Part shown: one piece after another, positions 1 through 64,000 of the stretch | How the letters are laid out: every line of letters begins with the position of its first letter | Position numbering within the stretch: position 1 is the first letter of the stretch | From: Blastocatellales bacterium | GTDB lineage: Bacteria; Acidobacteriota; Blastocatellia; RBC074 | Assembly: GCA_050187295.1 (NCBI GenBank) | Contig: JBFWXQ010000006.1 | Location: forward strand, 110,296 to 174,295 | Direction of reading: 5' to 3' | Length of the DNA: 64,000 bases | The notes under the pieces: model-generated | Seen by the model: the letters and a program-made list of their open reading frames with translations, nothing else | Told to the model about the DNA's origin: nothing | Database searches by the model: none | Program-made: the position numbers and the translations under genes

Positions 1-1
1 T

Positions 2-2182
2 GACAGTCAAAACGTCGAACACAAAGCGCCACTCTTTTTTGTCTCTGATCAGCAAATCAACTATCTAATTCCATCACGCGCGGCTTTGGGTCCGGCTCAG
101 TTGACGATTACAAATTCCAATGGCGCGCTTTCGCGCGGCGAATTGCAATTGGTCAGTTCATCGCCAGCGATCTTCACTACCTCATACACCGGGCGCGGAT
201 TGCCCGTCGCGCTGACGACTTACGACGGAGTTTTTTATGAAGGCGTGACCAATCCGGACGGTTCGGCCAAACCTGTCAACCCCGGCAGTCAATGGCGTCC
301 TAATTATCTGCTGCTGTTTGGAACCGGTTTCAGCAATGAGGCCAACCTGCGAGTCCGCATAGGCAATCAGGAAATCACGCCGCTGTATGCCGGAGCGCAG
401 GGATCTTTCGCCGGACTTGATCAAATCAATTTGATGTTGCCTGCCGATATGCCCGGCGGCATTGCCGACGTGAGGCTGATTTCAAACGGACGCGCCAGCA
501 ACATCGTTCAATTGCGCATCGCCGGTGAAGCAATAGCTGCACAAAACGGACTGACCGAAGACGATGTGCGAACCATCATCGCCCAGGCTGTCGGCAAAGC
601 GCAGCAACTTGGAATGCGCATCACCGTTGCCGTGTTGGACAAGGAAGCCAACATTCTGGGCGTTTTCAAAATGACCGGAGCGCGCAACGACATCAAAATC
701 GGTTCAACCAATCTGTTGACAGGCCAACCGGGCAAGCCGGCCGACCCTGATGGTCTGAACGAATTTGTCGTCCCGCTGCTGAACCCGGATGGAACCTTTG
801 TTGCGCCACCGGGTATTTTGCGGGACGGAGCATCGCTTGCGGCGATTTCAAAGGCTGGCACTTCGGCGTTTTTCAGCACACAGGGCAATGCATTCACGAC
901 ACGAACCGCCAGCTTCATCATTCAGGAACATTTTCCTCCGCAGGTGCAGTTCCAACCCGGCGGCCCTCTGTTCGGCGTGCAGTTTTCTCAATTACCTTGT
1001 TCTGACGTGAAGATTCCAAATCTGCCGTTGGGGCTTTCAGGCGATCCAGGCAGCGCACCGATTTACAAAAATGGAATTGCCGCAGGCGGGGTCGGCATTG
1101 AAGGCGATGGTTTGTATTCGATTGACATTGATCCGTCGGATCAGGACCAGCTGCCTGAAGAAATTATCGCAGTTGCGGCAACGCTGGGATTTGAGCCTCC
1201 GACATCTATTCGTGGCGACCAAATCGTTGTTGACGGAGTTCGCCTGCCATACGTCAATGCCGCTCAAACCGGTGGAAACGCTCCGGCGTTTGGGAGCTTG
1301 CCCGGAACCATAGTGGTTCCGATTCGCGCAGCACAGCCATCTCTATTCACCCCGCTGACGCTTGGAGGAGTTCCAGGCAGGATTGATTCACGCTTCTTCC
1401 CGTTCAAAGCTGGCGCGGCCAACAATGGGCAGAATCTGACCGCAGCCGATGTCAATACAATCATCACTCAGGCTGCACAGCAGGCTTACCGAACCCGTGC
1501 CGCTATTAGGCAACCAATTGGTTCACCTGCGGAAGTCAACATTACTGTTACCGATGTCACCGGCACCGTGTTGGGAATATTCAGCACGCAGGACGCGCCG
1601 ATTTTCGGTTTTGATGTCAGCGCGCAGAAAGCTCGCACAGCGGCTTATTTCAGCGGCGCAACCGCTGGATCGCAATTGCGGGCGGCAGAAGGCGGCAGGT
1701 TCGCCAAGTTTGTTGATGCCGCGGCTGCAGACGGTTTGAAAATGGACGGGTCTGTTGCTTTCAGCGACCGCGCCAATGGTTTTTTGAGCCGTCCGTTTCT
1801 TCCTGATGGCATAGATGGAACCGCGAATGGCCCGTTTTCCAAACCAATCAATATCTGGTCTCCATTCAATAACGGGTTGCAGATTGCATTGGTTAAAACT
1901 GCATTGGGCAGAATCCTGAGCGGATTGCCCGTAACGAGTTGCACGGCTATTCCCAGTCTTCCGAATGGAATTCAAATCTTTGCCGGCAGCGTGCCGCTTT
2001 ATAAAAACGGAGTGCTGGTGGGAGCCATCGGCATCAGCGGCGACGGCATTGATCAGGATGACCTCATTGCCTCGGCGGGCAGTGTTGGCTTTGAAGCTCC
2101 TGCGGCAATCCGCGCCGATCAGATTTTCGTGCGAGGTGTGCGACTGCCTTACGTCAAGTTCCCTCGCCATCCGAATTTGTGA
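2..2182 (+). CDS. 5'-truncated protein: Solibacter-type (TIGR03437-like, IPT/TIG) domain followed by two GlcG/HbpS (DUF336) heme-binding domains
   Basis: The frame is open from the window edge (DSQNVEHKAPLFFVSDQQINYLIP...). It has the Soli_cterm-like motifs APLFFVS..QINY and YAGAQGSFAGLDQIN. Two GlcG-like repeats follow: AISKAGTSAFFS...APIYKNGIAAGGVGIEGDG and SAQKARTAAYFS...VPLYKNGVLVGAIGISGDG. Confidence 0.75.
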   Translation, partial: DSQNVEHKAPLFFVSDQQINYLIPSRAALGPAQLTITNSNGALSRGELQLVSSSPAIFTTSYTGRGLPVALTTYDGVFYEGVTNPDGSAKPVNPGSQWRPNYLLLFGTGFSNEANLRVRIGNQEITPLYAGAQGSFAGLDQINLMLPADMPGGIADVRLISNGRASNIVQLRIAGEAIAAQNGLTEDDVRTIIAQAVGKAQQLGMRITVAVLDKEANILGVFKMTGARNDIKIGSTNLLTGQPGKPADPDGLNEFVVPLLNPDGTFVAPPGILRDGASLAAISKAGTSAFFSTQGNAFTTRTASFIIQEHFPPQVQFQPGGPLFGVQFSQLPCSDVKIPNLPLGLSGDPGSAPIYKNGIAAGGVGIEGDGLYSIDIDPSDQDQLPEEIIAVAATLGFEPPTSIRGDQIVVDGVRLPYVNAAQTGGNAPAFGSLPGTIVVPIRAAQPSLFTPLTLGGVPGRIDSRFFPFKAGAANNGQNLTAADVNTIITQAAQQAYRTRAAIRQPIGSPAEVNITVTDVTGTVLGIFSTQDAPIFGFDVSAQKARTAAYFSGATAGSQLRAAEGGRFAKFVDAAAADGLKMDGSVAFSDRANGFLSRPFLPDGIDGTANGPFSKPINIWSPFNNGLQIALVKTALGRILSGLPVTSCTAIPSLPNGIQIFAGSVPLYKNGVLVGAIGISGDGIDQDDLIASAGSVGFEAPAAIRADQIFVRGVRLPYVKFPRHPNL

Positions 2183-4248
2183 AAATGAAACGCCTCGTTG
2201 TTATTTCCTTCGTTCTTGTCATTGGCGCGATGTGGTGCGGTTACAATCTGCTGGCCGCACCCAACGCGCAAAGATCGCGCTCCGCCTCTAGTTCGAAGTT
2301 TTCCAAATTCACTCACAAATCACACAAAGGTCGTGTCAAAAGCTTGATTGCCAAAAACAAGACAATCGAGCTTGATTGCGCTTACTGTCATGGCACAACC
2401 GTCAAAGACAAACTTGGCAAAGACCAACACGACATCGAAGTCATAGGTTATCCCAGCCATCTGAAAGGAGCGCAGGACGCCAAAACACATTCATCTTGCA
2501 CCGAATGTCATATTTTTACTGGCGCCGGGACACGGCAGGAAATGTGCCTGATCTGTCATGAAAAGACTTCATTTGATTCGAAGGTGATGGCGACCAACAT
2601 CCTGCGCTTTCCGAATCCAGACGGCGGCGGCGTGTCGCAGTTTTACGATTACTTTTCACACGGCGACCACGTTGATTTTTACGACCAGTACGCGACGCAA
2701 ACGCCGCTGAAAGACCGGATCAAATTTTACGATTCAAAAGCTGCTGACCCGAAAGCCAACAAGGGTTTGGACAAAAGCAAGTTCGAATGCTCTTCCTGTC
2801 ACACGATGAACACGGCTCCGGTGGCAGTCGCCAAAATCAACTTCGCCGCCGGAGTGAAAATGAGCGCTCCAGGTCACCCTGAATGCTTCGTCTGCCATTT
2901 CGATCCGAAAATCGTTTCTCCGCCGAAACCCGACAAACCGAATCCGAAAAACACCTTTGCGACGAATTGCACCGGATGCCATCAGGACACCGGCAAATCG
3001 TTGAAAGATGGTCGTCCGGTTATGGGTTCTGAGTTGGCGGTTCACTGGTTCGCGCGGCAAATCGTCAACACCGAACTCAATCCGTCGAAACAAGGCAAAA
3101 AATCGCCGCTGCCGTTCAGCCACAAAACTCACGATGACGCCATTGGCAAAAGCGTCGCAGATTGTTTGTCTTGTCACGCGACGGCCAAAACGGCCAACAC
3201 GCTGAAAGATTTTTATCTGGAAGATCGCAAGACGAAGGAGAAGCAACCGGTTGCTGTGGGCTGCGTGGATTGCCACAAGAAAGACGGCATGCAGATGAAG
3301 ATCGAAGCGGCAGTGACGCTTGAAACCGCCAGGTGTAATTACTGTCATTCGCTGGCGACGATCAAGGCTTTCGGCGCGAAAGGCGTTCCGCTGCCGCCGC
3401 CAAGCCATTTCGGCAAGAAAGCGATTCAACCCGCGCCTGCGGTTGCGACAGTTCCAACAACTACGCAACCGACAACGCCTGCTCCGCAAACGCCAGCAGC
3501 GCAACCGCCCAAACCTTCGCCAGCGCCGACGCCTGTAACTGCGCAACCAACGCCAGCGCCAACTCAACCGGCCGCGACGCCTAAACCTGAAACGAAACCG
3601 GCGACGGCGCAAAACACAACTCCGGCTGCGACGCCAACGCCAGCGCCGCCCAAACCTTCACCTGCGCCGGCGCCCGTGGTTGCACAACCGGCAACCACGA
3701 CGCCACCACCACCGACAACCGCAACTCCAGGCGCTGTAAAACCAGCGCCGACAGGAATCATTCGTCTGGGCGACCCGAACGAAAGTCCGCATTGGGGACA
3801 ACATAACAAATGGGGTGTGGTGGAAAATTTCAATCACGGAAATCACATCAAACCATCATATTCCCAGCGTTGCGAGGACTGTCACCATACAAACAAAGAC
3901 GCGCGAGTCGAGGCCGTATTGAAATGCATTACCTGCCACAAAGAACTAGGGAACGCGGATACTGACAGCAAGGGGGGCGGAGTCAGCGTTGAAGATGCTT
4001 ATCACGGCATTTCCGGAAGTTCGAATACCAACAACAAGGCCGGATGCATCGAATGTCACAAAACTTATCGCGACGAAAAAAACGCGGACACCAAGGCTCC
4101 GATCAGCCCATGTTCAGCCTGCCACACGGAAAAGCAGGCCATGATTGACCGGCGCAAGCTCAAACCCAACCGCGGCAGTTGGGCTAACAGGAATGAAATT
4201 GCTATGCTGCAATGGGTTTATGATTTCCGCTTGAAGGCCCGACGCTGA
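2179..4248 (+). CDS. Exported multiheme c-type cytochrome with 13 CxxCH motifs (9 + Pro/Thr linker + 4)
   Basis: N-terminal signal peptide. Motifs CAYCH, CTECH, CLICH, CSSCH, CFVCH, CTGCH, CLSCH, CVDCH, CNYCH precede the linker; CEDCH, CITCH, CIECH, CSACH follow it. F(T/S/N)HxxH distal-ligand motifs are of c3/c7 type. The GTG start overlaps the upstream TGA. Confidence 0.9.
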   Translation: MKMKRLVVISFVLVIGAMWCGYNLLAAPNAQRSRSASSSKFSKFTHKSHKGRVKSLIAKNKTIELDCAYCHGTTVKDKLGKDQHDIEVIGYPSHLKGAQDAKTHSSCTECHIFTGAGTRQEMCLICHEKTSFDSKVMATNILRFPNPDGGGVSQFYDYFSHGDHVDFYDQYATQTPLKDRIKFYDSKAADPKANKGLDKSKFECSSCHTMNTAPVAVAKINFAAGVKMSAPGHPECFVCHFDPKIVSPPKPDKPNPKNTFATNCTGCHQDTGKSLKDGRPVMGSELAVHWFARQIVNTELNPSKQGKKSPLPFSHKTHDDAIGKSVADCLSCHATAKTANTLKDFYLEDRKTKEKQPVAVGCVDCHKKDGMQMKIEAAVTLETARCNYCHSLATIKAFGAKGVPLPPPSHFGKKAIQPAPAVATVPTTTQPTTPAPQTPAAQPPKPSPAPTPVTAQPTPAPTQPAATPKPETKPATAQNTTPAATPTPAPPKPSPAPAPVVAQPATTTPPPPTTATPGAVKPAPTGIIRLGDPNESPHWGQHNKWGVVENFNHGNHIKPSYSQRCEDCHHTNKDARVEAVLKCITCHKELGNADTDSKGGGVSVEDAYHGISGSSNTNNKAGCIECHKTYRDEKNADTKAPISPCSACHTEKQAMIDRRKLKPNRGSWANRNEIAMLQWVYDFRLKARR

Positions 4249-4294
4249 CCAAAGAATTCGCCGCGTTACTTGACGACCTCAAACACGCATCACA

Positions 4295-5296
4295 ATGCAG
4301 ATGGAAAAAATAAAACTCACGCTCGCGCTCTGCGGCCTGACCGCTTGCTTTGCTCTCTTCAATCCTTTTGACGCACGCGGTCAGCAATCAAAACCTGCTC
4401 CAACTCCAGTTCAAGACGCGCCGACATCAACGCCAACACCTCCCAATTACGAGAAGTTCACGCATCAATCGCACTTGGGCGTCATCAAAGTGCCCGGCAC
4501 GTTTCAAGCGCACGAATTGAAATGCGATTCGTGTCACGATCAGCGTGATTTGATGAAAGACCTGGTGCCGACCACCATTCGAAACAAAAAGGAACTGCTT
4601 AAATTTCCAGGTCACAAAGCCTGCGTCGAATGCCACATCACGCAATTCACGGCTCTGCCGCAGCAAACCTGCACCATCTGCCACGAAGTAAAACAGGGGC
4701 TGAGCGCCAGACCGCCGCAACGCGACTTTCCTTATCGTTACGATTTCAACGCTTTTTTCGACGCCAAACAGCACGAAGCTCACATCACATACAACCTGCC
4801 ATCGGGCGCCAGGACCGATTGCAATTTCTGTCATCAACAATTGGATAAACCCGCATTGGTTGGCGTTGGCGCGCACCCGGCCTGTTATGTTTGCCATTCA
4901 CCCACAAGCACGGACAAAAAAGCCGCGTCAAAATCCGGATGCAACGTTTGCCACACCGAACAAACTTCAAACGATCCGTCCGTGCTGCGACAACCGAGCA
5001 AGGCTTACGACGCAAAATTCACACATAAAACTCACGTCGGTTATGCCAACGGAGATTGCATGGCCTGTCATACGATCAGCGGGGGCTATAACCAGATTTC
5101 GCCCGCCACGTTGAAAATCACCGCTCACGCCGTGCCGGATCAGCGCAATGGCAAAGGCTGTTTCAGTTGTCACGACGGCGGCAGGCATTATGGCCGAATC
5201 GTTTTCAGCGGGGAACCAGACAACGCCGGAGGCAGCGCTTGCAGCAAATGTCATTCTCGCAATGATTACAAAGTCTACGCCAGATCAGGTTTCTAA
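4295..5296 (+). CDS. Exported nonaheme c-type cytochrome (three c7-like triheme units)
   Basis: Signal peptide. Motifs CDSCH, CVECH, CTICH, CNFCH, CYVCH, CNVCH, CMACH, CFSCH, CSKCH, plus FTHQSH and FTHKTH. Confidence 0.9.
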   Translation: MQMEKIKLTLALCGLTACFALFNPFDARGQQSKPAPTPVQDAPTSTPTPPNYEKFTHQSHLGVIKVPGTFQAHELKCDSCHDQRDLMKDLVPTTIRNKKELLKFPGHKACVECHITQFTALPQQTCTICHEVKQGLSARPPQRDFPYRYDFNAFFDAKQHEAHITYNLPSGARTDCNFCHQQLDKPALVGVGAHPACYVCHSPTSTDKKAASKSGCNVCHTEQTSNDPSVLRQPSKAYDAKFTHKTHVGYANGDCMACHTISGGYNQISPATLKITAHAVPDQRNGKGCFSCHDGGRHYGRIVFSGEPDNAGGSACSKCHSRNDYKVYARSGF

Positions 5297-5330
5297 CCCT
5301 GTCCATCTTTAACAATCCGGAGAACTGTTG

Positions 5331-7040
5331 ATGAAAATCCGTGCCCTGCTGTCTTTGTTACTGTTTTATTCGTTGCTAGCTCTGAAACCGGTCAAAGCTC
5401 AAGTCGAACCTGCCGACATCGTTTTCAAAAACGGCAACGTTTACACCGTCAACGACGATCAACCGAAAGCCGAAGCCATCGCCATCAAATACGGACGCAT
5501 AGTTTTCGTTGGTTCGAATGCGGACGTCAAAAAATACGAAGGCAAGAAAGTCACGAAAATAATTGACCTGAAAGGCGCGACTGTCGTGCCGGGTCTGGCC
5601 GATGCTCATTATCATTTTTCCGGCGTCGGATTCCGCGAAATGAATCTGAATCTGGAAGGCACCACCAGCCTCGACGATTTTCTGGCCAAAGTGAAAGCTC
5701 GTGTTGACAGAGCCAAACCTGGCGAATGGGTGACTGGTCGCGGATGGATAGAAACTTTCTGGAAGCCGCAGGCTTTTCCGACGCGATGGGACCTGGACAA
5801 GATCGCTCCGAACAATCCTGTTTACCTGACCCGAGCCGATGGTCACGGAGCAGTCGCCAACAGCGCGGCGCTGAAAATCGCCGGAATTGATAAAAACACT
5901 GAAAGCCCTTTCGGCGGCGAAATCATGCGGGACAAAGAGCGCGGCGAACCGAACGGCATGCTGTTAGACCGCGCTCAGGGACTGGTAGGTCGCCACATTC
6001 CGGCTTCAACCAAGGCCGACTTGGAACAGGCGTTGTTGCTGGCCGACAAACGCAGCATTTCGCTGGGCTGGACTCAGGTGCAGGACGCGGGCGTCAGTTG
6101 GGATCAGATCGAGTTGATGAAGAAACTGTTCGGCGAGCAGAAATTGAAAATCCGATTGTACGAAGCGATTCGCGGCCCCGGCGCCGACGCTCAGCGTTTG
6201 TTGCGCGAAGGCGCTCAGATCGGTCTTTACGACGGCAAGCTGACCGTTCGCACTATCAAGGTCAGCATTGACGGCGCGCTCGGATCAAAAGGCGCTGCAC
6301 TGCTGGAAAATTACGCCGATCACGACACCAACGGCTTTCTGACTTTCAAGGAAGATCAAGTCCTGCCGATGCTCAACGAAGCGTTGAGAAAATCCATTCA
6401 AGTCGAAGTCCACGCCATCGGCGACCGCGCCAACCGGACGATCCTTGATTGGTACGAAACCGTCTTCAACGAAGTGCCGATGATCCAGCGGATGGATCGC
6501 AATCCTCCGCGATGGCGTGTCGAACACGCGCAGATTCTCGATCCGGCGGATATTCCGCGCTTTGCCAAATTGGGAGTTATTCCTTCCATGCAACCTTCGC
6601 ATGCAATCGGAGATTTGCATTTTGCTCAAAGCCGTTTGGGGATGAAACGATTGGCGGGCGCTTACGCGTGGCAAAGTCTGATTAAAACCGGCGTGGTCAT
6701 TGCCGGAGGCTCAGACGCTCCGGTCGAACGCGGCGAACCGATGATCGAATTTTACGCGGCGGTCACTCGCAAAGATCAGAAAGGATTTTCCGGCGAAGGC
6801 TGGCATCCGGAAGAAAAAGTCACGCGCGAGCAGGCGCTGAAGATGTTCACGGCCTGGGCGGCTTACGCGGCCTTCGAGGAAAAACAACGCGGTTCGATTG
6901 AACCTGGAAAATGGGCTGATTTGACGGTTCTGTCAGCGGACATCATGCAAATTCCCGAAACAGAAATCTTGAAAACTCGCTGCGTCATGACGGTCATTGG
7001 CGGCGAGGTCGTCTTCGATTCAACCGGCGGAAAAAAATGA
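5331..7040 (+). CDS. Secreted metal-dependent amidohydrolase (Amidohydro_3/YtcJ-like)
   Basis: Motifs VVPGLADAHYH, VEVHAIGDRA, RVEHAQ, GGSDAPVE and GSIEPGKWADLTVL. Signal peptide present; GGAG RBS lies 8 nt before ATG 5331. Confidence 0.88.
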   Translation: MKIRALLSLLLFYSLLALKPVKAQVEPADIVFKNGNVYTVNDDQPKAEAIAIKYGRIVFVGSNADVKKYEGKKVTKIIDLKGATVVPGLADAHYHFSGVGFREMNLNLEGTTSLDDFLAKVKARVDRAKPGEWVTGRGWIETFWKPQAFPTRWDLDKIAPNNPVYLTRADGHGAVANSAALKIAGIDKNTESPFGGEIMRDKERGEPNGMLLDRAQGLVGRHIPASTKADLEQALLLADKRSISLGWTQVQDAGVSWDQIELMKKLFGEQKLKIRLYEAIRGPGADAQRLLREGAQIGLYDGKLTVRTIKVSIDGALGSKGAALLENYADHDTNGFLTFKEDQVLPMLNEALRKSIQVEVHAIGDRANRTILDWYETVFNEVPMIQRMDRNPPRWRVEHAQILDPADIPRFAKLGVIPSMQPSHAIGDLHFAQSRLGMKRLAGAYAWQSLIKTGVVIAGGSDAPVERGEPMIEFYAAVTRKDQKGFSGEGWHPEEKVTREQALKMFTAWAAYAAFEEKQRGSIEPGKWADLTVLSADIMQIPETEILKTRCVMTVIGGEVVFDSTGGKK

Positions 7041-7045
7041 GGCGA

Positions 7046-8401
7046 TCATTTCGCCGCTTCAACCAATTTGAATGAATCCAGCCAGAGCATGCCGTTGATC
7101 GGACACGGAGGTTCAGGGCATGGTTCGCGTTGCAAACGAACGGTGACGGCTTCGGTTTTGGGGTCGGTGGTGAATTTTATTTGCTCAATGCGCCAGTCGC
7201 TGCTGCCCAAAGGCCATTTTTCCGCCGCAATCCGCAACCGCCTGGGATCGGCGGCATCAATCACTTCGACAATCGGCATGCTCAGACTTCGCAGGTCTTC
7301 GGCCTTCACAGCGTAAGTCAGGACGTAGCTGGTGGAAGATTTGGCTGGAATGGTTTGCGAAAAAATGGTCATCGGAATGTTGTCGCGGGCGTCGAAGCCG
7401 ACTCGCAAAGTTTGCTGGCCTTGTTTCGGGTCTTTGCGATCGAGTGAAACCTTGACTCCACCGATCAGCGCGATTCGCCAGGTCAGAAACGGCGTTTGCG
7501 AATTGAGCGTCAGAGGCATTTCAAAATCGCCGTTTGATAACAACGATCCGGCATCAACCGCCGGATGATTTTCAGCGGGAACGCCCGACCAGACTTCGTA
7601 GGCCGCCGCCATTCGCCCCGCGCCGATCAGAGCTGTGGAAACTTGCTCGGCTTCGCGTGGCTTGCGAATGGATGCGTTTCTCCAAACATTCATCGCATCT
7701 TCAACGCGATCGTGCCTGATCAAAAAAATCGCCAGTTCGGCCTGCGCTTCCCTGGCCGGAGCCAGCGCCGAGGCAATCGCCTGCCCATCTCCCTGATAAG
7801 CGTCCCAGGCATAATCCAACACCAAAGGCAACGCCAACGGTCGGCTGATTAGCGCTTGCCGAAAATGCGCGAAAGCCGATTCACGATCTCCGGTTCGTAA
7901 CAGGAAGTTGCCCATCGCCCACTGAGGATCAAAATGCCTGGGCGCCAGCGTCATGGCTTTTTCCAACGCCGAGCGCGCTCCCTGTTGATCCCCGCTGCGT
8001 TCCAGCGCGCGGCCCAAGGCCATCCAGCTTCGATAATCCGCCGGACTGATTTTCGTTGCCAAACGGAAATCTTCCAGCGCCAGATTCATTTGCTCGTTGT
8101 TCTGTTCATTGGTGGCCGACGCCAAATAAACCGCTCCGCGCCCCATTCGCAACAATGGGTCTTCTCCCGAATAATGGACCGCAATGTCCGCGCCTTGCAA
8201 TTGCGCCGCTGGTTCCAGATTCGGATTGCGCAAAACGAATGTCATCACGCTGTCGCCAATGGCAAAGCGAATGACAGGCCAGGAAAGCGCCGCCAGTCCA
8301 ATGGTTGCGACAATGAAAAACAGCGCTCGAAAAACGACTGGACGAAGTGGGATGGTGAACATAACGGTTGGAAATCTACTCAATCCTCCGCCGCTCGGCA
8401 A
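7046..8401 (-). CDS. Membrane-anchored TPR protein with C-terminal carbohydrate-binding-module-like (CBM4/9-like) domain
   Basis: N-terminal hydrophobic helix; TPR-like repeats (WMALGRALERSGD..ARSALEKA; WAMGNFLLRTGD); LLSNGDFE...WLDSFKL beta-sandwich signature. The start may be ATG 8362. Confidence 0.65.
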   Translation of the reverse strand: MPSGGGLSRFPTVMFTIPLRPVVFRALFFIVATIGLAALSWPVIRFAIGDSVMTFVLRNPNLEPAAQLQGADIAVHYSGEDPLLRMGRGAVYLASATNEQNNEQMNLALEDFRLATKISPADYRSWMALGRALERSGDQQGARSALEKAMTLAPRHFDPQWAMGNFLLRTGDRESAFAHFRQALISRPLALPLVLDYAWDAYQGDGQAIASALAPAREAQAELAIFLIRHDRVEDAMNVWRNASIRKPREAEQVSTALIGAGRMAAAYEVWSGVPAENHPAVDAGSLLSNGDFEMPLTLNSQTPFLTWRIALIGGVKVSLDRKDPKQGQQTLRVGFDARDNIPMTIFSQTIPAKSSTSYVLTYAVKAEDLRSLSMPIVEVIDAADPRRLRIAAEKWPLGSSDWRIEQIKFTTDPKTEAVTVRLQREPCPEPPCPINGMLWLDSFKLVEAAK

Positions 8402-8449
8402 GGCCAGAGCCAGAGGCTGAAACTCAACACAGCCTTAAAGTTAATGCGA

Positions 8450-8479
8450 TTGACAGCTTTTGAGAACATCGGCGATACT
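8450..8479 (+). promoter_or_regulatory. Candidate sigma70 promoter for the polysaccharide operon
   Basis: TTGACA (8450-8455), an 18-nt spacer, then GATACT (8474-8479), in the divergent intergenic region upstream of wza. Confidence 0.4.
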
Positions 8480-8752
8480 TAGGTCACCCGTTCAGGGAAA
8501 TCACCGTAAATGAATGAAAAGCTTTTTATTGCGCGGTTTCCCGTGCGGTTACGGGCTGGCTTTTTTCAGTCGCTTCGCCGACTTGCGATTTGATAACAGT
8601 CTCGGCGAATTTCTGATCAATCTCCCCGCTCAAGAGTGTCCGCCAAACTTTTGGGAAAACGCTGGCCGATCATCCGCTGAAAAAGATTGTCCGCGCCTAA
8701 CATTCTAATGTTGACGGCCGGGCCTTTTACCAGCGCGATTGAAAGGAATCAT

Positions 8753-9841
8753 ATGCTGCGGAAAAAGTTCATATCATCAGCAATTACCCTTTTCATTTTC
8801 CTGTTTTCCACCTCACTGCTTTGCGCGCAGAATCCTGCGCCTGTTCTGACGGCGGACAATCCCGCGCAGCCCGTCAAACTTCAAGAGGCGCAAACGGGTT
8901 TCCCAGATGCCGTGCGCGGAGCGGATCAGATTTATCGTGTCGGTCCTGGCGATTTGCTGGACATCAGAATCTTCAATCATCCGGAACTGAGCGGAGAACG
9001 CCGCATCAACGAAGCCGGACGCATCCGCCTGCCGTTCATCGAAGAACTGCAGGCAGCCTGTTTGACCGAAGCTGAAATTGCGTCGCAGATCACAGAAAAA
9101 TACAAAAAATTTTTACGCTTTCCTCAGGTGGATGTCCTGGTGAAAGAATACAAAAGCCTGCCCGTGGCCGTCATCGGTTCTGTCAATCAACCGGCACGGT
9201 TTCAGTTGCAACGCCGCGTCAGATTACTGGAACTGCTGACTTACGTTGGCGGCCCCAGCAATCGCGCGGGCAAGATCGTCCATGTCATACACAGCAACGA
9301 TTACGATTTCTGCCAGGTCAACCAGGCTCTGAATCAACAGACTGCGGCTCAAAATTCCGCCAACGTCGAAACAGAAAATCCCGAAGGCGGAACGATTTCA
9401 ATAACAACGGCACTGAGCACTGTGAATCTGTACGATGTTCTGTCCGGCAAATTGGACGCCAATCTTTACATTCAGCCCGGCGACATCGTCAGCATTCCCG
9501 AAGCCGATCAAATTTATGTGACGGGCGCGGTCAATCGTCCGGGCCCTTACGCTCTGACGACCAAATTGACTTTGACTCAGGCTGTGGCGATGGCCGGGGG
9601 AGTCAATACCGAAGGCGCAAAGAATCGCGTTCGCCTGATTCGTCAGGACGGCGAATCTGATAAACGCACGGAAGTCGTTTACAACCTGGAAGACATCAAC
9701 AAGCGAAAAATTAAAGATGTTGATTTGTTGCCCAACGACATCATCGAAGTGCCAAATTCAACGATGCGATTGGCGGCCAGAAACCTGTTGGGGGTCAGCA
9801 TCAACATGCTCAACACGCTTCCATTCTTTATTTTACGGTGA
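8753..9841 (+). CDS. wza: Polysaccharide export outer-membrane protein (Poly_export + SLBB domains)
   Basis: Motifs YRVGPGDLLDIRIF, VIGSVNQP, YIQPGDIVSIP, VTGAVNRPG and LLPNDIIEVP. AAGGA RBS before ATG 8753 (the ORF track starts at 8687). Confidence 0.85.
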   Translation: MLRKKFISSAITLFIFLFSTSLLCAQNPAPVLTADNPAQPVKLQEAQTGFPDAVRGADQIYRVGPGDLLDIRIFNHPELSGERRINEAGRIRLPFIEELQAACLTEAEIASQITEKYKKFLRFPQVDVLVKEYKSLPVAVIGSVNQPARFQLQRRVRLLELLTYVGGPSNRAGKIVHVIHSNDYDFCQVNQALNQQTAAQNSANVETENPEGGTISITTALSTVNLYDVLSGKLDANLYIQPGDIVSIPEADQIYVTGAVNRPGPYALTTKLTLTQAVAMAGGVNTEGAKNRVRLIRQDGESDKRTEVVYNLEDINKRKIKDVDLLPNDIIEVPNSTMRLAARNLLGVSINMLNTLPFFILR

Positions 9842-9908
9842 AGCGTTCACGCTTGACCGAGGACAGATCCGTGATTTGGTCGGGTGATTGGCAATTCCCA
9901 CTAAGCTT

Positions 9909-12194
<2,286 letters not shown>

Positions 12195-12534
12195 GAGCGC
12201 GGATCAGTTACAGCGTCAGTTTTTTCAGACACTGAATATCTGAATCAGAACAATCACCGTGGGATCAATCGTTGTCTTTCACTCCGGCAATCTCAGACCG
12301 ATTGTCATATTGTCCTGTCTTTAGTTGTTCCGATTTGGCAAGCGGCGATGATCTTTTGCGGGATCAGCGCCGGCCTTTATCCGCGCTCTCCTTTCGCATT
12401 TCTTCAACAATTCGACGCTGCCTCGACACGAGGTTTCCTTTGAAGGTTGCGGATGCGACGACATCTCGTTGGATACGTCTACCCGGACATTGATTGTCGG
12501 CATCGAAACTTTTTTCCATCTTTTACTCAATTCT

Positions 12535-14460
12535 GTGTGCGGAATATTCGGCATCGTCAGCGATAAATCGCCCGATGAAATAAATCACGCTTTGCGCGCG
12601 GCGACGAATGCGATCAAGCATCGCGGCCCGGATGATGAAGGCATCGAAATCATCCATCGCGCAGACGATGGCTTAATTGCGGGCTTTGCGCATCGCAGGC
12701 TTTCTATCCTTGACCTTTCGCCCGCCGGTCATCAGCCAATGCGCGATCAAAGCACTGGCAATTGGATCACCTACAATGGAGAGGTTTTCAATTTTCGCGA
12801 AGTGCGCCAGCGTCTGGCCGGTCGCGGTCTGAGCTTTAATTCCGACAGCGACACCGAAGTCGTTTTGAAAGGTTTTGGAAAGTTCGGTCTGGAAGCCATA
12901 GCCGATTGGCGCGGAATGTTCGCCTTCGGTTTCTGGGATGCCGGATCGCGGCAATTGACGCTGGTGCGCGACCGATTGGGAATCAAGCCGCTTTATTATT
13001 ATCACGACGGAAAAACCTTTCTCTTTGCCTCTGAAATCCGCGCGCTGCTGGCCAGCGGAATGATTCCGCGAAAACTTTCCGCCGCCGCGCTCGACGGTTT
13101 TCAGGCGTTCGGTTCGATCCAACAGCCGTTGACTATAATCGAAAATGTTTACTCGGTGCTGCCCGGCCACGCGCTGACGTTCAGCAACGGTGAAATCATC
13201 AGCAAACCATACTGGCAATTGCGCGCCGAAAGGTCATCGCCCGAAATCAACGACGAACGCGCGCTCAGCGAAGAGGTTGGCGCGTTGCTGCGAGAAGCCG
13301 TGCGTTTGCGAATGGTGTCGGATGTTCCGGTTGGAATCTTCCTGAGCGGCGGCATTGATTCCAGCGCGGTGGTGGCAATGTTGCGACATGCCAACGCCAA
13401 TCGCCTGAAAACTTTCTCAGTCTGTTTCACCGAACAGGAATTCAGCGAGCGAGAACACGCGCAGCGTGTCGCCAGAAAATATGAAACCGATCACACGGAA
13501 GTTTTGCTGACAGCGAACGATTTGCTCGAAAGTTTGCCATCGGCATTGAACGCAATGGATCAGCCGTCCGTTGACGGCATCAATTCATATGTCGTGTCGG
13601 AAGCGGCTTCACGCGCCGGATTGAAAGTCGCCATTTCAGGTCTGGGCGGCGACGAAGTCTTCGCCGGTTATTCGTTTTTCAAAACCATTGCGCGCGATGA
13701 ACATCTGAGAGGATTGATTCAATCGGTTCCCTTCGGATTGCGTCGAGCGGCGGCCACTGCAATTCAATCAGCATCTCGCGGCAATCGCGCCAGTAAACTG
13801 GGCAGCTTGCTTGGAAGCGAACGACTCGGCGAACACGCGGTCATGCTGCACCGCCAACTGTTCACGGAAGGGCAGCGGCTGAAGCTTTCAAAAACCGACC
13901 ATTCGGATTCGGTCAAGCGTGACCTTGCAATGATCGCGGCCTGGACTGCGCAGCGTCTGGCGAATTGCGCCGATGCCGATCCGGTCAATCAGGCTTCGGC
14001 GTTGGAACTCAGCGGTTACCTGGCCAATACGCTGTTGCGCGACACTGACACAATGAGCATGGCTCACGGATTGGAAGTGCGCGTGCCGCTGATTGATCAT
14101 CTGGTGGTGGAACGTTTGCTGGCGATTCCCGGCTGGCAGAAATTGCGCGAAGGCGATTCGAAATGGCCGAAATGGCTGCTGGTTGCAGCGGCTGGCGATT
14201 TGCCGCGCGAAATCGTCTCGCGATCAAAACGCGGTTTCGAACTGCCGTTCAAACACTGGCTGCTCGGCGCTTTGCGCAATCAGGTTGAAACTGTTTTATG
14301 CGATGAGAAGTCCGGCGTTTTGGGAAGCTGGCTGAATCCGTCGGCAGTTCGAAAAGTCTGGGAAGATTTCACAAACGGACGCGCCAGTTGGTCGCGCGTC
14401 TGGAGTCTGTACGTTTTGAGCGAATGGACAAGATTGAATCTGCAAAACCGCATCTGGTGA
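12535..14460 (+). CDS. asnB: AsnB-like glutamine-dependent amidotransferase (polysaccharide-locus paralog 1)
   Basis: GTG start followed by CGIFG gives the catalytic N-terminal Cys. Other motifs: HRGPD, HRRLSILDLS, YNGEVFN, RDRLGIKPLY, LSGGIDSS, SGLGGDEVFAGY. Confidence 0.88.
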   Translation: MCGIFGIVSDKSPDEINHALRAATNAIKHRGPDDEGIEIIHRADDGLIAGFAHRRLSILDLSPAGHQPMRDQSTGNWITYNGEVFNFREVRQRLAGRGLSFNSDSDTEVVLKGFGKFGLEAIADWRGMFAFGFWDAGSRQLTLVRDRLGIKPLYYYHDGKTFLFASEIRALLASGMIPRKLSAAALDGFQAFGSIQQPLTIIENVYSVLPGHALTFSNGEIISKPYWQLRAERSSPEINDERALSEEVGALLREAVRLRMVSDVPVGIFLSGGIDSSAVVAMLRHANANRLKTFSVCFTEQEFSEREHAQRVARKYETDHTEVLLTANDLLESLPSALNAMDQPSVDGINSYVVSEAASRAGLKVAISGLGGDEVFAGYSFFKTIARDEHLRGLIQSVPFGLRRAAATAIQSASRGNRASKLGSLLGSERLGEHAVMLHRQLFTEGQRLKLSKTDHSDSVKRDLAMIAAWTAQRLANCADADPVNQASALELSGYLANTLLRDTDTMSMAHGLEVRVPLIDHLVVERLLAIPGWQKLREGDSKWPKWLLVAAAGDLPREIVSRSKRGFELPFKHWLLGALRNQVETVLCDEKSGVLGSWLNPSAVRKVWEDFTNGRASWSRVWSLYVLSEWTRLNLQNRIW

Positions 14461-15272
14461 TTGAACCGCCGCGCGCGTGGGTCCCGCTGAACCTGGGCGA
14501 TCTGTGGCAACATCGCGAGCTGTTGTATTTTCTGATCTGGCGCGATCTGAAAGTTCGTTACAAGCAAACGGCGATGGGCGCAGCCTGGGCCGTCATGCAG
14601 CCGCTTTTCACCATGCTGATCTTCACGATTTTCTTCGGCAAATTTGCGCAAATGCCTTCGGACAATCTGCCCTACCCGCTTTTCGCATACGCCGGATTGT
14701 TGCCGTGGACTTTTTTCGCCAACGCGCTGACCAACGCCAGCAACAGTCTGGTCGGCAGTTCAAACCTGATCACAAAAGTTTACTTTCCGCGATTGCTGAT
14801 GCCTGCGGCGGCGGTGATGGCCGGTCTGGTGGATTTCGCCTGCGCCTTTCTGGTTCTGCTGTTGATGATGTTCTGGTACGAAGTGCCATTGAGCGTCAAT
14901 CTGATCATGCTTCCGGTTTTGTTGATGTTGACCGCCGCGCTGGCTTTGGGCACAGGGTTGTGGCTGGCGGCCTGGCACGTCAAATACCGCGATGTGCGTT
15001 ATCTGATTCCTTTCCTGATTCAATTCTGGATGTTTGCCACGCCGATCATTTATCCGGCCAGTCTGGTGCCTGGAAAATTCCGGCTCTTGTTTTCGCTCAA
15101 TCCGATGACCGGCATCATCGAAGCTTTTCGCACGGCGCTGCTCGGCGAAGTGAACGGGGCGCGCTTCGATTGGGCAGCGTTGGGCATTGCGGCATTGATC
15201 ACAATGGTTGTGCTGGTCTATGCCGCTTTCGATTTTCGTCGAATGGAAAACCAGTTCGCTGATCTGGTCTGA
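14424..15272 (+). CDS. wzm: ABC-2 polysaccharide exporter permease
   Basis: Motifs LIWRDLKVRYKQT.MG..W, NLITKVYFPR, FWMFATPIIYP and NPMTGIIEAFR; about 6 TM segments. Confidence 0.9.
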   Translation: MDKIESAKPHLVIEPPRAWVPLNLGDLWQHRELLYFLIWRDLKVRYKQTAMGAAWAVMQPLFTMLIFTIFFGKFAQMPSDNLPYPLFAYAGLLPWTFFANALTNASNSLVGSSNLITKVYFPRLLMPAAAVMAGLVDFACAFLVLLLMMFWYEVPLSVNLIMLPVLLMLTAALALGTGLWLAAWHVKYRDVRYLIPFLIQFWMFATPIIYPASLVPGKFRLLFSLNPMTGIIEAFRTALLGEVNGARFDWAALGIAALITMVVLVYAAFDFRRMENQFADLV

Positions 15273-15300
15273 AGCTTCAATCGCTTCACCGTAAATTTGA

Positions 15301-16602
15301 ATGCCATCGAATTTCGCCATCAAAGTTGATCGTCTGAGCAAGCGTTACGTTTTGGGCGAGCGCGTTTCAAACCAGCAAACGCTGCGCGACGCGATCATCA
15401 AATCCGTTCGGCGATTGAATCCGTTCGCCCGCAACAACGCGCAACGCCAGAGCACGAACGAACTGTGGGCGCTGGATCAGGTTAGTTTTGAACTTCAGAT
15501 GGGTGAAGTTGCCGGAGTCATTGGCCGCAACGGCGCTGGCAAATCAACGCTGCTTAAAATTCTTTCGCGCATCACCGCACCCACCGAAGGCCGCGTGGAA
15601 ATGTTCGGCAGAGTTGGAAGTTTGCTGGAAGTCGGCGCGGGCTTTCACCCGGAATTAAGCGGTCGCGAAAACATTTACCTGAACGGCGCGGTGCTGGGCA
15701 TGCGGCGGACGGAAATCGCCCGTCGGTTTGATGAAATCGTCGCCTTTGCCGAAGTCGAACGATTTATTGACACGCCAGTCAAACGTTATTCCAGCGGGAT
15801 GTACCTGCGTCTGGCCTTTGCCGTCGCCGCGCATCTGGAACCGGAAATCCTGATCGTGGATGAAGTGCTGGCGGTCGGCGACGCGGCGTTCCAGCAAAAA
15901 TGCCTGAGCAAAATGGGCGCTGTGGCCAGACAGGGGCGAACTGTATTATTCGTCAGCCACAATCTGGCGGCGGTCAAACATCTGTGCCAGCGCGGAATCG
16001 TCCTGGCCGCGGGCAAAATAGCTTTTGACGGAACAGCCGATGAAGCAGTTCGTCATTATCTGTCCGGCGCTCAAGCCGCGGCGCAACAAACAACCGATGG
16101 TTTCAGTTTTACCAATCCGAACGCTGACGCTCAGCGCCATTTTGAGGTCATCAAAGTTGAAGCTGTTGATCGTGATGGCCGCGTCAAACAATCGCTGGCG
16201 ACAGGCGATTACGTTCGTTTTCGAATTGAATGGCGCGCCGATGAGCCGGTCGAAAAAGCCGGCGTCGAATTGGGCATTCACACTCTGGAAGGCGTGCAGG
16301 TCATTCAATATTCCACGCGGCCGGTTTCTGACATTGATGTGCGCATCGAACGCGGTATCAATTCGATCGAATGCGAATTCCCGCAATTTCCGCTTGCCGC
16401 CGGACGATATTATTTATCCGTAGGGCTGACGCGCCCGATGATTGAATGGCTTTACCGCGACGATCAGTTCGCCATATTCGATGTCGAAGCCTGCGATGTT
16501 TTCCGCAGCGGCACACCGCTGACCGCCTCGCGATCATTGATTGCAACACCTCATCGTTGGCTGGCAACCGACAGCCAGCCATCAATGGCTGAAAAGAAAT
16601 GA
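15301..16602 (+). CDS. wzt: ABC polysaccharide exporter ATPase with C-terminal Wzt_C domain
   Basis: Walker A GRNGAGKST, GFHPELSGREN, signature YSSGM and Walker B ILIVDEVLAVGD, followed by a ~170-aa C-terminal beta domain. Confidence 0.92.
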   Translation: MPSNFAIKVDRLSKRYVLGERVSNQQTLRDAIIKSVRRLNPFARNNAQRQSTNELWALDQVSFELQMGEVAGVIGRNGAGKSTLLKILSRITAPTEGRVEMFGRVGSLLEVGAGFHPELSGRENIYLNGAVLGMRRTEIARRFDEIVAFAEVERFIDTPVKRYSSGMYLRLAFAVAAHLEPEILIVDEVLAVGDAAFQQKCLSKMGAVARQGRTVLFVSHNLAAVKHLCQRGIVLAAGKIAFDGTADEAVRHYLSGAQAAAQQTTDGFSFTNPNADAQRHFEVIKVEAVDRDGRVKQSLATGDYVRFRIEWRADEPVEKAGVELGIHTLEGVQVIQYSTRPVSDIDVRIERGINSIECEFPQFPLAAGRYYLSVGLTRPMIEWLYRDDQFAIFDVEACDVFRSGTPLTASRSLIATPHRWLATDSQPSMAEKK

Positions 16603-17399
16603 GTTTCAAATTGACGGCCGTCACCGCCACCTTCAATCGAAAGGAATTTCTGCCTCGTTGCCTGGACAGCGTGACCAAACAGCCTTACGCGGACAAGGAA
16701 CATATCGTCATTGACGGAGCTTCAACCGACGGCACTCGGGAACTGCTGGCGAATTACGCCGAACAACATCCGCACGTGAAATGGATTTCCGAACCCGATC
16801 GCGGAATTTCCGACGCGCTGAACAAAGGTCTGGCAATGGCGACCGGCGACGCCATCGGAATCATCGGCGACGATGACTTTTACCTGGCGGACGTTTTCGG
16901 TTTGATTGCCGATGAATTCGCGCGACATCAGACGGCGGGCATCGTCAGCGGCCATTGCGACGTGATGAACAACGACGGCGAAATTATCAAAACCGAAAAA
17001 GCCGGTTTCACCACGCGGCGCGATTTGATCGAATGCTGGCGCTGCTGGGGACGAAGTGTGATGCTGCCTGCTCCAAGCAGCTTCATACGTCGGCAGGTGA
17101 TTGAAACCGTCGGCGGTTTTGACCAGGCGGATCGTTACGCGATGGATTATCGGCACTGGATCAAAATCACCGAGCGTTTCCCCGTGCAAATTATTGATCG
17201 AATCCTGGCCGCTTTCCGCCACGACGACGGAACGACTTCGTTTTCCTACAACCGGCAACAATGGGAAGAAACCCTTGCCATCAGCCGCCAATACTGGGGA
17301 TCGAAACTCAGCCCTGATTTTTACGCGCTGTGGTTTTCACACTGGCGTCATTTTCAATATCCGCAATGGCGCGGGCGGCTGGCCGCAATGCTGAAATGA
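16599..17399 (+). CDS. Glycosyltransferase family 2
   Basis: Motifs IVIDGASTDGT, SEPDRGISDALNKGL and IGDDD. Confidence 0.88.
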   Translation: MSFKLTAVTATFNRKEFLPRCLDSVTKQPYADKEHIVIDGASTDGTRELLANYAEQHPHVKWISEPDRGISDALNKGLAMATGDAIGIIGDDDFYLADVFGLIADEFARHQTAGIVSGHCDVMNNDGEIIKTEKAGFTTRRDLIECWRCWGRSVMLPAPSSFIRRQVIETVGGFDQADRYAMDYRHWIKITERFPVQIIDRILAAFRHDDGTTSFSYNRQQWEETLAISRQYWGSKLSPDFYALWFSHWRHFQYPQWRGRLAAMLK

Positions 17400-18580
17400 A
17401 ATTGCTGATGATATTGCCATCGTTGGCGCGTGGCGGAGCCGAAGAGCAAAGCCTGACCATCGCGCGAGCTGCAATCCGTCGCGGTTGGGAAGTTCACGCA
17501 GCATTACCAAACACGACCGGAACCGTTTCGCTGATCAGTGACTTCAACTCAGCCGGATCAATTTGCCATCCACTGACGATCGCTGATGTTCCGTCGCGCT
17601 GGCCTCTGATTGACGAATTGAAGCGATTGCTGATGACTGCGGTCAGGCTGTTGATGACCAAACCGGATGTTGCGCAGATTGCCTTGCCAAGCCCGATTGC
17701 AGGCGCTGGCAGCATTCTGGCCTGCGCGCTGTTGCGCATTCCGACCGCCGTCGTTTTTCATTCGACTCCGGTGCGTTTGAGCTTCGGCGATAAAAGACTG
17801 AAAGCTTACGGCTGGGCCAGACGGCGCGCTCAACAATGGGTGGTGGTTTCAGAATACAGCCGCAAACTGATCAGCCAATCTTTCGACGTTTCACCCGAAG
17901 AAATTTTGCGCATATACAACGGCGCCAAAACGACAGATGACAACGGCGAGCGTTCAACGGCTCGACAACGTCTGTGTCGCGAACTGGGATTGCCTGAAGA
18001 TGCCCGTCTGATTCTGACCGTCGGGCGATTGCATCCCGACAAAGGTTATCGCGAACTGCTGCACGCGATTCCGCATCTGCTGGCCGAATTTCCCAACGCA
18101 AAATTTCTGTGGGCGGGCCAGGGCGGCGACCGCGATTTTCTCCGGCAACAGATTGAAATGTATGGTGTGGCCGATGCGGTGAGAATGCTTGGCCATCGCG
18201 CGGATGCGCGGCAATTGATGCTGGCCGCTGATCTGCTGGCTTTTCCTTCACACGTCGAATCAATGAGCCTGGTCTTGCTGGAAGCGATGGCAGCGGGTTT
18301 GCCGATTGTGGCTTCGCAAGCGGGAGGAACGCCGGAACTGATCAGCGACCAAATTCACGGGTTGCTGTGTCACGTCGGCGACAGTTGCGATTTGCTGGCC
18401 AAAATGCGCTGGGCGCTAAATCACACTGAGCAAATGCAGGCGATGGCCGAATCAGCGCGCGCGCGAGTTCGGGAATTTTCCGAAGAGAAGATGATCGCCG
18501 AAACATTGGCCTTGCTGGAAAAACTGCACACAGGGGTGGTTGGACGTGGCGAAAAAAGTTCTGTTCTTTTTCCCTCATAA
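17396..18580 (+). CDS. Glycosyltransferase family 4
   Basis: Motifs GGAEEQ, IYNG, TVGRLHPDKG and ESMSLVLLEAMAAGLPIV. ATG 17396 overlaps the upstream stop. Confidence 0.88.
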   Translation: MKLLMILPSLARGGAEEQSLTIARAAIRRGWEVHAALPNTTGTVSLISDFNSAGSICHPLTIADVPSRWPLIDELKRLLMTAVRLLMTKPDVAQIALPSPIAGAGSILACALLRIPTAVVFHSTPVRLSFGDKRLKAYGWARRRAQQWVVVSEYSRKLISQSFDVSPEEILRIYNGAKTTDDNGERSTARQRLCRELGLPEDARLILTVGRLHPDKGYRELLHAIPHLLAEFPNAKFLWAGQGGDRDFLRQQIEMYGVADAVRMLGHRADARQLMLAADLLAFPSHVESMSLVLLEAMAAGLPIVASQAGGTPELISDQIHGLLCHVGDSCDLLAKMRWALNHTEQMQAMAESARARVREFSEEKMIAETLALLEKLHTGVVGRGEKSSVLFPS

Positions 18581-19817
18581 CCCATATCCACCGCGCAGCG
18601 GAGCGCATCAGCGATGCCTGGAAATGCTGTCCGGATTGCGCCAGCTTGGTTGCCGCACGACGCTGGCCAGCGCCAGCCTGTTTTCAGAAACGCGTTGGGA
18701 CAGGCACAGCGTGCAGGTTCTGGAAAGCGAATGGGTTGATCGGGCGCTGGTTTATGAAACCACCAGGTTCGATCATTACTTCCGTTCGGCATTGTCGCGG
18801 ACGAATAAAATGTTTAATCACCAAGAGCCGCTTGATTCCGCGCTCTACTCGCCGCCGTCGTTTCGTCGCTGGATGGCGCGCATCTGCGATCAAACCGAAC
18901 CCGATCTGATCGTCATCAATTACGCTTACTGGAATAAACTTTTGCCTGGCGGCATCAAGGCAATCACCGCGATTGAAACGCATGATCTGCTGACGCTGAA
19001 CCAGCGAATGCGCGATGCATTGCGGCAACGATTGCCAGCGCCGCCAATTGATCACAATCAGGTTGATGAAAATCTGCTTTGCGAAGATTTTTTTGACCGG
19101 ATGAACCTGAAAGCCGACGCTGAAGAATTTCGCATTTACGACCGGTACGATTACACGATTGCCATTTCATCCAAAGAAGCCGAAACGATTCGCGCAAATA
19201 CCAGTCGAACCGAAACGCTGTTGATACCTATGACGCAATCTGTGAAAAGCGCCAGACCAGCTTACGATGGAGCGGCGGTTTTCGTGACGGGGCCGAATCC
19301 TTTCAATCTGCAAGCTTATCTTTATTTCGTCCAGCGAGTGCTGCCGATAGTTCGTCACCATTCGCCGTCTTTTATGTTGCGAGTCACAGGAGCCTGTTGC
19401 CAGTCGGTGATGGCCGCCGATGGAATTCGTTTGAGCGGTTTTGTGCCGGATTTACAGGCTGTTTACGAAACTGCTCCCTTTGCCATTTGCCCTGTCTTCG
19501 GCGGAACCGGCCAGCAGGTCAAAGTGATAGAAGCGATGAGTTACGGCGTTCCGGTCATCGCGTTGCGCGCGGCGGCAGAATGTTCGCCCATCAAACACGG
19601 CGTCAACGGTTTGGTCGCCAACGACGCCGAAGAATTCGCCGAACATTGTTTGCGGTTGTGGCAGGATCGCCAGCTTTGCCGTCAATTGGGCAGCGCGGCG
19701 CGCGAAACCATCGCGGCGGATTATTCGCAATCGCGATTGCTGGAAGGTTTGTCCAAACTCAAAGACTGTTCCAACGCAAAGTCGCGAAGTTTGAAAGACG
19801 CAAAGGCGGTTTTGTGA
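18540..19817 (+). CDS. GT-B glycosyltransferase (family 4-like)
   Basis: Motifs PPRSGAHQR and ICPVFGGTGQQVKVIEAMSYGVPVI. Confidence 0.8.
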   Translation: MDVAKKVLFFFPHNPYPPRSGAHQRCLEMLSGLRQLGCRTTLASASLFSETRWDRHSVQVLESEWVDRALVYETTRFDHYFRSALSRTNKMFNHQEPLDSALYSPPSFRRWMARICDQTEPDLIVINYAYWNKLLPGGIKAITAIETHDLLTLNQRMRDALRQRLPAPPIDHNQVDENLLCEDFFDRMNLKADAEEFRIYDRYDYTIAISSKEAETIRANTSRTETLLIPMTQSVKSARPAYDGAAVFVTGPNPFNLQAYLYFVQRVLPIVRHHSPSFMLRVTGACCQSVMAADGIRLSGFVPDLQAVYETAPFAICPVFGGTGQQVKVIEAMSYGVPVIALRAAAECSPIKHGVNGLVANDAEEFAEHCLRLWQDRQLCRQLGSAARETIAADYSQSRLLEGLSKLKDCSNAKSRSLKDAKAVL

Positions 19818-19916
19818 AAAGGCGATTCTGGTTGCCAAAATCTGTCACCACTAAATTTGCATTGCGCCTTTGCTGCTCGGCGTCTTTGCGTTACTCCGAT
19901 TACTTTGCGAGTGAAA
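19774..19916. repeat. Imperfect inverted-repeat element built from CGCAAAG/CTTTGCG units
   Basis: Left arm acgcaaagtcgcgaag...aaagacgcaaaggcg; right arm cgcctttgc...gcgtctttgcg...actttgcgagtgaaa. It shares the exact 16-mer gctcggcgtctttgcg (19875-19890) with 25169-25184. Confidence 0.65.
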
Positions 19917-19920
19917 TAAA

Positions 19921-21174
19921 TTGTTGAGCCTCGTTTCACGCATCGCGCATTGGCTGACTTCGCCGCAAGTGGCTTTCCGCGTTTGCGAACCGATTTTCAG
20001 ATTGGCTGGACGTCGCAAAACCTCGCCTGCAGAAATTTTACCGGAAGTTCGCAACGCGCTGGTCGTCAGGCTGGATGAAATCGGAGACGTGGTTCTGACC
20101 ATTCCCCTGCTCAGGGAATTGCGGCGAAATCTGCCCGCAGCGCGCATCACGCTGGTTGTCGCGCCGCACGTCGCCAACCTGCTGGAAACCTGCCCTTACG
20201 TCAACGAAGTTCTGGTTTACGAATGCCGGACGGAGCATCGGCGATGGCAAAGATTGTGGCAGCATCTTTCGGCGATTGAATTCGCGCGCAGTCATTTGTG
20301 GAATCGCCGTTTTGATCTGGCTCTGTTGCCGCGCTGGGACGTGGATCAGGATCACTCGGCTTTTGTGGCTTATTTCAGCGGAGCGGTCTGGCGCGCGGCT
20401 TATTCCGAAACCGTCAACGAACAGAAACAGCGGTTGAACCAATCGCAGGATTTGTTGCTGACGCACGCGCTTGATGACAGGGTTTCGCGCCACGAAATCG
20501 AATACGGTCTGGAAATGATCGGCGCGCTCGGAGGTGAAGTCCGTGAAACTCACCTTGAATTATGGCCGGAGGATGAAGATGTGCGATTCGCCCAAAATGC
20601 GCTGCCAAATTCGGGCACAAGCGATTACATAGCGCTTTGTCCGTCCGGCGGAACTTCTCAGTTGAAACAATGGCCGGTCGGCAATTTCATTCAACTTGGT
20701 CGCTGGCTTCAGGATGAACACAAAGCCCGGCTGGTTCTGATTGGCGGCGCGGGAGATGAAACGCTGGGCGCCGAACTTCAGCGCGGGCTTGGCCAAGCGG
20801 CCATCAATTTGATCGGGCGAACGACTTTGCGGCAATTGGCGGCGGTTCTGGGTCAATGCAAACTTTTTGCCGGCAACGACACTGGGCCAATGCACATTGC
20901 GGCGGCGGCGGGGATTCCGGTTGTCGCTGTTTTCGGTTCCAGCTGTCATCACCGCTTTCATCCGTGGAGCGAAAACCATCGCGTCGTAGCCAATGAGCTG
21001 CCGTGCAGCCCGTGCGCCAGAGAACCGCACCGCGACCGTTGCGTTCAGTGCGTTTTCGATCATCCGAAATGTTTGCATGAATTGCCGATCGAACGTGTGA
21101 TGGCGGCGATCAATGAATTGCGGGCTCAGTCGGGCGCAGTGAAACCTTATTCCGGCGAAAGCGTCAATGCCTGA
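19921..21174 (+). CDS. Glycosyltransferase family 9 (heptosyltransferase-like)
   Basis: Motifs LVVRLDEIGDVVL, KQWPVGNF and AGNDTGPMHIAAAAGIPVVAVFG. Confidence 0.88.
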   Translation: MLSLVSRIAHWLTSPQVAFRVCEPIFRLAGRRKTSPAEILPEVRNALVVRLDEIGDVVLTIPLLRELRRNLPAARITLVVAPHVANLLETCPYVNEVLVYECRTEHRRWQRLWQHLSAIEFARSHLWNRRFDLALLPRWDVDQDHSAFVAYFSGAVWRAAYSETVNEQKQRLNQSQDLLLTHALDDRVSRHEIEYGLEMIGALGGEVRETHLELWPEDEDVRFAQNALPNSGTSDYIALCPSGGTSQLKQWPVGNFIQLGRWLQDEHKARLVLIGGAGDETLGAELQRGLGQAAINLIGRTTLRQLAAVLGQCKLFAGNDTGPMHIAAAAGIPVVAVFGSSCHHRFHPWSENHRVVANELPCSPCAREPHRDRCVQCVFDHPKCLHELPIERVMAAINELRAQSGAVKPYSGESVNA

Positions 21175-22015
21175 ACTTTATCTGCTGCTGCCGGTACATA
21201 ACCGCAGCCAAACGACGCGCCGTTTTCTGAATTGCCTGAAGGCTCAAACTTTCGGCGATTACCATTTGCTGTTGATTGACGACGGTTCGACCGACGGCAC
21301 GGCCGAAATGGCGCGCCAGATCATTCCCGATTTGACGCTGATCAACGGCAGCGGCGATTGGTGGTGGGCGGGCAGTTTGCAACAGGGAATTGACTGGCTG
21401 AACCGGCAGAAGATTTCAGATGAAGATTTGATTCTGATGATCAACGATGATGTGACTTTCAATCCGGATTTTCTGGAACTCGGCGTCAAGCAGTTGCAAA
21501 GCATGCCCGGAACATTGTTGCTGGCCGAGGCTGTCAGCGCGCAAACCGGACGACCGCTGGTTTCAGGAGTCGAAGCCGATTTGAAAAAATGGCGTTTCAG
21601 TCCCGCCGAATCAGAAGACAGAATCAATTGCCTGACGACCAATGGATTGTTCCTGCGCTGGAAAGATTTGCGGCAAATCGGCGGTTTTCATCCGCGCTTG
21701 TTGCCGCATTACAACGCGGATTACGAATTCACCATGCGCGCGCATCGCAAAGGATTTCGTTTGCGCGTCAGCCGGGATTTGCGGCTGGTCTGGGATGAAA
21801 CTACCACAGGCTTTCACCGTTTCAACGAAATGCCTTTCAAGACTTTTTTGCGGCAATACTTTTCCAAAAAATCGCTGGGCAATCCGCTCTATCATTCGGC
21901 ATTCGTTTTACTCGCCTGCCCTGCGCTTTGGATTCCAATTCATTTATTCAAAATCTGGATTGGAGCTATGCTGACTATTGGCCGCCGCGCCACGCAAAGC
22001 GGCAAACCGTCATGA
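21167..22015 (+). CDS. Glycosyltransferase family 2
   Basis: Motifs LLPVHNR, LIDDGSTDGT, WWWAGS and INDD. Confidence 0.85.
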   Translation: MPELYLLLPVHNRSQTTRRFLNCLKAQTFGDYHLLLIDDGSTDGTAEMARQIIPDLTLINGSGDWWWAGSLQQGIDWLNRQKISDEDLILMINDDVTFNPDFLELGVKQLQSMPGTLLLAEAVSAQTGRPLVSGVEADLKKWRFSPAESEDRINCLTTNGLFLRWKDLRQIGGFHPRLLPHYNADYEFTMRAHRKGFRLRVSRDLRLVWDETTTGFHRFNEMPFKTFLRQYFSKKSLGNPLYHSAFVLLACPALWIPIHLFKIWIGAMLTIGRRATQSGKPS

Positions 22016-22965
22016 ATCAAATCGCTGTTTCCGTCATCGTTCCGACACGCAATCGTCCAAACACATTGAGCCAATGTCTGGCGGCGCTGGTCAAACAGGA
22101 TTTTCCGCTCAATCAATTTGAAGTTCTGGTTTGCGACGATGGATCGGAAGAAGACGTGCGTGTTGTTGCGGAACAGGCCCGGCAATCAGGTTTGCAGGTT
22201 CGCTATTTGCGACAGCAACCGCGCGGCCCCGCAGCGGCACGCAATCTGGGTATTCGCAATTCTATCGCGCCGATCATCGCCATGACCGACAGCGACACTT
22301 TGCCTGACAGAGCCTGGCTGAGAAATCTGGTTGAATCGCTCAACGCGCATCCCGAGGCAGTCGGCGTGGAAGGGAAAGTTTTCGCCGAAAATGATGGCGA
22401 GTTCGGACCGCTGGGCGAAGGGCCGACCAATCTGACCGGCGGAATTTACCTGACCTGCAATTGCGCCTACCGCCGCCAGACGCTGATTCAGATCGGCGGG
22501 TTTGACGAGACATTTCCTTATCCGGCGTATGAGGACACCGAACTGGCTGCGCGCGCAATTCAGTTGGGGCCGATATTGTGGCAGCCGAATGCCGTTGTTC
22601 TGCATCCGCAACGTCCGCTGACGGCTCGCGCCGTTTGGCGAAAGCTGCATCATTGGCAGTACATTCAATTGATGGGTTATCGGTATGGTTATCTGGGCTG
22701 GAAAAAATATCCTGTCAATTACCCGCGATTGCGCGTGGCGGCACTGGCGTTGTTGGCATTGCCGCTGGCAAAACTGAAGACGGCGGCGCAATGTTTGAGA
22801 CGTGAACCGAAAGCGGCGTTGAAGCTGGCCGCGTTTGGTTTGCTGGAAGCCGTTGGCGCATTGTTGATGGTCGTCCCGCAATCGCTGTTTGGACGGCACG
22901 GCGATAAAGTTCTTCGGCGATCTTACCTTGATGACAATTCCGCAAACAGTCATTCTCTGACCTGA
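22012..22965 (+). CDS. Glycosyltransferase family 2 with C-terminal hydrophobic segments
   Basis: Motifs VSVIVPTRNR, VCDDGS, GPAAARNLG, MTDSD and GGFDETFPYPAYEDTEL. ATG 22012 overlaps the upstream stop. Confidence 0.87.
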   Translation: MNQIAVSVIVPTRNRPNTLSQCLAALVKQDFPLNQFEVLVCDDGSEEDVRVVAEQARQSGLQVRYLRQQPRGPAAARNLGIRNSIAPIIAMTDSDTLPDRAWLRNLVESLNAHPEAVGVEGKVFAENDGEFGPLGEGPTNLTGGIYLTCNCAYRRQTLIQIGGFDETFPYPAYEDTELAARAIQLGPILWQPNAVVLHPQRPLTARAVWRKLHHWQYIQLMGYRYGYLGWKKYPVNYPRLRVAALALLALPLAKLKTAAQCLRREPKAALKLAAFGLLEAVGALLMVVPQSLFGRHGDKVLRRSYLDDNSANSHSLT

Positions 22966-22968
22966 ACA

Positions 22969-24105
22969 ATGAACGACCAGCAAAGTTTCGATCACCGGCA
23001 GAAACCTGAACCGTCCTTGCGCGAAGTCATTTTGCTGATGCTGATGGTTTCGATTGTTTTTGTCGCGGTTGTCGCGACTCTGGACGATTACACAACCCGC
23101 GCTGCTCAGGCGGGCGACAATCGGGTTTACGCAGAGCTTTCCGCGCTGATTCGGCATTGGGATTGGCGGCAGGTGAAAATCACTCCGCAATTCTGGGGAT
23201 TGTCATATGCGGCGGCGGCGTTGGCGGCGATAACATCGGTTAGCGACCTGACGGCAATCATCGTTATTTCAATCGTCTCGTCTTTTGTGACGCTTGCGCT
23301 CGCCTTTCGTCTGTGGGGCGGGTGGGTGGCGGCATTTTTCGCCGTCATCAGTTGGGATTGGATGCAGCGATCGTTGCTGGGCGGAGCTGAGCCTTTGTTT
23401 ATGGCTTGTTTGCTTGGAGCTTTTCTGGCCGTGCGCAAAGAGCGATGGTTGACGGCGGCGCTTCTGGCTTCACTGGCAACGACTGTAAGACCTCTGGGAT
23501 TGTTTGCGCTGATTGCGCTGGCCGTCGAGCTTGCCCGGCGTCGCAAAATTTCGACTCTTGGGTTGGCGGTCGCAGTGGGCCTGATTGTCGGAGCTTTATA
23601 CGTTCTGCCATTTCTGCACGCTTACGGAAATCCGCTGGTCAACGTGCAGGCTTACAGGTCTGAAGCCTGGGCGGGGCAATCTCCGATCAGTTGGCCGCTG
23701 GTGACGCTGGTGAAAGGTCTGGTCAGTAATGCCGGTGAACCGCTGGCGAATATGTTGAAAATCGCAGCCTGGGTTTTATTCACTCTGGCTGGCTCGATGG
23801 CAATGATTTTTTCGATGAACTTTCGCCGCTTTGCGCGCCAGCACGCGATGGAAGCCGTGTTCGCGGCGATCTATCTGCTGTTCCTTTTTTCATACAATTC
23901 GCCGCGCTGGGTGTGGGCTGAATTTCCGCGATTCGTCATTCCGGTCGTGCCGTTCCTGCTAATCGCGCTGAACGATTGGTTGCCGAAACATCGCGCTCTG
24001 TTGTGGAGCGCCGGAACGGTTTCGGCTTTGCTGGCGGCGGCTTCGGCCATCAACGCCCGACACGCCTGGCAGGAATTCGTCAAACTGATCGGCAACGCGT
24101 GGTGA
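22969..24105 (+). CDS. Polytopic membrane glycosyltransferase, GT-C (PIG-V/PMT-like)
   Basis: About 9-10 TM helices; GDNRVY in the first loop; AEPLF, RPLG and EFPRF motifs typical of lipid-phosphosugar-dependent GT-C enzymes. Confidence 0.6.
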   Translation: MNDQQSFDHRQKPEPSLREVILLMLMVSIVFVAVVATLDDYTTRAAQAGDNRVYAELSALIRHWDWRQVKITPQFWGLSYAAAALAAITSVSDLTAIIVISIVSSFVTLALAFRLWGGWVAAFFAVISWDWMQRSLLGGAEPLFMACLLGAFLAVRKERWLTAALLASLATTVRPLGLFALIALAVELARRRKISTLGLAVAVGLIVGALYVLPFLHAYGNPLVNVQAYRSEAWAGQSPISWPLVTLVKGLVSNAGEPLANMLKIAAWVLFTLAGSMAMIFSMNFRRFARQHAMEAVFAAIYLLFLFSYNSPRWVWAEFPRFVIPVVPFLLIALNDWLPKHRALLWSAGTVSALLAAASAINARHAWQEFVKLIGNAW

Positions 24106-25058
24106 TGAATAAACCTTCGGTCTTTGTCATCGTGCTGACTTACAACATGCGCGAAGTGGCGCGGCGTTGCCTGCATTCACTGAAAGCATTGCGCTATGCC
24201 AATCATCACCTGGTGGTGGTGGACAATGCTTCAACCGACGACACCGAAAAAATGATCCGCCGCGAATTTCCCGATCTGGCGTTCATTCAAACTGGCGTCA
24301 ATTCGGGTTACACGGGTGGCAACAATCGCGGCATTGAATACGCGATGGAACGCGGAGCCGATTACGTGGTTCTGCTCAATCCCGACACAGAGCTTGTCAA
24401 TCCGGATTTTCTGGACGAGATGGTCTTACACCTGGAAAATAATCCGCGCGTCGGCATCGCCGGGCCGCGCGTGTTTTTCCGTCAGACTGGCGTCGTGCAA
24501 AACACTGTGCTTTATCCGCCGGGGCTTTGGCGCAGCATGGTTCATTGGGTTCGTTACCGCATCAATCCACGCTTCGCGGAAAAATCAGGCGATGCAGAGC
24601 TTGATGCCAGGGTGTTGAATGGGGTCTGCGTGATTTTGCGCGCCGAATGTCTGAGGCAAATCGGATTGTTCGACGAAAACATTTTCATGTACATAGAAGA
24701 CGCCGATCTGGATTACCGCGCGCATCGGAGCGGTTGGCGCGTTCAATACCTGCCCATCAACAGCGTCATACACCACCAGAAAGCAGACGGTTATCACATG
24801 ACCAGCATGGTCAGTTTTCTGCTCAAAAGAAATTCGGTTTATTACCTGAGCAAAATCGGCAAGCCTGCGGACGCCTGGGGTTACGCGATTATTTCATTGC
24901 TGATGATGGCGGCGCGCGGCGTGCTTAGCTTCAATGCGCGATCGGCGCGCGAACATTTGGCGTTCTGTCGCAAACTGGCCGTGGCTTACAGGCAAATCCT
25001 GTTGCGGCAGAAACTCAATGCCGATTTCGGGCCTCCGTTCGGACAATGGGAACTATAG
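24105..25058 (+). CDS. Glycosyltransferase family 2 (WbbL/rhamnosyltransferase-like)
   Basis: Motifs VIVLTYN, VVDNASTD, NSGYTGGNNRG, LLNPD and FDENIFMYIEDADL. Confidence 0.87.
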   Translation: MNKPSVFVIVLTYNMREVARRCLHSLKALRYANHHLVVVDNASTDDTEKMIRREFPDLAFIQTGVNSGYTGGNNRGIEYAMERGADYVVLLNPDTELVNPDFLDEMVLHLENNPRVGIAGPRVFFRQTGVVQNTVLYPPGLWRSMVHWVRYRINPRFAEKSGDAELDARVLNGVCVILRAECLRQIGLFDENIFMYIEDADLDYRAHRSGWRVQYLPINSVIHHQKADGYHMTSMVSFLLKRNSVYYLSKIGKPADAWGYAIISLLMMAARGVLSFNARSAREHLAFCRKLAVAYRQILLRQKLNADFGPPFGQWEL

Positions 25059-25076
25059 ACATTGAAATAATTGAGC

Positions 25077-25197
25077 TTCACGCAAAGTCGAGAAGTCGCA
25101 AAGAACTGATGAAGTCGCAGGAGAAGGGTTGTTGTAACAAGTGACCTTTCAATCTCTCCCTAATTTCCGCTCGGCGTCTTTGCGGCTTCGCGTGAAA
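25077..25197. repeat. Second CGCAAAG-type inverted-repeat element
   Basis: Left arm ttcacgcaaagtcgagaagtcgcaaag; the right arm ctttgcggcttcgcgtgaaa is its imperfect reverse complement. Same family as 19774-19916. Confidence 0.7.
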
Positions 25198-25218
25198 TTT
25201 CTTTTTCTACAATGCTGT

Positions 25219-26814
25219 ATGGATAAAAGTTTGCTTCCTATTTATCTGTGTTTGGCTCTGTCCATTCCGATTTCGGCTCTAGCGCAATCCGGCACGGTCG
25301 AAAACATTCGCGCCGAAGCCTTGCGAAAAAATGACGGCGGCGTTCATCCGTTGCCGTTGATCGGCCATTGGAACATGGGGTTGCACGATGGTTTCAATCC
25401 CGATTACCAGATGCGAATGATCGCGGACGGCCATCATCTGTTGCCGTGGTTTCAATTTCCTGAAATCAATATTTCACCGGACGATCCGCGATGGCAGAAA
25501 TATTACGAAACAGCGTTCAAGCAGGCGGCGCGGTTGAAATTGCCAATTTCGCTGGTCGGCACTCAATGGGAAATTTTGCTGAGTTTTTCGGACGAGTATT
25601 TCAATTTGCCGCCGGATAAAAACCCCAACGTCGTCTCAGCCGACGGAACTGTCAGACGCCAGATCTCGCCGTTTGGCCCGATTGATGCCTGGCGCGAAGC
25701 GGGCAGGCGCTGGGCGGAAAGCGCGATGATGAAGAGGCTGCAAGCCTGGTATCCGAATCCGCCGCTGGCGCTGCTGATTTCCAATCACGAGCATTGGAAG
25801 CTGGAATGGAAAAAAGCTGAAGAGGATTTTCGTTTTGTGAAGCGGTATGGCAAAGGGCGCGACGACGATTTCAAACGCAAGACGGTCGGCGACGGATGGA
25901 TAGCGCGTTATCGCGCACTGCAGGAGGGAATGCGCGAAGGATTGAGCCAGGGTTGGCGCGAGAAAGTTCGCTTCATCGCTTATGACGCCTTCGGCCCGCC
26001 GCATTTCGCGCGATGGGAAGGATGGCTGGAACATTCGCTGTACACCGCCGGACGCATTGATCCCTGGCCTTCGGCATGGGACGGGGCTTCGCCGTCGTTT
26101 TATCTTTTCAATTGGAGCGGGATAAACGATTTCACAGTCTTCAGCCCGCAGATCGAAGCGATGAATTGGCGGTTTATGCTGGCCGAAATAGAGCGCGAAA
26201 ATCCGCAGTTCTGGTTCGAGCTTGGCGTCTGGGACGGCCACGAACCTGAGATGGCTAACGACAAAAGAAAATTTTACGAGCGATTGGGACAGCCATTCAC
26301 GCCGGAACGTTATGCCGGAATGGCGCAATTCGGAATGTGGTTGATGCGTCCGCGCGTCGTGCGCGAATTTCGCGGTTATCGCGACACGGTCGCGGAAATG
26401 GAACCGTACTTCCTGCCGCTGGTCGAAGCGGTTGATCGAATTCACAAAAACGCCGTGCTGCGCGATTTCTGGCGCAGCGGAAATCTGGTCGCCAATCGAG
26501 CGCATCAGCATCCATATCAAACTCGCGTGCCGGAGGAATATCAAAAAGTTGACCGCTGGTTTCTGCTGGACACTTCGCTGGACGCGCCGCGCCCATGGGG
26601 ATTGAACACGCAGATTCCGGTTTTCGCTTTGGCGCTGGTCAAAGGGCAGGCTCCGCATCGGCAATGGTTGATTTACGGCCACTCGCCAACCGGACAGAAA
26701 AAAGACGTCCGTCTGACCATTCCCGGATTCAGATCAGTCGCCGCAGACATTGCCGTCAAAGGATCGTTTTATCTGGTGGACGAAAAAAACGGTCGCGCAC
26801 AGGCGGTGAATTGA
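25219..26814 (+). CDS. Secreted Trp/aromatic-rich protein of unknown function
   Basis: Long ORF co-oriented in the operon, with signal peptide MDKSLLPIYLCLALSIPISALA-Q. No family motif recognised. Confidence 0.7.
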   Translation: MDKSLLPIYLCLALSIPISALAQSGTVENIRAEALRKNDGGVHPLPLIGHWNMGLHDGFNPDYQMRMIADGHHLLPWFQFPEINISPDDPRWQKYYETAFKQAARLKLPISLVGTQWEILLSFSDEYFNLPPDKNPNVVSADGTVRRQISPFGPIDAWREAGRRWAESAMMKRLQAWYPNPPLALLISNHEHWKLEWKKAEEDFRFVKRYGKGRDDDFKRKTVGDGWIARYRALQEGMREGLSQGWREKVRFIAYDAFGPPHFARWEGWLEHSLYTAGRIDPWPSAWDGASPSFYLFNWSGINDFTVFSPQIEAMNWRFMLAEIERENPQFWFELGVWDGHEPEMANDKRKFYERLGQPFTPERYAGMAQFGMWLMRPRVVREFRGYRDTVAEMEPYFLPLVEAVDRIHKNAVLRDFWRSGNLVANRAHQHPYQTRVPEEYQKVDRWFLLDTSLDAPRPWGLNTQIPVFALALVKGQAPHRQWLIYGHSPTGQKKDVRLTIPGFRSVAADIAVKGSFYLVDEKNGRAQAVN

Positions 26815-26817
26815 ACG

Positions 26818-27993
26818 ATGCGCGTGCTGCTGTTGAACAATGTGCCTGCGCCTTATTTCGATCCGCTGTTTGAAACGCTGGCGCAGAAATCCGGTTGGGA
26901 ATTGACGGTTTGTTATTCTGCCAACTGGAATCAGGATGTCGGATGGAAAGAGAAAGCCCCTCATTTCAACGAGGCGCATCGAACGATCATTCTGGATCAG
27001 CAAAATCCCGGTTTGAAATCCCTGCTTGGTTCAGCCATTGCGGCATCGGCAACTCTGTTTCAAATGCTTTTAAGAGAACGCCCCCAATATCTGCTGATTT
27101 ATGGTTACACTTTGCTGCCGCAATTGACGGCGATTTTGTGGGCGATGATCAGCGGAACTCTGTTTGCTGTGGCGGGCGACGCCAACTTTTATCTGGATAA
27201 GGCAACGGGATGGAAACGTTCGATCAAAACTTTCTGGCTGCGGATGGTCGCGCGACGCGCTGCTGCGCTGATTTGTAATGGCACTGCCAATCGTTTGTTC
27301 TGGCAATCGTATGGCGCGCAAACAGAAAAATTGTATGAAGCGCGTTTTGCAGTGGACAATGAATACTTCGCCCATTTAAGCGAAGCGCGCAAAGACGATG
27401 CGATAGAGTTGCAGCGGCGGTTGGGAATCCTGAACAAAATCGTTTTTCTGTTCGTTGGCCGTTTGGTCAAACGCAAGAATGTGGATTTGATCATTCGCGC
27501 CACCCGGCAATTGGATAATGAACGCATTGCCGTCGTCATCGCCGGTTCGGGCGAAGAACGCGAAGCTTTGGAAAAACTGGCGGCGGACGATCCTCGCATA
27601 TTTTTTTCCGGCAATGTCGCGCAGACGGAATTGCCGTTATATTACGCGCTGGCCGATGTATTGTTGCTGCCTGCGGCGAATGAGCCGTGGGGGTTGGTGG
27701 TCAACGAAGCGATGGCTTGCGGTTTGGCCATCATCGCTCACAAACATTGCGGAGCGGCGGTTGATCTGGTGGGTTCGGACAATGGCATCGCGCTGGAAAG
27801 TTTTTCCGTCAACGAACTGGCTGAGGCGATGAAAAAGGTTGCAGGTGATGCCGCCTTGCTCGATTTGATGCAAAAACGCTCGCGCGAAAAAATCGCGGAT
27901 TGGACAATCGACTCGGCTTCACAGGGAATCATTATGGCTGTTGAAAGCTCGGCATATAAACGCCCCGTTGAGCTTTCCAATACTGCAAGGTAA
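26818..27993 (+). CDS. Glycosyltransferase family 4
   Basis: Motifs NVPAPY, FAVDN, FVGRLVKRKN and EPWGLVVNEAMACGL. Confidence 0.9.
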   Translation: MRVLLLNNVPAPYFDPLFETLAQKSGWELTVCYSANWNQDVGWKEKAPHFNEAHRTIILDQQNPGLKSLLGSAIAASATLFQMLLRERPQYLLIYGYTLLPQLTAILWAMISGTLFAVAGDANFYLDKATGWKRSIKTFWLRMVARRAAALICNGTANRLFWQSYGAQTEKLYEARFAVDNEYFAHLSEARKDDAIELQRRLGILNKIVFLFVGRLVKRKNVDLIIRATRQLDNERIAVVIAGSGEEREALEKLAADDPRIFFSGNVAQTELPLYYALADVLLLPAANEPWGLVVNEAMACGLAIIAHKHCGAAVDLVGSDNGIALESFSVNELAEAMKKVAGDAALLDLMQKRSREKIADWTIDSASQGIIMAVESSAYKRPVELSNTAR

Positions 27994-28004
27994 ATCAAAA
28001 AACG

Positions 28005-29411
28005 ATGAGTCCGACAATCATCATCATTACAATTGTCGCCAGTTTTTTATGGCTGTTGCGATACCGTTTTCAGGATAACTTCCTGCGGGCATACGGATTC
28101 TTTTTCCTGATACTGGTGGTTTATTCGACTAACAAGGCCTATTACGGCATTTCGGCGGATATGTCCGAATCCATGCTCAGCCCCTTGAGTCTGGTGCGTT
28201 GGGGATTGCTGTTTGTTTTCGCGTGGTTCGCCTGGCGAACAAAAATGCCCGGCGGTTTTCGCTCGGATGTGGCGATGGTCGCTCTGTCTGTGTTGTTGCT
28301 GGCCGATATGCTGGCTTCGGCTTTTTACGCCGCGGATTTCAATTATTCGTTTTTGCGCGCAATCAGTTTCGTGCTGCTGGCTTTCGCGGTCATGAAAGGC
28401 ATGACTTTTCATTTGTTCAACAGCGTCAATTGCCTGCGGTTTTTCCAACTGAAATATTACACCGCCTGGATCATGATCGCCCCGGCACTGTTGATGCTGC
28501 TTTCCGGACTTGGTTACGGCATCACGATCATTGCCAATCAATATGCTGGATTTTTCGGCAACCAGAATATGTACGGCGCTTTTTCGGCGCTTATCATTCC
28601 TTACGTTCTGTTCCATTGGCGCGCCGTGGCACAAAAGAAATGGGAGAAATGGGCGGACGGAACCTTGTTGATGATGATCTTTATCGGAGTCTGGTTTTCC
28701 AATTCCCGCAACGGAATGCTTTCGACCGTCATCGCCGTGTCCACATACTTTTTTGTCATCAACCTGCAAAGCCGTATCAAGATTGTCGCTGCGGCGATCT
28801 GCGTACTGCTGGCATTGGCGATTTCTCCAACGCTGCAAAATGACCTGCTTGGTTTTGTCCGCAAGGGGATGGACAAAACCACTCAAGTGGAAGACCTGTC
28901 TTCACAATTGACCCAGGAAGAGCGCGTCAAAATGTGGACCGGTGTGTTGCCGGAATTCTGGAAAAGAAAGCTGACCGGTTACGGATTCGCCGCTTCGCAC
29001 CTGCTGGTTTTCCCCTTCACTCGCGACGAAGAAGCCGGGCGAATGTTGCACAACAGTTATCTGGAAGTTTTCGGCGATCTGGGATTGCCCGGAATGATTT
29101 TGCTGTTCCTGATCATCGTCCGCATCGGCGCGAAGGCGGTTGGTTTGATTCAGACGCGCGGCGAACCGTTTGAGCGACACATCAATGCCGTCTTCATCTC
29201 TGTTTTCGCAGCCGGAACGATCAACGCATTTTTTGAAAGCTGGATGTTTTCCGTCGGCAACCTGACTTCTTTGATGTATTGGGCACCTGTCGTCGGCATA
29301 GTCGCGCGCTGGGCATGGCAGCCAGCAACTGTCCGCGAAGCATTGAAAAATCCGATCACGCAAATGGTTTCGCCGGTCGGGAAATTACAACCTCAACTCG
29401 GTCGAAAGTGA
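28005..29411 (+). CDS. O-antigen ligase/polymerase family (Wzy_C) membrane protein
   Basis: About 12 TM helices; motifs G.FGNQN, SNSRNG, R..MW, GYGF and LHNSYLEVFGDLGLPG. Confidence 0.82.
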   Translation: MSPTIIIITIVASFLWLLRYRFQDNFLRAYGFFFLILVVYSTNKAYYGISADMSESMLSPLSLVRWGLLFVFAWFAWRTKMPGGFRSDVAMVALSVLLLADMLASAFYAADFNYSFLRAISFVLLAFAVMKGMTFHLFNSVNCLRFFQLKYYTAWIMIAPALLMLLSGLGYGITIIANQYAGFFGNQNMYGAFSALIIPYVLFHWRAVAQKKWEKWADGTLLMMIFIGVWFSNSRNGMLSTVIAVSTYFFVINLQSRIKIVAAAICVLLALAISPTLQNDLLGFVRKGMDKTTQVEDLSSQLTQEERVKMWTGVLPEFWKRKLTGYGFAASHLLVFPFTRDEEAGRMLHNSYLEVFGDLGLPGMILLFLIIVRIGAKAVGLIQTRGEPFERHINAVFISVFAAGTINAFFESWMFSVGNLTSLMYWAPVVGIVARWAWQPATVREALKNPITQMVSPVGKLQPQLGRK

Positions 29412-29421
29412 GTGCTGGCGC

Positions 29422-30618
29422 GTGGCTCGAATACTGATCAATGCGCTGGCTTCGACGGCTGGCGGCGGCATCACTTATCTGAGAAACGTTTTGCCGCGAC
29501 TGGCCAGATTCGATTTGGAAAACCAGTATCTGGTGATCGTGCCCGCGCAACTGCTCAACGATTACTCGCATTTCGCCAGCGAACGTTTGGCCATTGAAAC
29601 CATCGCCGGAGCCAATCGCACGGCAACGCGAATGATGATGGAGCAAACCGGACTTAAAGCTTTGATCCGTCGGCGCGAAATGCAGGCTCTGGTTTCGCTC
29701 GGCAATTTCGCGATGCTGGCTTCACCCGTTCCGCAAATTCTGTTCAATCGCAACGACCTGCTTTTCTCCGCGCGCTTCGAAGCGGATTTGAGGCAACGCA
29801 ATTTGCGCCGGTCGTTGCTGGCTCACAAACTGAAAAGCTGGCTGGCCAAGCAATCAATCAAACAGGCAACGGTCAACGTCACGCCGACAGCAGCCTTTGC
29901 TGATCGAATCAAATCACACCGCAAATTGCAGCACATCGAATTTGAAACCTTGCAGTTCGGGTTCGATCGCGATGGTTTCACATCGAATCAGAATCCGCTG
30001 CCTGAATCCACAATCGCCAAATTGAATTTGAACGACGACTGCCGCCGCCTGCTGTTCGTCAGCCATTACAATTACTTTCGCAATTTCGAGACGCTGATCC
30101 GCGCTTTGCCGATCATCAAATCCGGATTGAAACAGCAAACCGGCGAAAATGTGCAACTGGTTTTGACTACGGACATCCGGCGCGGAGCCAGTTACGGCGG
30201 ATACGATGCGACTGCGGCGGCGGAATTGATTGACAGGCTGGGCGTCCGCGGTGACATAGCCATGCTCGGCGCGGTCGAATACGACAAGCTGCATCAAATT
30301 TACCGGCACTGTGATGTTTTCGTTTGCCCGTCATATTCCGAAAGTTTCGGGCATCCGCTGGTCGAAGCGATGGCTTCGGGCGTGCCGGTCGTTTCGGCGG
30401 ATTTGCCCGTGCATCGCGAAATCTGCGGCGAAGCGGCGGTTTACTTCGACGTGTTTGATGAAAACGATCTGGCAGGAAAATGTTTGCGAGCTTTGACCGA
30501 GAATGATTGGCATCAACAGATGAAAGCGGCCGGGTTGACTCGCAGCCGCCAGTTTTCGTGGGACGAACACGTTCGGCAATTGATCGCCCTGATCAACCGC
30601 GTCGTCGCAACGGCATAA
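29422..30618 (+). CDS. Glycosyltransferase family 4
   Basis: Motifs GGGITY, FRNFETL, ESFGHPLVEAMASGVPVV and FSWD. Confidence 0.88.
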   Translation: MARILINALASTAGGGITYLRNVLPRLARFDLENQYLVIVPAQLLNDYSHFASERLAIETIAGANRTATRMMMEQTGLKALIRRREMQALVSLGNFAMLASPVPQILFNRNDLLFSARFEADLRQRNLRRSLLAHKLKSWLAKQSIKQATVNVTPTAAFADRIKSHRKLQHIEFETLQFGFDRDGFTSNQNPLPESTIAKLNLNDDCRRLLFVSHYNYFRNFETLIRALPIIKSGLKQQTGENVQLVLTTDIRRGASYGGYDATAAAELIDRLGVRGDIAMLGAVEYDKLHQIYRHCDVFVCPSYSESFGHPLVEAMASGVPVVSADLPVHREICGEAAVYFDVFDENDLAGKCLRALTENDWHQQMKAAGLTRSRQFSWDEHVRQLIALINRVVATA

Positions 30619-30629
30619 GGCAAACAACA

Positions 30630-31568
30630 ATGACAGCGCATCAAAGCAAACTTCCTGTTTCCGTCATAGTTCCTGTCAAAAACGAAGAGCGCAACATCAC
30701 GGCCTGTCTGGAAAGCATCGCTTGGGCGGATGACATCTGGGTTGTTGATTCGCACAGCACGGATAGCACCTGCGAAATCGCCCTTCAGCATCAAGCGCGT
30801 GTGGCGCAGTTCGATTACGCCGGAGGTTTTCCAAAAAAGAAAAACTGGGCGCTTCAGAATTTGCCGCTCAAACACGAATGGGTGTTATTGCTTGACGCCG
30901 ACGAACGCGTGATGCCGGAATTGCAGGCCGAAATAACAGAAATCCTGAACGCCCCTGAACAGGCGGACGGTTATTACATCAACCGGCGGCTGATTTTTCT
31001 TGGCCGCTGGATCAAACATTGCGGATGGTATCCGAGCTGGAATCTGCGGCTGTTCAAACACCGGCTGGGGCGTTTTGAAAGGCTGGAAGCGGAAGACGTG
31101 GAAAACGCCGGTGACGTCGAAGTCCACGAACACGTTCTGCTGGACGGACACGCCGAGTATTTGAAACACGATCTGCTGCACGAAGATTTCAAAAGCATTT
31201 ACCATTTCATCGAACGCCATAATCGTTACTCGAATTGGGACGCGCGCGTTTACGCCAATCTGGCCGGCGGGCTGGCCGGATCGCAAAGTATCAACGCTTC
31301 GTTGTTCGGTTCGCCGCTGGAACGCAAACGATTCATCAAACGAATGTGGGCGCGTTTTCCCTTTCGCCCCTTGCTGCGTTTTCTGTGGATGTACGTCGTC
31401 AAGTTCGGTTTTCTGGATGGCCGTCCGGGTTTGATTTTCTGCACGCTGATGACCATGCACGAAGCGGTGATTTCAGCCAAGATTTACGAAATGAAACTTT
31501 CGATTGCGGATTACGGATTGCGCGTTGCGGATTCAAATACCAACCAGCGTCCACCGTCCACCAACTGA
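30630..31568 (+). CDS. Glycosyltransferase family 2 (WaaE/KdtX-like)
   Basis: Motifs VSVIVPVKNEE, VDSHSTD, WVLLLDADE, VHEH and FLDGRPG. Confidence 0.87.
   Translation: MTAHQSKLPVSVIVPVKNEERNITACLESIAWADDIWVVDSHSTDSTCEIALQHQARVAQFDYAGGFPKKKNWALQNLPLKHEWVLLLDADERVMPELQAEITEILNAPEQADGYYINRRLIFLGRWIKHCGWYPSWNLRLFKHRLGRFERLEAEDVENAGDVEVHEHVLLDGHAEYLKHDLLHEDFKSIYHFIERHNRYSNWDARVYANLAGGLAGSQSINASLFGSPLERKRFIKRMWARFPFRPLLRFLWMYVVKFGFLDGRPGLIFCTLMTMHEAVISAKIYEMKLSIADYGLRVADSNTNQRPPSTN
31502..31568. repeat. Heptamer tandem repeats at the gene 3' end
   Basis: GATTGCG GATTACG GATTGCG CGTTGCG (31502-31529), then CGTCCAC CGTCCAC CAACTGA (31548-31568). Confidence 0.6.
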
Positions 31569-31570
31569 CT

Positions 31571-33547
31571 ATGTGTGGAATTTGCGGCATTGCCGGAAAC
31601 CATAATCCGAGCGTCATCGAAGCCATGACTTCCAGTTTGACGCATCGCGGCCCCAATGATGGCGGAACGGAAATCTTCGCACGTCACAAACTGGCACTCG
31701 GCCATCGCCGATTGAGCATCATTGATCTGTCACCGTCCGGTCATCAACCGATGAGCAACGAAGACGGCAGCGTTTGGATCAGCTTCAACGGCGAAATTTA
31801 CAACTACCGCGAATTGAAAGCCGCACTCGATCCGCAACGCCATCAATTCGCTTCGCAAACCGATAGCGAAGTTCTGTTGCACCTTTACGAAGAGCTTGGC
31901 GTCGAAGCGTTCAAACGATTGAACGGAATGTTCGCCTTTGCACTTTATGACGCGCACAGCGAACGGCTGTTTCTGGTTCGCGATCATCTGGGCGTCAAAC
32001 CTCTTTATTACACCGAAGCCAACGGGCAATTGCTTTTCGGTTCTGAAATCAAAGCGATTCTGGCGGCAGGCGTTTATTCGCCGGAAATTGATTGGCAATC
32101 GGCTCACGATTTCTTTTCCTTCCTTTATGTCCCTGCGCCGCAAACCATCTTCCGCGGAATTTGCGCGCTGCCTGCGGCTCATTGGCTGGAATACGACCTG
32201 CGCTCGCGGCGAATCGTGAGGATCGAGCGTTATTGGGATGTTGCAGATTGGGGACGCGCTGGCGCTGATGATGACGAAACCGAATTGTCAATCGAACTGC
32301 GCCGGTTGATGGGCGACGCCGTTGAAAAACAGATGGTCAGCGACGTTCCGCTCGGAGCTTTTCTTTCGGGAGGCGTTGATTCAAACGTCATCGTCGGTTT
32401 GATGGCTCAGCATTCTCAGAAAGTCAAAACCTTCACCGTGCTGTTTGACGAACCGGAAATGACTTATTACGACGAACGCGCGGAAGCCCGACGAGTCGCC
32501 GATAAATTTTCGACCGAACATCACGAACTGACGATTGATCTTTCGCGGCCGGAAGAGATGCTCGATCTGATTGAACATTTCGATCAACCATTCGGCAACA
32601 CGACGTTCTTTCTGACTTATCTGCTGTCGCGATACACGCGCGAAACCGTGACTGTGGCTTTGTCGGGCGCAGGCGGCGACGAGCTTTTCGGTGGCTATCC
32701 GCGTTACCGCGCTGTGCAGGCGATGAAGTATCTGCGATTCATTCCGCGCGTGGCGGCGAAGGCTGCGCTGGCTGCGTTGTCGTTCCAAAAGGATGATTTC
32801 AACGACCGGCGATTGCATCGCGCGCGGGCATTGCTGGCCGGGCTGGATCGCGACCCTGCGCAGCAATATCTGAAATGGGTGTATTACCTGGACGAAGAGC
32901 GCAAAGCCCGTTTGTTCGGCAAAACAGTCAACGGCAATCTGGCTTCGCATCGAGTGTTGCAAAACCATCTGGACGCTATTCCGGATGGTTGGGATGACGG
33001 CAATCGTTTTTCATACCTGGATGTCGAAACTTTTCTGCCGGACAACCTGCTGGAATATTCCGACAAGATGAGCATGGCCTGGGCGTTGGAATTGCGCGTC
33101 CCTTACCTTGATCCGCGAGTGGTTGAGTTGGCATTTCAGATTCCATTTTCGATGAAGCTGAACCGCGCGGGCAGCAAAACGATTTTGCGAAAGACTTTCG
33201 CCGATCTGATACCGCCTGAAAACCTGAGCGCGCCGAAGAAAGGTTTCAACGTGCCGCTCGGCAGTTGGATGCGGACGAAGCTGGATCGTTTTTTCGACGA
33301 ACTGCTGCCGCGCGATTACGTCCGACGCGAAGGCATTTTCGATTACGAATACATTCAACAACTGCGCGATGAACATCGGCGAGGCCGCCGCGACAATGCT
33401 TATGAATTGTTTGCGGTTCTGATCTTCGATGCGTGGTATCGGAAATACATCACAAAAACGCTGCCGATGAAATCCGCAGGGCAAGCTGGCAGATTGCCCT
33501 ACACTTTGGGCACTAACGGAATTTCTGTGGGTGAGGAGAGGAATTAA
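31571..33547 (+). CDS. asnB: AsnB-like glutamine-dependent amidotransferase (paralog 2)
   Basis: MCGICG start; motifs HRGPND, HRRLSIIDLS, FNGEIYN, RDHLGVKPLY, LSGGVDS and SGAGGDELFGGY. Confidence 0.9.
   Translation: MCGICGIAGNHNPSVIEAMTSSLTHRGPNDGGTEIFARHKLALGHRRLSIIDLSPSGHQPMSNEDGSVWISFNGEIYNYRELKAALDPQRHQFASQTDSEVLLHLYEELGVEAFKRLNGMFAFALYDAHSERLFLVRDHLGVKPLYYTEANGQLLFGSEIKAILAAGVYSPEIDWQSAHDFFSFLYVPAPQTIFRGICALPAAHWLEYDLRSRRIVRIERYWDVADWGRAGADDDETELSIELRRLMGDAVEKQMVSDVPLGAFLSGGVDSNVIVGLMAQHSQKVKTFTVLFDEPEMTYYDERAEARRVADKFSTEHHELTIDLSRPEEMLDLIEHFDQPFGNTTFFLTYLLSRYTRETVTVALSGAGGDELFGGYPRYRAVQAMKYLRFIPRVAAKAALAALSFQKDDFNDRRLHRARALLAGLDRDPAQQYLKWVYYLDEERKARLFGKTVNGNLASHRVLQNHLDAIPDGWDDGNRFSYLDVETFLPDNLLEYSDKMSMAWALELRVPYLDPRVVELAFQIPFSMKLNRAGSKTILRKTFADLIPPENLSAPKKGFNVPLGSWMRTKLDRFFDELLPRDYVRREGIFDYEYIQQLRDEHRRGRRDNAYELFAVLIFDAWYRKYITKTLPMKSAGQAGRLPYTLGTNGISVGEERN
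33476..33502. repeat. REP-like palindrome
   Basis: AGGGCAA, 9-nt loop, TTGCCCT, within the 3' end of asnB2. Confidence 0.4.
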
Positions 33548-33613
33548 CCACTAGCCATTATCGGTCAGGGTAGAAAGCCTTTCTCCTGTCTGTTAATGGT
33601 TAATGGTTAATTT
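33541..33613. repeat. Inverted pair of heptamer arrays (TTAACCA/TTAATGG)
   Basis: Left arm attaaccactagccatta; right arm ttaatggttaatggttaat. Confidence 0.65.
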
Positions 33614-33683
33614 CGAAATTGTTGTTGCTCTTTCATCATACTGCTTGCCCACTGAATTACCTGTAGTGCCACTCTTCGAACCA

Positions 33684-35824
<2,141 letters not shown>

Positions 35825-35828
<4 letters not shown>

Positions 35829-37591
35829 ATCCGTTGCTGGTGATCAGAACCCTGAAGCATTTGCGCTGGGAGCAAATCGCGTATCGTCCGTTGCGCCTGG
35901 CTCAATTCAAACTTTATCGCTCTTTGCCTCAGTTGGCTTTCCGCCCGAGCGAAGCTGGATCAAACTCTTCTTCGGTTTCACAGCAATCGGTTGAAACCAT
36001 TCGCCGAATCTTCAACGAACAGTTCGCTCATTTGAATCAGCCGCTTGGCGAATTCGATCTTTGGCTGAACGATTTGAAGCAAAACCGATTCGCGTTCCTG
36101 AATCGCAGCCTGACGATTGACCAGTTGGATTGGAATCGCCGTTACGAAAGTCATCTGTGGAATTACAACCTGCATTATTTCGGCTTTGCGGTCTGGGCCG
36201 CGCGGACGTTGGTTGAACGCGGCGAAGCTTCGGCGTGGCCGGTCTGTCGCCGGTTGATTGAAAGCTGGATTGCCGCGGCCAAACCGGGACGCAGCGACGG
36301 ATGGGATGCCTATCCGATTTCGCTGCGCGTGGTGAATTGGATTTACGCTTATTCGCTGGTGGCAGAAACCGAAGACGAAGAGTTTCTGTCCAAATGGCGA
36401 GCCAGCCTGTTCGATCAGCTTGGTTTTCTGCGCCGGCATCTGGAACACCACCTGCTGGCCAATCACCTGTTGAAAAACGTCAAAGCATTGGTCATTGGCG
36501 GATTGTTCTTTCAAAACAATGGCTGGCTGAAAGCGGGCGAACGGCTGTTGTGGCGCGAATTGGACGAACAGGTTCTGGCCGATGGCGGACATTACGAACG
36601 TTCGCCGATGTATCACGCCCAGGCGTTGGCGGATTTTCTGGAAGCTTATGCGTTGCTGATGGCGTTTGGCCGCATCGAGCGGGGCGAAAAGATCGAAGCC
36701 CGTCTGCAGGCAATGGCTGGCTTTATGTCAGCGATGAGTCATTCGGACGGTTCGCTGGCATTGTTCAACGATTCGGCCAACACGATTGAAACACGACCTC
36801 AACCGATAATCGAATCGGCCAAACGGATTGTTGGCGGAACGCCGCAAGCTGTCAGCTTTCCGCAGACCGGATACTACTTGTGGGCCTCGTCCGATGGACG
36901 CGAAAAAATCATGGTTGACGCCGGGCCTCCTGCGGTCGCTTACAATCTGGCGCACGCTCATTGCGATTTGCTCAGTTACGAACTGTGGATCAACGGCCAG
37001 CCGTTCATAGTTGATTCAGGAGTTCATGGTTACGGCGGAGATCGTTTCCGCGAATATTGCCGCTCGACGCGAGCGCACAACACTGTGATGTTCGATGGTG
37101 TCGAGCAGTCGGAAATCTGGGACACATTCCGAATGGCCCGCTCCGCCAGATTGCTCGGCGCTGAATCCGGCGGCGATGAAAATTCGTGGAGCTTCAGCGG
37201 ATCGTTTGAAAGGTTCGATCGCTGTTTGACGCACGAACGGCAGATTCGCAGGGAATCGAACGGCGAATGGCTGATCACGGATCGCGCTCGGCGTGGAGAA
37301 GCTTCGCAGGCCGCCAGCTTCATTCACCTTCACCCATCCGTTGAAGCCAGAATGATCAACGCGACCGAAGTGTTATGCCAAACCGTCGAGCGGCCAATCC
37401 TGATCGCTCCGTTTGCTGACGAAGGCGTGACGATTGCCACGCGATTGATCAGAGCAAGCGAAGATCCGATTCAGGGATGGCGCTTTCCCGATTTCGGAAT
37501 TTCGCAGCCGGGCGTTACAATTCAGTTCGATTATCGAATCAAATGTGGCGACGCATTTGGTTACAGTGTCAGACAGTCATTGAACAAATAA
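35825..37591 (+). CDS. Heparinase II/III-like (alginate lyase fold) protein
   Basis: Motifs LWNYNLHYF, YPISLR..NW, NHLLKN, DGGHYERSPMYH, HAHCDLLS and YCRSTRAHNT. Confidence 0.85.
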
Positions 37592-37603
37592 CAGGCCCCG
37601 AAA

Positions 37604-38920
37604 ATGCGAATCACATTTCTCTGCCAATATTTTCCGCCAGAGATGGGAGCGCCCTCCGCGCGCACGTTTGAACACGCGCGTCATTGGGCGAGCCTGGGTC
37701 ACGATGTAACGGTCATCACTGGTTTCCCGAACCATCCAACCGGAATCATTCGACCGGAATATCGCGGGTCGTTCGTCAAACGCGAACGCGTCGAAGGTAT
37801 TGACCTGCTGAGAACCTGGGTTTATTGCACGGCCAACAAAGGTTTTTTCAAACGCATTCTCAACTTCCTGTCCTTCTTCTTTTCGTCTTTGATTCTGGGC
37901 GCGGCGATGACGCGGCGTCCGGACGTGGTCGTTGGAACTTCGCCTCAATTTTTCTGCGCGGTGGCGGCTTATTGTTTAAGCCTGATCAAACGCGCGCCTT
38001 TTGTGTTTGAAGTTCGCGACATCTGGCCGCAGTCGGCGGTCGAACTCGGAGTGCTGAAAAACCGTTGGGCGATTCTTGCGCTGGAAGCAATTGAAATGCA
38101 TCTGTACCGCCGCGCCGCGCTGATCATTCCGGTCGCCGAATCCACGCGCGATTACCTGGTTGCCAAAGGCATTCCATCTGAAAAAATCAAAGTCATCCCG
38201 AACGGCGTTGACCTGCGTTACCTGTCTTCGGCCGTCGCCAAACCGTCGGAAATTCGCCAACGGCTGGGATTGCAGGACAAATTCGTTGTCTCTTACATCG
38301 GCACTCACGGCATGTCGCACGCGCTGGATGTGGCGTTGAACGCCGCCAGGGTTTTCAGCAGCCAGGACGAAAAGCTTCACTTCCTGTTTGTCGGCGAAGG
38401 CGCCGAAAAGGAAAAGCTGAAGCAGATGGCCGCAGAATGGCAGTTAAAGAATGTGACATTCGTTGACGAACAGTCTCGTGAGGCGCTGTTGAGTTATTAC
38501 AGGCTAAGCGATGTCAGCCTGGTTCCATTGAAACGATTGCCCATTTTCAAAAAAGTCCTGCCATCAAAATTGTTCGAGTTGATGGGCACCGGATGCCCAG
38601 TGATTTGCAGCGTCGAGGGCGAAGCCGCCCGTCTGGTCGCTCGCGCCGAAGCCGGTTTGTGCATCGAGCCGGAAAATGTCGAAGCTCTGGTTGACGGCAT
38701 CAATCAGCTCCGTGCCAATCGCCAATTGTGCCAGAAGCTGAGCGCCAATGGTCAGCAGTTCGTCAAAAAGCATTATCAGCGATCAATGCTGGCAGAAAAA
38801 TATTTGGCCATTTTGCAAAACATCAACAGCGCCAAAAAGGGCGAGGTTTTGGAACAAAGACTTTTTACCGATTCACCGATTCCGGCTGAACATCGTCCAC
38901 CAACGACTGATCACCGATGA
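37604..38920 (+). CDS. Glycosyltransferase family 4 (WbuB-like)
   Basis: Motifs QYFPPEMGA, GFPNHPTG, EVRDIWP, IPNGVD and PSKLFE. Confidence 0.88.
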   Translation: MRITFLCQYFPPEMGAPSARTFEHARHWASLGHDVTVITGFPNHPTGIIRPEYRGSFVKRERVEGIDLLRTWVYCTANKGFFKRILNFLSFFFSSLILGAAMTRRPDVVVGTSPQFFCAVAAYCLSLIKRAPFVFEVRDIWPQSAVELGVLKNRWAILALEAIEMHLYRRAALIIPVAESTRDYLVAKGIPSEKIKVIPNGVDLRYLSSAVAKPSEIRQRLGLQDKFVVSYIGTHGMSHALDVALNAARVFSSQDEKLHFLFVGEGAEKEKLKQMAAEWQLKNVTFVDEQSREALLSYYRLSDVSLVPLKRLPIFKKVLPSKLFELMGTGCPVICSVEGEAARLVARAEAGLCIEPENVEALVDGINQLRANRQLCQKLSANGQQFVKKHYQRSMLAEKYLAILQNINSAKKGEVLEQRLFTDSPIPAEHRPPTTDHR

Positions 38921-40434
38921 GATCATACGTTTCACTGTTCACCTTATCTTTTGTTATCGCCTTGCTGGTCACGCCGCTGGTCAGGCGAAAGGCTACCGAA
39001 TGGGGCGCGGTCGCAGTGCCGGACGAAGGGCGGCATATTCACGCCAGTCCAACGCCCCGTTTGGGCGGCATAGCCATTTTCCTGGCGTTCATTGCAACGC
39101 TGGCCTGCGCTGCATTTCTGAGCAACATGGTCGGCGATATTTTCCGCTCCAACCTGCCACGGCTGCTGGGATTGCTGGCGCCCGCCACGCTGATTTTCCT
39201 GTTTGGAATTTACGATGATTTCCGCAGCGTCAGCGCTCCGCAAAAAATCATCGTGCAGACAATCGCCGCCAGCCTGATATTTTCCGCGGGCTTTCGCATT
39301 GAAAATCTGTCTTCGCCTTTCGGCGGTTACTGGCACGTTCCCATCTGGCTCAGCTTTTTGTTTACTGCCGTCTGGGTGATCGGTTTGACGAACGCCTTCA
39401 ATTTGATTGACGGCATTGACGGGTTGGCTGCAGGAGCTTCGGTCTTTGCGCTGATTTCGATTCTGATTTTTTCCGTCGCCCAGGAAAATCCTGAAATCAG
39501 TTTGCTGGCGGTGGTGTTGGTTGGCGCGGTGCTGGGGTTTCTGCGATTCAACTTCAATCCCGCGACAATCTTTCTGGGCGATTCGGGCAGTTTGTTTCTG
39601 GGCTTTATGGCGGCGTCACTGTCGCTGGCCGGTTCACAGAAAGGTTCGACAATCGTTGCGATTGCCATTCCGCTGGTTTCGTTTGGATTACCTATCACCG
39701 AAGTCGGCCTGTCACTGGTCCGGCGTTTTTTAAGCGGGCAATCGTTGCTGGCCGGGGATCGCGGTCATATCCATCACAAATTGTTGCAACACGGATTAAG
39801 CCAGCGTCAGGCAGTGATCTTGCTTTACGCTGTCTGCGCGCTGTTTTCACTGTTCGGGTTGATGCTGCTCAATCCCCAGCGAAATCTGGCCGCGTTGATC
39901 TTTTTCGTTCTTGGCGTGGGGATTGTATTTGGAGTTCAGCGACTGCGTTATGCGGAATTCAGCGAACTGGGCAATCAGATCAAAAACGGCGTCACACGCC
40001 GCCGTCGCGCGCTGGCGGTCAATGTGCGCATCCGGCGCACCAGCGAAGACCTGAGCAAGGTTCAGAACGCCGAACAACTTTTCGCCGCGCTTGAATCCAT
40101 GCTTGAAACTAATGAATTTGATCGCGCGGTTATGGAATTGAACATCAGCGGAAACCTGGCTGCGAGAGTGAATCCCGCCAGTCACACCATCTGGTCGTGG
40201 AAACGCGACGACGAAAATGCGGATGAGGAATTATTCGCGGATCATAATCAGCCTAGATGGATGCTGACGGTGCCATTGACGGATGAATTCGGAGAAGCCA
40301 TCGGCGCAATCACTTTTCACCGCAAACTGTCAGATCACGCTCCAGCCATTGACATCAAACACCTCTGTACTGACTTTCAGCGCGAACTGAGCGCCGCTTT
40401 GAACAGAACTCTGATTGAAGAGCTTCACCTTTGA
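38917..40434 (+). CDS. wecA: MraY/WecA-family undecaprenyl-phosphate HexNAc-1-phosphate transferase with C-terminal extension
   Basis: Motifs [31 protein letters not shown] and DRGHIHH, plus about 150 extra C-terminal residues. Confidence 0.85.
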
Positions 40435-40847
40435 AGCGGAATGAATTCCGGATCGTCCTGATGTTCGCGTTCCCACATCAAAAAATTGTAGTAACCGCAA
40501 CTGTTCTCTTCAGGAAAATCGCGACAGGTCGCCGGGCGATGTTCGTAGACAGTGCAGTTTCGTTCTTCCTGGTCAAAAAACATGCAGGTGGATTTGAAAA
40601 TGTGATCCTGACGATGCCTGAGGACGCGAGCCTTGTATTCCTTTTCGTACTTGGTAAATTTCTTTTCGGCTTGTTCGTATGTCAGGCTGAAACGTTTGGC
40701 CAGACGTTGCACGTCGCGCTTGTTCACTCTGATCCAGTCGTAAGAACAACAGTACCCCGGACATTTTGAACAATCGTATCGCAAGCGAGTTTTTTTCTCT
40801 TTTATTTTTCCGTTCGCCTGAATCACAGGCAGTTCATTTTTTGCCAT
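40425..40847 (-). CDS. YkgJ family cysteine-cluster (Zn/Fe-chelating) protein
   Basis: Motifs [29 protein letters not shown] and C. Confidence 0.85.
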
Positions 40848-40963
40848 AGAGTTGAAGATCAAATTGAACCTGAATGAAATCGTGGCCAGATACTGACCGC
40901 GCAACATACTTACCATCATCAACAAATGGCGGCAACCGATAATCAACGATTGACAGAATTTTG

Positions 40964-43204
40964 ATGAACAAAACGGGTTGGAACAAATCGAACTGGGTCA
41001 GCCTGATGCCGAATGGCATTGGCCAGGTGAAGCCGAACCATTATCTGGATATGGCGAAAATCGTCTGGCGCAACCGCGACCAGTTGCCTTTCGCCTGGCG
41101 CATCCTGACCAAAGGCGTTTGCGATGGTTGCGCGCTGGGCACGGCAGGCATTCACGATTTCACCATGGACGGCGTGCATCTGTGCATGGTTCGGTTGGAA
41201 TTGATGCGGCTGAACACTGCGCCTGCGCTGGATGTGAAGCTGTTGGGCGACGCCGAAAGGCTTTCAACGATGACCGCCAGCGAATTGCGCGAGCTTGGCC
41301 GGTTACCGTATCCGATGCTGCGGCGACGTGGCGAAAAAGGTTTCAGCCGAATCAGTTGGGAAGAAGCATTGGCGCTGGCGGCTGAACGATTGAAGCAAGT
41401 TGATCCGCAACGAATCGCGTTTTATCTGACTTCGCGCGGGCTGACGAATGAATCGTATTACGTCGCGCAGAAAGTCGCTCGCTTTCTGGGAACGAACAAC
41501 GTGGACAACTCCGCGCGGATTTGCCACGCGCCTTCGACTGTGGCGATGAAACAAAGCATTGGCGTGGCGGCTTCGACCGTTTCATACACAGACTGGCTCG
41601 GCACAGACCTGCTGGTTTTCTTTGGCAGCAACACGCCGAATAACCAACCAGTGACGACGAAATACATTTACTACGCCAAACAACAAGGAACGCGCGTTGC
41701 CATCATCAACCCGTACCGCGAACCTGGCATGGAACGTTACTGGATTCCTTCGGTAACCGAAAGCGCGCTGTTCGGAACCAAACTGGCGGATGATTTCTTT
41801 CAGGTTCACACCGGCGGCGACAAAGCTTTCATTGCCGGAGTTTTGAAACACCTGATCGAAAACAACTGGACGGATGAAGCGTTTATCCGCCAGCACACAA
41901 ACGGCTTTGACGAACTGAAAGCGAGTTTGCGCGATCAATCGTGGGAATTGTTGGAAGCGGCGTCGGGCGCAAACCGCGAAGAGATGCTGCGATTCGCGCG
42001 AATGCTCGCCACTGCGAAGACGGCAATTTTCGTATGGTCAATGGGCATCACCCAACACGCGGACGGAGTTTCAAACGTCCGCGCAATTGTTGATCTGGCG
42101 CTTGCGCGCGGTTTTGTCGGCAAACCGAAAAGCGGCCTCGTCCCGATTCGCGGCCATTCCGGCGTGCAAGGTGGAGCCGAAGTCGGTTGCGTGCCGAATC
42201 AATTTCCCGGCGGAGTTGCCGTTGATGAAGCCGGAGCTTTGAAAATGAAGCAGCTTTGGAATTTTGAAGTTCCGACTGCGCGCGGATTGAACGCCGTGCA
42301 AATGATCGAAGCCGCTCACGAAGGAAAGCTCGACTGGTTTTACATCAGCGGCGGCAATTTTCTCGAAACGTTGCCCGAACCTGATTTCGTGCGCTCGGCC
42401 ATCGAACGAGTCCCTTTCCGCATTCATCAAGACATCGTGTTAAGCCCGCAGATGTTCGTCGAACCTGCCGATACCGTTTTGCTGCTTCCAGCCGCAACTC
42501 GTTATGAACAGCGCGGCGGCGGAACGGAAACTTCGACCGAGCGGCGCATTCTGTTCAGCCCGGAAATCCCAGGCCGCCGCATCGGCGAAGCCAAAGCCGA
42601 ATGGGAAATCCCTATGTTGATTGCCGAACGCGCCAAACCGGATTTGGCCAGGCTGATTCACTTCGACGACGGGCAAGCAATCCGCAACGAAATCGCTCGT
42701 GCAGTTCTGGCGTACGACGGCATTCAGAACCTGCGAAAAACCGGCGATCAGGTGCAATGGGGCGGCGAGCGATTGTGCGAAACGACCGACACCAACGGCC
42801 AAAGCATCCCGAAATTCGCCACGCCCGACAGCCGGGCAAAATTCTCAACCATTGAAATCAAACCCGCCAACAATGACGGCAAGCTGCGACTTTCCACACG
42901 GCGCGGCAAACAATTCAACAGCATGATTCAGCGCCGTCGCGATCCGCTGAACGGCGCTCATCGCGAAGACGTGTTGATGAACGAAACCGACGCCGCGCGA
43001 TTGAGCATTGCCGATGGCGATTCGATCCTGCTTAGCAACGAACTCGGCGAACTGCGCGGACGCTGCCGCTTTGCGCCAATCGCGCCCGGCAACGTGCAAG
43101 TCCACTGGCCGGAAGGCAACGTGCTGGTCCAGCGCGGCGTCTGCGATCCCGAATGCGGCATCCCGGATTACAACGCGCTGGTTGAAGTTGAACGTGTTAT
43201 CTGA
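40964..43204 (+). CDS. FdhF/YdeP family molybdopterin oxidoreductase
   Basis: Motifs [18 protein letters not shown] (Cys, not Sec), [29 protein letters not shown] and GIPDYNA. Confidence 0.9.
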
Positions 43205-43223
43205 ATTGCTCAAAACTCATCGG

Positions 43224-46200
43224 TTACCTTTGGCGAAGTCGCTGTTGATTTCGCTTTATGCGTTCAACGTTGCTCGCTCGTATCGCTGAATCGGCGAGTT
43301 CTTCTACAAGAATTTTTTGAGGCTCTGGCAAGGATAAAGGTGTACCTGACAGCAATTTTTTCAATACTTCGTAGGTTTCTCTTCGTTTCAACAACCCCTG
43401 GCTCATGGCTTCCTGCGCATCAAAAGTCAACAGACAATCGAGGCACGCCAGTTCACAGCGTTGATGATGCTCTTCGCTTCTGAAAAGAATTTTCTGCGCT
43501 TCTTCCATCCATTGCCTTCCCATCCCTAACAATTCACGGACGTGACCGGCGCCTCCAGGTACGTTGTCATAAATTACTGCTCCCCATTCGTTGGCTTGAC
43601 AACCGACACCGGTCAGCATCACTCCTAGTTCACGTGTGTCCAATTCGAGCAGCTGTGCTCCAGCAATTTGCAATGCTTGCGCCAGTGTCCGGATAATCGC
43701 TTCTTCTTTGGCCAACAGTGACAAACTGCCTTCAAACGTCAGCAACAGAATGTCTGTAGTTTCGCGCGCCGCCAATGTACGATTGCGCAGCACTGGTGCT
43801 CCTTCATTGGGCTGCCAACAAACGTAATGCTCTTTGGCGGCAGTCAGCGGCGCGTGTGTGGCAAAACCCGAAGGCAGATTTTGCCGCCCCTCACCCGTCT
43901 TAACCTCCGCATCAGCGTAACCGCATTTCAGACAAACGGCGAAGCCGCGCCCGCGCGCCACCAGTTTAAGGGTGTCGTTATCGTCTTCTTCCCAAATCGC
44001 TCCGCTGTTGTACACCAGTAATTCGCCTGCTTCGCGGTAACGCGCGGCAAGGCCGTTCACGCCGGCAAAATGCGCATGCGTTTCCACTTCATTTGCCTGA
44101 TTGCCAAAACAAATTGTCGCGCGTTCGACGCTGCCGATACGCTCCACATCCGTGCTGCGACGCGGCGGATCCCAGGCCGCGCTGCTGAAACCATGCTTAG
44201 GCAACAACATTGGTTGTTCGTTTTGTCTGGCCGCGCTGCCGCAAATCGGACAGGCTCCTAATGGGCGAGAGATTTCGTAATAGAAATGTTTGTTCGCGCA
44301 TTCGGTGAAATGCCCGGTCAGCCCGACGTAGTTGTCAATCGCCAACCCCGTCCAATGTTTGCGCAGTCCGCGCGAAGTAATCAATTTGCCGCCCACCAGC
44401 AATTGCGACCCCGGCACATACTCGCGCAGCGCCATCAAGCCCGGACGTTCCAACCGGAACTGATCTTCTTCACGAATGCGCGTGCGCTCGCCATCGCGAC
44501 TGCCTTCGTCCGGGCGGATCACTTGCAGCTTTTGCAAGCCGATGGGGAAACCGTAACGCGGCAGAAACTGCCGGTCGGCCAAGGCTTCGATCACCGTAGT
44601 GTCGTAAAGCGCGGACAACTGGTAACGGATTGCGTTGGCCTGTCGCTGCGAAAGAGCGTCCCGCCAGGTTTGCAACAATTCGTCATAATCTTCACGCCAA
44701 TCGCACACGGCGTCTTGAAACTGTTCGATCATGGAATTAATACAGGCGCGCCAATCGCCTATTAACGCAAGTGGCGTATGCTGAAGCAATGATTCCAAAA
44801 TCGGCCGATACTGCTTTTCACCCGCGTCGCTCACCCAGCGCAGAAAATCCAGAAAATGCGGCTCCAGACCAGGTTCATTTTGCTCCGGTCGCCACCAGTT
44901 TGTTCGCGCCGGCGGTTGCCAATCTGCTGAGGGCGAACGCAACTCTGGCTTATCGAAACCGGATGTCCATTTTTGCGGCTGCGCTGTGCCGCAAAATGCG
45001 CCCATGCTGCCAAAAGCGCGCATTGCGCCAACCTGCGCGCCGGGCGGATATACATCCTGAAAAAATTTGCCGAGCAGCAGTGCGTGACAGTGGCGCCGTG
45101 CAATGCGTTGCCGGTCGAGCAATACGCGCGGGCTGCGCAGAGTACGTCCGAGGTAATCGCCGAATTGAAAAAACACTGCGCGGTCAAATGGTCGCGGGCG
45201 TGCATACGTCAAAACCACTGATGAACCATCAGCGCGGCGTCCGGCGCGCCCGGCGCGTTGCAGGTAATTGGCTTTGCCCGGGGGCACATTGCCCATCAGC
45301 ACTGCGTTCAGGCCGCCGATGTCAATGCCGAGTTCAAGAGTCGTCGTGGCGCTGAGGATGTTGCGCGCGCCGAGTTTGAACAATTCCTGCAACTGGCGGT
45401 TCTGTTTGGGGCTGAGTTGTGCGCTGTGTTCTTCCGCCCACAGCGCGATTTCAAAAATAGGCGAACGCTGCAATTCCGTTCGCAAGCGTCCGTAGCGTGG
45501 ATCACTGTCGAGTTGTTTCGCCGTCACCGGTTGCAAATCGTTGCAACCCAATTCCGGCGCGCAGCCAAACACAGAACGCGGCCAGATATGGCGTGTTTGG
45601 GCAGATTGAAACCATTGTTCCGGGCGGCGCAATCCGAGCGAGGGGAAGTTCAATCGCAATGCCAAAGCCTGGCCGCCATCCGTTTGTCGCGTGTCAGTTT
45701 CAAGCCAGGGCAATTCGCCCGCGTGTTGGCACAGCGCGCGGAACGCAGCACGCAACGCATCGCGCGAAAATTCCTCGATTAACGCTTCCTCCAATCCGCA
45801 ATTCTTCAACACTTGCGCCGCAAACCAGCGTCGCCGCTGATCCGCTTCCACTCCAACAAAACGTATAACCCAATTGCGTCGCGCCTGCTCTTCGGCAGCC
45901 CAGCGGCCAACAAAAACGCGGTTGAAAGCCCAGGTGCGGTCTTCTTCCGGCGACCCAAGCGTGATGACACCGTCTGACCGCAGCGAATCGCACAGCGCCG
46001 CCAGAAAGTCCCGCCAGCAAACTGTGAAATGCGCACGCACTTCGGCAGGCAAATTGCCCAGCAATTGATTTGGCGCTTCGATTTGTTCCAGACCAGGGTA
46101 CGTGACTTCAAGCAAGCCCAGCGTTTCGACTGATACTGCGCGCCGCAACGGACTGGCCAATTCTCGTCCAATCAACGACCGCAGCCGTGTTTTGACGGCG

Positions 46201-48608
46201 GCAAAATTTAGTTCTCGGATTTGTTCAGCGCGTTCGGTCCAGTCTTTGGCTTCGTATGAATTGATTGTGTCCGGATCAATCACGTCGGTCAGGATTGTTT
46301 GCTGTGCCAACGCCGCCTCCCAATCTTCCAACGCACCGCCCGCTTGATGCTCACGCAATTCCTGACGTAATTCGTCGAGCTTCTTTTCCCAACGGCGGCG
46401 CTGTTCCGGTTGCGTAGCACGCTTCTGTAATTTTTGTTCGTAATCGGCAATATCCAACTCAATATCCGCGATGGTGGCAGCGCTCGAAGGCGAACTTTGC
46501 TGCGCGCAGCGAGCCAGTGCCGCACGTACCAACTGCGTTTCGTGTTGCAAGGTCAGGCGCGGGCCGAGCCGCGCGGCTTCCTGACGGCTGTCGCTGAAAG
46601 CCAGCAAGCGACGTCCGCGCGCGGGCAGCCGTTTCCTGTGCGCGGTGGGGAATTCGGGCATATCAGCCAAGGCTGTTTCCGCCAGAATCGCCAACGTTAA
46701 AGGAGCTGATGCGACAAACGGGCGCCAGGCGTCATCTCCTTTCGCTTCGCAGCAAGGGCAACTGTTAATTTGATACAACGCCAAGCCAGAGGCTGCGTGC
46801 TCACTTGTTCGCACGTCCAGAATTTGCCTGCCGCTTTCGCGCGCGCCACGCCAATCGAAGAATCGCTTCTTGCCGTACCGGTCGTCAGCCACGGGTAACA
46901 AACGCAGATTCGCTTCCTGCGCCGCCAAGGCCACTTCGCCGCAATTGGCGCAGCGATAAAGCGATAGTGTCGCGCTATTGCAGTGAAGGCAATGATCGCT
47001 AAAACCGGCCAGCACATCGCCTAGCCCCGGCAGCTTTAAATTTTCGTTGCCGGTGCAATCCGCGTTCAGACAAACCACCAACCCATCCGTTGGTCGCGCC
47101 AGCAAATGCAGACGATGGGGCAGCAACGGGTAATCGCCGATGTTTCGTCGTGCTGCTGCGCCCAATTGCAAGATCGTAATCGTTGCGCGCAAGGCGTTTT
47201 CGCTGTCTTCACGCCACAACGCCGAGGCCAGTTCGCGCAATGGCAGACGCTTCCGCTCCCACAAAATTTCGGAAGCCTGATGCACGATTTTCGCGTGTGA
47301 CAGCGATTGATGGAGCAGCAATGCGGGCTGATCGCCAGCTTGTCGCTGCGCATCGTTGACCGCCGCCGCAGCCACCAACCGCGGCAATCGCGTTGCCAAA
47401 TGCGCACAGTCATCAGCATCGGTCGCCAGTTGCGGCTTGCCTTCGGCGTCTATCGTCAGCGTCGCAGCCGTCAACCAGGCTTCTTGCGCCAGCATTGCGC
47501 AATCAGGCACGTGCGCCGGATCGGCAACTTCCGCTAACTCAATGCGACGTTGTTGTCCGCGAATGACATTGACCAATTCCGGCGGTTTGCTGAAAAGCGT
47601 GGCCGCGAATTGACGCAATTCTTCGTCGCCGTCCGCGCCTTCGCGGCCAATCGTGGCGGATGTGGCAATGTGCAGCAATTGTTCGGCGCGCACGCCGCAG
47701 CGTTCCGTCAGCCGCCGCAACAACAGGGTGATTTCCGCCGCCAGTGTGCCTGTGTACAAATGCGCTTCGTCCAGCACCACTGTTCGCAGCGCATCGCCGA
47801 AAAAGACCGCGTCCTGGGGGCGGCAGAGCATGTATTCAAGCATCGAGTAGTTGGTAATCAGGATGTCCGGCGCGCGACCAAAGGCCGCGTCGCTCGGCGA
47901 AAGCTTTTGTCCCTTGTGATCCTCAAGCCCGCGCGCTTCTTTTCGCGTGCGTTTGCGGCAAGGATTCCATTCGGTGATGTCTTGATCGTTTGCTGCGCGG
48001 TGGTCTTCTGGAGTTTCGCTGGTGAAGTGGAACAGCGTCACGTCGTTTTGGTCTTGCAGCCATTGGTAAAGCCGATCCATTTGATCGTTCACCAGCGCGT
48101 TCATCGGATACAGGATGATGCACTTGACGCCTGTACCTGTGCCGCGATTGGCGAACAAATCATTGAGCGCCGGGAGCAGAAAGCTTTCCGTTTTGCCCGC
48201 GCCTGTGCCTGCCGTGACGACCAGCGCCGGGCGCGAATGATCGTTGTGAAGCTGTTGCGCCTGGCGAATGGCTTCGAGTTGGTGTGTGTAAAGCTGCCGG
48301 TTGCGCGGCACAGCGTTATCGTGATCCAAATAATTTGTCAGCGTCGCATCAAACAATCCTTGCCGCGCCAGTGAATCCAGCGTCTCGGTTGAGGTTGCCG
48401 CCGGAAACGCGCCTTCCACCCATAACTCACTAACCAACCCGCCGGATTCCGCTGGCCCTGCCCAGAGACTGCGACAAATTTCCGTCAACCTCGGTTCGCG
48501 CACGAAATTGCGATCCAGCGAAAATTCGACCAAGCGGTCGCGTAGGTTATTAGCGAAGGAAAACGCATCGAGTTGAGCAAGATTTCTTTGTTCATTCTGC
48601 TGAGTCAT
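43224..48608 (-). CDS. Large SF2 DEAH-box helicase with C-terminal DUF1998 (DruE/YprA-like)
   Basis: Motifs LYTHQ, TAGTGAGKTE, YPMNALVNDQ, DEAH, TSAT, FSDSRQ, HSAQL, TTTLELGIDIG, QRAGRAGRR, FLPRYGFP and ALREYVPG. DUF1998 signature YDNVPGGAG...CELACLDCLL. Confidence 0.9.
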   Translation of the reverse strand: MTQQNEQRNLAQLDAFSFANNLRDRLVEFSLDRNFVREPRLTEICRSLWAGPAESGGLVSELWVEGAFPAATSTETLDSLARQGLFDATLTNYLDHDNAVPRNRQLYTHQLEAIRQAQQLHNDHSRPALVVTAGTGAGKTESFLLPALNDLFANRGTGTGVKCIILYPMNALVNDQMDRLYQWLQDQNDVTLFHFTSETPEDHRAANDQDITEWNPCRKRTRKEARGLEDHKGQKLSPSDAAFGRAPDILITNYSMLEYMLCRPQDAVFFGDALRTVVLDEAHLYTGTLAAEITLLLRRLTERCGVRAEQLLHIATSATIGREGADGDEELRQFAATLFSKPPELVNVIRGQQRRIELAEVADPAHVPDCAMLAQEAWLTAATLTIDAEGKPQLATDADDCAHLATRLPRLVAAAAVNDAQRQAGDQPALLLHQSLSHAKIVHQASEILWERKRLPLRELASALWREDSENALRATITILQLGAAARRNIGDYPLLPHRLHLLARPTDGLVVCLNADCTGNENLKLPGLGDVLAGFSDHCLHCNSATLSLYRCANCGEVALAAQEANLRLLPVADDRYGKKRFFDWRGARESGRQILDVRTSEHAASGLALYQINSCPCCEAKGDDAWRPFVASAPLTLAILAETALADMPEFPTAHRKRLPARGRRLLAFSDSRQEAARLGPRLTLQHETQLVRAALARCAQQSSPSSAATIADIELDIADYEQKLQKRATQPEQRRRWEKKLDELRQELREHQAGGALEDWEAALAQQTILTDVIDPDTINSYEAKDWTERAEQIRELNFAAVKTRLRSLIGRELASPLRRAVSVETLGLLEVTYPGLEQIEAPNQLLGNLPAEVRAHFTVCWRDFLAALCDSLRSDGVITLGSPEEDRTWAFNRVFVGRWAAEEQARRNWVIRFVGVEADQRRRWFAAQVLKNCGLEEALIEEFSRDALRAAFRALCQHAGELPWLETDTRQTDGGQALALRLNFPSLGLRRPEQWFQSAQTRHIWPRSVFGCAPELGCNDLQPVTAKQLDSDPRYGRLRTELQRSPIFEIALWAEEHSAQLSPKQNRQLQELFKLGARNILSATTTLELGIDIGGLNAVLMGNVPPGKANYLQRAGRAGRRADGSSVVLTYARPRPFDRAVFFQFGDYLGRTLRSPRVLLDRQRIARRHCHALLLGKFFQDVYPPGAQVGAMRAFGSMGAFCGTAQPQKWTSGFDKPELRSPSADWQPPARTNWWRPEQNEPGLEPHFLDFLRWVSDAGEKQYRPILESLLQHTPLALIGDWRACINSMIEQFQDAVCDWREDYDELLQTWRDALSQRQANAIRYQLSALYDTTVIEALADRQFLPRYGFPIGLQKLQVIRPDEGSRDGERTRIREEDQFRLERPGLMALREYVPGSQLLVGGKLITSRGLRKHWTGLAIDNYVGLTGHFTECANKHFYYEISRPLGACPICGSAARQNEQPMLLPKHGFSSAAWDPPRRSTDVERIGSVERATICFGNQANEVETHAHFAGVNGLAARYREAGELLVYNSGAIWEEDDNDTLKLVARGRGFAVCLKCGYADAEVKTGEGRQNLPSGFATHAPLTAAKEHYVCWQPNEGAPVLRNRTLAARETTDILLLTFEGSLSLLAKEEAIIRTLAQALQIAGAQLLELDTRELGVMLTGVGCQANEWGAVIYDNVPGGAGHVRELLGMGRQWMEEAQKILFRSEEHHQRCELACLDCLLTFDAQEAMSQGLLKRRETYEVLKKLLSGTPLSLPEPQKILVEELADSAIRASNVERIKRNQQRLRQR

Positions 48609-48623
48609 TGTTTGGCTCCGGAA

Positions 48624-51600
48624 TTAAAGGTTTTGGAGAAGGTGCAAGGTCAACAGCCGTCGCAGCGATGCGTGACGAACGGCCAACGCTAAATTATTCT
48701 CGTGTACTGGTTCCAGGTTGGGTTGTGTCAAAGCGGTTGTCGCTCGCGCCAAAATGCCCTGAGTAATAAAGGGCTGAGCGAGGTTCAAATCAGTGGCGGC
48801 AGCGGCAAGCAAAGCGTTTTTGGCATGGTTGACGTTTGGGCCGCCCGCGAAATGTCGGCGCAATTGTTCCAAAAGGATGCTGCGGTGCGGATGCTGCCAA
48901 ACGCGCAGCACTTTGGCTAAGAGCAACGGATCAATGTTGGCCAGTCGTTTGGCCGCATCAATCAGATAGTCCGATAGTTCTTCGTCGCTGTCCACTTCTG
49001 CCAGGGCAAACAACGTTTGGCGCGCTGTTTCAGCATCCGGCTGCCATTCGCGCAGCAAGGTTCGCAGCGCGGACAACCAGGTTTCATTGCACGGCGGCGT
49101 TTCCAATCCTTCCGGCAAGGCTTCGTCCAGCAGCCAAGCGCGCAGAAAGGCGACGGAGTGTTGAGGAATCAACGAACGCAAGACTGCCAGCGCATCTGGT
49201 TCCAGCAACGGCAGATGAAACCAGCGAATCAGTGCTGCTGTTTGTCGGGCATCTTGCATAGTTAATTCGGAAAGCGCCTGTATCCAGCGACGTTCTGGCC
49301 ACCATGCACCCAGCCTTGCACCTGCGAAGGCCACAGCCACAGCCAGCGGCTCGGTGCAATCGTCCGGCAAGTCGCACACCCACCACCAAGCGTCTTCGGC
49401 GGCATCGCTGGTTTTTGGTATTAGCGAAATCAGTTTGCCGCTTGCATCCCACCACCACACTGCATATTGCTCGTCCGGTTGGATTCGCTGGTGAAGTTGC
49501 AAGCGAATCAGCCGCGCTGTGCCGTTGGGCAATGATTCGCAAATTGCATCAGCCACGATACCGGTGTTGACGACGCTTCCGGCTACCCACAACGAGCGAC
49601 TAGCCGGAGAAAAGTTGAACATTTGCCGGACGCGCAGGGGAGCGCCCCAGCCGTGCAATTCCCCCAAAGAGCCGATGCGGCGCGGCGTTCGATGCGATAC
49701 GCCATCACCTTCAAACAAGAAAAGCTGATTGAGGTTCAAGGCTTGTGTTCCCCAATTGGCAGGAACAGCAAGTTTGAATAAATCGCGTTTGGCCTGCTCG
49801 ACGGTCAATCGGCTGTGTTTGTTGAGTGGTTGCCAACCTTCTGTTGTTAGATGGGCGGCTCCAACGACTTTCAATTTTACCGGTCGCCGGATGGAGCATC
49901 GCTGTTCGTTTTTTTGCAGGCCGATTCGAATGTCCAATTGGCTCGCATCCAGTTCAGGAGTAATGATGAGCGGCCCGGCAATGGTCGTGGCCTGCCCGTC
50001 CGGTTTGAGTTCGACTGCGCTCCCACGGCAGCGGGCGTAACGAACAGACACTTCAGGTGGATGAATGATCTTGATCTGAAACTTTCTGCCCCAAACGATG
50101 TCGCGGTCATCCCCTGGGAAAACTCCAACCTGGTTGGCCCAAACCGGAACGCCAGCGGTTTGTTGCAGATTCGGAGTCCATAGCAATTCACCATTGAGCG
50201 ATGCGCGAAGTTGTGTCGGCCAACTGCCGGCAGGCAAACGGTACAGTTTGGCTTGTTGCAAATCGGTCAATTGCCATTCGTTTGGGTGCGGTTCGATGGT
50301 CAAGTCCGCGGCGGTCAGCAGCGCATAGGAGCTATTCACGCTCAGATTCGCAGCGTAAGCGTCGGGCAAACGCGCGCCTGACGGCAAACGGTAAAGCACT
50401 ACGTCTTCATCCCTCGGCCAGCATTCCAGATCGCAACTGGCAACGGTTTCGCCTTTTGCGTTGACCAGACTGGCTATGACAGTCGGTTGATCGAAGGGAA
50501 GAACGACAGTTCGCGATTGCGCTGGCGAATAACTGCCGTTTGGCTGTTGCAGCAATCGCTCCGTCAGTCGCCCGCCAATCCATACATCGTAAAAAGCTTC
50601 GCTCAGGTTCAAGGCCGGATTGACCACAAGCTGACAGGTGAAATGCGGCGCGCCGCCATCATGCCAGCGCAACACAGGCTGCGTGATGAACGACTCGGGC
50701 AGCGGCGTATCTTCGCTCGGCGTGATGGCGGATGCTGTTGCCAGCGTCATCGCATCGTCAACCCATTCGGGCAACAGCCAGGGACTGTTTTCCAGCTTTG
50801 ACCGCGCCTGTTCCGGGGAAAGCGATTTGAATCGGAGCGCCTGCAAGTCTTGCCACAATTGCCGAAAACTTTCGCTGTCTTGCCGCAATGCTTCGACGGT
50901 TTGCGGCGGTTGCCCATCCAGCCAATCTGGCAGCCGCTGCCGTAAGCCGCGATGCGTAAAGCCGAATTGCAGAAAGACTGTGTTGACCCAGCGTTGCGTC
51001 CCGAGTTGATCCAGAGCGTGACGCAAATGAAAACGGTTGACGGCGGCTCGCAACAGATTGCGCAGTAGTTCCGTGGGTTGTCCTTGCGTAAACAACAGGC
51101 TTTGCGTTTCGGCTTCGTTTGAAACAGTTGGGTCGAAATGCCCTGTGGCGACGCACGGCCACAGTTCACCATCCACAGTTTTACGTCGTCCGGTTTCGCT
51201 CAACCAGAACAGCAGCAAAAGTCCAATGGCCTCGTCTCGTCTGACCTTTCCTGCGGCAGTGTCAAAGCTTGCGTCATTCGTGGCGCGTTCTTGGAGCGTC
51301 GCCGGGTCCAGCCGCTTCAACCAAACGCGCAACCAGATGAAGTCGTAATCGCTCGGTTGTAATTCAGTCAATGACCAGCATTCGCGCCCGATTTGTTGCG
51401 CATCCGCACGAGCGTTGAGCGCACGAACGGCATTGCCGGTCGCCATCAACAAAGCCTGGCTTTCATCCAAATCAACCGCGGCAAAAATATCCTGACTCTT
51501 CCCGCTCGATTGAATAAGCGCGTTAGAAGTGACTGGCAAAGCAATCGGCAACGGCGGCTGCGCGGCGCATAAAGCGGAAACCATTGGATCAATCCATTGT

Positions 51601-52286
51601 GGTAAACACCAAGGGCTTTCTGCCAATCGTTGGCGGAAAATTTCTACAGACAGAGAGTCGTCTTGGTAGGCTCTGCATGATTCCCAGAATTGTTGAAACA
51701 AGCGACTGCCTGTTTGTGGGTCCAACAATGCTTTGATAACGACGGGTCTCTCAATGCCCATCAGCCAACCTGACAATCGGTGCGTGATGTCTTTTCCGGT
51801 AAAACCTATTTGCGCAAAGACAAGTTTGCGCAGGCAGTCATGATCGAGATCATTTCTGGCACAAGCGCCTCGTAACCGAAGTTTTCGAGCGGCTTCGATC
51901 AAAGCCTGCCGATGAAAAGCCGATAGATCATCACCGTCAAAAAGCTCAGAGCGAGTTTGCGTCGAAAATAAAATTGACGCAGGAACAAACCAATCGCTAT
52001 CACGCGGCAAGCAGCGCCGAGTGTATTCTGATGCGAAAAGCAACAACAGGCTGCCGAATGCGGCACGATGTGGCGGCGATAGCTGCCAACGTCTGACCAT
52101 GCCTGCATCGAGATTTGATGACCAGTCAATCAACCAACATAGGTCATCATCATCAGCACCTAATTCGGCCAACGACCAAACAGAAGAACCATGTTTTAGA
52201 TCGCGAACCAGGCGAGCGATAATCTGACAGGCATCACGCAACGTTAGATCATCAGATTTGGCGGCAAGCTGGGAGAAGATTTTCAT
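48624..52286 (-). CDS. 1220-aa protein of unknown function, co-transcribed partner of the helicase (DruH-like position)
   Basis: Uninterrupted 3.66-kb ORF ending 15 nt before the helicase start. It has a duplicated N-terminal helical domain, a beta-rich middle and a helical C-terminus. Confidence 0.8.
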   Translation of the reverse strand: MKIFSQLAAKSDDLTLRDACQIIARLVRDLKHGSSVWSLAELGADDDDLCWLIDWSSNLDAGMVRRWQLSPPHRAAFGSLLLLFASEYTRRCLPRDSDWFVPASILFSTQTRSELFDGDDLSAFHRQALIEAARKLRLRGACARNDLDHDCLRKLVFAQIGFTGKDITHRLSGWLMGIERPVVIKALLDPQTGSRLFQQFWESCRAYQDDSLSVEIFRQRLAESPWCLPQWIDPMVSALCAAQPPLPIALPVTSNALIQSSGKSQDIFAAVDLDESQALLMATGNAVRALNARADAQQIGRECWSLTELQPSDYDFIWLRVWLKRLDPATLQERATNDASFDTAAGKVRRDEAIGLLLLFWLSETGRRKTVDGELWPCVATGHFDPTVSNEAETQSLLFTQGQPTELLRNLLRAAVNRFHLRHALDQLGTQRWVNTVFLQFGFTHRGLRQRLPDWLDGQPPQTVEALRQDSESFRQLWQDLQALRFKSLSPEQARSKLENSPWLLPEWVDDAMTLATASAITPSEDTPLPESFITQPVLRWHDGGAPHFTCQLVVNPALNLSEAFYDVWIGGRLTERLLQQPNGSYSPAQSRTVVLPFDQPTVIASLVNAKGETVASCDLECWPRDEDVVLYRLPSGARLPDAYAANLSVNSSYALLTAADLTIEPHPNEWQLTDLQQAKLYRLPAGSWPTQLRASLNGELLWTPNLQQTAGVPVWANQVGVFPGDDRDIVWGRKFQIKIIHPPEVSVRYARCRGSAVELKPDGQATTIAGPLIITPELDASQLDIRIGLQKNEQRCSIRRPVKLKVVGAAHLTTEGWQPLNKHSRLTVEQAKRDLFKLAVPANWGTQALNLNQLFLFEGDGVSHRTPRRIGSLGELHGWGAPLRVRQMFNFSPASRSLWVAGSVVNTGIVADAICESLPNGTARLIRLQLHQRIQPDEQYAVWWWDASGKLISLIPKTSDAAEDAWWWVCDLPDDCTEPLAVAVAFAGARLGAWWPERRWIQALSELTMQDARQTAALIRWFHLPLLEPDALAVLRSLIPQHSVAFLRAWLLDEALPEGLETPPCNETWLSALRTLLREWQPDAETARQTLFALAEVDSDEELSDYLIDAAKRLANIDPLLLAKVLRVWQHPHRSILLEQLRRHFAGGPNVNHAKNALLAAAATDLNLAQPFITQGILARATTALTQPNLEPVHENNLALAVRHASLRRLLTLHLLQNL

Positions 52287-52545
52287 GACGGCTCAGACAA
52301 AATTTGCTCCTCATCTTTACGATGAAAGATGAATAAGCAATCGCTTTGGTGGGGCACGAATTTCGAGAAGGGGGCACGGTTGAGTTATATGCACTCGCTG
52401 GGTCAGCAGTTCGGGCGAGCCAGTTAAGTCTATCTTGATTCTTAAAACCAGAGCAATAGTTTAGTCGGGTTGTAGCTAATAATTACTAAAAACGCCCTCT
52501 CTTGCGTTGCGAGATTTTGTGATGAGCGACATAATTTGTCGCGCC

Positions 52546-53037
52546 ATGAAACTCTTCAGCATCGGTCACAGCAACGCGACGATTGATTTCTTTCTCAATC
52601 TGCTTCGGCGGCATGAAATTGCCGTTTTGGTGGATACGCGCAGCCAGCCGTACAGCCGTTACAATCCGCATTTCAGACGCGAAGCGCTGAAACAATCCGT
52701 CCATCAACAAGGCATCGAATATGTCTATCTGGGCAATCGCATTGGCGGGCGGCCCGAAGGCGAAGAGTTTTATTTCCAATCCGGCAAGGTGGATTATGAC
52801 GCGGTGGCCGAATCGCCGGAGTATCTGGCGGGCATTGACCAATTGCTGGCGCTGGCCGAACATCGCCGCGTCGCGTTTCTGTGCAGCGAAGCCGATTACA
52901 AACATTGCCATCGGTATTGGCTGATTACCCGCACGCTGACCCGCCGCGGCATCGAAGTCGAACACATTCTGCATTCGGGCGAAGCCGTCAAATCTTCGGC
53001 GGCGGAATTTGAACCGGCGCAGCCGAGCCTTTTCTAA
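52546..53037 (+). CDS. DUF488 family protein (copy 1)
   Basis: Motifs FSIGHS, LVDTRSQPYSR, YLGNRIGGRP and LCSE....CHR. An alternative start is ATG 52522. Confidence 0.88.
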   Translation: MKLFSIGHSNATIDFFLNLLRRHEIAVLVDTRSQPYSRYNPHFRREALKQSVHQQGIEYVYLGNRIGGRPEGEEFYFQSGKVDYDAVAESPEYLAGIDQLLALAEHRRVAFLCSEADYKHCHRYWLITRTLTRRGIEVEHILHSGEAVKSSAAEFEPAQPSLF

Positions 53038-53046
53038 AGCAACGCT

Positions 53047-53484
53047 ATGGCCACGGTCTTCACCATCGGATTTACCAAAAAGAGTTTGCGAGAGTTTGTC
53101 GAAAGCTTGCGAGCCGCTGGCGTACGCAGAATCATAGACGTGCGGCTTCGCAATACGTCGCAGCTTGCCGGGTGGAGCAAACAACCGGATTTCGCTTATT
53201 TGCTGGAATCTGGATTCGGCATTGCGTATGAACATCATCCCGAATTTGCGCCGACGGATGACATCCTGGACGCTTACAAAAACGGCGCGGATTGGGCGAA
53301 ATACGAAACACAGTTCAACGAGTTATTGAAAGCGCGCGCGCCGCAAACCCAAGCGCGCGAATTGCTGGCCAAAGAAGCCATTTGTCTGCTCTGCGCCGAA
53401 CCCACACCGGAGCGTTGTCATAGGCGGCTGGTAGCCGAATACCTGCGCGAGCTTCAGCCTGAAACGGAAATCAAACATCTGTGA
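53047..53484 (+). CDS. DUF488 family protein (copy 2, different subtype)
   Basis: Motifs FTIGFTKK, IDVRLRNTSQLAG and LLCAE....CHRRLVAEYL. Confidence 0.88.
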   Translation: MATVFTIGFTKKSLREFVESLRAAGVRRIIDVRLRNTSQLAGWSKQPDFAYLLESGFGIAYEHHPEFAPTDDILDAYKNGADWAKYETQFNELLKARAPQTQARELLAKEAICLLCAEPTPERCHRRLVAEYLRELQPETEIKHL

Positions 53485-54206
53485 GCACGGTCAAGGACAT
53501 CACCATTCTGGCGTTGACCAAAATGCACGGCGGAGTTTGCACGGCGGGAATTGACGCCGAAGGCCGCTGGGTGCGCCCGGTGCGGCCTCGCACCGAACAA
53601 CGACCTTCGCGCGAAGGCGTTTCGGATTACAGTTTGTTGCCGCTGGATTTCTTTCACGGCGGAAAATCGCATCTGGTCAATCTGGGCGTGACGCGATTTC
53701 AATTTTCCGACGCTGCGCCGCATCCGCCGCACGTCGAAGATTGGACGATTGATATGAGTCACAAACCCGAACACCTGAACAAACTCAGCGAAACAGAGCA
53801 GGCGCAGTTTCTGGCTGCGCACGCGGAAGACGATCTTGCGCCGCTCTGCCATCGTCACGAACGTTCGCTGATGCTCGTTCAACCCGACGGCTTTTCGTTT
53901 TCCTTCTGTCCGAATCAAACGGGCGACGACGTTTTGGTTCGGGCTTCGTTCGATTTGCGCGACGAAAGTTTTGCCGACATTGGCTGCACCGATTTGCGAA
54001 TGCGCGCGCTGGGGCGAAAGCTGCTGGCCAAAACCGGCGGCGGCAACGTTTCGCTGACCGATGCGGATTTCCGGCGACGCGGAAAGCAAACGACGTATTT
54101 GACGCTGGGATTGTCGCGGCTGTTTCAAAACAAACACTGGCTGATTCTGGTCGGCGTGCATTCGCTGCCGGAACTGGCCGTAGAGATTGATTACAATCAT
54201 CTTTGA
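53481..54206 (+). CDS. Dual OB-fold-like protein
   Basis: N-terminal ILALTKMHGGVCTAG...WVRPV and C-terminal YLTLGLSR motifs resemble the dual-OB family found beside DUF488 genes. The GTG start overlaps the upstream TGA. Confidence 0.6.
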   Translation: MSTVKDITILALTKMHGGVCTAGIDAEGRWVRPVRPRTEQRPSREGVSDYSLLPLDFFHGGKSHLVNLGVTRFQFSDAAPHPPHVEDWTIDMSHKPEHLNKLSETEQAQFLAAHAEDDLAPLCHRHERSLMLVQPDGFSFSFCPNQTGDDVLVRASFDLRDESFADIGCTDLRMRALGRKLLAKTGGGNVSLTDADFRRRGKQTTYLTLGLSRLFQNKHWLILVGVHSLPELAVEIDYNHL

Positions 54207-54216
54207 TCGTTCGGCC

Positions 54217-56448
54217 ATGCCTGACCTTGAACGCGCGTTGCGCGAACAATTTGGTTTTGATTCGTTTCGCCCGAACCAGCGCGAAGTGATCGAGCACGTG
54301 TTGGCGGGGCGGCATACGTTGGCGGTGTTGCCGACTGGGTTGGGCAAATCGTTGTGTTACCAATTGCCAGCGCAGTTGTTGCCGGGATTGACGCTGGTCA
54401 TTTCGCCGCTGATTGCGTTGATGCAGGATCAGGTGGAGGCTTTGTTGCGGCGCGGGTTTAGCAACGTCACCAGTTTGAGCAGCGCGCTCAGCCCGGCGGA
54501 ATTAGGACGACGATTGAGCGAAATCGAAAGCGGCCAGCACAAACTGGTTTATGTCGCGCCGGAGCGTTTCGATTCGCCGCGTTTTCGGCAACTGGTGCGG
54601 CAATCGGAACTTTCGCTGGTGGTGATTGACGAAGCCCATTGCATCAGCCAATGGGGACACGATTTTCGTCCGCATTACCGGACTTTGTTGGCGCGGTTGC
54701 CGGAATTGCGGCGCGCGACGTTTCTGGCGGTGACGGCGACGGCGACGCTGGAAGTGCAAAACGACATTGCGGCGACGTTGAGTTTGCCGTCGTTGGAACG
54801 AGTCATCGCCGATTTCGACCGCCCCAACCTGCGATTGGAAACCATCAAGGCCGACCAGCGCGAAGACAAAGACAAGCAATTGATCGAAATGTTGAAGCGT
54901 GAACCGGGCGCGGCGATTGTTTACGCCAGCACGCGCAAAGAAGCGGCCACCGCGCATCAATTGTTGCTGCAATCGGGAATTGACGCGACGTTGTATCACG
55001 CGGGACTCAGCGCCAGTCAGCGCGCCGAAGCCCAACAACGATTTTTGCAGGATGAATGCCGCATCATCGTGGCGACTGTCGCTTTCGGACTTGGGATAGA
55101 CAAACCGAACGTGCGGCGGGTGATTCATTACAATGTGCCGGGTTCGCTGGAGAATTATTACCAGGAAGCCGGGCGCGCCGGACGCGACGGCGACGCGGCA
55201 ATTTGCACGTTGTTTTATTCGCAATCCGATGTGCGAACGCAGCGTTTTTTGCTGGATCAGGCGTACCCAGAATCAAAAGTGGTTGGGCGGCTTTACGGCC
55301 TGTTGCGCGAAGCCGCGCCGCTGGCGGTGGCCGTGGGCGATTTGGCGACGGCCAGCGAGACGCCGGAAATTGCGGTCAACGCCGCGTTGCAATTGCTGCA
55401 CGAACAAGGTCACATCGCATTGACCGCCGACGGCAAATACGCGATGCCTGAACAGGACGACGTTGATTGGAAGCCGGATGTCCGCGAATTGAATGCGCGC
55501 CGTTTCAGAGCGAACGAACGACTGAAAAAGATGATCGCTTATGCGCTGGATCAAAGATGCCGTCGCGCGGCGATTCTGGGTTATTTCGGCCAGCGATTTT
55601 CGCCGCCGTGCGGAACGTGCGATGTCTGTGACGCGAAAACGTCCGAGCATCCATTGCCGATTGAGGTCATTGCTCGTCAAACGCCGAATCATAAAGCTCG
55701 ATTGATTTTGCAAACTGTCGCAGAATTGAAAGGGCGTTATGGACGAACGCTGGTTGTGGAATTGCTCACCGGCAGCAAACGTAAAAGAATTTTTGAACTT
55801 GGCCTGGATCGTTCGCCAAATTACGGGGCGTTGAGCGCTTGTCGGCAGGATCAGGTTTTGGAATGGGTGGACGGCCTTGTCGCGCAACAGCTTCTGCAAG
55901 TGACCGCAGAAGAATATCCGCGGCTGCTGATTACTGAAGCTGGTTGTCGCCGTTTGGAGTCAGAGGCTCAAGCGCCATCAGCCGACCAGGAACAGAATGC
56001 CAGCTTGGTTCCGAAAGGCGAAGTGTTGTTTTCAGACACTGTCACGGCGGCTGAGAAAACTTACAGAATTGGTGTGGAGCAAACCGCCGACGGATCGCGT
56101 TGTCTGGTCATAGCCGAAGAGTCTGCGACTGAGCCTGTTGGCACAATCGCGCGAATGGTGATTTCTGAAAACGACGCAGAAGAGTTTTGTCGGAGCCTGA
56201 AGACGGCGCTGCAACTGCTGGGGTTGGAACAGAGTCAGGCGCGGAAACGCCAGGACGAGATTAAACGGCAGTACGCGAAAGCTTACGAGAGATGGGAACC
56301 GGAGGAAGATCGTGCATTGAAAAACGGGTTCAAGGATGGGATCAGCATCAACAGATTGGCAGCGACCTTTCAGCGACAGCCAAGCGCTATTAGATCGCGG
56401 CTGACAAAGCTGGGATTGCTACAGTCCGACGGTCAGGAAGACGATTGA
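54217..56448 (+). CDS. recQ: RecQ family helicase with non-canonical C-terminus
   Basis: Motifs [67 protein letters not shown], Zn site CRR...CGTCDVC and an RQC domain. No HRDC seen. Confidence 0.9.
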
Positions 56449-56471
56449 GATCAACGCGGAGAGATATTTTG

Positions 56472-56951
56472 ATGAGTGAACTGAAACAAGTTGTGATTTA
56501 CACGGACGGAGCTTGTTCCGGCAATCCGGGGCCGGGCGGTTATGGTGCAGTGTTGTTATTCAACGGGCATCGCAAGGAATTGTCAGGAGGTTTTCGCCGC
56601 ACGACAAACAATCGAATGGAATTGCTCGGCGCGATTGAAGCTTTGCGCGCGTTGAAAGAAAGTTGCTCGGTCAAACTGCACACCGATTCGCAATACATCG
56701 TCAACGCAATTGAAAAAGGTTGGGCGAAACGCTGGCAGGCGAACGGCTGGATGCGCAACAAGAAAGAGAAAGCCGTCAACCCGGATTTGTGGGAACAGTT
56801 GTTGACGCTGTGCCAACAGCACAAAGTCGAATTCGTCTGGGTCAGGGGGCACAACGGGGACAAGGAAAATGAGCGCTGCGATCGGTTGGCGGTGGCTGCC
56901 GCTCAGCAACCGAATCTGCCCGCCGACGACGTTTACGAAGGCAGCAGTTAA
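56472..56951 (+). CDS. rnhA: Ribonuclease HI
   Basis: Motifs [33 protein letters not shown] and WVRGH...NERCD. Confidence 0.96.
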
Positions 56952-56954
56952 TTA

Positions 56955-56974
56955 CGCGGACGGGGACGTCCGCG
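56955..56974. terminator. Perfect 8-bp GC hairpin between convergent genes (REP-like or bidirectional terminator)
   Basis: CGCGGACG-GGGA-CGTCCGCG. There is no clear U-tract, so REP-like character is as likely as an intrinsic terminator. Confidence 0.45.
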
Positions 56975-56981
56975 CTCCAGC

Positions 56982-57419
56982 CTATTGCTTTTCGTAGACG
57001 ATGATCAGCGCCAGATCGTCCTTGCCGGTTTGTTTCAATCCGTGTGAACTGCCCGGTCGAGTCAGAATTGCGTCGCCGGCTTTGACCGGAAATTCCTGTC
57101 CGTTCATTTGCATTAGCCCCGTGCCGCTGAGGACGTAATAAACCTCGTCTTCTTTTTGCAGGTGATAGCCAATGGCCGCGCCTGGATGCAGCACTCTTTT
57201 GCGAAAGACCTGTTTGAAGCCTTCGGCCTTTTCAAAAAAACTGTAGCCGGTTGAACGCCCGGGCCCGTTGTGCGGGGCGGCGCCGGTTTTGGCAACCTGT
57301 TCGTCGCGTTCGTGAATGTAAGCTTCACCGGCCTGGGCGTGCTGCCGATTGCCAATTTGCCAGCCAATCATCACGCCGAATGCGACAAGCGCTGCGCCAG
57401 CCAGAATCCGTTTCATCAT
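56982..57419 (-). CDS. Secreted cupin domain protein
   Basis: Motifs [18 protein letters not shown] and [14 protein letters not shown]; N-terminal signal peptide. Confidence 0.85.
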
Positions 57420-59107
57420 AAATTTCCTCTCTTCAATTCATCAGCCAGATATTCGCTCGCTCTCCACGAAACCGCCGCGATCGAAAGCGTGCAATTCTTT
57501 TCAGGACAGGAAACGAACGAAGCTCCGTCAACTACGAACAGGTTTTTGACTTCGTGCGCCTGATTGAATTTGTTCAGCACAGAGGTTTTCGGATCGTCGC
57601 CCATGCGCGCCGTGCCGACTTCGTGAGTGGCATCGCCCGGCGGAGGCGGCAGGTTGCGTTTGTAAGGAATGATTTCGGCTCCGGCGGCGCGCAGAATTTC
57701 TTCGGCGTTGTCATACATCAATTCGGCCATCTTCAATTCATTGTCATGCCATTTGGCGTGAAACCGAAGCTGCGGAATGCCGTAACGATCCTTCAATCCG
57801 GAAGGGTCAATTTCACAGTAATTATCGAAATACGGCAGGCATTCACCGAATCCTGCCAATGAAACTCGCGCCGGATTCAATTCACGGACTTGTTTTTTGA
57901 AATCAGATCCGAAACCCGCGGTCGCTTTGGCGTAACCGGGGAAGGCTGATGAGCCGCTGCCGGGTTGGTATTGCCATCCGCGCAATGTTGAAACCTTGCG
58001 CCCGCCGGGAATGTTTGTATGGCGCGGAATGTAAACGTGTCCGCCACCAGCTCCGTCATCATTGAAAATCTGCGTCGCCTTCAAATTGGGCAGGAAGCCG
58101 CCAACGAAACCGGCTTTGAAATTGTCCATCAGATAATGACCCAGCACGCCGGAGGAATTGGATAATCCGCGCTCGTGGTTCCGGGTTTTGGAATTCAGCA
58201 TGATGCGAGTCGAAGCCATTGCGCCCGCGCCGATCACTACGACTTTGGCTCGAGCTTCGTAAGTCAGTTTGTTTTTCGTATCAATGAATTCAACTCCGCG
58301 CGCCTTGCCGGTTTTCGGATCAAGCAGAACGCGATGAACTGCCGCACCGGTTCGCAAAGTGAAGTTCTTTCTGCCAATCAATTTTGGGATGATCGCGTCG
58401 AGCGTTGAAAAACGCGAAGCTGTCGAACAGCCGAAATCGCAATTACCGCAGAAATGACAGGCTGCGCCGGTGTCGCGGTTTTTCATCAGCATGGCTTTGC
58501 GAATCGGGATGACCGGAATACCGATTTTTTTGCCGCCTTTGATCAAATGCATTTCGCCGCAGCGGGGTTGAGGCGTGGGCGCGTGATAATTGCCATCGGG
58601 AGTGACGGCCAGGCCTTCGCGCGTGCCGAACACGCCCATCAGGTCTTCGGCTTTGTCGTAATATGGCGCAAGTTCGTCATACGAAATCGGCCAATCTTCG
58701 CCTGCTCCATCCTGAAGCGATTTAGGTTTCATATCCCATTCTGACATTCGAAGTGAAACCCGGGACCAGGTGTTGGTCCGGCCTCCGACGGCATGAATAC
58801 GCGTCCAATGGAAATCCGTGCCAGCCGCACGGGCATATGGCTCTTTGAATGGATGAACGTACAGATGTTCCGTATAGGCCGAAACTTTCCACAACCCATC
58901 ATATTGGCCGGGTTTGCCAAGTCCGCGAAAAGGCATTTCATAAGGCCAGGAATGTTCTGTGTGAAATTGCTTGTTGCGATCCCATTTCGGTCCGATTTCC
59001 AGCAACAAAACGTTCAGCCCCTTGTTGACCAGCACATGAGCAGCAACGCCGCCCGCTGCGCCTGAACCAACAATGATTGCGTCGTAAACAGTATTCCTTT
59101 GTGACAT
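57416..59107 (-). CDS. GMC family oxidoreductase
   Basis: Motifs [41 protein letters not shown] and NLFVVDG. Its stop overlaps the cupin start. Confidence 0.9.
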
Positions 59108-59317
59108 AAGTATCCAGTTTGAAGATATGGAAGTATGGAGAAAAAAAGACGACCGCCAAGATAACACGAGTGCTTCCAAGCTGTCCTCTTTTTCCCTTAT
59201 GTCTGATGGCTGGTCAGAGTAACAAGAGGTGATTGGCTTGTCACCAACGAATGTTCCGGCAAAACCGTCTTTGGGCAATCTGAACGAAAGCTTTCCGAAA
59301 AAGTCCGATTCAAAATG

Positions 59318-59351
59318 AACTCGCCAAGCGGCCGTTCCGGCTTAGCGAGTT
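59318..59351 (-). terminator. Probable intrinsic terminator or palindrome downstream of 59370-59768
   Basis: On the minus strand, AACTCGCTAAGC / GCTTGGCGAGTT forms a 12-bp stem with one G-U pair, followed by CATTTTGAA. Confidence 0.45.
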
Positions 59352-59369
59352 ACCGATCTTGTTTGGGCT

Positions 59370-59768
59370 TTATCTATTCTCATTATCCGGGCTGATTTTT
59401 TCTTTGGTTCGCTCGATTTTGTCAGTGGCCTCCCCTGATGTGGAAGATCGTCCACTTGCGCCTCTGATTTCCGGGGGCACGATTGGCAGGATAATTCGAG
59501 CATTCAGTTCCTGAATAGAGGTGACAACCAGCATCGAAACCGATTTAGCAATTTCTCGCTCAATCGTCTTTTTTAATTCTTCGACAGAATACTCCTGGCG
59601 ATTAACTTCAGGTTGGTCGCCTTCAAGCTGCGATTTCATCAATGCTGCAGCCGTTGGTTTTATTGCCGGCGCAGGAGCCAGCCGCCGATTTTTCAATGGC
59701 TCTTTTTGTTGAGCGGCGGCGACACCCCAGATTGCCAGACACAAAAAGATTCCGAACAGATACTTCAT
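59370..59768 (-). CDS. Small secreted hypothetical protein
   Basis: Signal peptide MKYLFGIFLCLAIWGVAAA-Q; GGAGGA RBS upstream. Confidence 0.55.
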   Translation of the reverse strand: MKYLFGIFLCLAIWGVAAAQQKEPLKNRRLAPAPAIKPTAAALMKSQLEGDQPEVNRQEYSVEELKKTIEREIAKSVSMLVVTSIQELNARIILPIVPPEIRGASGRSSTSGEATDKIERTKEKISPDNENR

Positions 59769-59873
59769 CGTCGTTCCTCCGCAACAGATTCAAATGAAAT
59801 GGCAGGTGAGTTGGATTGCCAATGACAGGAACGACAAACCGGCAACGGCTTGCATCAACGAGCCGGAATCTTC

Positions 59874-61070
59874 TCAGTCGTGCCTTTGATAAGCCACAAC
59901 GCCGACACGAATTGTGCGTGAAACAGAAAAGTCTGCTGCCAGGATTGCCAGATCGGCGTCTTTGCCGACTTCGATTGAGCCTTTGCGATTTTCGATTCCA
60001 CAAACTTTAGCCGGGGCGAGCGAGGCCGTGTGCGCCGCATCAATCAAATTCATTCCAGTGAAATCAATTGCATTGCCGATTGCGCGGTTCATGGTCAGCA
60101 CCGATCCGGCAATCGTCACCCCATCCATCAAGGTGCAAAGTGGACCCCGCACTTGAATCTGAAAATCGCCGAGCGTGAAATTGCCGTCGCCAACGCCTTG
60201 TGCGGCAGTCGCGTCAGTGATGAGCGTCAAACCAAATCGTCCTTTCGCGCGCCAGGCCAGTTGTGCCATTCGTGGATGCACGTGAACCCCGTCGCAGATC
60301 AGTTCGACCTGAATACCCGGTTCGTTCAAGCATGCCGAAGCCAGGCCGGGCTTGCGGTGATGAACGCCTGACATCGCATTGTAAAGATGAGTCGCCCGCG
60401 TCGCGCCAGCTTCAATCGCGGCCAGAGCCGTGTCGTAATCCGCTTCCGAATGACCGAGCGAAGCTTCGATGCCATTGGCTTTCAGGAAAGCGATCAGTTC
60501 CATTCCGCCCGGCAATTCCGGGGCCATTGTCATGATCTTAATTCGACCGCCAGCCGCCGAAATCAATTCCCGGCATTCGTCGAAATTCGGATCGCGAATT
60601 CCTTCAACGGGCTGAGCGCCTTTGAACTTCAAATTGATATACGGGCCTTCGATGTGCAAACCCAAAACTTCCGCAGCTTCGGGCGTGCGATCGTCGGCGG
60701 TTTCGGCGGCAATGGTGTCTTCAATGCTTTTCATCAGATCGGTATGACGGGCCGCGATGGTCGTCGCCAGATAACCGGTCGTCCCGAATTTCAACAGCGC
60801 GCGGGAAATGCGTCGGATACCTTCTGCTCCATTTGCCATCACGTCGTCGCCGCCGCTGCCGTGAAAATGCGTGTCAATGAAACCGGGCATGACAACGCAG
60901 CCAGAGGCTTCAATGATTTGCGATCCCGGTTCCGGCGCGGCGTCCCGGCCCGAACCGACAAACTGAATTTTTCCGTCCTCGCACAACACCAGACCGTTTT
61001 CGATCACTGCTTGCGGTGTGACCACAGAGCCGCCAACTATTGCCAGACGATTCGCCATTTGTTTCTCCAT
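59874..61070 (-). CDS. nagA: N-acetylglucosamine-6-phosphate deacetylase
   Basis: Motifs [47 protein letters not shown] and IAGS. Confidence 0.93.
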
Positions 61071-61273
61071 AATTTTGAAAAATGACAGCCAGGAAATCGC
61101 ATTGTACTTATTTGTGCCTGTTCAATCTAAGCTGGAATTGACAGGTCATTGCCATCAATCTGAAAAACTGCTTGCCCTTGTCGGCCAAGCGAGTAGAATC
61201 GCGGCTTGCAATTTCAATTCAGCATCTGCTCTCGCTGGCAAGTTGCCCCCAAATTTGTTCGCGGATATTCGTT

Positions 61274-62122
61274 ATGAACCATCTGATGCTCAGAAACTTC
61301 GATCATTCGGGATATTACGAAACCCGTTTGATCCTGATGGTGATCAGCCTCGCCATCGCAGCCTATTTCCATTACTACAAAAGAGACCGGCGCTTTTTGC
61401 TGATGTTTGGCATCGGTGCTTTGTTGAATGTGATAGGCAAGTTCGGAGTGTTGGCCGGGGATTTGAATCCAATTGCGTCGGCAACGATTTTCGGCGCTAC
61501 CTTGCCGACGGTCATTGCTTTGATTTGCCAGGGAGTTTTTGAGGGCGGAACTGTCAGTCTGTTTGCTTTCTGGTATGCCGACTTGCGGTTGGCCAAAGTC
61601 AGGTCCAAGGAGTGGTGGCCGTTTTACGGATTTTGTGCTGTGGTTGTGATGTTTGCCTTCATCGTGGGCCTGGTGTCACGCGGGCGATCAATCACCTGGC
61701 AACGTCCGATCTTTGCTCCATATTTGATTCTGATTATTACGCTGATCATTTTCTTCAGTCTGATGGTCGCCTGGCAAAAGAACGACATTTCATCGCTGGC
61801 CAGCTTTTTCGCAGGTCTGTTGTTGTTCGCCATCTTGAATTACGAACCGATGCACTTGATGGGAGCGCGTTACATAGGCGAACCGGCCACACCCGAACCG
61901 GTCGCCGCCGGAGGTCTGGCGCAAATCCTGCTGATGTTTTTGTCGCATATTTTCGAGGCGGCTGGGGGAAAGCTGCATTATTTCATGTTGCCTTATGCCT
62001 TCGGCTGGATTGCTCTGCGCGAACCTCAAAAGAGCAAGCGCGAGCGATTTTCGACCCAGCATCTTGCCGATTTGACGACACGCGGTTATCGGAAAAAATC
62101 CAACTTCACTGAAGACAATTAA
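61274..62122 (+). CDS. Polytopic membrane protein of unknown function
   Basis: About 7-8 hydrophobic segments. The probable start is ATG 61274 (ORF track 61172). Confidence 0.65.
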   Translation: MNHLMLRNFDHSGYYETRLILMVISLAIAAYFHYYKRDRRFLLMFGIGALLNVIGKFGVLAGDLNPIASATIFGATLPTVIALICQGVFEGGTVSLFAFWYADLRLAKVRSKEWWPFYGFCAVVVMFAFIVGLVSRGRSITWQRPIFAPYLILIITLIIFFSLMVAWQKNDISSLASFFAGLLLFAILNYEPMHLMGARYIGEPATPEPVAAGGLAQILLMFLSHIFEAAGGKLHYFMLPYAFGWIALREPQKSKRERFSTQHLADLTTRGYRKKSNFTEDN

Positions 62123-62199
62123 GACTTACCGGTTTTGTAAGGCCCCATCCTCATACCAATATTGCGCCATTCGATTTAGACTCTCAGTCAGAACCGTCT

Positions 62200-63147
62200 A
62201 TGCTCAAACATCCATTGGCGCGGCTCGACCGTGATGAACATCTCAGGCAAAGGCTTCTGCCGTTTTGCCGGTTGAAACCCGGCGAAATCTGGCGCGACCA
62301 ACAGCATGGTCATCGCGTCGGCTGTCTGGACGCTGCATCGCGCGAAAATGTTTTGAAGCTTTGCGGCAAGAAGAAATCGCCGTTGGCGATTCACGATCTG
62401 CCTTACAACTTCATTGCCTTTGAACAGAAACAGGCCGACGATTTTATAAGCTGGTGCCGCCAGGTTATCGCCAATACAGAAGCTGTCCTGGCTCATGACA
62501 GCAGTTTGTATTTGTGGATTGGGGCCGATCAGCGCGCTGGTTTTGCGCCTTTGCCGGAGCTGATGCTGATGATGCGAGAAACAGGATTTCGATCCCGCAG
62601 CTTTATCACGTTACGAAACCAGCGCGGGTACGGCACGCAAAAAAACTGGATGAGCGTTCGTCAGGAATTGCTTTGTTACGCAAAAGGCCATCCAAGCTTC
62701 ACTCCTCAATACACGGAAATTCCCAAAGCCGTGCGCGGTTATTACAAACCCGTCGGCGGCCAGTTGACTGAAAACACTGAACGCGGACATTCTGATACTG
62801 TCAGAGCCGGCAATGTCTGGATTGACGTGCAGCAGGTTTTTTACCGCATGGAAGAAAACGTCAACGGTTGTTACGCACAAAAGCCGCTGAAGGCGATCAA
62901 AAGAATAATCGAAGCCAGTTCCTTGCGCGGCGACACCGTGCTTGATTTCTTTGCGCACTCGGGAACGACCTTGCTGGGAGCGGAGATGACGGATAGATGT
63001 TGCTTGACGATGGATCTTGATCCGATCTTTTGCGAGATCACGATTCGGCGGTTGGAACATTTCAGGTTGACTGGCCGCACTGGCTGGCAAAACAGCAACC
63101 CATTTGCTCGTGAGCTTGGACAATTGGAGACAGACAATGGCAATTGA
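62200..63147 (+). CDS. Beta-class N6/N4 DNA methyltransferase (orphan, atypical motifs)
   Basis: Motif IV-like HDLPYN comes before motif I-like LDFFAHSGTT; also AQKP...RII and MDLDPIFCEITIRR. Confidence 0.78.
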   Translation: MLKHPLARLDRDEHLRQRLLPFCRLKPGEIWRDQQHGHRVGCLDAASRENVLKLCGKKKSPLAIHDLPYNFIAFEQKQADDFISWCRQVIANTEAVLAHDSSLYLWIGADQRAGFAPLPELMLMMRETGFRSRSFITLRNQRGYGTQKNWMSVRQELLCYAKGHPSFTPQYTEIPKAVRGYYKPVGGQLTENTERGHSDTVRAGNVWIDVQQVFYRMEENVNGCYAQKPLKAIKRIIEASSLRGDTVLDFFAHSGTTLLGAEMTDRCCLTMDLDPIFCEITIRRLEHFRLTGRTGWQNSNPFARELGQLETDNGN

Positions 63148-63826
63148 AGACACCGAAAAATTACCGAAAGCGACATTGTCGGAAAAATTCTGGAAGATAA
63201 CCGCGCTGCTGTCTTTATTGGTGACGATAATCGTGATGGTTATGGCGGTGATGATGTACACCGGCAGAAATGCCAAAGATCTGTTCTGGCCTGAAGAGAG
63301 AGTTGTCAAAAGCGCCAGGGCCGCCTTGTTGCGAATAGAACGCGAAAGCAGTCTGGTGACGACGAAAGCTTATGTTCAGGTCGTCGTCCGGCAAAGCAGC
63401 GAAGAATGGTACGGTGACGCCGAAGTCATTCGCATCGTTCCGGCGACGATCAGTTACGCCATCAACCTGAAAGACATTGATCAGGGACGCATGGAATTTG
63501 ACGAACAAAGACAATTGCTCCGCGTGCCGTTGCCGGATGTCAAAATCGTTGCGATTGATCCTGATCTTGGCAGGGCGGAAATCATTCGACGTTTGGATTT
63601 CCTGCGGTCGGAAGGCGCAACCGGCAACGAATTGGAAGAGGCGACAGAAAAGATGATTCGCCCGAAGATCGAAGAGGCGGGCAAATCACCTGAAATAATC
63701 AAGATTGCCAAAGAACAAGCCATTGCCTCTGTCAGGCAATTGATAGAATCGGCGCTTGGCGCGGTTGGCCAGCCGGTGGCCGTCCAACCTTATTTCAAAA
63801 ATGACAGCCCGCAACCCGTGGGATAA
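63137..63826 (+). CDS. DUF4230 domain-containing membrane-anchored protein
   Basis: Single TM helix; motifs SLVTTK, VPATISYAINL and LRVPLPDVKI. Confidence 0.7.
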   Translation: MAIEDTEKLPKATLSEKFWKITALLSLLVTIIVMVMAVMMYTGRNAKDLFWPEERVVKSARAALLRIERESSLVTTKAYVQVVVRQSSEEWYGDAEVIRIVPATISYAINLKDIDQGRMEFDEQRQLLRVPLPDVKIVAIDPDLGRAEIIRRLDFLRSEGATGNELEEATEKMIRPKIEEAGKSPEIIKIAKEQAIASVRQLIESALGAVGQPVAVQPYFKNDSPQPVG

Positions 63827-63862
63827 ACTGGTGGCGCAAGAGGCCGGCTGCGGAAAAAAACA

Positions 63863-64000
63863 ATGAACGATCCAAACCCAAACGACAAAATCCATCCACA
63901 ACGATCCGGAGCATTATCCGATGGCGCATTGATTGCTCTGGCATTGATGTGGGGCACTTCCCACGTCGTCACCAAAGCGATTCTGGCTACGCATTCGCCT
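63863..64000 (+). CDS. EamA/DMT family transporter, 3'-truncated by the window
   Basis: ATG 63863 reads MNDPNPNDKIHPQRSGALSDGALIALALMWGTSHVVTKAILATHSP, with the characteristic LMWG motif of TM1. Confidence 0.6.
   Translation, partial: MNDPNPNDKIHPQRSGALSDGALIALALMWGTSHVVTKAILATHSP

Follow-up and report, generated by a model that had tools for sequence, protein, structure and literature searches.

A tandem-GlcG protein and two c-type multiheme cytochromes as a probable part of a dispersed trans-envelope electron-transfer system

Why should an exported protein with two GlcG domains be encoded directly ahead of two multiheme cytochromes? The earlier note on this locus proposed an uncharacterised periplasmic or surface redox system in which the double-GlcG protein, here called GlcG2, is the catalytic or sensing terminus of a heme wire formed by the two cytochromes. 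This proposal raises the questions of whether the three genes form a unit, which genes accompany GlcG2 in other genomes and whether its GlcG domains are equipped to bind heme.

The locus and its two cytochromes

The three genes lie at the beginning of the window, i.e. the whole stretch of 64,000 nucleotides that was analysed (Table 1). The window begins inside the first gene, the start of which lies 301 nt outside; the full GlcG2 gene is located at G000:C6:109997-112477 and encodes a product of 826 aa (P0001). The distance of 46 nt between the two cytochrome genes was measured again with the same result. The GTGA overlap between the GlcG2 gene and the 13-heme gene described previously is only one possible reading, but the tight coupling of the two genes holds under either start: in the closest relatives gene 2 starts at an ATG (MKRL...) 3-4 nt past the stop codon of gene 1, and in a comparison of start codons the equivalent ATG here is found at position 2185, 2 nt past the TGA. 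Judged from the sequence, this ATG is likely the start of the 13-heme gene. In more distant relatives the gap between gene 1 and gene 2 is roughly 70-160 nt.

Table 1. Features of the locus in window coordinates.
Feature	Position	Residues	Strand	Basis
GlcG2 (tandem-GlcG) gene, 3' 2181 nt	1..2182 (ORF 2..2182, 5' end open)		+	ORF
TIGR03437 (Soli_cterm) Ig-like domain	2..520	~101-273	+	NCBIfam, 85.5 bits vs cutoff 29
GlcG/DUF336 domain 1, enlarged by insertions	551..1276	~284-525	+	Pfam PF03928, AF2, Foldseek
Hyperconserved loop GPLFGVQFSQLPCSD, including Cys433	962..1006	421-435	+	Conservation in 78 sequences
GlcG/DUF336 domain 2	1436..2179	~579-826	+	Internal repeat, phmmer
13-CxxCH cytochrome c gene (gene 2)	2179..4248		+	ORF and motif count
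Pro/Thr/Ala-rich linker, ~125 aa, between nine-heme and tetraheme modules	3391..3768		+	Translation
9-CxxCH c7-type cytochrome gene (gene 3)	4295..5296		+	ORF and motif count

The GlcG2, 13-heme and 9-heme genes are real and co-transcribed. Metatranscriptome contigs that are 100% identical to the locus cover all three genes and both junctions (Logan contigs from two small metatranscriptomes, in which carry-over of DNA is possible): contigs 27-186, 344-526 and 874-1119 lie inside the GlcG2 gene, contig 2122-2458 spans the junction between genes 1 and 2, contig 4143-4298 spans the gap between genes 2 and 3, and contigs 4597-4824 and 4913-5082 lie within the 9-heme gene. The amidohydrolase gene at 5328-7040 was considered as a fourth member of the operon and rejected, its synteny being confined to the two closest relatives and no transcript contig matching it. 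Scans for promoters and terminators gave nothing above the shuffled expectation. The upstream flank, annotated over 8 kb, encodes divergent M16 peptidases, a B12-binding protein, an enoyl-CoA hydratase and a sigma-54 activator, the last of these ~5.6 kb upstream on the opposite strand with four unrelated genes in between.

The earlier count of 22 CxxCH motifs is exact, with 13 in gene 2, nine in gene 3 and no variant heme motifs in either. Given that the two products contain 31 and 20 His residues, respectively, bis-His ligation is feasible in both. Just 20 ORFs in the entire 7.49-Mb genome contain at least three CxxCH motifs and, therefore, two adjacent multiheme ORFs are far beyond chance. 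Gene 2 encodes, in this order, a signal or anchor, a nine-heme c7/Mtr-like module, the Pro/Thr/Ala linker and a c3-like tetraheme module, and matches the Pfam families Cytochrome_C7 (59 bits), Mtrc-MtrF_II-IV (54 bits) and Cytochrom_CIII (49 bits); gene 3 matches Cytochrome_C7 (51 bits) and Paired_CXXCH_1 (35 bits). The above-cutoff matches to PF14522 / PF02085, the CxxCH motifs and the His counts place the proteins in the cytochrome c7/c3 family. In these matches they resemble the polymeric c7 cytochromes of the Geobacter GSU1996 family and the c3/HmcA-type multihemes, but the fusion of nine and four hemes in gene 2 sets it apart from these and is found only in a few close relatives (L009, L012), whereas other relatives have a separate 9-heme protein of about 400-450 aa. 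The Pro/Thr-rich tether between the heme modules recalls PgcA. The product of gene 3, which has a signal peptide and a possible LTAC lipobox, is paralogous to the nine-heme module of gene 2, its identity to gene 2 being 24%. The C-terminal tetraheme module of gene 2 may be a fused copy of the separate 190-aa tetraheme protein of other Acidobacteria, to which it is marginally similar in pairwise comparison (E=6e-4). The similarity of both cytochromes to solved structures is very low and limited to weak c7-type matches, the best being 3ouq, a chain named 'cytochrome c family protein' that we take to be a fragment of GSU1996. TIGR04257 scored under its cutoff on the cytochromes, as did the OmcA/MtrC decaheme model TIGR03507 (22.7 vs cutoff 209).

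GlcG2 and its most faithful partner

GlcG2 consists of an N-terminal hydrophobic anchor or signal (just outside the window), a TIGR03437 Ig-like domain with filamin/Ig-like Foldseek matches and two enlarged domains of the DUF336/GlcG fold. The TIGR03437 domain is present in many paralogous copies across the genome. The N-terminal module differs among relatives, which have other Ig-like modules or a lipoprotein linker, and proteobacterial GlcG2 proteins carry lipoboxes followed by Gly. Pfam PF03928 (HbpS-like) matches GlcG2 in three stretches with 57.2 bits (cutoff 25), and the two halves of the protein are internal repeats with 48% identity over 97 aa (E=2e-21). In the AF2 model (overall pLDDT 79.9; domain 1 mostly 85-97) both domains are predicted to adopt the three-dimensional DUF336 fold, with Foldseek target TM values of 0.86 for EfgA (6bws), 0.80 for PduOC (5cx7), 0.79 for ORFY (2a2l) and 0.67 for HbpS (3fpw). 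In phmmer searches EfgA, PduOC and ORFY align to residues 745-795.

GlcG2 shares the signature motifs A..KA.TA..F and G..P....G..VGAIG.SG with single-domain DUF336 proteins and, like HbpS, is extracytoplasmic. It differs from them in having two fused domains, each about 100 aa larger than usual, in the added Ig-like or lipoprotein N-termini and in its context of cytochromes and a barrel rather than two-component system, microcompartment or glycolate genes. Conserved in GlcG2 are one cysteine per domain and the loop PGGPLFGVQFSQLPCSD, which in partial alignments are not evident in EfgA, PduOC or ORFY. Among 78 sequences from several phyla, residues G421 through S429, L431, C433 and D435 of the loop are at least 97% conserved, as are M324, K384, T387, R401, Q408, Y455, Y472 and E487 in domain 1; Cys747, the position in domain 2 equivalent to Cys433, is 95% conserved. 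A low-confidence segment of the model (412-426; pLDDT <50) overlaps the beginning of the loop.

There are more than 8000 GlcG2 homologs, forming 410 clusters at 50% identity (E<=1e-30). GlcG2 loci were confirmed 585 times in species-representative genomes; the best 80 of these were retrieved, and our linkage counts refer to the 42 among them with at least 8 kb on both flanks. An ORF with at least four hemes lies within 9 kb of GlcG2 in 41/42 loci, and the linkage of a tandem-DUF336 protein to multiheme cytochromes is, thus, strongly conserved. The earlier expectation of co-occurrence with c3/c7 multihemes held for multihemes as such, but not for the c7 type: homologs of the 9/13-heme pair are present in only 14 of the 42 loci, all Acidobacteriota, whereas an AlgE/Occ-like outer-membrane barrel and an LVIVD-repeat decaheme cytochrome of ~1300 aa are each present next to GlcG2 in 38. 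The most faithful partner of GlcG2 is the barrel together with the LVIVD decaheme, and the c7-type cytochromes are an addition specific to one class. The linked loci come from Acidobacteriota, Alpha- and Gammaproteobacteria, Nitrospira, Phycisphaerae, Oligoflexia/Bdellovibrionales and Entotheonellaceae, and in Proteobacteria and Nitrospira the genes follow each other on one strand in the order decaheme, GlcG2, barrel, LVIVD-decaheme. Among 301 Acidobacteriota genomes GlcG2 was detected at E<=1e-30 in 27, all of which have the LVIVD decaheme (Fisher p=9e-34). Three of the five genomes that appeared to have the decaheme only contain a diverged GlcG2 beside it, giving a decaheme in 30/30 GlcG2-positive genomes and GlcG2 in 30/32 decaheme-positive genomes.

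The porin that was suspected upstream of the locus exists, but elsewhere: the 8 kb of annotated upstream flank contain neither a porin nor an NrfD/CymA gene, and the barrel is encoded outside the window on another contig (C61), together with an LVIVD decaheme of ~1345 aa. The barrel has no Pfam match; its model, with a pLDDT of 61 moderately reliable, shows some 18-20 long strands and resembles AlgE (E=2e-14) and Occ porins, and the homologous barrels in relatives have an aromatic residue at the C-terminal end. GlcG2 is not adjacent to the barrel and the decaheme here or in the nearest relatives (L003, L009) and, therefore, their link in this genome rests on co-occurrence and not on operon structure. 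The idea of a quinol oxidase partner did not hold up, NrfD/CymA-type genes being absent from all loci examined. By appearance, the input module consists instead of a cytoplasmic NAD(P)H/Fe-S/membrane protein and an FHA-anchored multiheme cytochrome; a third contig (C29) encodes a cNMP/Fer4 protein with a membrane domain, an FHA-heptaheme cytochrome and a Fer4/Pyr_redox flavoprotein.

Heme binding and rival explanations

The idea that GlcG2 binds heme b and terminates the c7-type wire encoded directly downstream, as its catalytic or sensing end, finds support in the HbpS-like Pfam match, in the DUF336 fold with heme-bound PduOC and HbpS among the structural neighbours, in the many conserved polar residues of both GlcG domains and in the fact that its gene is tightly coupled to, and transcribed with, the 13-heme gene. 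Heme binding is not a family-wide property of DUF336 proteins (PMC4923194, PMC8153426): EfgA is a formaldehyde sensor (PMC8153426), and the His ligand, which in PduOC is His18 in the first helix, a bis-His ligand of the heme, is missing from many PduO homologs (PMC4923194). Given that residue 20 of PduOC aligns with residue 597 of GlcG2 in phmmer, His18 corresponds to A595, a site where at least 90% of 27 aligned sequences have Ala; its equivalent in domain 1, A300, is Ala in at least 97% of 78 sequences. None of the His residues is invariant among the 78 sequences, H410 being conserved in 90% of them and replaced by Asn in the remainder. A heme site of the PduOC type was rejected, the ligand position being Ala, and the expectation that the GlcG domains bind heme found no support. 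Considering also that homologs of the c7-type pair accompany GlcG2 in only 14 of the 42 loci, we regard a heme-binding terminus as unlikely.

A related proposal is that GlcG2 acts in the manner of HbpS, either in protection (scavenging or degradation of free heme or iron, heme escort) or as a heme/redox-stress sensor that signals to a regulator. HbpS, a DUF336 protein found outside the cell, binds heme, degrades it and communicates with SenS/SenR by signalling (PMC3754957; summary in PMC8153426), and GlcG2 is likewise exported and always near heme-rich genes. The arrangement differs in several respects, however: the operon and the clusters of relatives (three loci, Pfam annotation) contain no sensor kinase or response regulator; GlcG2 is a fused, insertion-rich tandem of 826 aa in contrast to the octamer of small subunits of the HbpS type; and the His ligand is absent. 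Moreover, GlcG2 tracks one specific decaheme in all 30 GlcG2-positive genomes of the acidobacterial set, which counts against a general heme-stress role because such a role would not predict pairing with a single decaheme. We consider an HbpS-like function to be of low probability. Least probable is that GlcG2 is secreted for an unrelated purpose and is encoded ahead of two cytochrome genes in this lineage by coincidence. The location of the barrel/decaheme and input modules on other contigs would fit such a coincidence, and the case of the neighbouring amidohydrolase illustrates that close relatives may share mere synteny; but the linkage is kept across several phyla in different gene orders, the co-occurrence is highly significant, transcript contigs cross both junctions and multiheme ORFs are rare in this genome. 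Incidental adjacency is already contradicted by the conservation data.

A proposed trans-envelope system and its relation to known systems

The initial proposal that the three genes are part of an uncharacterised extracytoplasmic multiheme redox system is supported. Given that the most faithful partner of GlcG2 lies elsewhere in the genome, these genes are one piece of a widespread envelope system, and we suggest that they probably represent the periplasm-facing middle part of a dispersed, widespread and uncharacterised trans-envelope multiheme electron-transfer system. Beyond the observed gene content, folds, linkage, co-occurrence and co-transcription, we infer a path in which (i) a cytoplasmic NAD(P)H flavoprotein and the cNMP-binding 2x[4Fe-4S] protein with its membrane domain (C29) would deliver electrons to (ii) the membrane-anchored FHA-heptaheme cytochrome (C29), (iii) the nine-heme and 13-heme cytochromes of c7 type, either soluble or tethered, would act as a periplasmic relay, in which the flexible Pro/Thr/Ala tether may allow the tetraheme head to reach its partner, and (iv) the AlgE/Occ-like barrel and the LVIVD decaheme, presumably a beta-propeller (C61), would form the outer-membrane module and pass electrons to a final acceptor. 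The heme chain could also run inward and oxidise an external donor.

In this scheme GlcG2, a putative pseudo-dimer of two DUF336 folds whose membrane tether is a hydrophobic anchor in this protein and a lipid anchor in its proteobacterial counterparts, would be exported to serve the barrel/decaheme module specifically, as a subunit or as an accessory factor. It would most likely dock on this module by means of the hyperconserved loop, forming a physical complex, and a small ligand or cofactor may occupy an inter-domain site marked by Cys433 and Cys747. An enzyme with a soluble substrate would likewise be consistent with the conserved polar residues. A bolder version, which we hold to be rather unlikely, is that GlcG2 is a new kind of non-cytochrome redox or catalytic subunit with a cofactor or substrate between the domains of the pseudo-dimer and with C433, C747 and the invariant loop as active site, constituting with the barrel and the propeller decaheme a class of electron export, driven by NAD(P)H, that has gone unrecognised in common aerobic bacteria of soil, sludge and the sea; if so, its tasks might include reduction of Fe(III), Mn or organic matter, or production of extracellular reactive oxygen species.

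A close parallel to the proposed envelope system is ptdABCDEFG, an unexplained porin-cytochrome cluster that encodes a FAD/NAD(P) oxidoreductase, a cNMP-binding 2x[4Fe-4S] protein, a ferric-reductase-like membrane protein, a decaheme and a tetraheme cytochrome and, as outer part, the beta-sandwich pentaheme PtdA and the porin PtdB (Elbon, Stewart and Glass, bioRxiv 10.1101/2023.11.21.568154). Compared by domain architecture only, the ptd domain set also flanks GlcG2 in proteobacterial and Nitrospira loci (L046-type) and is present on C29; the related input module of that cluster is PtdC-G, and by description PtdC-, PtdE-, PtdF- and PtdG-like architectures are present in both places. Both systems occur in Alpha- and Gammaproteobacteria, Nitrospirales and Planctomycetes. 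The ptd description includes neither a DUF336/GlcG protein nor an LVIVD decaheme, whereas the outer module here consists of GlcG2, barrel and LVIVD decaheme, and in the loci inspected no ORF with exactly five hemes lies beside the barrel. We read the GlcG2 set as the periplasmic or outer portion of an electron chain that is fed by NAD(P)H and related to ptd. In literature searches on LVIVD, DUF336/GlcG or FHA in connection with multiheme cytochromes, only this preprint was relevant. A 2026 peat preprint on Acidobacteriota EET clusters (10.64898/2026.05.27.727921) does not contain the words 'barrel', 'propeller', 'decaheme' or 'heme-binding protein' and, therefore, we do not equate its EET1/EET2 with the GlcG2 system.

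With MtrCAB, MtoAB, PioAB and Geobacter Pcc/Ext the system shares the logic of an outer-membrane barrel with multihemes on both sides and a periplasmic multiheme feed; in relatives, barrel and multihemes are clustered as in such conduits. Homology to MtrB/PioB for the barrel or to MtrA/MtrC for the cytochromes was not found, the matches of genes 2 and 3 to the MtrC/MtrF domain II/IV and c7 models being generic. Unlike in Mtr/Pcc, the barrel resembles 18-stranded AlgE/Occ channels, the large cytochrome has LVIVD repeats, the system has a tandem DUF336 protein as obligate companion and the input looks like an NAD(P)H/Fe-S/FHA-cytochrome module rather than a quinol dehydrogenase.

If the proposed system operates in this way, many mostly aerobic bacteria, including Blastocatellia, Sphingomonadaceae, Lysobacterales, Arenicella, SAR116 and Nitrospira, have a dedicated route for cytoplasmic reducing power to the cell surface that is distinct from Mtr, Pcc and Cyc2. 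The identity of the GlcG2 ligand would give a function to a widespread branch of DUF336 proteins and could reveal the substrate of the whole system, with a bearing on iron, manganese, humic-substance and reactive-oxygen cycling in soils, sludge and oxygen-deficient waters. No other component marks the system as distinctively, or is as easy to recognise, as the tandem-GlcG protein, the current automatic annotation of which is plain 'heme-binding protein'.

A three-gene unit for a tandem-GlcG protein and two multiheme cytochromes

The assembly of the source genome (G000), which its relatives place as Blastocatellia-type Acidobacteriota, comprises 7.49 Mb in 75 contigs, and the window corresponds to G000:C6:110296-174295; metagenomes from landfill, activated sludge, wastewater and the plastisphere contain near-identical DNA. 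ORF and motif counts confirm the genes for a double-GlcG protein (GlcG2), a 13-heme and a 9-heme cytochrome that had been read from the sequence, with exactly 13 CxxCH motifs in gene 2 and nine in gene 3, and with 31 and 20 histidines, respectively, which is enough for bis-His ligation. Only 20 ORFs in the whole genome carry three or more CxxCH motifs. The full gene 1 begins 301 nt ahead of the window and encodes a product of 826 aa (P0001).

Genes of the window and partner genes on contigs C61 and C29 of the same genome
Location	Coordinates	Strand	Feature	Remark
Window	2..2182	same as genes 2 and 3	Gene 1 (GlcG2), in-window ORF	ORF call
Window	2179..4248	same as genes 1 and 3	Gene 2 (13-heme cytochrome)	ORF call
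Window	4295..5296	same as genes 1 and 2	Gene 3 (9-heme cytochrome)	ORF call
Window	5328-7040	+	Amidohydro_3 metallohydrolase, 570 aa, signal peptide	31 nt past cytochromes
Window	7046-8401	-	TPR protein, 451 aa	convergent with amidohydrolase
Window	8687-9841	+	Wza-like polysaccharide export protein	Poly_export and two SLBB domains
C61			Barrel, 635 aa
C61			LVIVD decaheme, 1345 aa	78% identical to that of relative L004
C61	21634-22584 (L083:9634-10584)	-	ClpP-like SDH-type serine protease / NfeD-like gene, 316 aa	between barrel and LVIVD decaheme
C29			cNMP-binding, 2x[4Fe-4S] protein, 815 aa	C-terminus matches membrane protein of proteobacterial clusters
C29			FHA-TM-heptaheme, 498 aa
C29			Fer4/pyridine-nucleotide oxidoreductase	about 3 kb from cNMP/Fe-S and FHA-heptaheme genes

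Gene 3 indeed follows gene 2 after 46 nt, as reported. The tight coupling of genes 1 and 2 also holds, but the GTGA overlap described for them is one possible reading: in the closest relatives gene 2 starts with an ATG (MKRL...) a few bases past the gene 1 stop, and the same ATG is found at window position 2185. Under either start the coupling is tight in this sub-lineage; more distant relatives have a looser spacing of roughly 70-160 nt. Contigs that match each of the three genes at 100% identity occur in two small metatranscriptomes, including one that spans the gene 1/gene 2 junction (2122-2458) and one that spans the gene 2/gene 3 gap (4143-4298). These junction-spanning contigs support a single three-gene transcript, with the proviso that assembled metatranscriptome contigs may include DNA. 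The adjacent amidohydrolase gene, which is syntenic in the two closest relatives only, has no matching contig in these two metatranscriptomes.

In the gene 2 protein, a Pro/Thr/Ala linker of about 125 aa joins a nine-heme c7/Mtr-like module to a c3-like tetraheme module; this fusion is restricted to close relatives, and others have a plain nine-heme protein. Gene 3 encodes a nine-heme protein paralogous to that of gene 2, and both show weak similarity, of the c7 type, to solved structures.

Farther along the window, the Wza-like gene may open an exopolysaccharide locus. On the other side, 8-22 kb upstream of the window (G000:C6:~88000-102600), lies a run of minus-strand ORFs of 452, 166, 163, 455, 184, 1400, 341, 266, 157 and 378 aa. 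As read from the ORF list, their N-termini are ones that we take to resemble phage-tail-like sheath, tube and baseplate proteins, a resemblance by which this region may represent a contractile injection system or a prophage tail cluster.

Architecture and conserved residues of GlcG2

The GlcG2 chain opens with a hydrophobic anchor or signal and continues with an Ig-like domain of the 'Solibacter C-terminal' type (TIGR03437, 85 bits), behind which the core of the protein (residues ~280-826) holds two modules that match DUF336/HbpS-like in Pfam (57 bits). Each module measures about 240-250 aa, which is roughly 100 aa above ordinary GlcG proteins, and the pair are internal repeats of one another, 48% identical over 97 aa (E=2e-21). 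In Foldseek comparisons of an AlphaFold2 model built from 27 sequences (pLDDT 79.9), both modules group with EfgA (target TM 0.86), PduOC:heme (0.80), ORFY and HbpS, and the N-terminal part groups with filamin-like Ig domains.

The earlier note had assumed that the GlcG domains bind heme. PduOC coordinates heme through His18 of two subunits, a residue missing from many PduO homologs (PMC4923194), and the DUF336 protein EfgA senses formaldehyde (PMC8153426); therefore, heme binding is not a general property of DUF336. In phmmer alignments His18 of PduOC corresponds to A595 of GlcG2, with A300 as the domain 1 counterpart, and both are conserved alanines. Moreover, no His is invariant across 78 aligned members of the family, drawn from several phyla; position 410 is His in 90% and Asn in the rest. 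The data thus lend no support to heme binding by the GlcG domains. Conserved in the same alignment are Met324, Tyr455 and Tyr472 as well as a pair of cysteines, C433 (97%) and C747 (95%), which occupy equivalent positions in the two domains and are the sole ones in the mature protein. A further conserved element is the loop PGGPLFGVQFSQLPCSD at residues 421-435, the start of which is not placed by the model (pLDDT below 50, residues 412-426). Such conservation points to a site that binds a partner or a ligand and does not amount to a recognisable heme pocket.

Using tblastn, 66 further matches to the TIGR03437 domain of gene 1 (29-46% identity) were found on >25 other contigs of the genome, which makes the secreted proteins bearing it a paralogous family of very large size. 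Proteobacterial GlcG2 proteins have a lipobox followed by a glycine-rich linker, features that mark them as probable outer-membrane lipoproteins. Many of them carry a short C-x-G-x-C motif (e.g. CDGSC, CTGAC) just ahead of the first GlcG domain (loci L048, L049, L053, L054, L063, L065, L066, L070, L072, L073, L075, L079, L080 and L082) that is missing from the Acidobacteriota proteins and could form a small disulfide loop or a metal site.

Recurrent partners of GlcG2

The GlcG2 family has >8000 matches among 90%-identity clusters and 410 clusters at 50% identity (E<=1e-30). In species-representative genomes 585 loci were confirmed; among the best 80 of these 585, multiheme ORFs are present in nearly all loci with enough flank. 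Cultivable carriers include Blastomonas sp. AAP53 (locus L081) and a Sphingopyxis isolate (L068). Recurrent partners were identified by tblastn with neighbour proteins: (i) a barrel-like protein of ~600-770 aa with a C-terminal aromatic residue and no Pfam match bar a weak N-terminal CarboxypepD_reg match in one Acidobacteriota copy only, and (ii) the LVIVD decaheme, named for its LVIVD repeats and 10 CxxCH motifs and ~1300 aa long. Among 42 loci flanked by 8 kb or more on each side, the barrel-like protein and the LVIVD decaheme are each found in 38 and an ORF with four or more hemes in 41, whereas homologs of the 9/13-heme cytochromes of the window occur in 14, all from Acidobacteriota. The linkage to multiheme proteins expected in the earlier note is therefore conserved, but its emphasis on c7 cytochromes is not borne out.

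In Proteobacteria and Nitrospira the genes lie on one strand in the order [tetraheme]-FAD/cNMP/Fe-S protein-membrane protein-decaheme-GlcG2-barrel-LVIVD decaheme. In Acidobacteria the barrel and decaheme genes diverge from GlcG2. There GlcG2 stands first in a run with the c7 cytochrome genes, after which come those for the FHA-anchored heptaheme and for a cNMP/4Fe-4S protein. At the genome level, a search of 301 Acidobacteriota genomes detected GlcG2 (E<=1e-30) in 27 and the LVIVD decaheme in 32, with all 27 contained within the 32 (Fisher p=9e-34) and the two genes usually <10 kb apart on the same contig. A diverged GlcG2 adjoins the decaheme in three of the five apparent decaheme-only genomes, giving a final tally of the decaheme in 30/30 GlcG2 genomes and GlcG2 in 30/32 decaheme genomes.

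In the source genome these partners are dispersed. The 8 kb annotated upstream of the window, where the earlier note thought that a porin might lie, contains divergent M16 peptidases, a B12-binding protein, an enoyl-CoA hydratase and a sigma-54 activator, and neither a porin nor a quinol dehydrogenase; the barrel sits on C61. Its model (pLDDT 61) shows about 18-20 long strands, with matches to AlgE (E=2e-14) and to Occ/OpdK porins. In relatives such as L004 the barrel gene directly adjoins that of the LVIVD decaheme, whereas the protease gene intervenes here. GlcG2 still adjoins the decaheme in the two same-family genomes of the sample; therefore, its separation from the decaheme, which is common to relatives L003 and L009, is recent.

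A candidate trans-envelope electron chain

Combining these data, we suggest a chain in which (i) a cytoplasmic NAD(P)H/FAD/Fe-S module would feed electrons across the envelope, (ii) a membrane domain and the FHA-anchored heptaheme would come next, (iii) the nine-heme and 13-heme cytochromes of the window would act as the periplasmic relay, and (iv) the barrel and the LVIVD decaheme would make up the outer-membrane step, with GlcG2 as a dedicated subunit or accessory factor of this outer module. A trans-envelope electron chain is the simplest account, within which we infer the direction of electron flow, a physical complex, any GlcG2 cofactor and the terminal acceptor. Of the proposal in the earlier note, a redox system with conserved linkage is retained; its choice of partners, the upstream porin and heme binding by GlcG are not.

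Judged by domain architecture only, the input half of this chain is similar to the ptdABCDEFG porin-cytochrome cluster, which has no assigned function and whose description mentions no DUF336 protein and no LVIVD cytochrome (bioRxiv 10.1101/2023.11.21.568154). We regard the present system as a variant form of porin-cytochrome system, set apart by a distinctive, uncharacterised tandem-DUF336 component.

On C29, a Kelch and an NHL-repeat beta-propeller protein are encoded at L084:10163-11923 (+) and 11995-13947 (-), at distances of about 1 kb and 2.8 kb from the genes for the cNMP/Fe-S protein and the FHA-heptaheme, and with a TIGR03437 copy nearby; a link of these propeller proteins to the electron-transfer system is possible.

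What the first reader, a model, noticed from the sequence alone, without database searches (positions are those of the whole stretch)
43224..52286. Two-gene giant helicase system: 1220-aa unknown protein plus 1794-aa DEAH/DUF1998 helicase, with no visible nuclease
Seen in sequence: two very large co-oriented ORFs 15 nt apart, wedged between housekeeping-type genes. The helicase has all SF2 motifs, several Cys clusters and a terminal DUF1998 Zn site. Established knowledge: DUF1998 helicases are core parts of the Druantia (DruE), DISARM (DrmA/DrmB) and Dpd (DpdJ) systems, and type III Druantia is a two-gene druH-druE unit with a large uncharacterised DruH. Inference: this is either a remote Druantia III homolog or an undescribed two-component anti-phage/anti-plasmid system. 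I see no HKD, HNH or PD-(D/E)xK motif in either protein, so the effector activity is unexplained. This is the best candidate for a new system in the window.
Basis: partly seen in the sequence, partly recalled or inferred. Interest (0 to 1): 0.8.

Follow-up and report, generated by a model that had tools for sequence, protein, structure and literature searches.

The report
Compact nuclease-less Druantia III-like defence pair
The two giant genes are a compact, nuclease-less version of the known Druantia type III anti-phage system (a DruE helicase plus a very diverged DruH-like partner), so this is a further member of a known defence family that current annotation models miss, not a new kind of system.

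Summary
Two co-oriented minus-strand ORFs, 1220 aa (48624-52286) and 1794 aa (43224-48608), lie 15 nt apart with a GGAG before the second ATG.

The helicase is a clear DruE: PADLOC DruE3, 755 bits, E 5.6e-227. It stops about 70 residues after the MZB/DUF1998 zinc site, so it lacks the two PLD nuclease domains of type III-A DruE.

The partner hits no DruH model in PADLOC, NCBIfam YjiT_fam or Pfam. Three things still tie it to DruH:
- Its conserved N-terminal helical domain matches the DruH N-domain profile-to-profile (87.5 %, E 3.6e-6; controls P >= 0.07).
- Its confident AlphaFold model (pLDDT 89) has the DruH layout: helical N-domain (duplicated here), Ig-like array, helical C-domain.
- It sits directly upstream of a compact DruE in 23 of 27 informative loci, spread across at least ten phyla.

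These loci include plasmid, IS and integrase contexts and neighbours from DISARM, RM and Pgl systems. In the window, the adjacent divergent operon matches the PADLOC candidate system PDC-M45.

Published work already defines this layout as Druantia III-B (compact DruE without PLDs, plus DruH). A nuclease-less mycobacterial DruH-DruE pair has been shown to defend against phage. Verdict: a new member of a known kind, of moderate to low interest.

The parts
48624..52286 (-). druH-like partner gene (1220 aa, P0001)
   Evidence: ORF, translation. No hit in PADLOC, Pfam or NCBIfam. The family has 1020 representatives at E<=1e-3. AF2 model pLDDT 89.4.
51561..52190 (-). N1: first copy of the helical N-terminal domain (residues ~33-242), keeping E87-x-x-R90-R91 and Q159-I-G-F-T
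   Evidence: BLASTP of residues 1-280 against 281-560: E 5e-23, 32 % identity. Motifs. Present in only a minority of family members.
50730..51389 (-). N2: second, family-wide copy of the helical N-terminal domain (residues ~300-519). It is the DruH-N-domain homolog, with invariant or near-invariant E364, R367, R368, W376, R422, Q440 and G442.
   Evidence: hhalign against the DruH N-domain: 87.5 %, E 3.6e-6, controls P>=0.07. Most conserved part of the protein. Domain model pLDDT 93.6, no PDB fold match.
49302..50684 (-). Beta-rich Ig-like domain array (residues ~535-995)
   Evidence: Secondary structure of the AF2 model. Foldseek hits are chains of Ig-like domains such as CSF-1R, KIT, ICAM-1, LILRB3 and phage tail or Big domains.
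48627..49289 (-). C-terminal all-helical domain (residues ~1000-1220). By analogy with DruH this is the DruE-binding domain (inferred).
   Evidence: AF2 model. No sequence signal against the DruH C-domain. The role is inferred from the DruE-DruH cryo-EM complex (10.64898/2026.05.13.724313).
48609..48623 (-). 15-nt intergenic spacer with GGAG ribosome-binding site; the two genes form one operon
   Evidence: Sequence.
43224..48608 (-). druE gene: compact YprA/MrfA-family SF2 helicase (1794 aa, P0002) without PLD nuclease domains
   Evidence: PADLOC DruE3 PDLC00037, 755 bits, matched only up to profile position 1705 of 2055. BLASTP to canonical DruE ends at residue 1663 of 2041. PDB 9tu7 (DruE) 304 bits. 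Clade support 100/100.
47643..48284 (-). RecA1 (DEAD/DEAH) domain, residues 109-322, with GAGKT 136 and DEAH 280
   Evidence: Pfam PF00270, 67 bits. Motifs.
45234..45428 (-). RecA2 core (Helicase_C), residues 1061-1125, with motif VI QRAGRAGR at 1117. The roughly 740 residues between RecA1 and RecA2 hold the inserted domains and three CxxC motifs.
   Evidence: Pfam PF00271, 46 bits. Motifs.
43431..43682 (-). MZB / DUF1998 zinc-binding domain, residues 1643-1726. The protein ends 68 residues later.
   Evidence: Pfam PF09369, 28.9 bits against a cut-off of 24.2. CLDC at 1722.

Best explanation
This is a two-gene Druantia type III-like anti-phage module with the compact 'III-B' layout. A druH-like gene is followed 15 nt later by a druE gene. 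The DruE helicase ends just after its MZB/DUF1998 zinc domain, so it lacks the PLD nuclease domains of III-A DruE.

Shown here:
- the identity of the helicase;
- homology of the partner's N-terminal domain to DruH;
- the partner's DruH-like predicted architecture;
- the tight, widespread genetic linkage of the two gene families;
- their mobile or defence-island contexts.

Inferred from published work on III-A systems and on the nuclease-less M. smegmatis pair:
- DruE loads on exposed 3' single-stranded or forked phage replication and recombination intermediates and unwinds them 3'-to-5' using ATP.
- The partner docks on DruE through its C-terminal helical domain.
- The variable Ig-like array serves recognition.
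- The conserved N-terminal helical domain (two copies in this protein) binds ssDNA ends and possibly trims them.
- Together they block phage DNA replication or circularisation.

With no nuclease in DruE, any DNA degradation would have to come from the partner's N-domain or from host nucleases. Alternatively, unwinding alone may be enough.
For: **Helicase**
- PADLOC DruE3 at 755 bits; every other family scores far lower (DpdJ 92, DrmA 65).
- PDB DruE 9tu7 at 304 bits.
- phmmer gives 280-310 bits to III-A DruE against 140-145 bits to ARMADA I helicases.
- In the ML tree the compact helicases form a 100/100 clade. That clade groups with III-A plus one divergent helicase, to the exclusion of ARMADA I, at 100/100.

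**No nuclease**
- The profile match ends at position 1705 of 2055.
- Clade members are 1668-1810 aa.

**Partner**
- hhalign of the family profile against the DruH profile gives 77.7 %, E 1.9e-5.
- N-domain against N-domain gives 87.5 %, E 3.6e-6. All cross-domain and reversed controls give P >= 0.07.
- Invariant E-x-x-R-R...W...R...Q/E-x-G motifs align between the two families.
- Two bona fide DruH proteins (an E. coli DruH and PDB 9tud) also match each other only in the N-domain.
- The AF2 model (pLDDT 89.4) shows helical N, Ig array and helical C. Its Foldseek hits are Ig-domain arrays, including ICAM-1; Loeff et al. (10.64898/2026.05.13.724313) report ICAM/NCAM-type Ig similarity for DruH.

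**Linkage**
- A compact DruE lies directly downstream in 23 of 27 informative loci.

**Context**
- The pair sits in different neighbourhoods in close relatives: L006 at 74 % partner identity against the window.
- Contexts seen: a plasmid flanked by IS elements; next to an integrase and primase; next to a DISARM-like set and a TIR protein; next to type III RM, PglW and a BrxC/D-like gene.
- In the window it is next to a PDC-M45-like cluster.
- Near-identical helicases occur in Burkholderiales and Vulcanimicrobiota, which indicates horizontal transfer.

**Literature**
- III-B is defined as a compact DruE lacking PLDs, plus DruH (10.64898/2026.05.13.724758).
- The Type III-like branch has 'most frequently no nuclease domain' (10.1101/2025.09.15.676423).
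- MSMEG_1253/1254 (DruE 1667 aa, no nuclease domain) defends against phages (PMC13316683).
Against: - The partner fails every sequence model of DruH: more than 10 PADLOC DruH3 HMMs, NCBIfam NF038336 and Pfam PF27205/PF27201. Canonical DruH controls score 868-1672 bits on the same models.
- Homology is detectable only in the N-domain and only at moderate probability. The Ig region gives P 0.026 and the C-domain gives no signal.
- No structural superposition on a solved DruH was possible, because 9tud is not in the Foldseek library.
- Membership of the published III-B clade (GIH50614.1, MSMEG_1254) could not be tested.
- Three loci carry a partner homolog with no helicase nearby: L011, L023 and L025.
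- No phenotype data exist for this family.
- The III-A literature disagrees on mechanism. Three DruH roles have been proposed: exonuclease, ATP-gated ssDNA binder, and protein sensor. Whether the PLD nuclease is essential or dispensable is also disputed. The transferred mechanism is therefore uncertain.
Confidence: 0.8

Rival explanations
1. An independent two-component helicase system. The large partner would be unrelated to DruH and would resemble it only by convergence (helical domains plus Ig repeats). The system would then have sensing and effector logic different from Druantia.
For: No DruH HMM hit for any of about 100 family members scanned or precomputed. No C-domain or Ig-region sequence signal. 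The helicase clade is separate from III-A with 100/100 support.
Against: The N-domain profile-profile match has clean controls and shared invariant residues. Domain order, gene order and spacing are the same. The helicase is the sister clade of III-A DruE. Canonical DruHs are themselves alignable to each other only in the N-domain.
Confidence: 0.08
2. A housekeeping DNA-repair helicase of the MrfA/YprA type with an accessory protein, not an immune system.
For: The helicase shares the MZB domain and the SF2 core with MrfA (PDB 6znp, 60 bits). One flank in the window is metabolic. In L006 the pair sits among ribosomal-protein and metabolic genes.
Against: NCBIfam repair and secretion-neighbourhood helicase models score far below their cut-offs (98.8 against 874). 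The best profile is DruE. Distribution is patchy across at least ten phyla, with near-identical copies in different phyla. Contexts are variable, mobile or defence-rich. No MrfB-like exonuclease is present.
Confidence: 0.03
3. The functional unit is larger than two genes. The nuclease-less pair would work together with the divergently transcribed DUF488-DUF488-DuOB-RecQ-RNase HI cluster, which would supply the missing nucleic-acid-cleaving step.
For: The two operons share a 220-bp divergent intergenic region in the window and in L007. The neighbour matches the PADLOC candidate system PDC-M45 and contains an RNase H. Other loci carry nuclease genes in trans near the pair: PLDc_2 in L009 and L020, and a NERD-containing PglW in L034 and L036.
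Against: The adjacency is seen only in the window and its relative L007. It is absent from L006 (74 % identical partner) and from all other loci. The pair alone is the conserved unit. The mycobacterial two-gene system is sufficient for defence (PMC13316683).
Confidence: 0.09

Closest known systems
Druantia type III-B / 'Type III-like' branch (Bell et al. 2025, 10.1101/2025.09.15.676423; Himpich et al. 2026, 10.64898/2026.05.13.724758), with the M. smegmatis MSMEG_1253/1254 system (PMC13316683) as the probable experimental example
   Same: Two genes in the order large partner then DruE. DruE is compact (about 1670-1800 aa) with RecA1, inserted Zn-rich domains, RecA2 and MZB/DUF1998, and has no PLD domains. 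The two genes overlap or are tightly spaced.
   Different: Clade membership with the published III-B representative could not be tested. The partner here carries a duplicated N-terminal domain and is 1220 aa, against 1132 aa in M. smegmatis. The host is an uncultured bacterium whose closest relative by this locus is an Acidobacteria MAG; it is not an actinomycete.
Druantia type III-A (E. coli and P. aeruginosa DruH-DruE; PDB 9tu7 DruE, 9tud DruH)
   Same: Same gene order. The DruE helicase is homologous over RecA1 through MZB. The partner has the same three-part layout, and its N-terminal helical domain is homologous.
   Different: DruE lacks the roughly 350-380 C-terminal residues that carry PLDi and PLDa. 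The partner is not recognised by the PADLOC DruH3, NCBIfam YjiT_fam or Pfam PF27205/PF27201 models. The helicases share only about 25-30 % identity.
ARMADA type I/II (YprA-like helicase + BrxHII-like helicase + PglX-like methyltransferase)
   Same: A large YprA-family helicase with inserted Zn-binding domains, belonging to the same super-clade as Druantia.
   Different: No BrxHII-like or PglX-like genes lie next to the pair. ARMADA I helicases score only 140-145 bits against P0002 and fall outside the clade.
MrfA/YprA DNA-repair helicase (PDB 6znp) and DISARM DrmA/DrmB
   Same: SF2 core plus the MZB/DUF1998 zinc domain.
   Different: The helicase is more than twice the size of MrfA and has Druantia-specific insertions. 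There is no MrfB, no split DrmA/DrmB and no methyltransferase. Model scores are far below the cut-offs.

Membership tests
Druantia (any type) | DruE: a large YprA/MrfA-family SF2 helicase matching DruE profiles | tested here: met
   PADLOC DruE3 PDLC00037, 5.6e-227, 755 bits. DruE1 519, DruE2 334, DruE4 293 bits. PDB DruE 9tu7 2.4e-89.
Druantia (any type) | MZB/DUF1998 zinc-binding domain near the end of the helicase module | tested here: met
   Pfam PF09369, 28.9 bits against a cut-off of 24.2, residues 1643-1726. CxxC at 1559 and 1722.
Druantia type III | Exactly one accessory gene (druH), about 1100 aa, directly upstream of druE and co-oriented with it | tested here: met
   1220-aa ORF 15 nt upstream on the same strand. 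The same arrangement occurs in 23 of 27 informative loci.
Druantia type III | Accessory protein recognised as DruH by family models (PADLOC DruH3, NCBIfam NF038336 YjiT_fam, Pfam PF27205/PF27201) | tested here: not met
   No hits for P0001, even at E<=10 in PADLOC. None of 34 family members hits DruH. No precomputed PF27205/PF27201 hits. Positive controls score 1672 bits (PADLOC) and 868-1272 bits (NCBIfam).
Druantia type III | Accessory protein homologous to DruH at the profile-profile level | tested here: inconclusive
   N-domain: 87.5 % probability, E 3.6e-6, with clean controls. Whole profiles: 77.7 %. The Ig array (P 0.026) and the C-domain give no significant signal.
Druantia type III | DruH architecture: N-terminal helical domain, array of Ig-like domains, C-terminal helical domain | tested here: met
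   AF2 model, pLDDT 89.4: helices 23-241 and 279-516, strands 538-995, helices 1000-1219 in P0001 numbering. Foldseek hits are Ig arrays. No superposition on solved DruH was possible.
Druantia type III-A | [quoted passage not shown] | tested here: not met
   The profile match stops at 1705 of 2055. The BLASTP match to canonical DruE ends at 1663 of 2041. No HxK(x)4D motif. No PLD Pfam hit.
Druantia type III-B | Compact DruE lacking the PLDs, plus a single DruH-like partner | tested here: met
   1794-aa DruE ending 68 residues after the MZB domain. The definition is taken from 10.64898/2026.05.13.724758.
Druantia type III-B | Phylogenetic placement with the published III-B representatives (GIH50614.1; MSMEG_1254) | not testable with these tools
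   Those sequences could not be fetched, and Table S1 of Bell et al. is truncated in the held copy. The local tree shows only a clade that is sister to III-A and distinct from ARMADA I.
Druantia (any type) | Confers phage resistance | not testable with these tools
Support is indirect, from defence-island and mobile contexts.
DISARM | Split DrmA helicase and DrmB (DUF1998) with DrmC and/or a methyltransferase | tested here: not met
   DrmA models score at most 65 bits. MZB is fused to the helicase. No methyltransferase lies in the operon.
Dpd (DpdJ) | DpdJ equivalog match and a 7-deazaguanine modification gene cluster | tested here: not met
   NF041067 scores 79 bits against a cut-off of 800. 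No dpd biosynthesis genes are nearby.
ARMADA | YprA-like helicase adjacent to a BrxHII-like helicase and a PglX-like methyltransferase | tested here: not met
   Neighbours are a molybdopterin oxidoreductase and the PDC-M45-like operon. ARMADA I helicases score 140-145 bits and are excluded from the clade.
MrfA/YprA repair helicases | A helicase of about 750 aa, alone or with the MrfB exonuclease | tested here: not met
   The protein is 1794 aa. TIGR03817 scores 98.8 bits against a cut-off of 874. PDB 6znp matches only 98 residues.

The most novel reading that the evidence does not exclude
The partner may belong to a large, unannotated DruH-like lineage: about 1000 clusters at 50 % identity, invisible to the PADLOC, NCBIfam and Pfam DruH models. 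This lineage is dedicated to nuclease-less DruE helicases. Its conserved N-terminal helical domain (E-x-x-R-R...W...R...Q-x-G, duplicated in this protein) is the only candidate catalytic module in these systems. If so, either the partner and not the helicase is the DNA-processing effector, or defence needs no dedicated nuclease at all. That would make this clade a natural experiment for the current dispute over whether Druantia III requires DruE's PLD nuclease.
Probability: 0.3. Interest if true: 0.55.

Novelty: new member of a known kind. Interest (0 to 1): 0.33.

Why it matters
Current defence-finding tools need a DruH hit to call Druantia III. This pair, and the roughly 1000-cluster partner family behind it, would therefore go unannotated. 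A profile built from this family would recover many compact Druantia-like systems in Acidobacteriota, Chloroflexota, Verrucomicrobiota, Patescibacteria and other poorly studied phyla.

Four 2026 preprints disagree on mechanism: whether DruE's PLD nuclease is needed, and whether DruH is an exonuclease, an ATP-gated ssDNA binder or a protein sensor. Naturally nuclease-less pairs with a conserved (here duplicated) DruH-type N-domain are convenient material for settling that. The finding does not reveal a new kind of system.

Tried and rejected
1. **Direct family assignment of the partner.** PADLOC (E up to 10), Pfam and NCBIfam gave no hit. Scanning 34 family members gave only stray PglW, MzaA and JetB hits in single members.
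2. **Sequence search of PDB with partner profiles.** Nothing found, although DruH 9tud is in that copy.
3. **Foldseek of the full model.** Against PDB and BFVD it returned only generic Ig-array matches with low TM. Foldseek of the N2 domain alone found no match (best E 1.1). The solved DruH structures are evidently not in the April-2026 fold library, so the structural membership test could not be completed.
4. **First profile-profile run.** The shallow family alignment (A1) gave only 0.9 % probability. The signal appeared only with a more diverse profile.
5. **Mapping the published PaDruH putative active-site residues (R22, K28, E64, E220).** This failed because the numbering does not fit the P. 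aeruginosa DruH sequence I retrieved.
6. **Looking up the III-B classification in Bell et al. Table S1.** The held copy is truncated.
7. **Looking for actinobacterial III-B loci on plasmids.** The Rhodococcus and Chlorohelix hits are ARMADA type I, not III-B. tblastn of the partner against plasmids found nothing at database-wide E<=1e-3.
8. **Promoter and terminator scans.** No more matches than chance.
9. **Literature search for the DUF488/DuOB/RecQ operon.** Nothing found.
10. **Rejected classifications.** DISARM, Dpd, ARMADA and MrfA repair; see the membership tests.

Full report
**Observation**

The window holds two minus-strand ORFs exactly where stated: 48624-52286 (1220 aa, P0001) and 43224-48608 (1794 aa, P0002). 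A 15-nt spacer containing GGAG separates them. P0002 has GAGKT at 136, DEAH at 280, SAT at 317, QRAGRAGR at 1117 and six CxxC motifs. Pfam finds DEAD, Helicase_C and MZB (DUF1998) domains, and the protein ends 68 residues after MZB. Neither protein has a PLD HxK(x)4D motif or any Pfam nuclease domain.

The upstream flank is not housekeeping. It is a divergent five-gene operon (DUF488, DUF488-N3a, DuOB, RecQ-like, RNase HI; 52507-56951, +).

**The helicase**

- P0002 matches the PADLOC DruE3 model PDLC00037 at E 5.6e-227 (755 bits). DruE1, DruE2 and DruE4 score 293-519 bits. DpdJ, DrmA and Cas3 models score below 100 bits.
- The match stops at profile position 1705 of 2055. BLASTP to a canonical III-A DruE (Rhizobium plasmid, 2041 aa, itself 2245 bits full-length on the same model) ends at residue 1663.
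- The missing tail is the part that published work assigns to the two PLD nuclease domains.
- NCBIfam repair, Dpd and DISARM equivalogs are far below their cut-offs.
- By phmmer, P0002 scores at least 1049 bits against 13 other compact helicases found next to partner homologs, 280-310 bits against III-A DruE, and 140-145 bits against ARMADA type I helicases.
- An ML tree puts the 14 compact helicases in a 100/100 clade. That clade groups with III-A plus one divergent helicase, to the exclusion of ARMADA I, at 100/100.

**The partner**

P0001 hits nothing in PADLOC (even at E 10), Pfam or NCBIfam. None of 34 homologs hits a DruH model. Their precomputed Pfam column lacks PF27205/PF27201, which every canonical DruH carries. 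Positive controls behave as expected: canonical DruH scores 1672 bits on PADLOC DruH3 and 868-1272 bits on NCBIfam NF038336. By family models it is therefore not a DruH.

Three other lines of evidence tie it to DruH:

1. **Profile-profile comparison.** With a diverse family profile (A4, 66 sequences) against a DruH profile, hhalign gives 77.7 %, E 1.9e-5. Domain by domain, the partner's N2 domain against the DruH N-domain gives 87.5 %, E 3.6e-6. All cross-domain and reversed-profile controls give P >= 0.07. The invariant residues of both families line up: E364-x-x-R367-R368...W376...R422...Q440-x-G442 against DruH A-E-W-F/Y-R-R...W...R-P...E-G-G.
2. **Calibration with known DruHs.** An E. coli DruH matches the solved DruH 9tud only over its N-domain (residues 14-266). 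N-domain-only similarity is what divergent DruHs show.
3. **Predicted structure.** AlphaFold2 with 51 homologs gives a confident model (pLDDT 89.4, pTM 0.68). In P0001 numbering it has helical domains at 23-241 and 279-516, a beta-rich array at 538-995 and a helical domain at 1000-1219. Foldseek hits are chains of Ig-like domains such as CSF-1R, KIT, ICAM-1 and LILRB3. This is the layout described for DruH by cryo-EM: N-terminal helical domain, six Ig-like domains, C-terminal helical domain, with ICAM/NCAM-like hits.

The N-domain is duplicated in P0001 (BLASTP E 5e-23 between residues 33-242 and 300-519). Both copies keep the E-x-x-R-R and Q-x-G-F-T motifs. Most family members have only one copy. 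N2 is the most conserved part of the protein, and the Ig array and C-domain are more variable.

The N2 domain alone folds with pLDDT 93.6 but has no match in the fold library. That library predates release of the DruH structures, so a direct superposition was not possible.

**Family size, linkage and context**

- A profile search of 1.84 billion representatives finds 1020 proteins at E <= 1e-3 and 647 at E <= 1e-30. The core is about 950 aa and the N-terminal extensions vary. All that carry a name are 'hypothetical protein'.
- Across loci from assemblies, GTDB genomes and a plasmid, 23 of 27 informative loci have a compact DruE (1668-1810 aa) directly downstream. Three loci (L011, L023, L025) have an orphan partner. 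One locus (L015) has a different large helicase upstream.
- Hosts span Acidobacteriota, Chloroflexota, Verrucomicrobiota, Planctomycetota, Patescibacteria, Melainabacteria, Bacillota, Deltaproteobacteria, Gamma-, Beta- and Alphaproteobacteria, and Vulcanimicrobiota. Near-identical helicases occur in different phyla.
- The closest relative (74 % partner, 84 % helicase identity; an Acidobacteria MAG) carries the pair in an unrelated neighbourhood. A 63 % relative shares the window's neighbourhood.
- Elsewhere the pair is flanked by IS elements on a Roseomonas plasmid and lies next to an integrase and primase in Thioploca. It also lies next to a DISARM-like set and a TIR protein, and next to type III RM, UvrD/GajB-like helicases, a BrxC/D-like ATPase, a PLDc_2 protein and a full-length PglW.
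- In the window, the divergent neighbour operon matches the PADLOC candidate system PDC-M45 (M45B 171 bits, M45C 164 bits, M45A 35 bits). Its RecQ-like gene matches DpdF and PsyrT models.
- Partners diverge faster than their helicases (74 against 84 %, 42 against 64 %, about 25 against 37 %). The same pattern is reported for DruH against DruE.

All of this argues for a mobile defence module and against a housekeeping repair role.

**Comparison with the literature**

- Bell et al. [quoted passage not shown]
- Himpich et al. [quoted passage not shown] They also find the PLDs dispensable in a III-A system.
- Li and He (PMC13316683) show that the M. smegmatis pair MSMEG_1253/1254 blocks phage DNA circularisation and replication. 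Its DruH is 1132 aa. Its DruE is 1667 aa, and the only domains reported are DExD/H, Helicase_C and DUF1998.
- The window's pair fits this layout. I could not test whether it falls in the same clade as those representatives.

**Mechanism**

The following is inferred, not shown here. DruE probably loads on exposed 3' ssDNA or forked phage replication intermediates and unwinds them 3'-to-5'. The partner probably docks through its C-terminal helical domain, as in the DruE-DruH complex. The Ig array is the likely recognition surface. The conserved N-domain is the likely ssDNA-end binding or processing module. Loeff et al. assign 3'-5' exonuclease activity to DruH and tentatively to this domain. [quoted passage not shown]

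Because DruE here has no nuclease, there are three options: the partner supplies the nuclease, host nucleases do, or unwinding alone suffices. The possibility that the adjacent PDC-M45-like operon contributes is weak, because that adjacency is lineage-specific.

**Verdict**

This is a real, intact, operonic Druantia type III-like (III-B layout) module with a highly diverged DruH-like partner that current HMMs miss. It is a new member of a known kind. Interest is moderate to low. Its main value is for annotation, as a new partner-family profile, and as natural nuclease-less material for the open mechanistic dispute.

Noticed in passing
window 52507-56951 (+): A divergent five-gene operon: DUF488, DUF488-N3a, DuOB, RecQ-like, RNase HI. 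It matches the PADLOC 'phage defence candidate' PDC-M45 (M45B 171 bits, M45C 164 bits, M45A 35 bits). The RecQ-like gene hits DpdF (504 bits) and PsyrT (395 bits). Together with the Druantia-like pair it forms a small defence island. The same adjacency occurs in L007, which has an extra RNase H gene.
   Followed up: partly
window 62200-63147 (+) and 61172-62122 (+): A type II-like N6/N4 DNA methyltransferase (PADLOC MTase_II, 78 bits) sits next to an unassigned 316-aa ORF, about 10 kb from the pair. This could be a restriction-modification remnant or an orphan methylase.
   Followed up: no
L034 17144-21124 and L036 17078-21073: In a Burkholderiales MAG and a Vulcanimicrobiota MAG with near-identical compact DruE genes, a full-length PglW (NERD plus two kinase domains; PADLOC 1030 bits) overlaps the end of druE. 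This may be a three-gene variant or a fusion with a Pgl/BREX-2 island.
   Followed up: partly
L009 6970-9063, L010 7806-9827, L022 7785-9851: A UvrD/GajB-like helicase of about 670-700 aa lies directly upstream of the partner gene in three loci from different lineages. In L009 it is followed by a PLDc_2 gene and preceded by DrmA/DrmB-like genes. It may be a recurrent accessory component.
   Followed up: no
P0044 (Thioploca ingrica THII_2050; L012 10001-12835) and P0050: Some partner homologs have acquired transcription-machinery domains. P0044 has a CarD/TRCF RNAP-interacting domain inserted at residues 819-869 (E 2e-11). P0050, a 1602-aa member, has an RNAP alpha-CTD and sigma-70 region 4 at its N-terminus.
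   Followed up: no
L011 (= L026), L023, L025: Orphan partner homologs (1043-1115 aa) in Blastocatellia and Heliomicrobium MAGs have no DruE-like helicase within the 6-10 kb of available flank.
   Followed up: partly
L016, L019, L033, L035: Several Chloroflexota and Planctomycetota loci have the compact druE, and in L035 also the partner, split into 2-4 ORFs. The cause may be decay, frameshifts in the MAG assembly, or insertions.
   Followed up: no

Follow-up and report, generated by a model that had tools for sequence, protein, structure and literature searches.

DruH of Druantia type III (the STY4851/ECs_5259 family, DruH3 in PADLOC; known from E. coli, P. aeruginosa and M. smegmatis) is encoded upstream of the helicase DruE in the same orientation, and cryo-EM studies have described it as an N-terminal alpha domain, an Ig-like array and a C-terminal alpha domain (10.64898/2026.05.13.724313; 10.64898/2026.05.13.724758). 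The N-terminal alpha domain of canonical DruH has been tied to DNA engagement and to a disputed 3'-5' exonuclease, not to the recognition of phage proteins (10.64898/2026.05.13.724313; 10.64898/2026.05.12.722862). The role of this domain is contested among the preprints of 2026: one reports a 3'-5' exonuclease, whereas in another DruH has no nuclease activity and the binding of ssDNA lies in the C-terminal part. A related form, Druantia type III-B or 'type III-like', comprises two genes and has a compact DruE without PLD nuclease domains (Bell et al., 2025, 10.1101/2025.09.15.676423; Himpich et al., 2026). Here, we describe a two-gene locus of this general kind from a Blastocatellales bacterium, found in a 64,000-nucleotide stretch of DNA (the window), in which the N-terminal alpha domain of the putative DruH-like partner is doubled.

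Both genes of the locus lie on the minus strand. The first gene of the operon (48624..52286, -) encodes P0001, a protein of 1220 residues whose start is conserved at M1 in all of its 22 close homologs; the second (43224..48608, -) follows after a gap of 15 nt and encodes the 1794-residue DruE helicase P0002, which matches the PADLOC DruE3 model PDLC00037 (E 5.6e-227) and six more DruE models. As P0001 precedes DruE, we regard it as part of an immune system. The locus has the features of Druantia III, namely an SF2 helicase DruE with DEAD, Helicase_C and a C-terminal MZB/DUF1998-type domain, and one large partner directly upstream of it on the same strand, with no other system genes. The Pfam matches of P0002 are limited to DEAD, Helicase_C and MZB; neither a PLD nor any other nuclease domain was detected in it, and it is likened to the type III-B enzyme, an assignment made by architecture alone. 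The flanks are unrelated to the pair and consist of a molybdopterin oxidoreductase and a divergent DUF488-RecQ module. Two further ORFs on the minus strand (52486-53238 and 53454-54347) were weighed as candidates for a third gene of the system and rejected, having neither a Pfam or NCBIfam match nor neighbour conservation; they are treated as shadow ORFs because they overlap the plus-strand DUF488-RecQ operon.

The initial annotation had proposed that a domain of about 205 residues is duplicated in tandem, and diverged, at the N-terminus of this protein (50742-52178, residues 37-515), and the alignments bear this out. Self-BLASTP of the whole protein gave the diagonal only, and the sequence had to be split to show the repeat; when residues 1-290 were queried against residues 291-560, residues 33-242 and 309-529 formed a single collinear alignment (74/233 identical, 32%; 82.8 bits; E 4e-23), inside which every motif pair of the annotation falls. 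The Smith-Waterman score of the two copies is 217, against 33.4 +/- 5.0 (maximum 54) in 1000 shuffles (z = 36.6), so that the significance of the self-alignment is high. With a repeat HMM, the units extend over residues ~11-242 (R1; 51561..52256, -) and ~282-519 (R2; 50730..51443, -), each at E ~1e-88, and no further internal repeats were found in the protein. The linker between them (residues ~243-281; 51444..51560, -) is predicted to be disordered and is poorly conserved (mean pairwise identity 28.6%). In the AlphaFold2 (AF2) model (pLDDT 84.8), R1 (helices in residues 13-242) and R2 are both all-alpha domains of ~14 helices apiece, separated by a disordered segment at residues 245-264 where the pLDDT falls below 50. 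The predicted folds of the two halves match, with 86% agreement in secondary structure over 228 aligned positions (43-55% in shifted controls), while the relative placement of R1 and R2 is uncertain in this model (pTM 0.54). The annotation had also failed to recognise the domain, and it remains without a match in Pfam, PADLOC, NCBIfam and, by profile search, the PDB sequences; Foldseek of the two-domain model against the PDB and BFVD returned generic alpha-solenoids only (best E 0.18).

The remainder of P0001 follows the DruH plan. Residues ~538-995 (49302..50675, -) are modelled as an all-beta, Ig/Fn3-like sandwich array (AF2 model 2, pLDDT 85.8), for which Foldseek returned the ectodomains of KIT, CSF-1R, LIFR and ICAM-1 (E 7e-6 to 1e-3); ICAM and cytokine-receptor ectodomains are the kind of match reported in the DruH cryo-EM papers. 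An all-alpha C-terminal domain, built of AF2-predicted helices (residues ~1000-1220; 48627..49289, -), is the most conserved part of the protein, and invariant W, P and R columns concentrate at residues 909-1217. By analogy to PaDruH, this domain would be the one that binds DruE (10.64898/2026.05.13.724313). P0001 and DruH have in common a size of ~1000-1200 residues, monomer-sized and without annotated domains, a position directly upstream of DruE in the same orientation and a layout, predicted by AF2 in P0001, of alpha, tandem Ig/Fn3-like and C-terminal alpha regions. There are also differences between them. P0001 matches none of the DruH HMMs, and its N-terminal alpha domain is doubled. A further difference lies in the motifs: P0001 has W-S-L-A-E-L in place of the DGR...YAY[RK] motif of DruH, and the DruH residues Arg22 and Lys28 within that motif have no basic counterparts in the family.

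Both copies of the repeat retain the residues that are invariant in the family. The E87-x-x-R90-R91 motif of R1 (52014..52028, -) and the E364-x-x-R367-R368 motif of R2 (51183..51197, -) are each invariant across 20 aligned homologs and occupy the same columns of the repeat alignment, and core W, L, S, D and Q positions are likewise invariant in both. In hhalign, the R1 motif pairs with the AE-W-x-RR motif of DruH, and the motif glutamate may be the counterpart of PaDruH Glu64, a residue that defence requires; this suggestion is drawn from motif spacing only. Of the 41 positions that the single-copy family conserves, 29 are kept in R1 and 34 in R2. Neither copy looks dead, since both retain the invariant E-x-x-R-R, and the loss of needed residues from one copy that would mark a degenerate duplicate was found in neither R1 nor R2.

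The annotation had asked whether homologs carry one copy or two. The repeat profile matches 635 protein clusters (at 50% identity), nearly all of which have one copy, placed at the N-terminus of a protein of ~950 residues; two-copy proteins occur only within a small clade of the Acidobacteriota and are a rare departure from the single domain that is normal for this widespread and unannotated family. The single-copy relatives (for example P0022, P0030 and P0050; ~920-1000 residues) have the N-domain in common with P0001 (E 1e-60 to 1e-90 with the repeat profile), together with the beta array, the C-terminal domain and a DruE directly downstream. In 6/6 informative loci, such a protein is the immediate upstream neighbour of a DruE-like gene, and the gene pair recurs in two-copy loci (L004, L010, L011) as well as in single-copy or giant ones (L001, L002, L020, L021, L038, L039). 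In the trees of the domains, R1 and R2 are each monophyletic: the R1 clade (support 100/100) has a long stem (0.54-0.59), and the R2 clade (97/96) has a short one (0.07-0.32) and stands beside the single-copy domains. The two clades are not sisters in a free tree of 121 sequences, which we do not read as separate origins, because a tree constrained to join them has a higher likelihood and is not rejected (p-AU 0.86). The R1 copies form one clade and the R2 copies another, consistent with a single ancient event, and the two most likely arose when the domain was duplicated in tandem within one sub-lineage of the Acidobacteriota. R2 is the nearer to the single-copy domain, whereas R1, the extra copy, has diverged further.

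R1 also has a history of exchange. In sliding windows, residues 1 to ~350 of P0001 are ~85-95% identical to P0005 and the remainder is ~75-95% identical to P0003, with an approximate breakpoint zone at residues ~300-360 (51207..51389, -); P0003 itself is 53% identical in R1 and 80-83% elsewhere. These identity profiles indicate that the R1 module is swapped among lineages by recombination and that the N-terminal module is a mosaic. Two-copy relatives of ~1000-1130 residues and a paralog of 435 residues, consisting of R1 and ~60% of R2, occur in genomes without any DruE, which suggests that the domain pair can work, or persist, in the absence of DruE. Nearly every genome of the genus retains the paralog, whose dN/dS is ~0.12.

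Taking the locus as a whole, we consider it probable, though well short of certain, that P0001 is a DruH-like partner of a compact, type III-like DruE in which the N-domain has been doubled and both copies engage DNA. The order alpha, alpha, Ig-like beta array, C-terminal alpha would then be the DruH layout with one N-domain added, where R2 would be the resident copy at the canonical position and R1 an extra copy on a flexible tether of ~35 residues. Since both copies keep the E-x-x-R-R motif and the tryptophan/leucine core, both would be functional DNA-engaging modules, and with two such modules P0001 might retain or process a pair of DNA ends or arms, or gain avidity for a single one. The substrate would be passed on to DruE through the C-terminal domain, and the exchange of R1 modules by recombination may supply variation at that position. 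A bolder form of this idea, which we regard as speculative and improbable, is that the repeated all-alpha unit of ~235 residues is an undescribed, self-sufficient DNA-end-binding or nuclease fold, two of which in tandem clasp the two arms of a branched intermediate of phage replication, and that in this genus the 435-residue domain-pair protein has been domesticated as a DruE-independent core gene, for example as a DNA repair factor or a regulator of the immune system.

The initial annotation had offered a different interpretation, in which a duplicated sensor domain widens the recognition of phage triggers or one copy acts as a decoy; it is supported in part only. The duplication, the unmatched domain and the immune context of a protein that precedes DruE all stand, and a wider recognition of triggers may be possible; the decoy part found no positive support, as both copies keep their invariant residues. 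The likeness to the integrated decoys and duplicated sensor domains of immune receptors lies in a doubled, diverging terminal domain of which one copy evolves faster and recombines; the retention of invariant residues in both copies of P0001 sets it apart from integrated decoys, and the comparison is one of analogy only. The faster divergence and recombinational exchange of R1 would fit a role in specificity or as a bait, without showing one. A related alternative, that R1 is a regulatory or bait copy and not a second working module, seems to us unlikely, although it survives better than the others. As a regulatory copy, R1 might compete with R2 for the surface of the C-terminal domain to which R2 docks and thereby autoinhibit the protein; as a bait, it might soak up phage inhibitors directed at the N-domain, like an integrated decoy. 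Such roles would suit its long stem, its tethering by a disordered linker, its exchange as a module and its loss of 12/41 family-conserved positions, as compared with 7/41 in R2. Nevertheless, in each of the 16 lineages examined, R1 keeps E-x-x-R-R, WSLAEL, D-x-x-W-L-x-x-W and its core tryptophans, and a decoy need not retain putative active-site residues. To our knowledge, no phage inhibitor of the P0001 family has been described, which also counts against a decoy.

Somewhat less likely still is that P0001 is unrelated to DruH, being an analogous, independently recruited partner of DruE with another activity and a convergent architecture. The PADLOC DruH3 models gave no match at E <= 10 for 18 members of the P0001 family, nor for single-copy members, whereas a control E. 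coli DruH matches 11 of these models. Pfam and NCBIfam gave no match to the family either, in a Pfam copy that apparently lacks PF27205 and PF27201, the labels of canonical DruH, since E. coli DruH itself was unmatched. BLASTP and hhalign against one E. coli DruH sequence were empty. When the single-copy family was compared with DruH by hhalign, two collinear local matches were obtained, in the beta region (E 6e-4, probability 29%) and in the N-domain (E 9e-3, probability 4%); the latter falls on the most conserved motif of the DruH N-domain and scores 25.6, a value reached by 0/150 column shuffles (14.8 +/- 2.3, maximum 22.8). A global hhalign comparison of the N-domains was no better than block shuffles. 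Owing to the low probabilities and this global result, homology to DruH is not established. Against an independent recruitment stand, besides these local matches, the same gene position, size class and three-part architecture, and canonical DruH is itself so divergent that identity within its family is only 21-24%. That the duplication arose by accident and is neutral or decaying, without functional consequence, is very improbable: a single copy is the usual state and is enough for pairing with DruE, but each of the 16 two-copy lineages has both copies intact, down to ~35% identity between lineages, and the 435-residue paralog is maintained as described above.

A DruH-like role with two DNA-engaging N-domains, which we favour, would bear on the least understood component of Druantia III, for which the preprints of 2026 are split on the exonuclease site of the N-domain and on the location of DNA binding. 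The E-x-x-R-R motif alone is common to the P0001 family and DruH, and DGR...YAY[RK] is not, which narrows the candidates for universally essential residues. The family represents a large group of DruE partners outside all current DruH models, and for this reason defence-annotation tools probably miss or truncate such systems. Within it, the N-domain occurs in natural variants: doubled, exchanged through recombination, replaced or lengthened by repeats that bind DNA, or standing alone as a core gene. These variants are ready-made constructs for probing the function of the domain, and they mark the N-terminus as the evolvable, and probably substrate-facing, end of the protein.

The 1220-aa protein P0001 (48624-52286, minus strand) carries at its N-terminus two copies of one domain (the N-domain), R1 (residues ~11-242) and R2 (residues ~282-519), and the duplication is real. 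The initial annotation flagged residues 37-515 as a tandem repeat, and this was borne out: a BLASTP comparison of residues 1-290 with residues 291-560 gave a single collinear alignment of 33-242 with 309-529 (32% identity, 233 columns, E 4e-23), within which all of its motif pairs fall. By Smith-Waterman the two units scored 217, whereas 1000 shuffles gave 33 +/- 5 with a maximum of 54 (z = 36.6). For residues 1-560, AlphaFold2 (20-sequence alignment, mean pLDDT 84.8) predicts two all-alpha domains, with helices at 13-242 and 279-516; between them, residues 245-264 are modelled as a disordered segment, a predicted flexible linker. The two folds agree in secondary structure at 86% of 228 aligned positions (43-55% in shifted controls), and the model leaves their relative orientation uncertain (pTM 0.54).

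P0001 is encoded in a two-gene operon. The adjoining 1794-aa ORF, P0002 (43224-48608, minus strand), is a DruE helicase (PADLOC DruE3, E 5.6e-227); its Pfam domains are DEAD, Helicase_C and MZB/DUF1998 only, and neither a PLD nor another nuclease domain was detected with Pfam or PADLOC. Since DruE follows P0001 on the same strand after 15 nt, the P0001 gene occupies the place of DruH, the partner of DruE in type III Druantia. A second DruE/YprA-like helicase ORF of the same genome lies outside the window (contig C14, ~34426-37695, minus strand, 2015 aa; 33-46% identity in the helicase cores). To the left of the operon are a molybdopterin oxidoreductase and, upstream of the defence genes, a polysaccharide cluster with heparinase II/III-like, GT4 and GT1 glycosyltransferase genes (35825-40434, plus strand). 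On the right, divergent from P0001, runs a DUF488-DUF488-double-OB-RecQ-RNase HI gene string (52546-56951, plus strand); two ORFs on the minus strand, 52486-53238 and 53454-54347, are probably its shadows. The Druantia-like pair and this string make up a small candidate defence island.

By sequence models P0001 is unlike DruH. P0001 and 17 homologs matched no PADLOC model at E <= 10, whereas an E. coli DruH control (L009:5639-8998, 'STY4851/ECs_5259 family') matched eleven DruH3 models; neither BLASTP nor single-sequence hhalign aligned P0001 with this control. In architecture, however, P0001 resembles DruH. According to cryo-EM preprints, DruH starts with an alpha domain, continues with about six Ig-like domains similar to ICAM and cytokine receptors, and ends in an alpha domain through which it binds the DruE stalk (10.64898/2026.05.13.724313; 10.64898/2026.05.13.724758). 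A second AlphaFold2 model (residues 276-1220, pLDDT 85.8, pTM 0.71) predicts for P0001 the alpha domain R2, an all-beta region (~538-995) and an all-alpha C-terminal domain (~1000-1220); in Foldseek the beta region matched tandem Ig/Fn3 ectodomains (KIT, CSF-1R, LIFR, ICAM-1; E 7e-6 to 1e-3). A profile-profile link is weak but present. Comparing 90 single-copy relatives (those with one N-domain) with 37 DruH sequences, hhalign found two collinear local matches, in the beta region (E 6e-4, probability 29%) and in the N-domain (E 9e-3, probability 4%). The latter pairs L-L-L-L-x-x-x-E-x-x-R-R-x-x-x-G-x-W of the P0001 family with F-C-L-y-a-A-E-W-w-R-R-x-h-x-G-G-x-W of DruH, and its score of 25.6 exceeded all 150 column-shuffled controls (14.8 +/- 2.3, maximum 22.8); a global N-domain comparison was uninformative. 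Mapped by motif spacing in DruH sequences, the residues that Pseudomonas aeruginosa DruH needs for defence fall in DGR...YAY[RK] (Arg22, Lys28) and in the AE of AE-W-x-RR (Glu64). The P0001 family keeps the E-x-x-R-R part (E87/R90/R91 in R1, E364/R367/R368 in R2) but shows W-S-L-A-E-L where DruH has the basic motif. Given the shared layout and weak profile link, with no model match, we call P0001 DruH-like; there is good support for a shared role and layout, and common descent is likely rather than established.

Two copies are the exception in the wider family. A repeat profile (25 sequences, 242 positions) searched against 1.84 billion cluster representatives matched 635 proteins at E <= 1e-3, of which 346 reached E <= 1e-30; among the 150 matches listed, at most nine had two matched stretches, and nearly all others were proteins of 920-1010 aa with one copy, at residues ~12-250. 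Close homologs of P0001 number only 22 among 5.8 billion proteins, and most carry both copies. Only one domain is present in P0022 (972 aa) and in P0023 (1087 aa), and it is ~31-32% identical to both R1 and R2 of P0001. In a few giant relatives (1570-2170 aa) the domain lies internally. P0046 (L021:3992-10507) has six RNA-polymerase alpha-CTD/HhH repeats ahead of its single copy; a 1403-aa Roseomonas plasmid protein (L008:2764-6975), with a diverged single copy at 506-673, and P0091 (L039:261-6134) show weak HTH/sigma-70 region 4 matches. All three have long extensions ahead of the single domain and DruE as the next gene, and the N-terminus would thus be a hotspot for gaining DNA-binding modules. 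In every locus with enough sequence (L001, L002, L020, L021, L038, L039), a ~1750-1810-aa DEAD/MZB gene directly follows the single-copy or giant protein. At L038:1-16286 the single-copy pair sits between type III CRISPR-Cas genes (Cmr2-6, CARF) and a Csm6-like gene; the DruE beside P0023 (L001:11243-16455) is split over four reading frames with pieces contiguous in query coordinates, indicating either a pseudogene or assembly frameshifts. The proteins with this N-domain form a large family of DruE partners that has no annotation, and a single N-domain is normal in it.

In a tree of 33 domains, R1 formed one clade (100/100) and R2 another (97/96), with two single-copy domains joining on the R2 side. 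With 90 single-copy domains added, both remained monophyletic (R1, support 100, stem 0.54; R2, support 82, stem 0.07), and a tree constraining R1 and R2 together was not rejected and scored higher (p-AU 0.86). The trees are consistent with a single duplication at the base of the two-copy clade, after which R2 would have stayed near the ancestral sequence and R1 diverged fast. Single-copy domains have 41 positions with conservation of 80% or more; R2 keeps 34 of these and R1 29. Kept in both are the S/E of WSLAEL, D-x-x-W-L-x-x-W, G, E-x-x-R-R, Q-x-G, W-L, S-x-x-F-x-x-x-W and P-W-x-L-x-x-W, and neither copy looks degenerate. The interpretation in the initial annotation is partly supported: the duplication stands, as does the domain being unrecognised (P0001 has no Pfam or NCBIfam match), but a decoy fits poorly with invariant residues kept in both copies. 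R1 as a regulatory or bait copy is the alternative reading.

The P0001 gene itself is a mosaic. Over residues 1 to ~350 (R1, linker and head of R2) it shares 85-95% identity with the relative P0005; beyond ~350, P0001 is 75-95% identical to P0003, with R1 only 53% identical between these two. The DruE beside P0003 is 84% identical to P0002 and that beside P0005 60%; the remainder of P0001 and its DruE have their nearest matches in P0003 and locus L011. Lineages have therefore swapped the N-terminal module, in a modular exchange by recombination with its breakpoint inside the head of R2 (51207-52286 covering residues 1-~360).

The related loci derive from Acidobacteriota MAGs, which carry the label Blastocatellia in some cases and Heliomicrobium in others. 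The N-domain occurs in 20/22 genomes of this genus and in 0/19 genomes of the same family and class that belong to other genera. Within the genus its protein takes three forms. The full two-copy protein with DruE is confined to G000 (this genome), G007 and G014, the sole genomes with a close DruE. A ~1000-1130-aa two-copy form (L006, L013, L016-L019; G003, G004, G010, G012, G013, G018) lacks most of the beta (Ig-like) array and is not beside DruE; its genomes have no close DruE homolog. Nearly all genomes also have a ~435-446-aa paralog comprising only R1, linker and the first ~60% of R2, and most of these have no DruE. In this genome it lies outside the window (contig C48, L026:8989-10326, minus strand) and is 33% identical to P0001 residues 1-425. 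Its neighbours are housekeeping genes (ROK kinase, OmpA, MgtE, RecO). The position of its stop codon is conserved, and 55 pairs gave a median dN/dS of 0.12.

Preprints disagree on what the DruH N-domain does: according to one it is an exonuclease, and another found no nuclease activity and placed ssDNA binding in the C-terminal part of DruH (10.64898/2026.05.12.722862). By analogy with canonical DruH, the C-terminal alpha domain of P0001 would recruit DruE and the N-domain would engage DNA, with R2 in the canonical position and R1 as a tethered second DNA-engaging module. Together, R1 and R2 may hold branched or ssDNA-containing phage intermediates at two points, or engage a wider range of substrates. 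What is new is the duplicated N-domain, as a variant within the DruH-like family that current models miss.

Follow-up and report, generated by a model that had tools for sequence, protein, structure and literature searches.

The stretch of DNA analysed here (the window, 64,000 nucleotides) contains five genes on the + strand at 52546-56951, as given by the ORF listing. They encode two DUF488 proteins (DUF488a and DUF488b), a dual-OB protein (DuOB), a RecQ-family helicase (RecQ2) and RNase HI (rnhA). These genes and the features around them are as follows.

43224-52286, divergent from the module: Druantia III-like DruH-DruE pair (DruE match 5.6e-227, PADLOC)
52507..52535, + strand: predicted sigma-70-like promoter (TTGCGA, 17 nt, CATAAT; consensus scan)
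52546-53037, + strand: DUF488a, 163 aa, general DUF488 protein
53047-53484, + strand: DUF488b, 145 aa, DUF488-N3a paralogue, 9-nt gap from DUF488a
53481-54206, + strand: DuOB, 241 aa, GTG start, 4-nt overlap with DUF488b
54217-56448, + strand: RecQ2, RecQ-family helicase, 743 aa, 10-nt gap from DuOB
56472-56951, + strand: rnhA, RNase HI, 23-nt gap from RecQ2
56955..56974, no strand assigned: 8-bp GC-rich hairpin (CGCGGACG, loop GGGA, CGTCCGCG), read from the sequence

The tight packing described in the earlier note (gaps of 9, 10 and 23 nt and one 4-nt overlap) is borne out by the ORF listing, and its domain order, DUF488-DUF488-dual-OB-RecQ-RNase HI, by Pfam. The terminator scan detects no terminator-like site at the junctions of the five genes. 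The predicted promoter ends 10 nt ahead of the DUF488a ATG, which would imply a leaderless or near-leaderless transcript, and no Shine-Dalgarno sequence is found before this ATG on inspection. The -10 hexamer CATAAT is invariant among the window and the relatives L095 and G014, both of which preserve the promoter-to-ATG distance and have the same divergent druH-like neighbour; at -35, the window and L095 have TTGCGA and G014 has TTGCCA. The hairpin lies directly 3' of rnhA, between the convergent rnhA and cupin genes, and is a candidate for the operon end; it is not called by the terminator scan, because it is not followed by a T-tract. One metatranscriptome contig of 272 nt maps to the locus, inside recQ2. 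Within the genus, at least five further genomes or contigs have the same five-gene order, indicating that the arrangement is not due to chance.

Both DUF488 proteins match PF04343 in Pfam (87.2 bits for DUF488a and 81.8 bits for DUF488b). Assignment to PF22751 (DUF488-N3a, the active N3 subclade) was judged by a score over the gathering threshold of 27, which only DUF488b exceeds (46.7 bits); DUF488a scores 23.2 bits and is thus assigned only to general DUF488. Two DUF488 subtypes keeping C-x-E...C-H-R had been noticed earlier, and the motifs are indeed conserved in both paralogues: DUF488a contains C-x-E-x-D...C-H-R, and the alignment of DUF488b shows TIGF, D-x-RL-x-NTS-x-LAG, CLLC-x-E and CHRR. 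In the AlphaFold model of DUF488b (pLDDT 87.5), the CLLC strand is followed by a loop and then by the CHRR helix. The best PDB matches of this model in Foldseek are the PTP-fold phosphatase SsoPTP (prob 0.90), RsmI and borosin methylases (the RsmI-type matches being diphthine-synthase-like), PRL-1 and RapZ-C, all of them weak (E ~0.05-0.09), and ParB is not among the matches. The PTP-fold and RapZ-C matches weakly back the rhodanese/phosphatase-like fold that the earlier note ascribed to DUF488.

DUF488a is carried by 19 of the 21 same-genus genomes, and is core both in the genus and in the family. Its motifs are intact in solo and array-linked copies alike, with dN/dS of 0.15 and 0.19 respectively. 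The core distribution, the intact motifs and the purifying dN/dS of the solo copies suggest that DUF488a is retained as a functional core gene where the other module genes are lost, and can function alone. It ends in QPSLF, and Q-x-x-[LM]-F is present at the extreme C-terminus of nearly all RecQ-linked and solo orthologues, but is missing from DUF488a of the non-RecQ triads of the phylum. The beta-clamp-binding consensus is a terminal QL[SD]LF-type pentapeptide. The QPSLF tail resembles it and is a putative beta-clamp-binding peptide, by motif resemblance only.

DuOB matches PF22557 at 66.8 bits (cut-off 27) over profile positions 1-210, and contains many invariant His/Cys residues. Its predicted model (pLDDT 70.8) is all-beta with two barrels, and the best PDB match is POT1 with ssDNA (E 6.5e-4), a weak match with a TM of 0.18. 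DuOB is present in 6 of 20 other same-genus genomes and one genome of another genus (7/41 relatives), and in 11 of 301 genomes of the phylum. Both DuOB and DUF488b are accessory genes.

RecQ2 contains DEAD, Helicase_C, RecQ_Zn_bind and RQC domains and a DEAH motif. It scores 408.9 bits against TIGR00614, above the cut-off of 219.8, and is therefore assigned to this RecQ-family subfamily; it scores 507.5 bits against the recQ equivalog TIGR01389, below the cut-off of 640.2. Pfam detects no HRDC domain in RecQ2 of the window and no match in its C-terminal tail of 160 aa. The tails of its orthologues vary, carrying HRDC and HEAT_2 or HEAT_2 alone. The second RecQ of the genome, 40% identical to RecQ2, is the near-universal copy among the relatives. 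Orthologues of RecQ2 are found in approximately 8 of 41 relatives, and every one of them adjoins DUF488 genes, and also DuOB except in G015 and G022. RecQ2 is an accessory paralogue dedicated to the DUF488-DuOB module.

The matches to PADLOC models M45B (DUF488a, 9.1e-51), M45C (DUF488b, 4.8e-49) and M45A (DuOB, 3.4e-9, residues 1-110, the N-terminal half only) lie in contiguous genes, as the PDC-M45 triad requires. PDC-M45 is one of 145 candidate phage-defence systems and was predicted by guilt-by-embedding (Payne et al. 2024, bioRxiv 10.1101/2024.01.29.577857). A neighbourhood survey was made of the 26 loci of this DuOB clade with enough sequence, from Acidobacteriota, Chloroflexota and Armatimonadota. 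In 26 of 26, a RecQ-family gene is located directly downstream of DuOB, and DUF488a and DUF488b upstream. The arrays of Chloroflexota and Armatimonadota have a DuOB identity of ~34% and a RecQ with an N-terminal TPR extension. This result upholds the proposal that the DUF488 pair, DuOB and RecQ belong together, and shows that DUF488a-DUF488b-DuOB-RecQ2 is one conserved unit. No RecQ is found near the ten other DuOB triads of the phylum, and other Acidobacteriota triads are flanked by ordinary genes (AMP-binding ligase, TRAP transporter, RuvB).

The trees of RecQ2 and DUF488a agree in recovering the same three groups within the genus, which are nested among Blastocatellia that carry the array. 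The relatives include natural variants with a solo DUF488a, with DUF488a and RecQ2, or with the DUF488b-DuOB-RecQ2 cassette and no nearby DUF488a. A frameshifted remnant of DUF488b is present in G028, the arrays are decayed in L067, L070 and L072, and G015 keeps RecQ2 without DUF488b and DuOB. The four-gene array is probably ancestral in the family, with repeated loss of the cassette and retention of DUF488a, because the trees are congruent and the G028 remnant and the three decayed arrays point to loss; the flank trees are poorly resolved and dS is saturated. The interval from FdhF to rnhA differs in content by genome (Druantia III, Type ISP R-M, Dcm/Vsr, Gabija-like OLD+UvrD, Fic, PIN), and the place of the Druantia III-like pair is taken in other genomes by R-M, Gabija-like or toxin-antitoxin genes. 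This interval is a defence-island hotspot, in which defence systems are gained and lost. The earlier note had considered a tie of the module to the adjacent helicase system, but such a tie is not supported: of the arrays, only the three closest (window, G014 and L095) have the Druantia III-like pair next to the module, and it is absent there in G010, G011, G004, L093, L096 and L098 and in other genera. The pair is best regarded as one arrival in the hotspot, with an incidental link to the module.

The rnhA product matches NF001236 RNase HI at 213.8 bits (cut-off 160) and PF00075 RNase_H at 158.9 bits, and no other PF00075 match is found in the 7.49-Mb genome. Orthologues at 82-88% identity are present in 18 of 21 same-genus genomes, making rnhA core in the genus. 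No RNase H is encoded within 8 kb of the arrays outside the genus, nor at any of the ten other DuOB loci of the phylum (0/10). The earlier note treated rnhA as a dedicated member, and these results speak against it. It also named linkage of rnhA to other genes in relatives as counter-evidence, and such linkage is seen: rnhA directly follows DUF488a in relatives without the cassette or recQ2, with the order FdhF-DUF488a-rnhA-cupin-GMC in eight cassette-less genomes. In G004, of the same genus, rnhA, DUF488a and the cassette are on three different contigs. Inserted genes separate rnhA from DUF488a by 3.4 kb in G012, and from RecQ2 by 3.7 kb in G010. The rnhA gene is accordingly taken to be a housekeeping RNase HI gene at the operon tail and not a conserved module member, probably co-transcribed by position without conserved functional membership. 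It may be more than a bystander, since two same-genus contigs show a 4-nt overlap of its start with the RecQ2 stop, and in G014 an additional RNase H gene has been acquired between DuOB and RecQ2.

We consider that the locus is probably a composite operon, in which a four-gene nucleic-acid-processing module is followed by the housekeeping rnhA, the array being ancestral and its cassette repeatedly lost within a defence hotspot. That all five genes form one dedicated module, in which the healing of ends or the removal of adducts would be coupled to unwinding and to the clearing of RNA:DNA hybrids from R-loops and stalled forks, is unlikely. The tight spacing without an internal terminator, the occurrence of this order in six or more genomes or contigs of the genus, two of them with the rnhA-RecQ2 overlap, the RNase H gene acquired independently inside the G014 array, and the location of rnhA only a few nt from DUF488a in cassette-less genomes are consistent with such a module. 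Nevertheless, the genome has no RNase HI gene other than rnhA, which is core, does not occur in the arrays of other genera and phyla or at other DuOB loci, has no link to the cassette or DUF488a in G004, and is parted from its neighbour by inserted genes in G012 and G010. Some of the same observations, namely the genus-wide coupling of rnhA to DUF488a and the additional RNase H gene of the G014 array, would reflect function rather than position if DUF488a were a hitherto unrecognised, clamp-tethered housekeeping replication or repair enzyme acting in this lineage with RNase HI at RNA-DNA junctions or R-loop termini, with DUF488b-DuOB-RecQ2 as an optional extension to stalled forks or foreign DNA; we regard this as quite improbable.

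It is possible, though not the reading that we favour, that the four-gene module is an anti-phage defence (PDC-M45 plus a helicase) that would recognise and disable invading DNA ends or replication intermediates, and is one more cassette of the island. The match of the triad to a defence candidate predicted by guilt-by-embedding, the patchy distribution of DuOB (among relatives and in the phylum) and the Druantia III, Type ISP R-M, Dcm/Vsr, Gabija-like, Fic and PIN genes of the hotspot argue for it. However, PDC-M45 is itself only a predicted candidate, the pattern within the family suggests vertical descent with losses and not mobility, DUF488a is core, under purifying selection and carries a clamp-like motif, the triad of other Acidobacteriota lies among ordinary genes, and the module contains no nuclease or other obvious effector. 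Far less credible is an assembly of unrelated neighbours by island dynamics, with RecQ2 as an ordinary repair helicase without a tie to DUF488 or DuOB. The locus is highly plastic, RecQ2 occurs without DUF488b and DuOB in G015, and the ten other triads of the phylum have no RecQ nearby, but the adjacency of RecQ in all surveyed loci of three phyla, at DuOB identities down to ~34%, largely refutes it, and RecQ2 orthologues are never away from DUF488 genes in the 41 relatives.

For the four-gene nucleic-acid-processing module, domain logic suggests that RecQ2 would unwind DNA, and that the tandem-OB protein DuOB would hold the exposed single strand or 3' end. The two DUF488 paralogues, with their cysteine motifs and putative phosphatase fold, might then act at a DNA or RNA terminus, where they would transfer or remove a phosphoryl- or sugar-type group. 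With its clamp-like tail, DUF488a would bring this chemistry to clamp-loaded DNA, for example at forks and repair gaps. The outcome could be either chromosome repair or phage restriction. The rnhA gene of this genus, sitting 3' of whatever precedes it, would be co-transcribed by position.

DUF488 and DuOB are widespread families for which we know of no demonstrated activity. The present analysis delimits an experimental unit, which includes the two DUF488 paralogues, DuOB and the dedicated RecQ and leaves out rnhA and Druantia, and the relatives provide natural deletion variants of it. It also offers two handles for the bench, the helicase partner RecQ2 and the putative clamp-binding tail of DUF488a. 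For annotation, it cautions that a housekeeping gene bordering a defence hotspot can mimic a member of an operon-encoded system.

Among known systems, Druantia type III adjoins the module and is transcribed away from it, the two sharing an intergenic region of 259 bp, but is a separate system. RecQ2 shares the DEAH core and the Zn-binding and RQC domains with the E. coli-type RecQ (TIGR01389), but differs from it in scoring under the equivalog cut-off, in lacking HRDC, in its variable tail and in being a 40% identical accessory paralogue. The RapZ-C/DUF488/DUF4326 clade of the rhodanese-phosphatase superfamily was reportedly described by Burroughs and Aravind in 2023. Proteins of the locus resemble this clade in matching Pfam DUF488-N3a and DuOB, in their conserved Cys/His/Arg motifs and, more weakly, in the predicted fold of DUF488b, whose best matches are PTP phosphatase, methylases and RapZ-C. 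PDC-M45 likewise consists of three adjacent genes, for a DuOB protein and two different DUF488 proteins. It is without a helicase, whereas a dedicated RecQ-family helicase follows here and across this DuOB clade, and the gene order here is B-C-A, as compared with A-B-C in several Acidobacteriota triads. The locus thus appears to extend the catalogued candidate triad, PDC-M45 or DuOB plus DUF488-N3a, by a dedicated RecQ-family helicase.

The five plus-strand genes at 52546-56951 appear to form one operon, but this operon is composite: DUF488a, DUF488b, DuOB and RecQ2 constitute a conserved four-gene array, and rnhA is independent of it. Below, the first three genes of the array are termed the triad and the last three the cassette; compared genomes are designated G0xx (G000 is the genome of the window) and compared loci or contigs L0xx. 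The five genes are as follows.

52546-53037, plus strand: DUF488a, an ORF with a match to PF04343
53047-53484, plus strand: DUF488b, 9 nt after DUF488a, with matches to PF04343 and PF22751 (DUF488-N3a)
53481-54206, plus strand: DuOB, starting with GTG and overlapping DUF488b by 4 nt; PF22557, 66.8 bits
54217-56448, plus strand: RecQ-family helicase (RecQ2), after a 10-nt gap; DEAD, Helicase_C, RecQ_Zn_bind and RQC domains
56472-56951, plus strand: rnhA, after a 23-nt gap; RNase_H, 158.9 bits

This run of genes, with the gaps and domains that the earlier note described, is borne out by the ORF listing, Pfam and NCBIfam. DUF488b is the only one of the two DUF488 proteins that passes the PF22751 cut-off in Pfam. 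According to NCBIfam, rnhA encodes ribonuclease HI (213.8 bits versus a cut-off of 160), and RecQ2 belongs to the RecQ family (TIGR00614, 408.9 versus 219.8) but stays under the cut-off of the recQ equivalog (507.5 versus 640.2). The C-terminal tail of RecQ2 orthologues varies, containing either HRDC plus HEAT_2 or HEAT_2 alone (L093, L094, L098, L047), and the 160-aa tail of RecQ2 in the window (55960-56448) has no Pfam match.

The genome (7.49 Mb, 75 contigs) was searched for paralogues, and it contains two RecQ-family genes and a single RNase HI gene, the rnhA of the window. The other RecQ, which is 40% identical to RecQ2, is nearly universal among 41 relatives; this paralogue (G000 contig 21, L001) ends in HTH_40, not HRDC. 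RecQ2 orthologues with identities of 60-79% are present in only about eight of these relatives and DuOB in seven. All of these orthologues adjoin DUF488 genes, and all except those of G015 and G022 adjoin DuOB as well. When one genome per species was scanned for the gene pattern, 31 DuOB loci were obtained, of which 26 extend far enough downstream to be used. A RecQ-family gene lies immediately 3' of DuOB, and DUF488a and DUF488b lie 5' of it, in all 26 usable loci, which upholds the proposal that the DUF488 pair, DuOB and RecQ are one unit. These loci include those of Chloroflexota and Armatimonadota, in which the identity of DuOB is about 34% and the helicase is a protein of 890-1064 aa with an N-terminal TPR extension. 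In an unbiased sample of 301 Acidobacteriota genomes, DuOB is found in 11. The ten other Acidobacteriota DuOB loci are accompanied by an adjacent DUF488 pair (eight loci) or a single DUF488 gene (two loci), and neither RecQ nor RNase H is found near any of the ten. The general core is thus the triad, and linkage to RecQ is restricted to the window's own DuOB clade. Ordinary genes flank the Acidobacteriota triad at the three loci examined.

The earlier note regarded rnhA as a dedicated part of the module. This assignment does not hold, because rnhA is the sole RNase HI gene of the genome, is present in 18 of 21 same-genus genomes (82-88% identity), and has no RNase H counterpart within 8 kb of the pattern-scan DuOB loci outside the genus. 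Eight cassette-less genomes of the genus have the order FdhF-DUF488a-rnhA-cupin-GMC, with only a few nucleotides between DUF488a and rnhA. The cassette sits between these two genes in the window, G010, G011, G014 and three metagenome contigs; G015 has DUF488a-RecQ2-rnhA only, and G004 has the cassette, DUF488a and rnhA on three different contigs. It is unlikely that all five genes, rnhA included, are one module, even though the start of rnhA overlaps the stop of RecQ2 in two same-genus contigs, rnhA is in every case coupled to its upstream neighbour, whatever that gene is, and a second RNase H gene is located between DuOB and RecQ2 in G014 (L045:11004-11462, minus strand). The product of this second gene (153 aa; PF00075, 71 bits) is 42% identical to that of rnhA, and G014 also keeps the normal rnhA downstream.

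DUF488a has core status: 19 of 21 same-genus genomes carry it, and it extends to further genera of the family and, elsewhere in the class, to one additional family (G028). Its solo copies retain the IGHSN, D-x-RS-x-PYSR and C-x-E-x-D...CHR motifs and the C-terminal Q-x-x-[LM]-F, and their dN/dS is about 0.15, as compared with 0.19 for cassette-linked copies. The Cys/His/Arg motifs of the DUF488 proteins are conserved. We favour a history in which a four-gene array was ancestral and its last three genes were lost repeatedly, because the RecQ2 and DUF488a trees coincide in three groups within the genus, which nest among Blastocatellia that bear the array, because a different genus carries the array, without rnhA, between FdhF and cupin, and because remnants of decay are present. 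The remnants are a 61-aa frameshifted DUF488b after DUF488a in G028 (L087:6979-7737) and the arrays of L067, L070 and L072, in which DuOB/RecQ genes are fragmented or fused. We regard repeated loss as more probable than insertion of the cassette into an ancestral DUF488a-rnhA pair, given the same remnants and the nesting of the genus's DUF488a within array-linked DUF488a of other genera.

Upstream of the array, a 1220-aa protein without a family match and a 1794-aa DruE helicase (PADLOC DruE3, 5.6e-227) are encoded divergently and form a Druantia III-like pair, with an FdhF/YdeP-type oxidoreductase gene farther upstream. Cupin and GMC oxidoreductase genes are convergent downstream. Judged by the names of homologues, the organism belongs to the Blastocatellia, phylum Acidobacteriota. 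The FdhF-to-rnhA interval is a defence hotspot, with the following contents.

Window, G014, L095: Druantia III-like pair
G011, G012, G020: Type ISP restriction-modification enzyme, 1073 aa
G007, L093: Dcm, HATPase protein and Vsr
L096: Dcm and HNH protein
G004, L042:10512-13750 (beside rnhA): OLD-family ATPase/TOPRIM and UvrD-like helicase, a Gabija-like pair
L098: Fic gene, plus a PIN gene on the far side of the cupin gene

Because other genomes hold other systems between FdhF and rnhA, the Druantia neighbour is one of several interchangeable residents rather than a partner of the module. The suggested tie of the module to the adjacent helicase system is not sustained, since the two co-occur only in the closest relatives.

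A terminator scan detects no terminator-like site at the gene junctions of 52546-56951. A sigma-70-like promoter (TTGCGA, 17 nt, CATAAT) is predicted at 52507-52535, ending 10 nt short of the DUF488a ATG; CATAAT is invariant and the -35 hexamer nearly invariant in two relatives. An 8-bp GC hairpin is present 3' of rnhA. Within the 259-bp divergent intergenic region, the half nearer druH (52287-52430) is almost invariant in three genomes and better conserved than the half nearer DUF488a; it may serve the Druantia-like operon as a regulatory or 5'-UTR element. Upstream of lexA (L099:1360-1460, G000 contig 11), three direct TTTCGGT repeats and an inverted ACCGAAA copy may represent the LexA operator of the lineage. 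As to SOS regulation of the array, TTTCGGT is absent from the 259 bp upstream of DUF488a, as is a GAAC...GTTC-type palindrome, but the operator that LexA uses in this lineage may differ from both. Public data containing the locus are DNA metagenomes only. Two public RNA runs yield fragments from relatives and one 272-nt metatranscriptome contig identical to 56155-56426 within recQ2, the only direct sign of recQ2 transcription in nature.

A PDB sequence search with DUF488a, DUF488b and DuOB gives nothing significant. The best Foldseek matches of the DUF488b model (pLDDT 87.5) are a PTP-fold phosphatase (prob 0.90), RsmI and borosin methylases, PRL-1 and RapZ-C, all weak (E 0.05-0.09). The PTP, RsmI-type and RapZ-C folds were reportedly united in the rhodanese-phosphatase superfamily by Burroughs and Aravind in 2023. 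A ParB/Srx fold is not supported for DUF488: ParB is not among these matches, and a paper on ParB-CTPase fusions mentions only a DUF488-HTH fusion partner. The DuOB model (pLDDT 70.8) is all-beta with two barrels, and its best structural match, a weak one, is POT1 on single-stranded DNA. Many His/Cys residues of DuOB are invariant (H16, C20, H59, H64, H84, C169, H219, H227), and two of its conserved motifs, MHGGVC and DFFHGG-SH, map to the loops modelled with least confidence, a hint that DuOB has a metal or ligand site in addition to simple OB-type binding.

RecQ2 would yield single-stranded DNA or expose ends, DuOB would bind this DNA or these ends, both DUF488 paralogues, perhaps joined in a heteromer, would carry out phosphatase-fold chemistry on a terminus, and the QPSLF tail of DUF488a would tether the reaction to the sliding clamp. 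No mechanistic account of DUF488, DuOB or PDC-M45 was found in the literature searched. The module may function in defence, as suggested by its PADLOC match to PDC-M45 (DuOB as M45A, two DUF488 proteins as M45B and M45C), the patchy distribution of DuOB and the hotspot location; however, PDC-M45 is only a candidate predicted by guilt-by-embedding (Payne et al., bioRxiv 10.1101/2024.01.29.577857). It may instead be a repair module, as suggested by vertical inheritance in the two gene trees, by a core DUF488a with its putative clamp-binding tail, and by the ordinary flanks elsewhere.

Pfam and PADLOC already list the triad, the latter as candidate PDC-M45. What is added here is the demonstration that the five-gene operon is composite, the natural partial-deletion variants of the array, the core status of DUF488a and the hotspot context of the locus.
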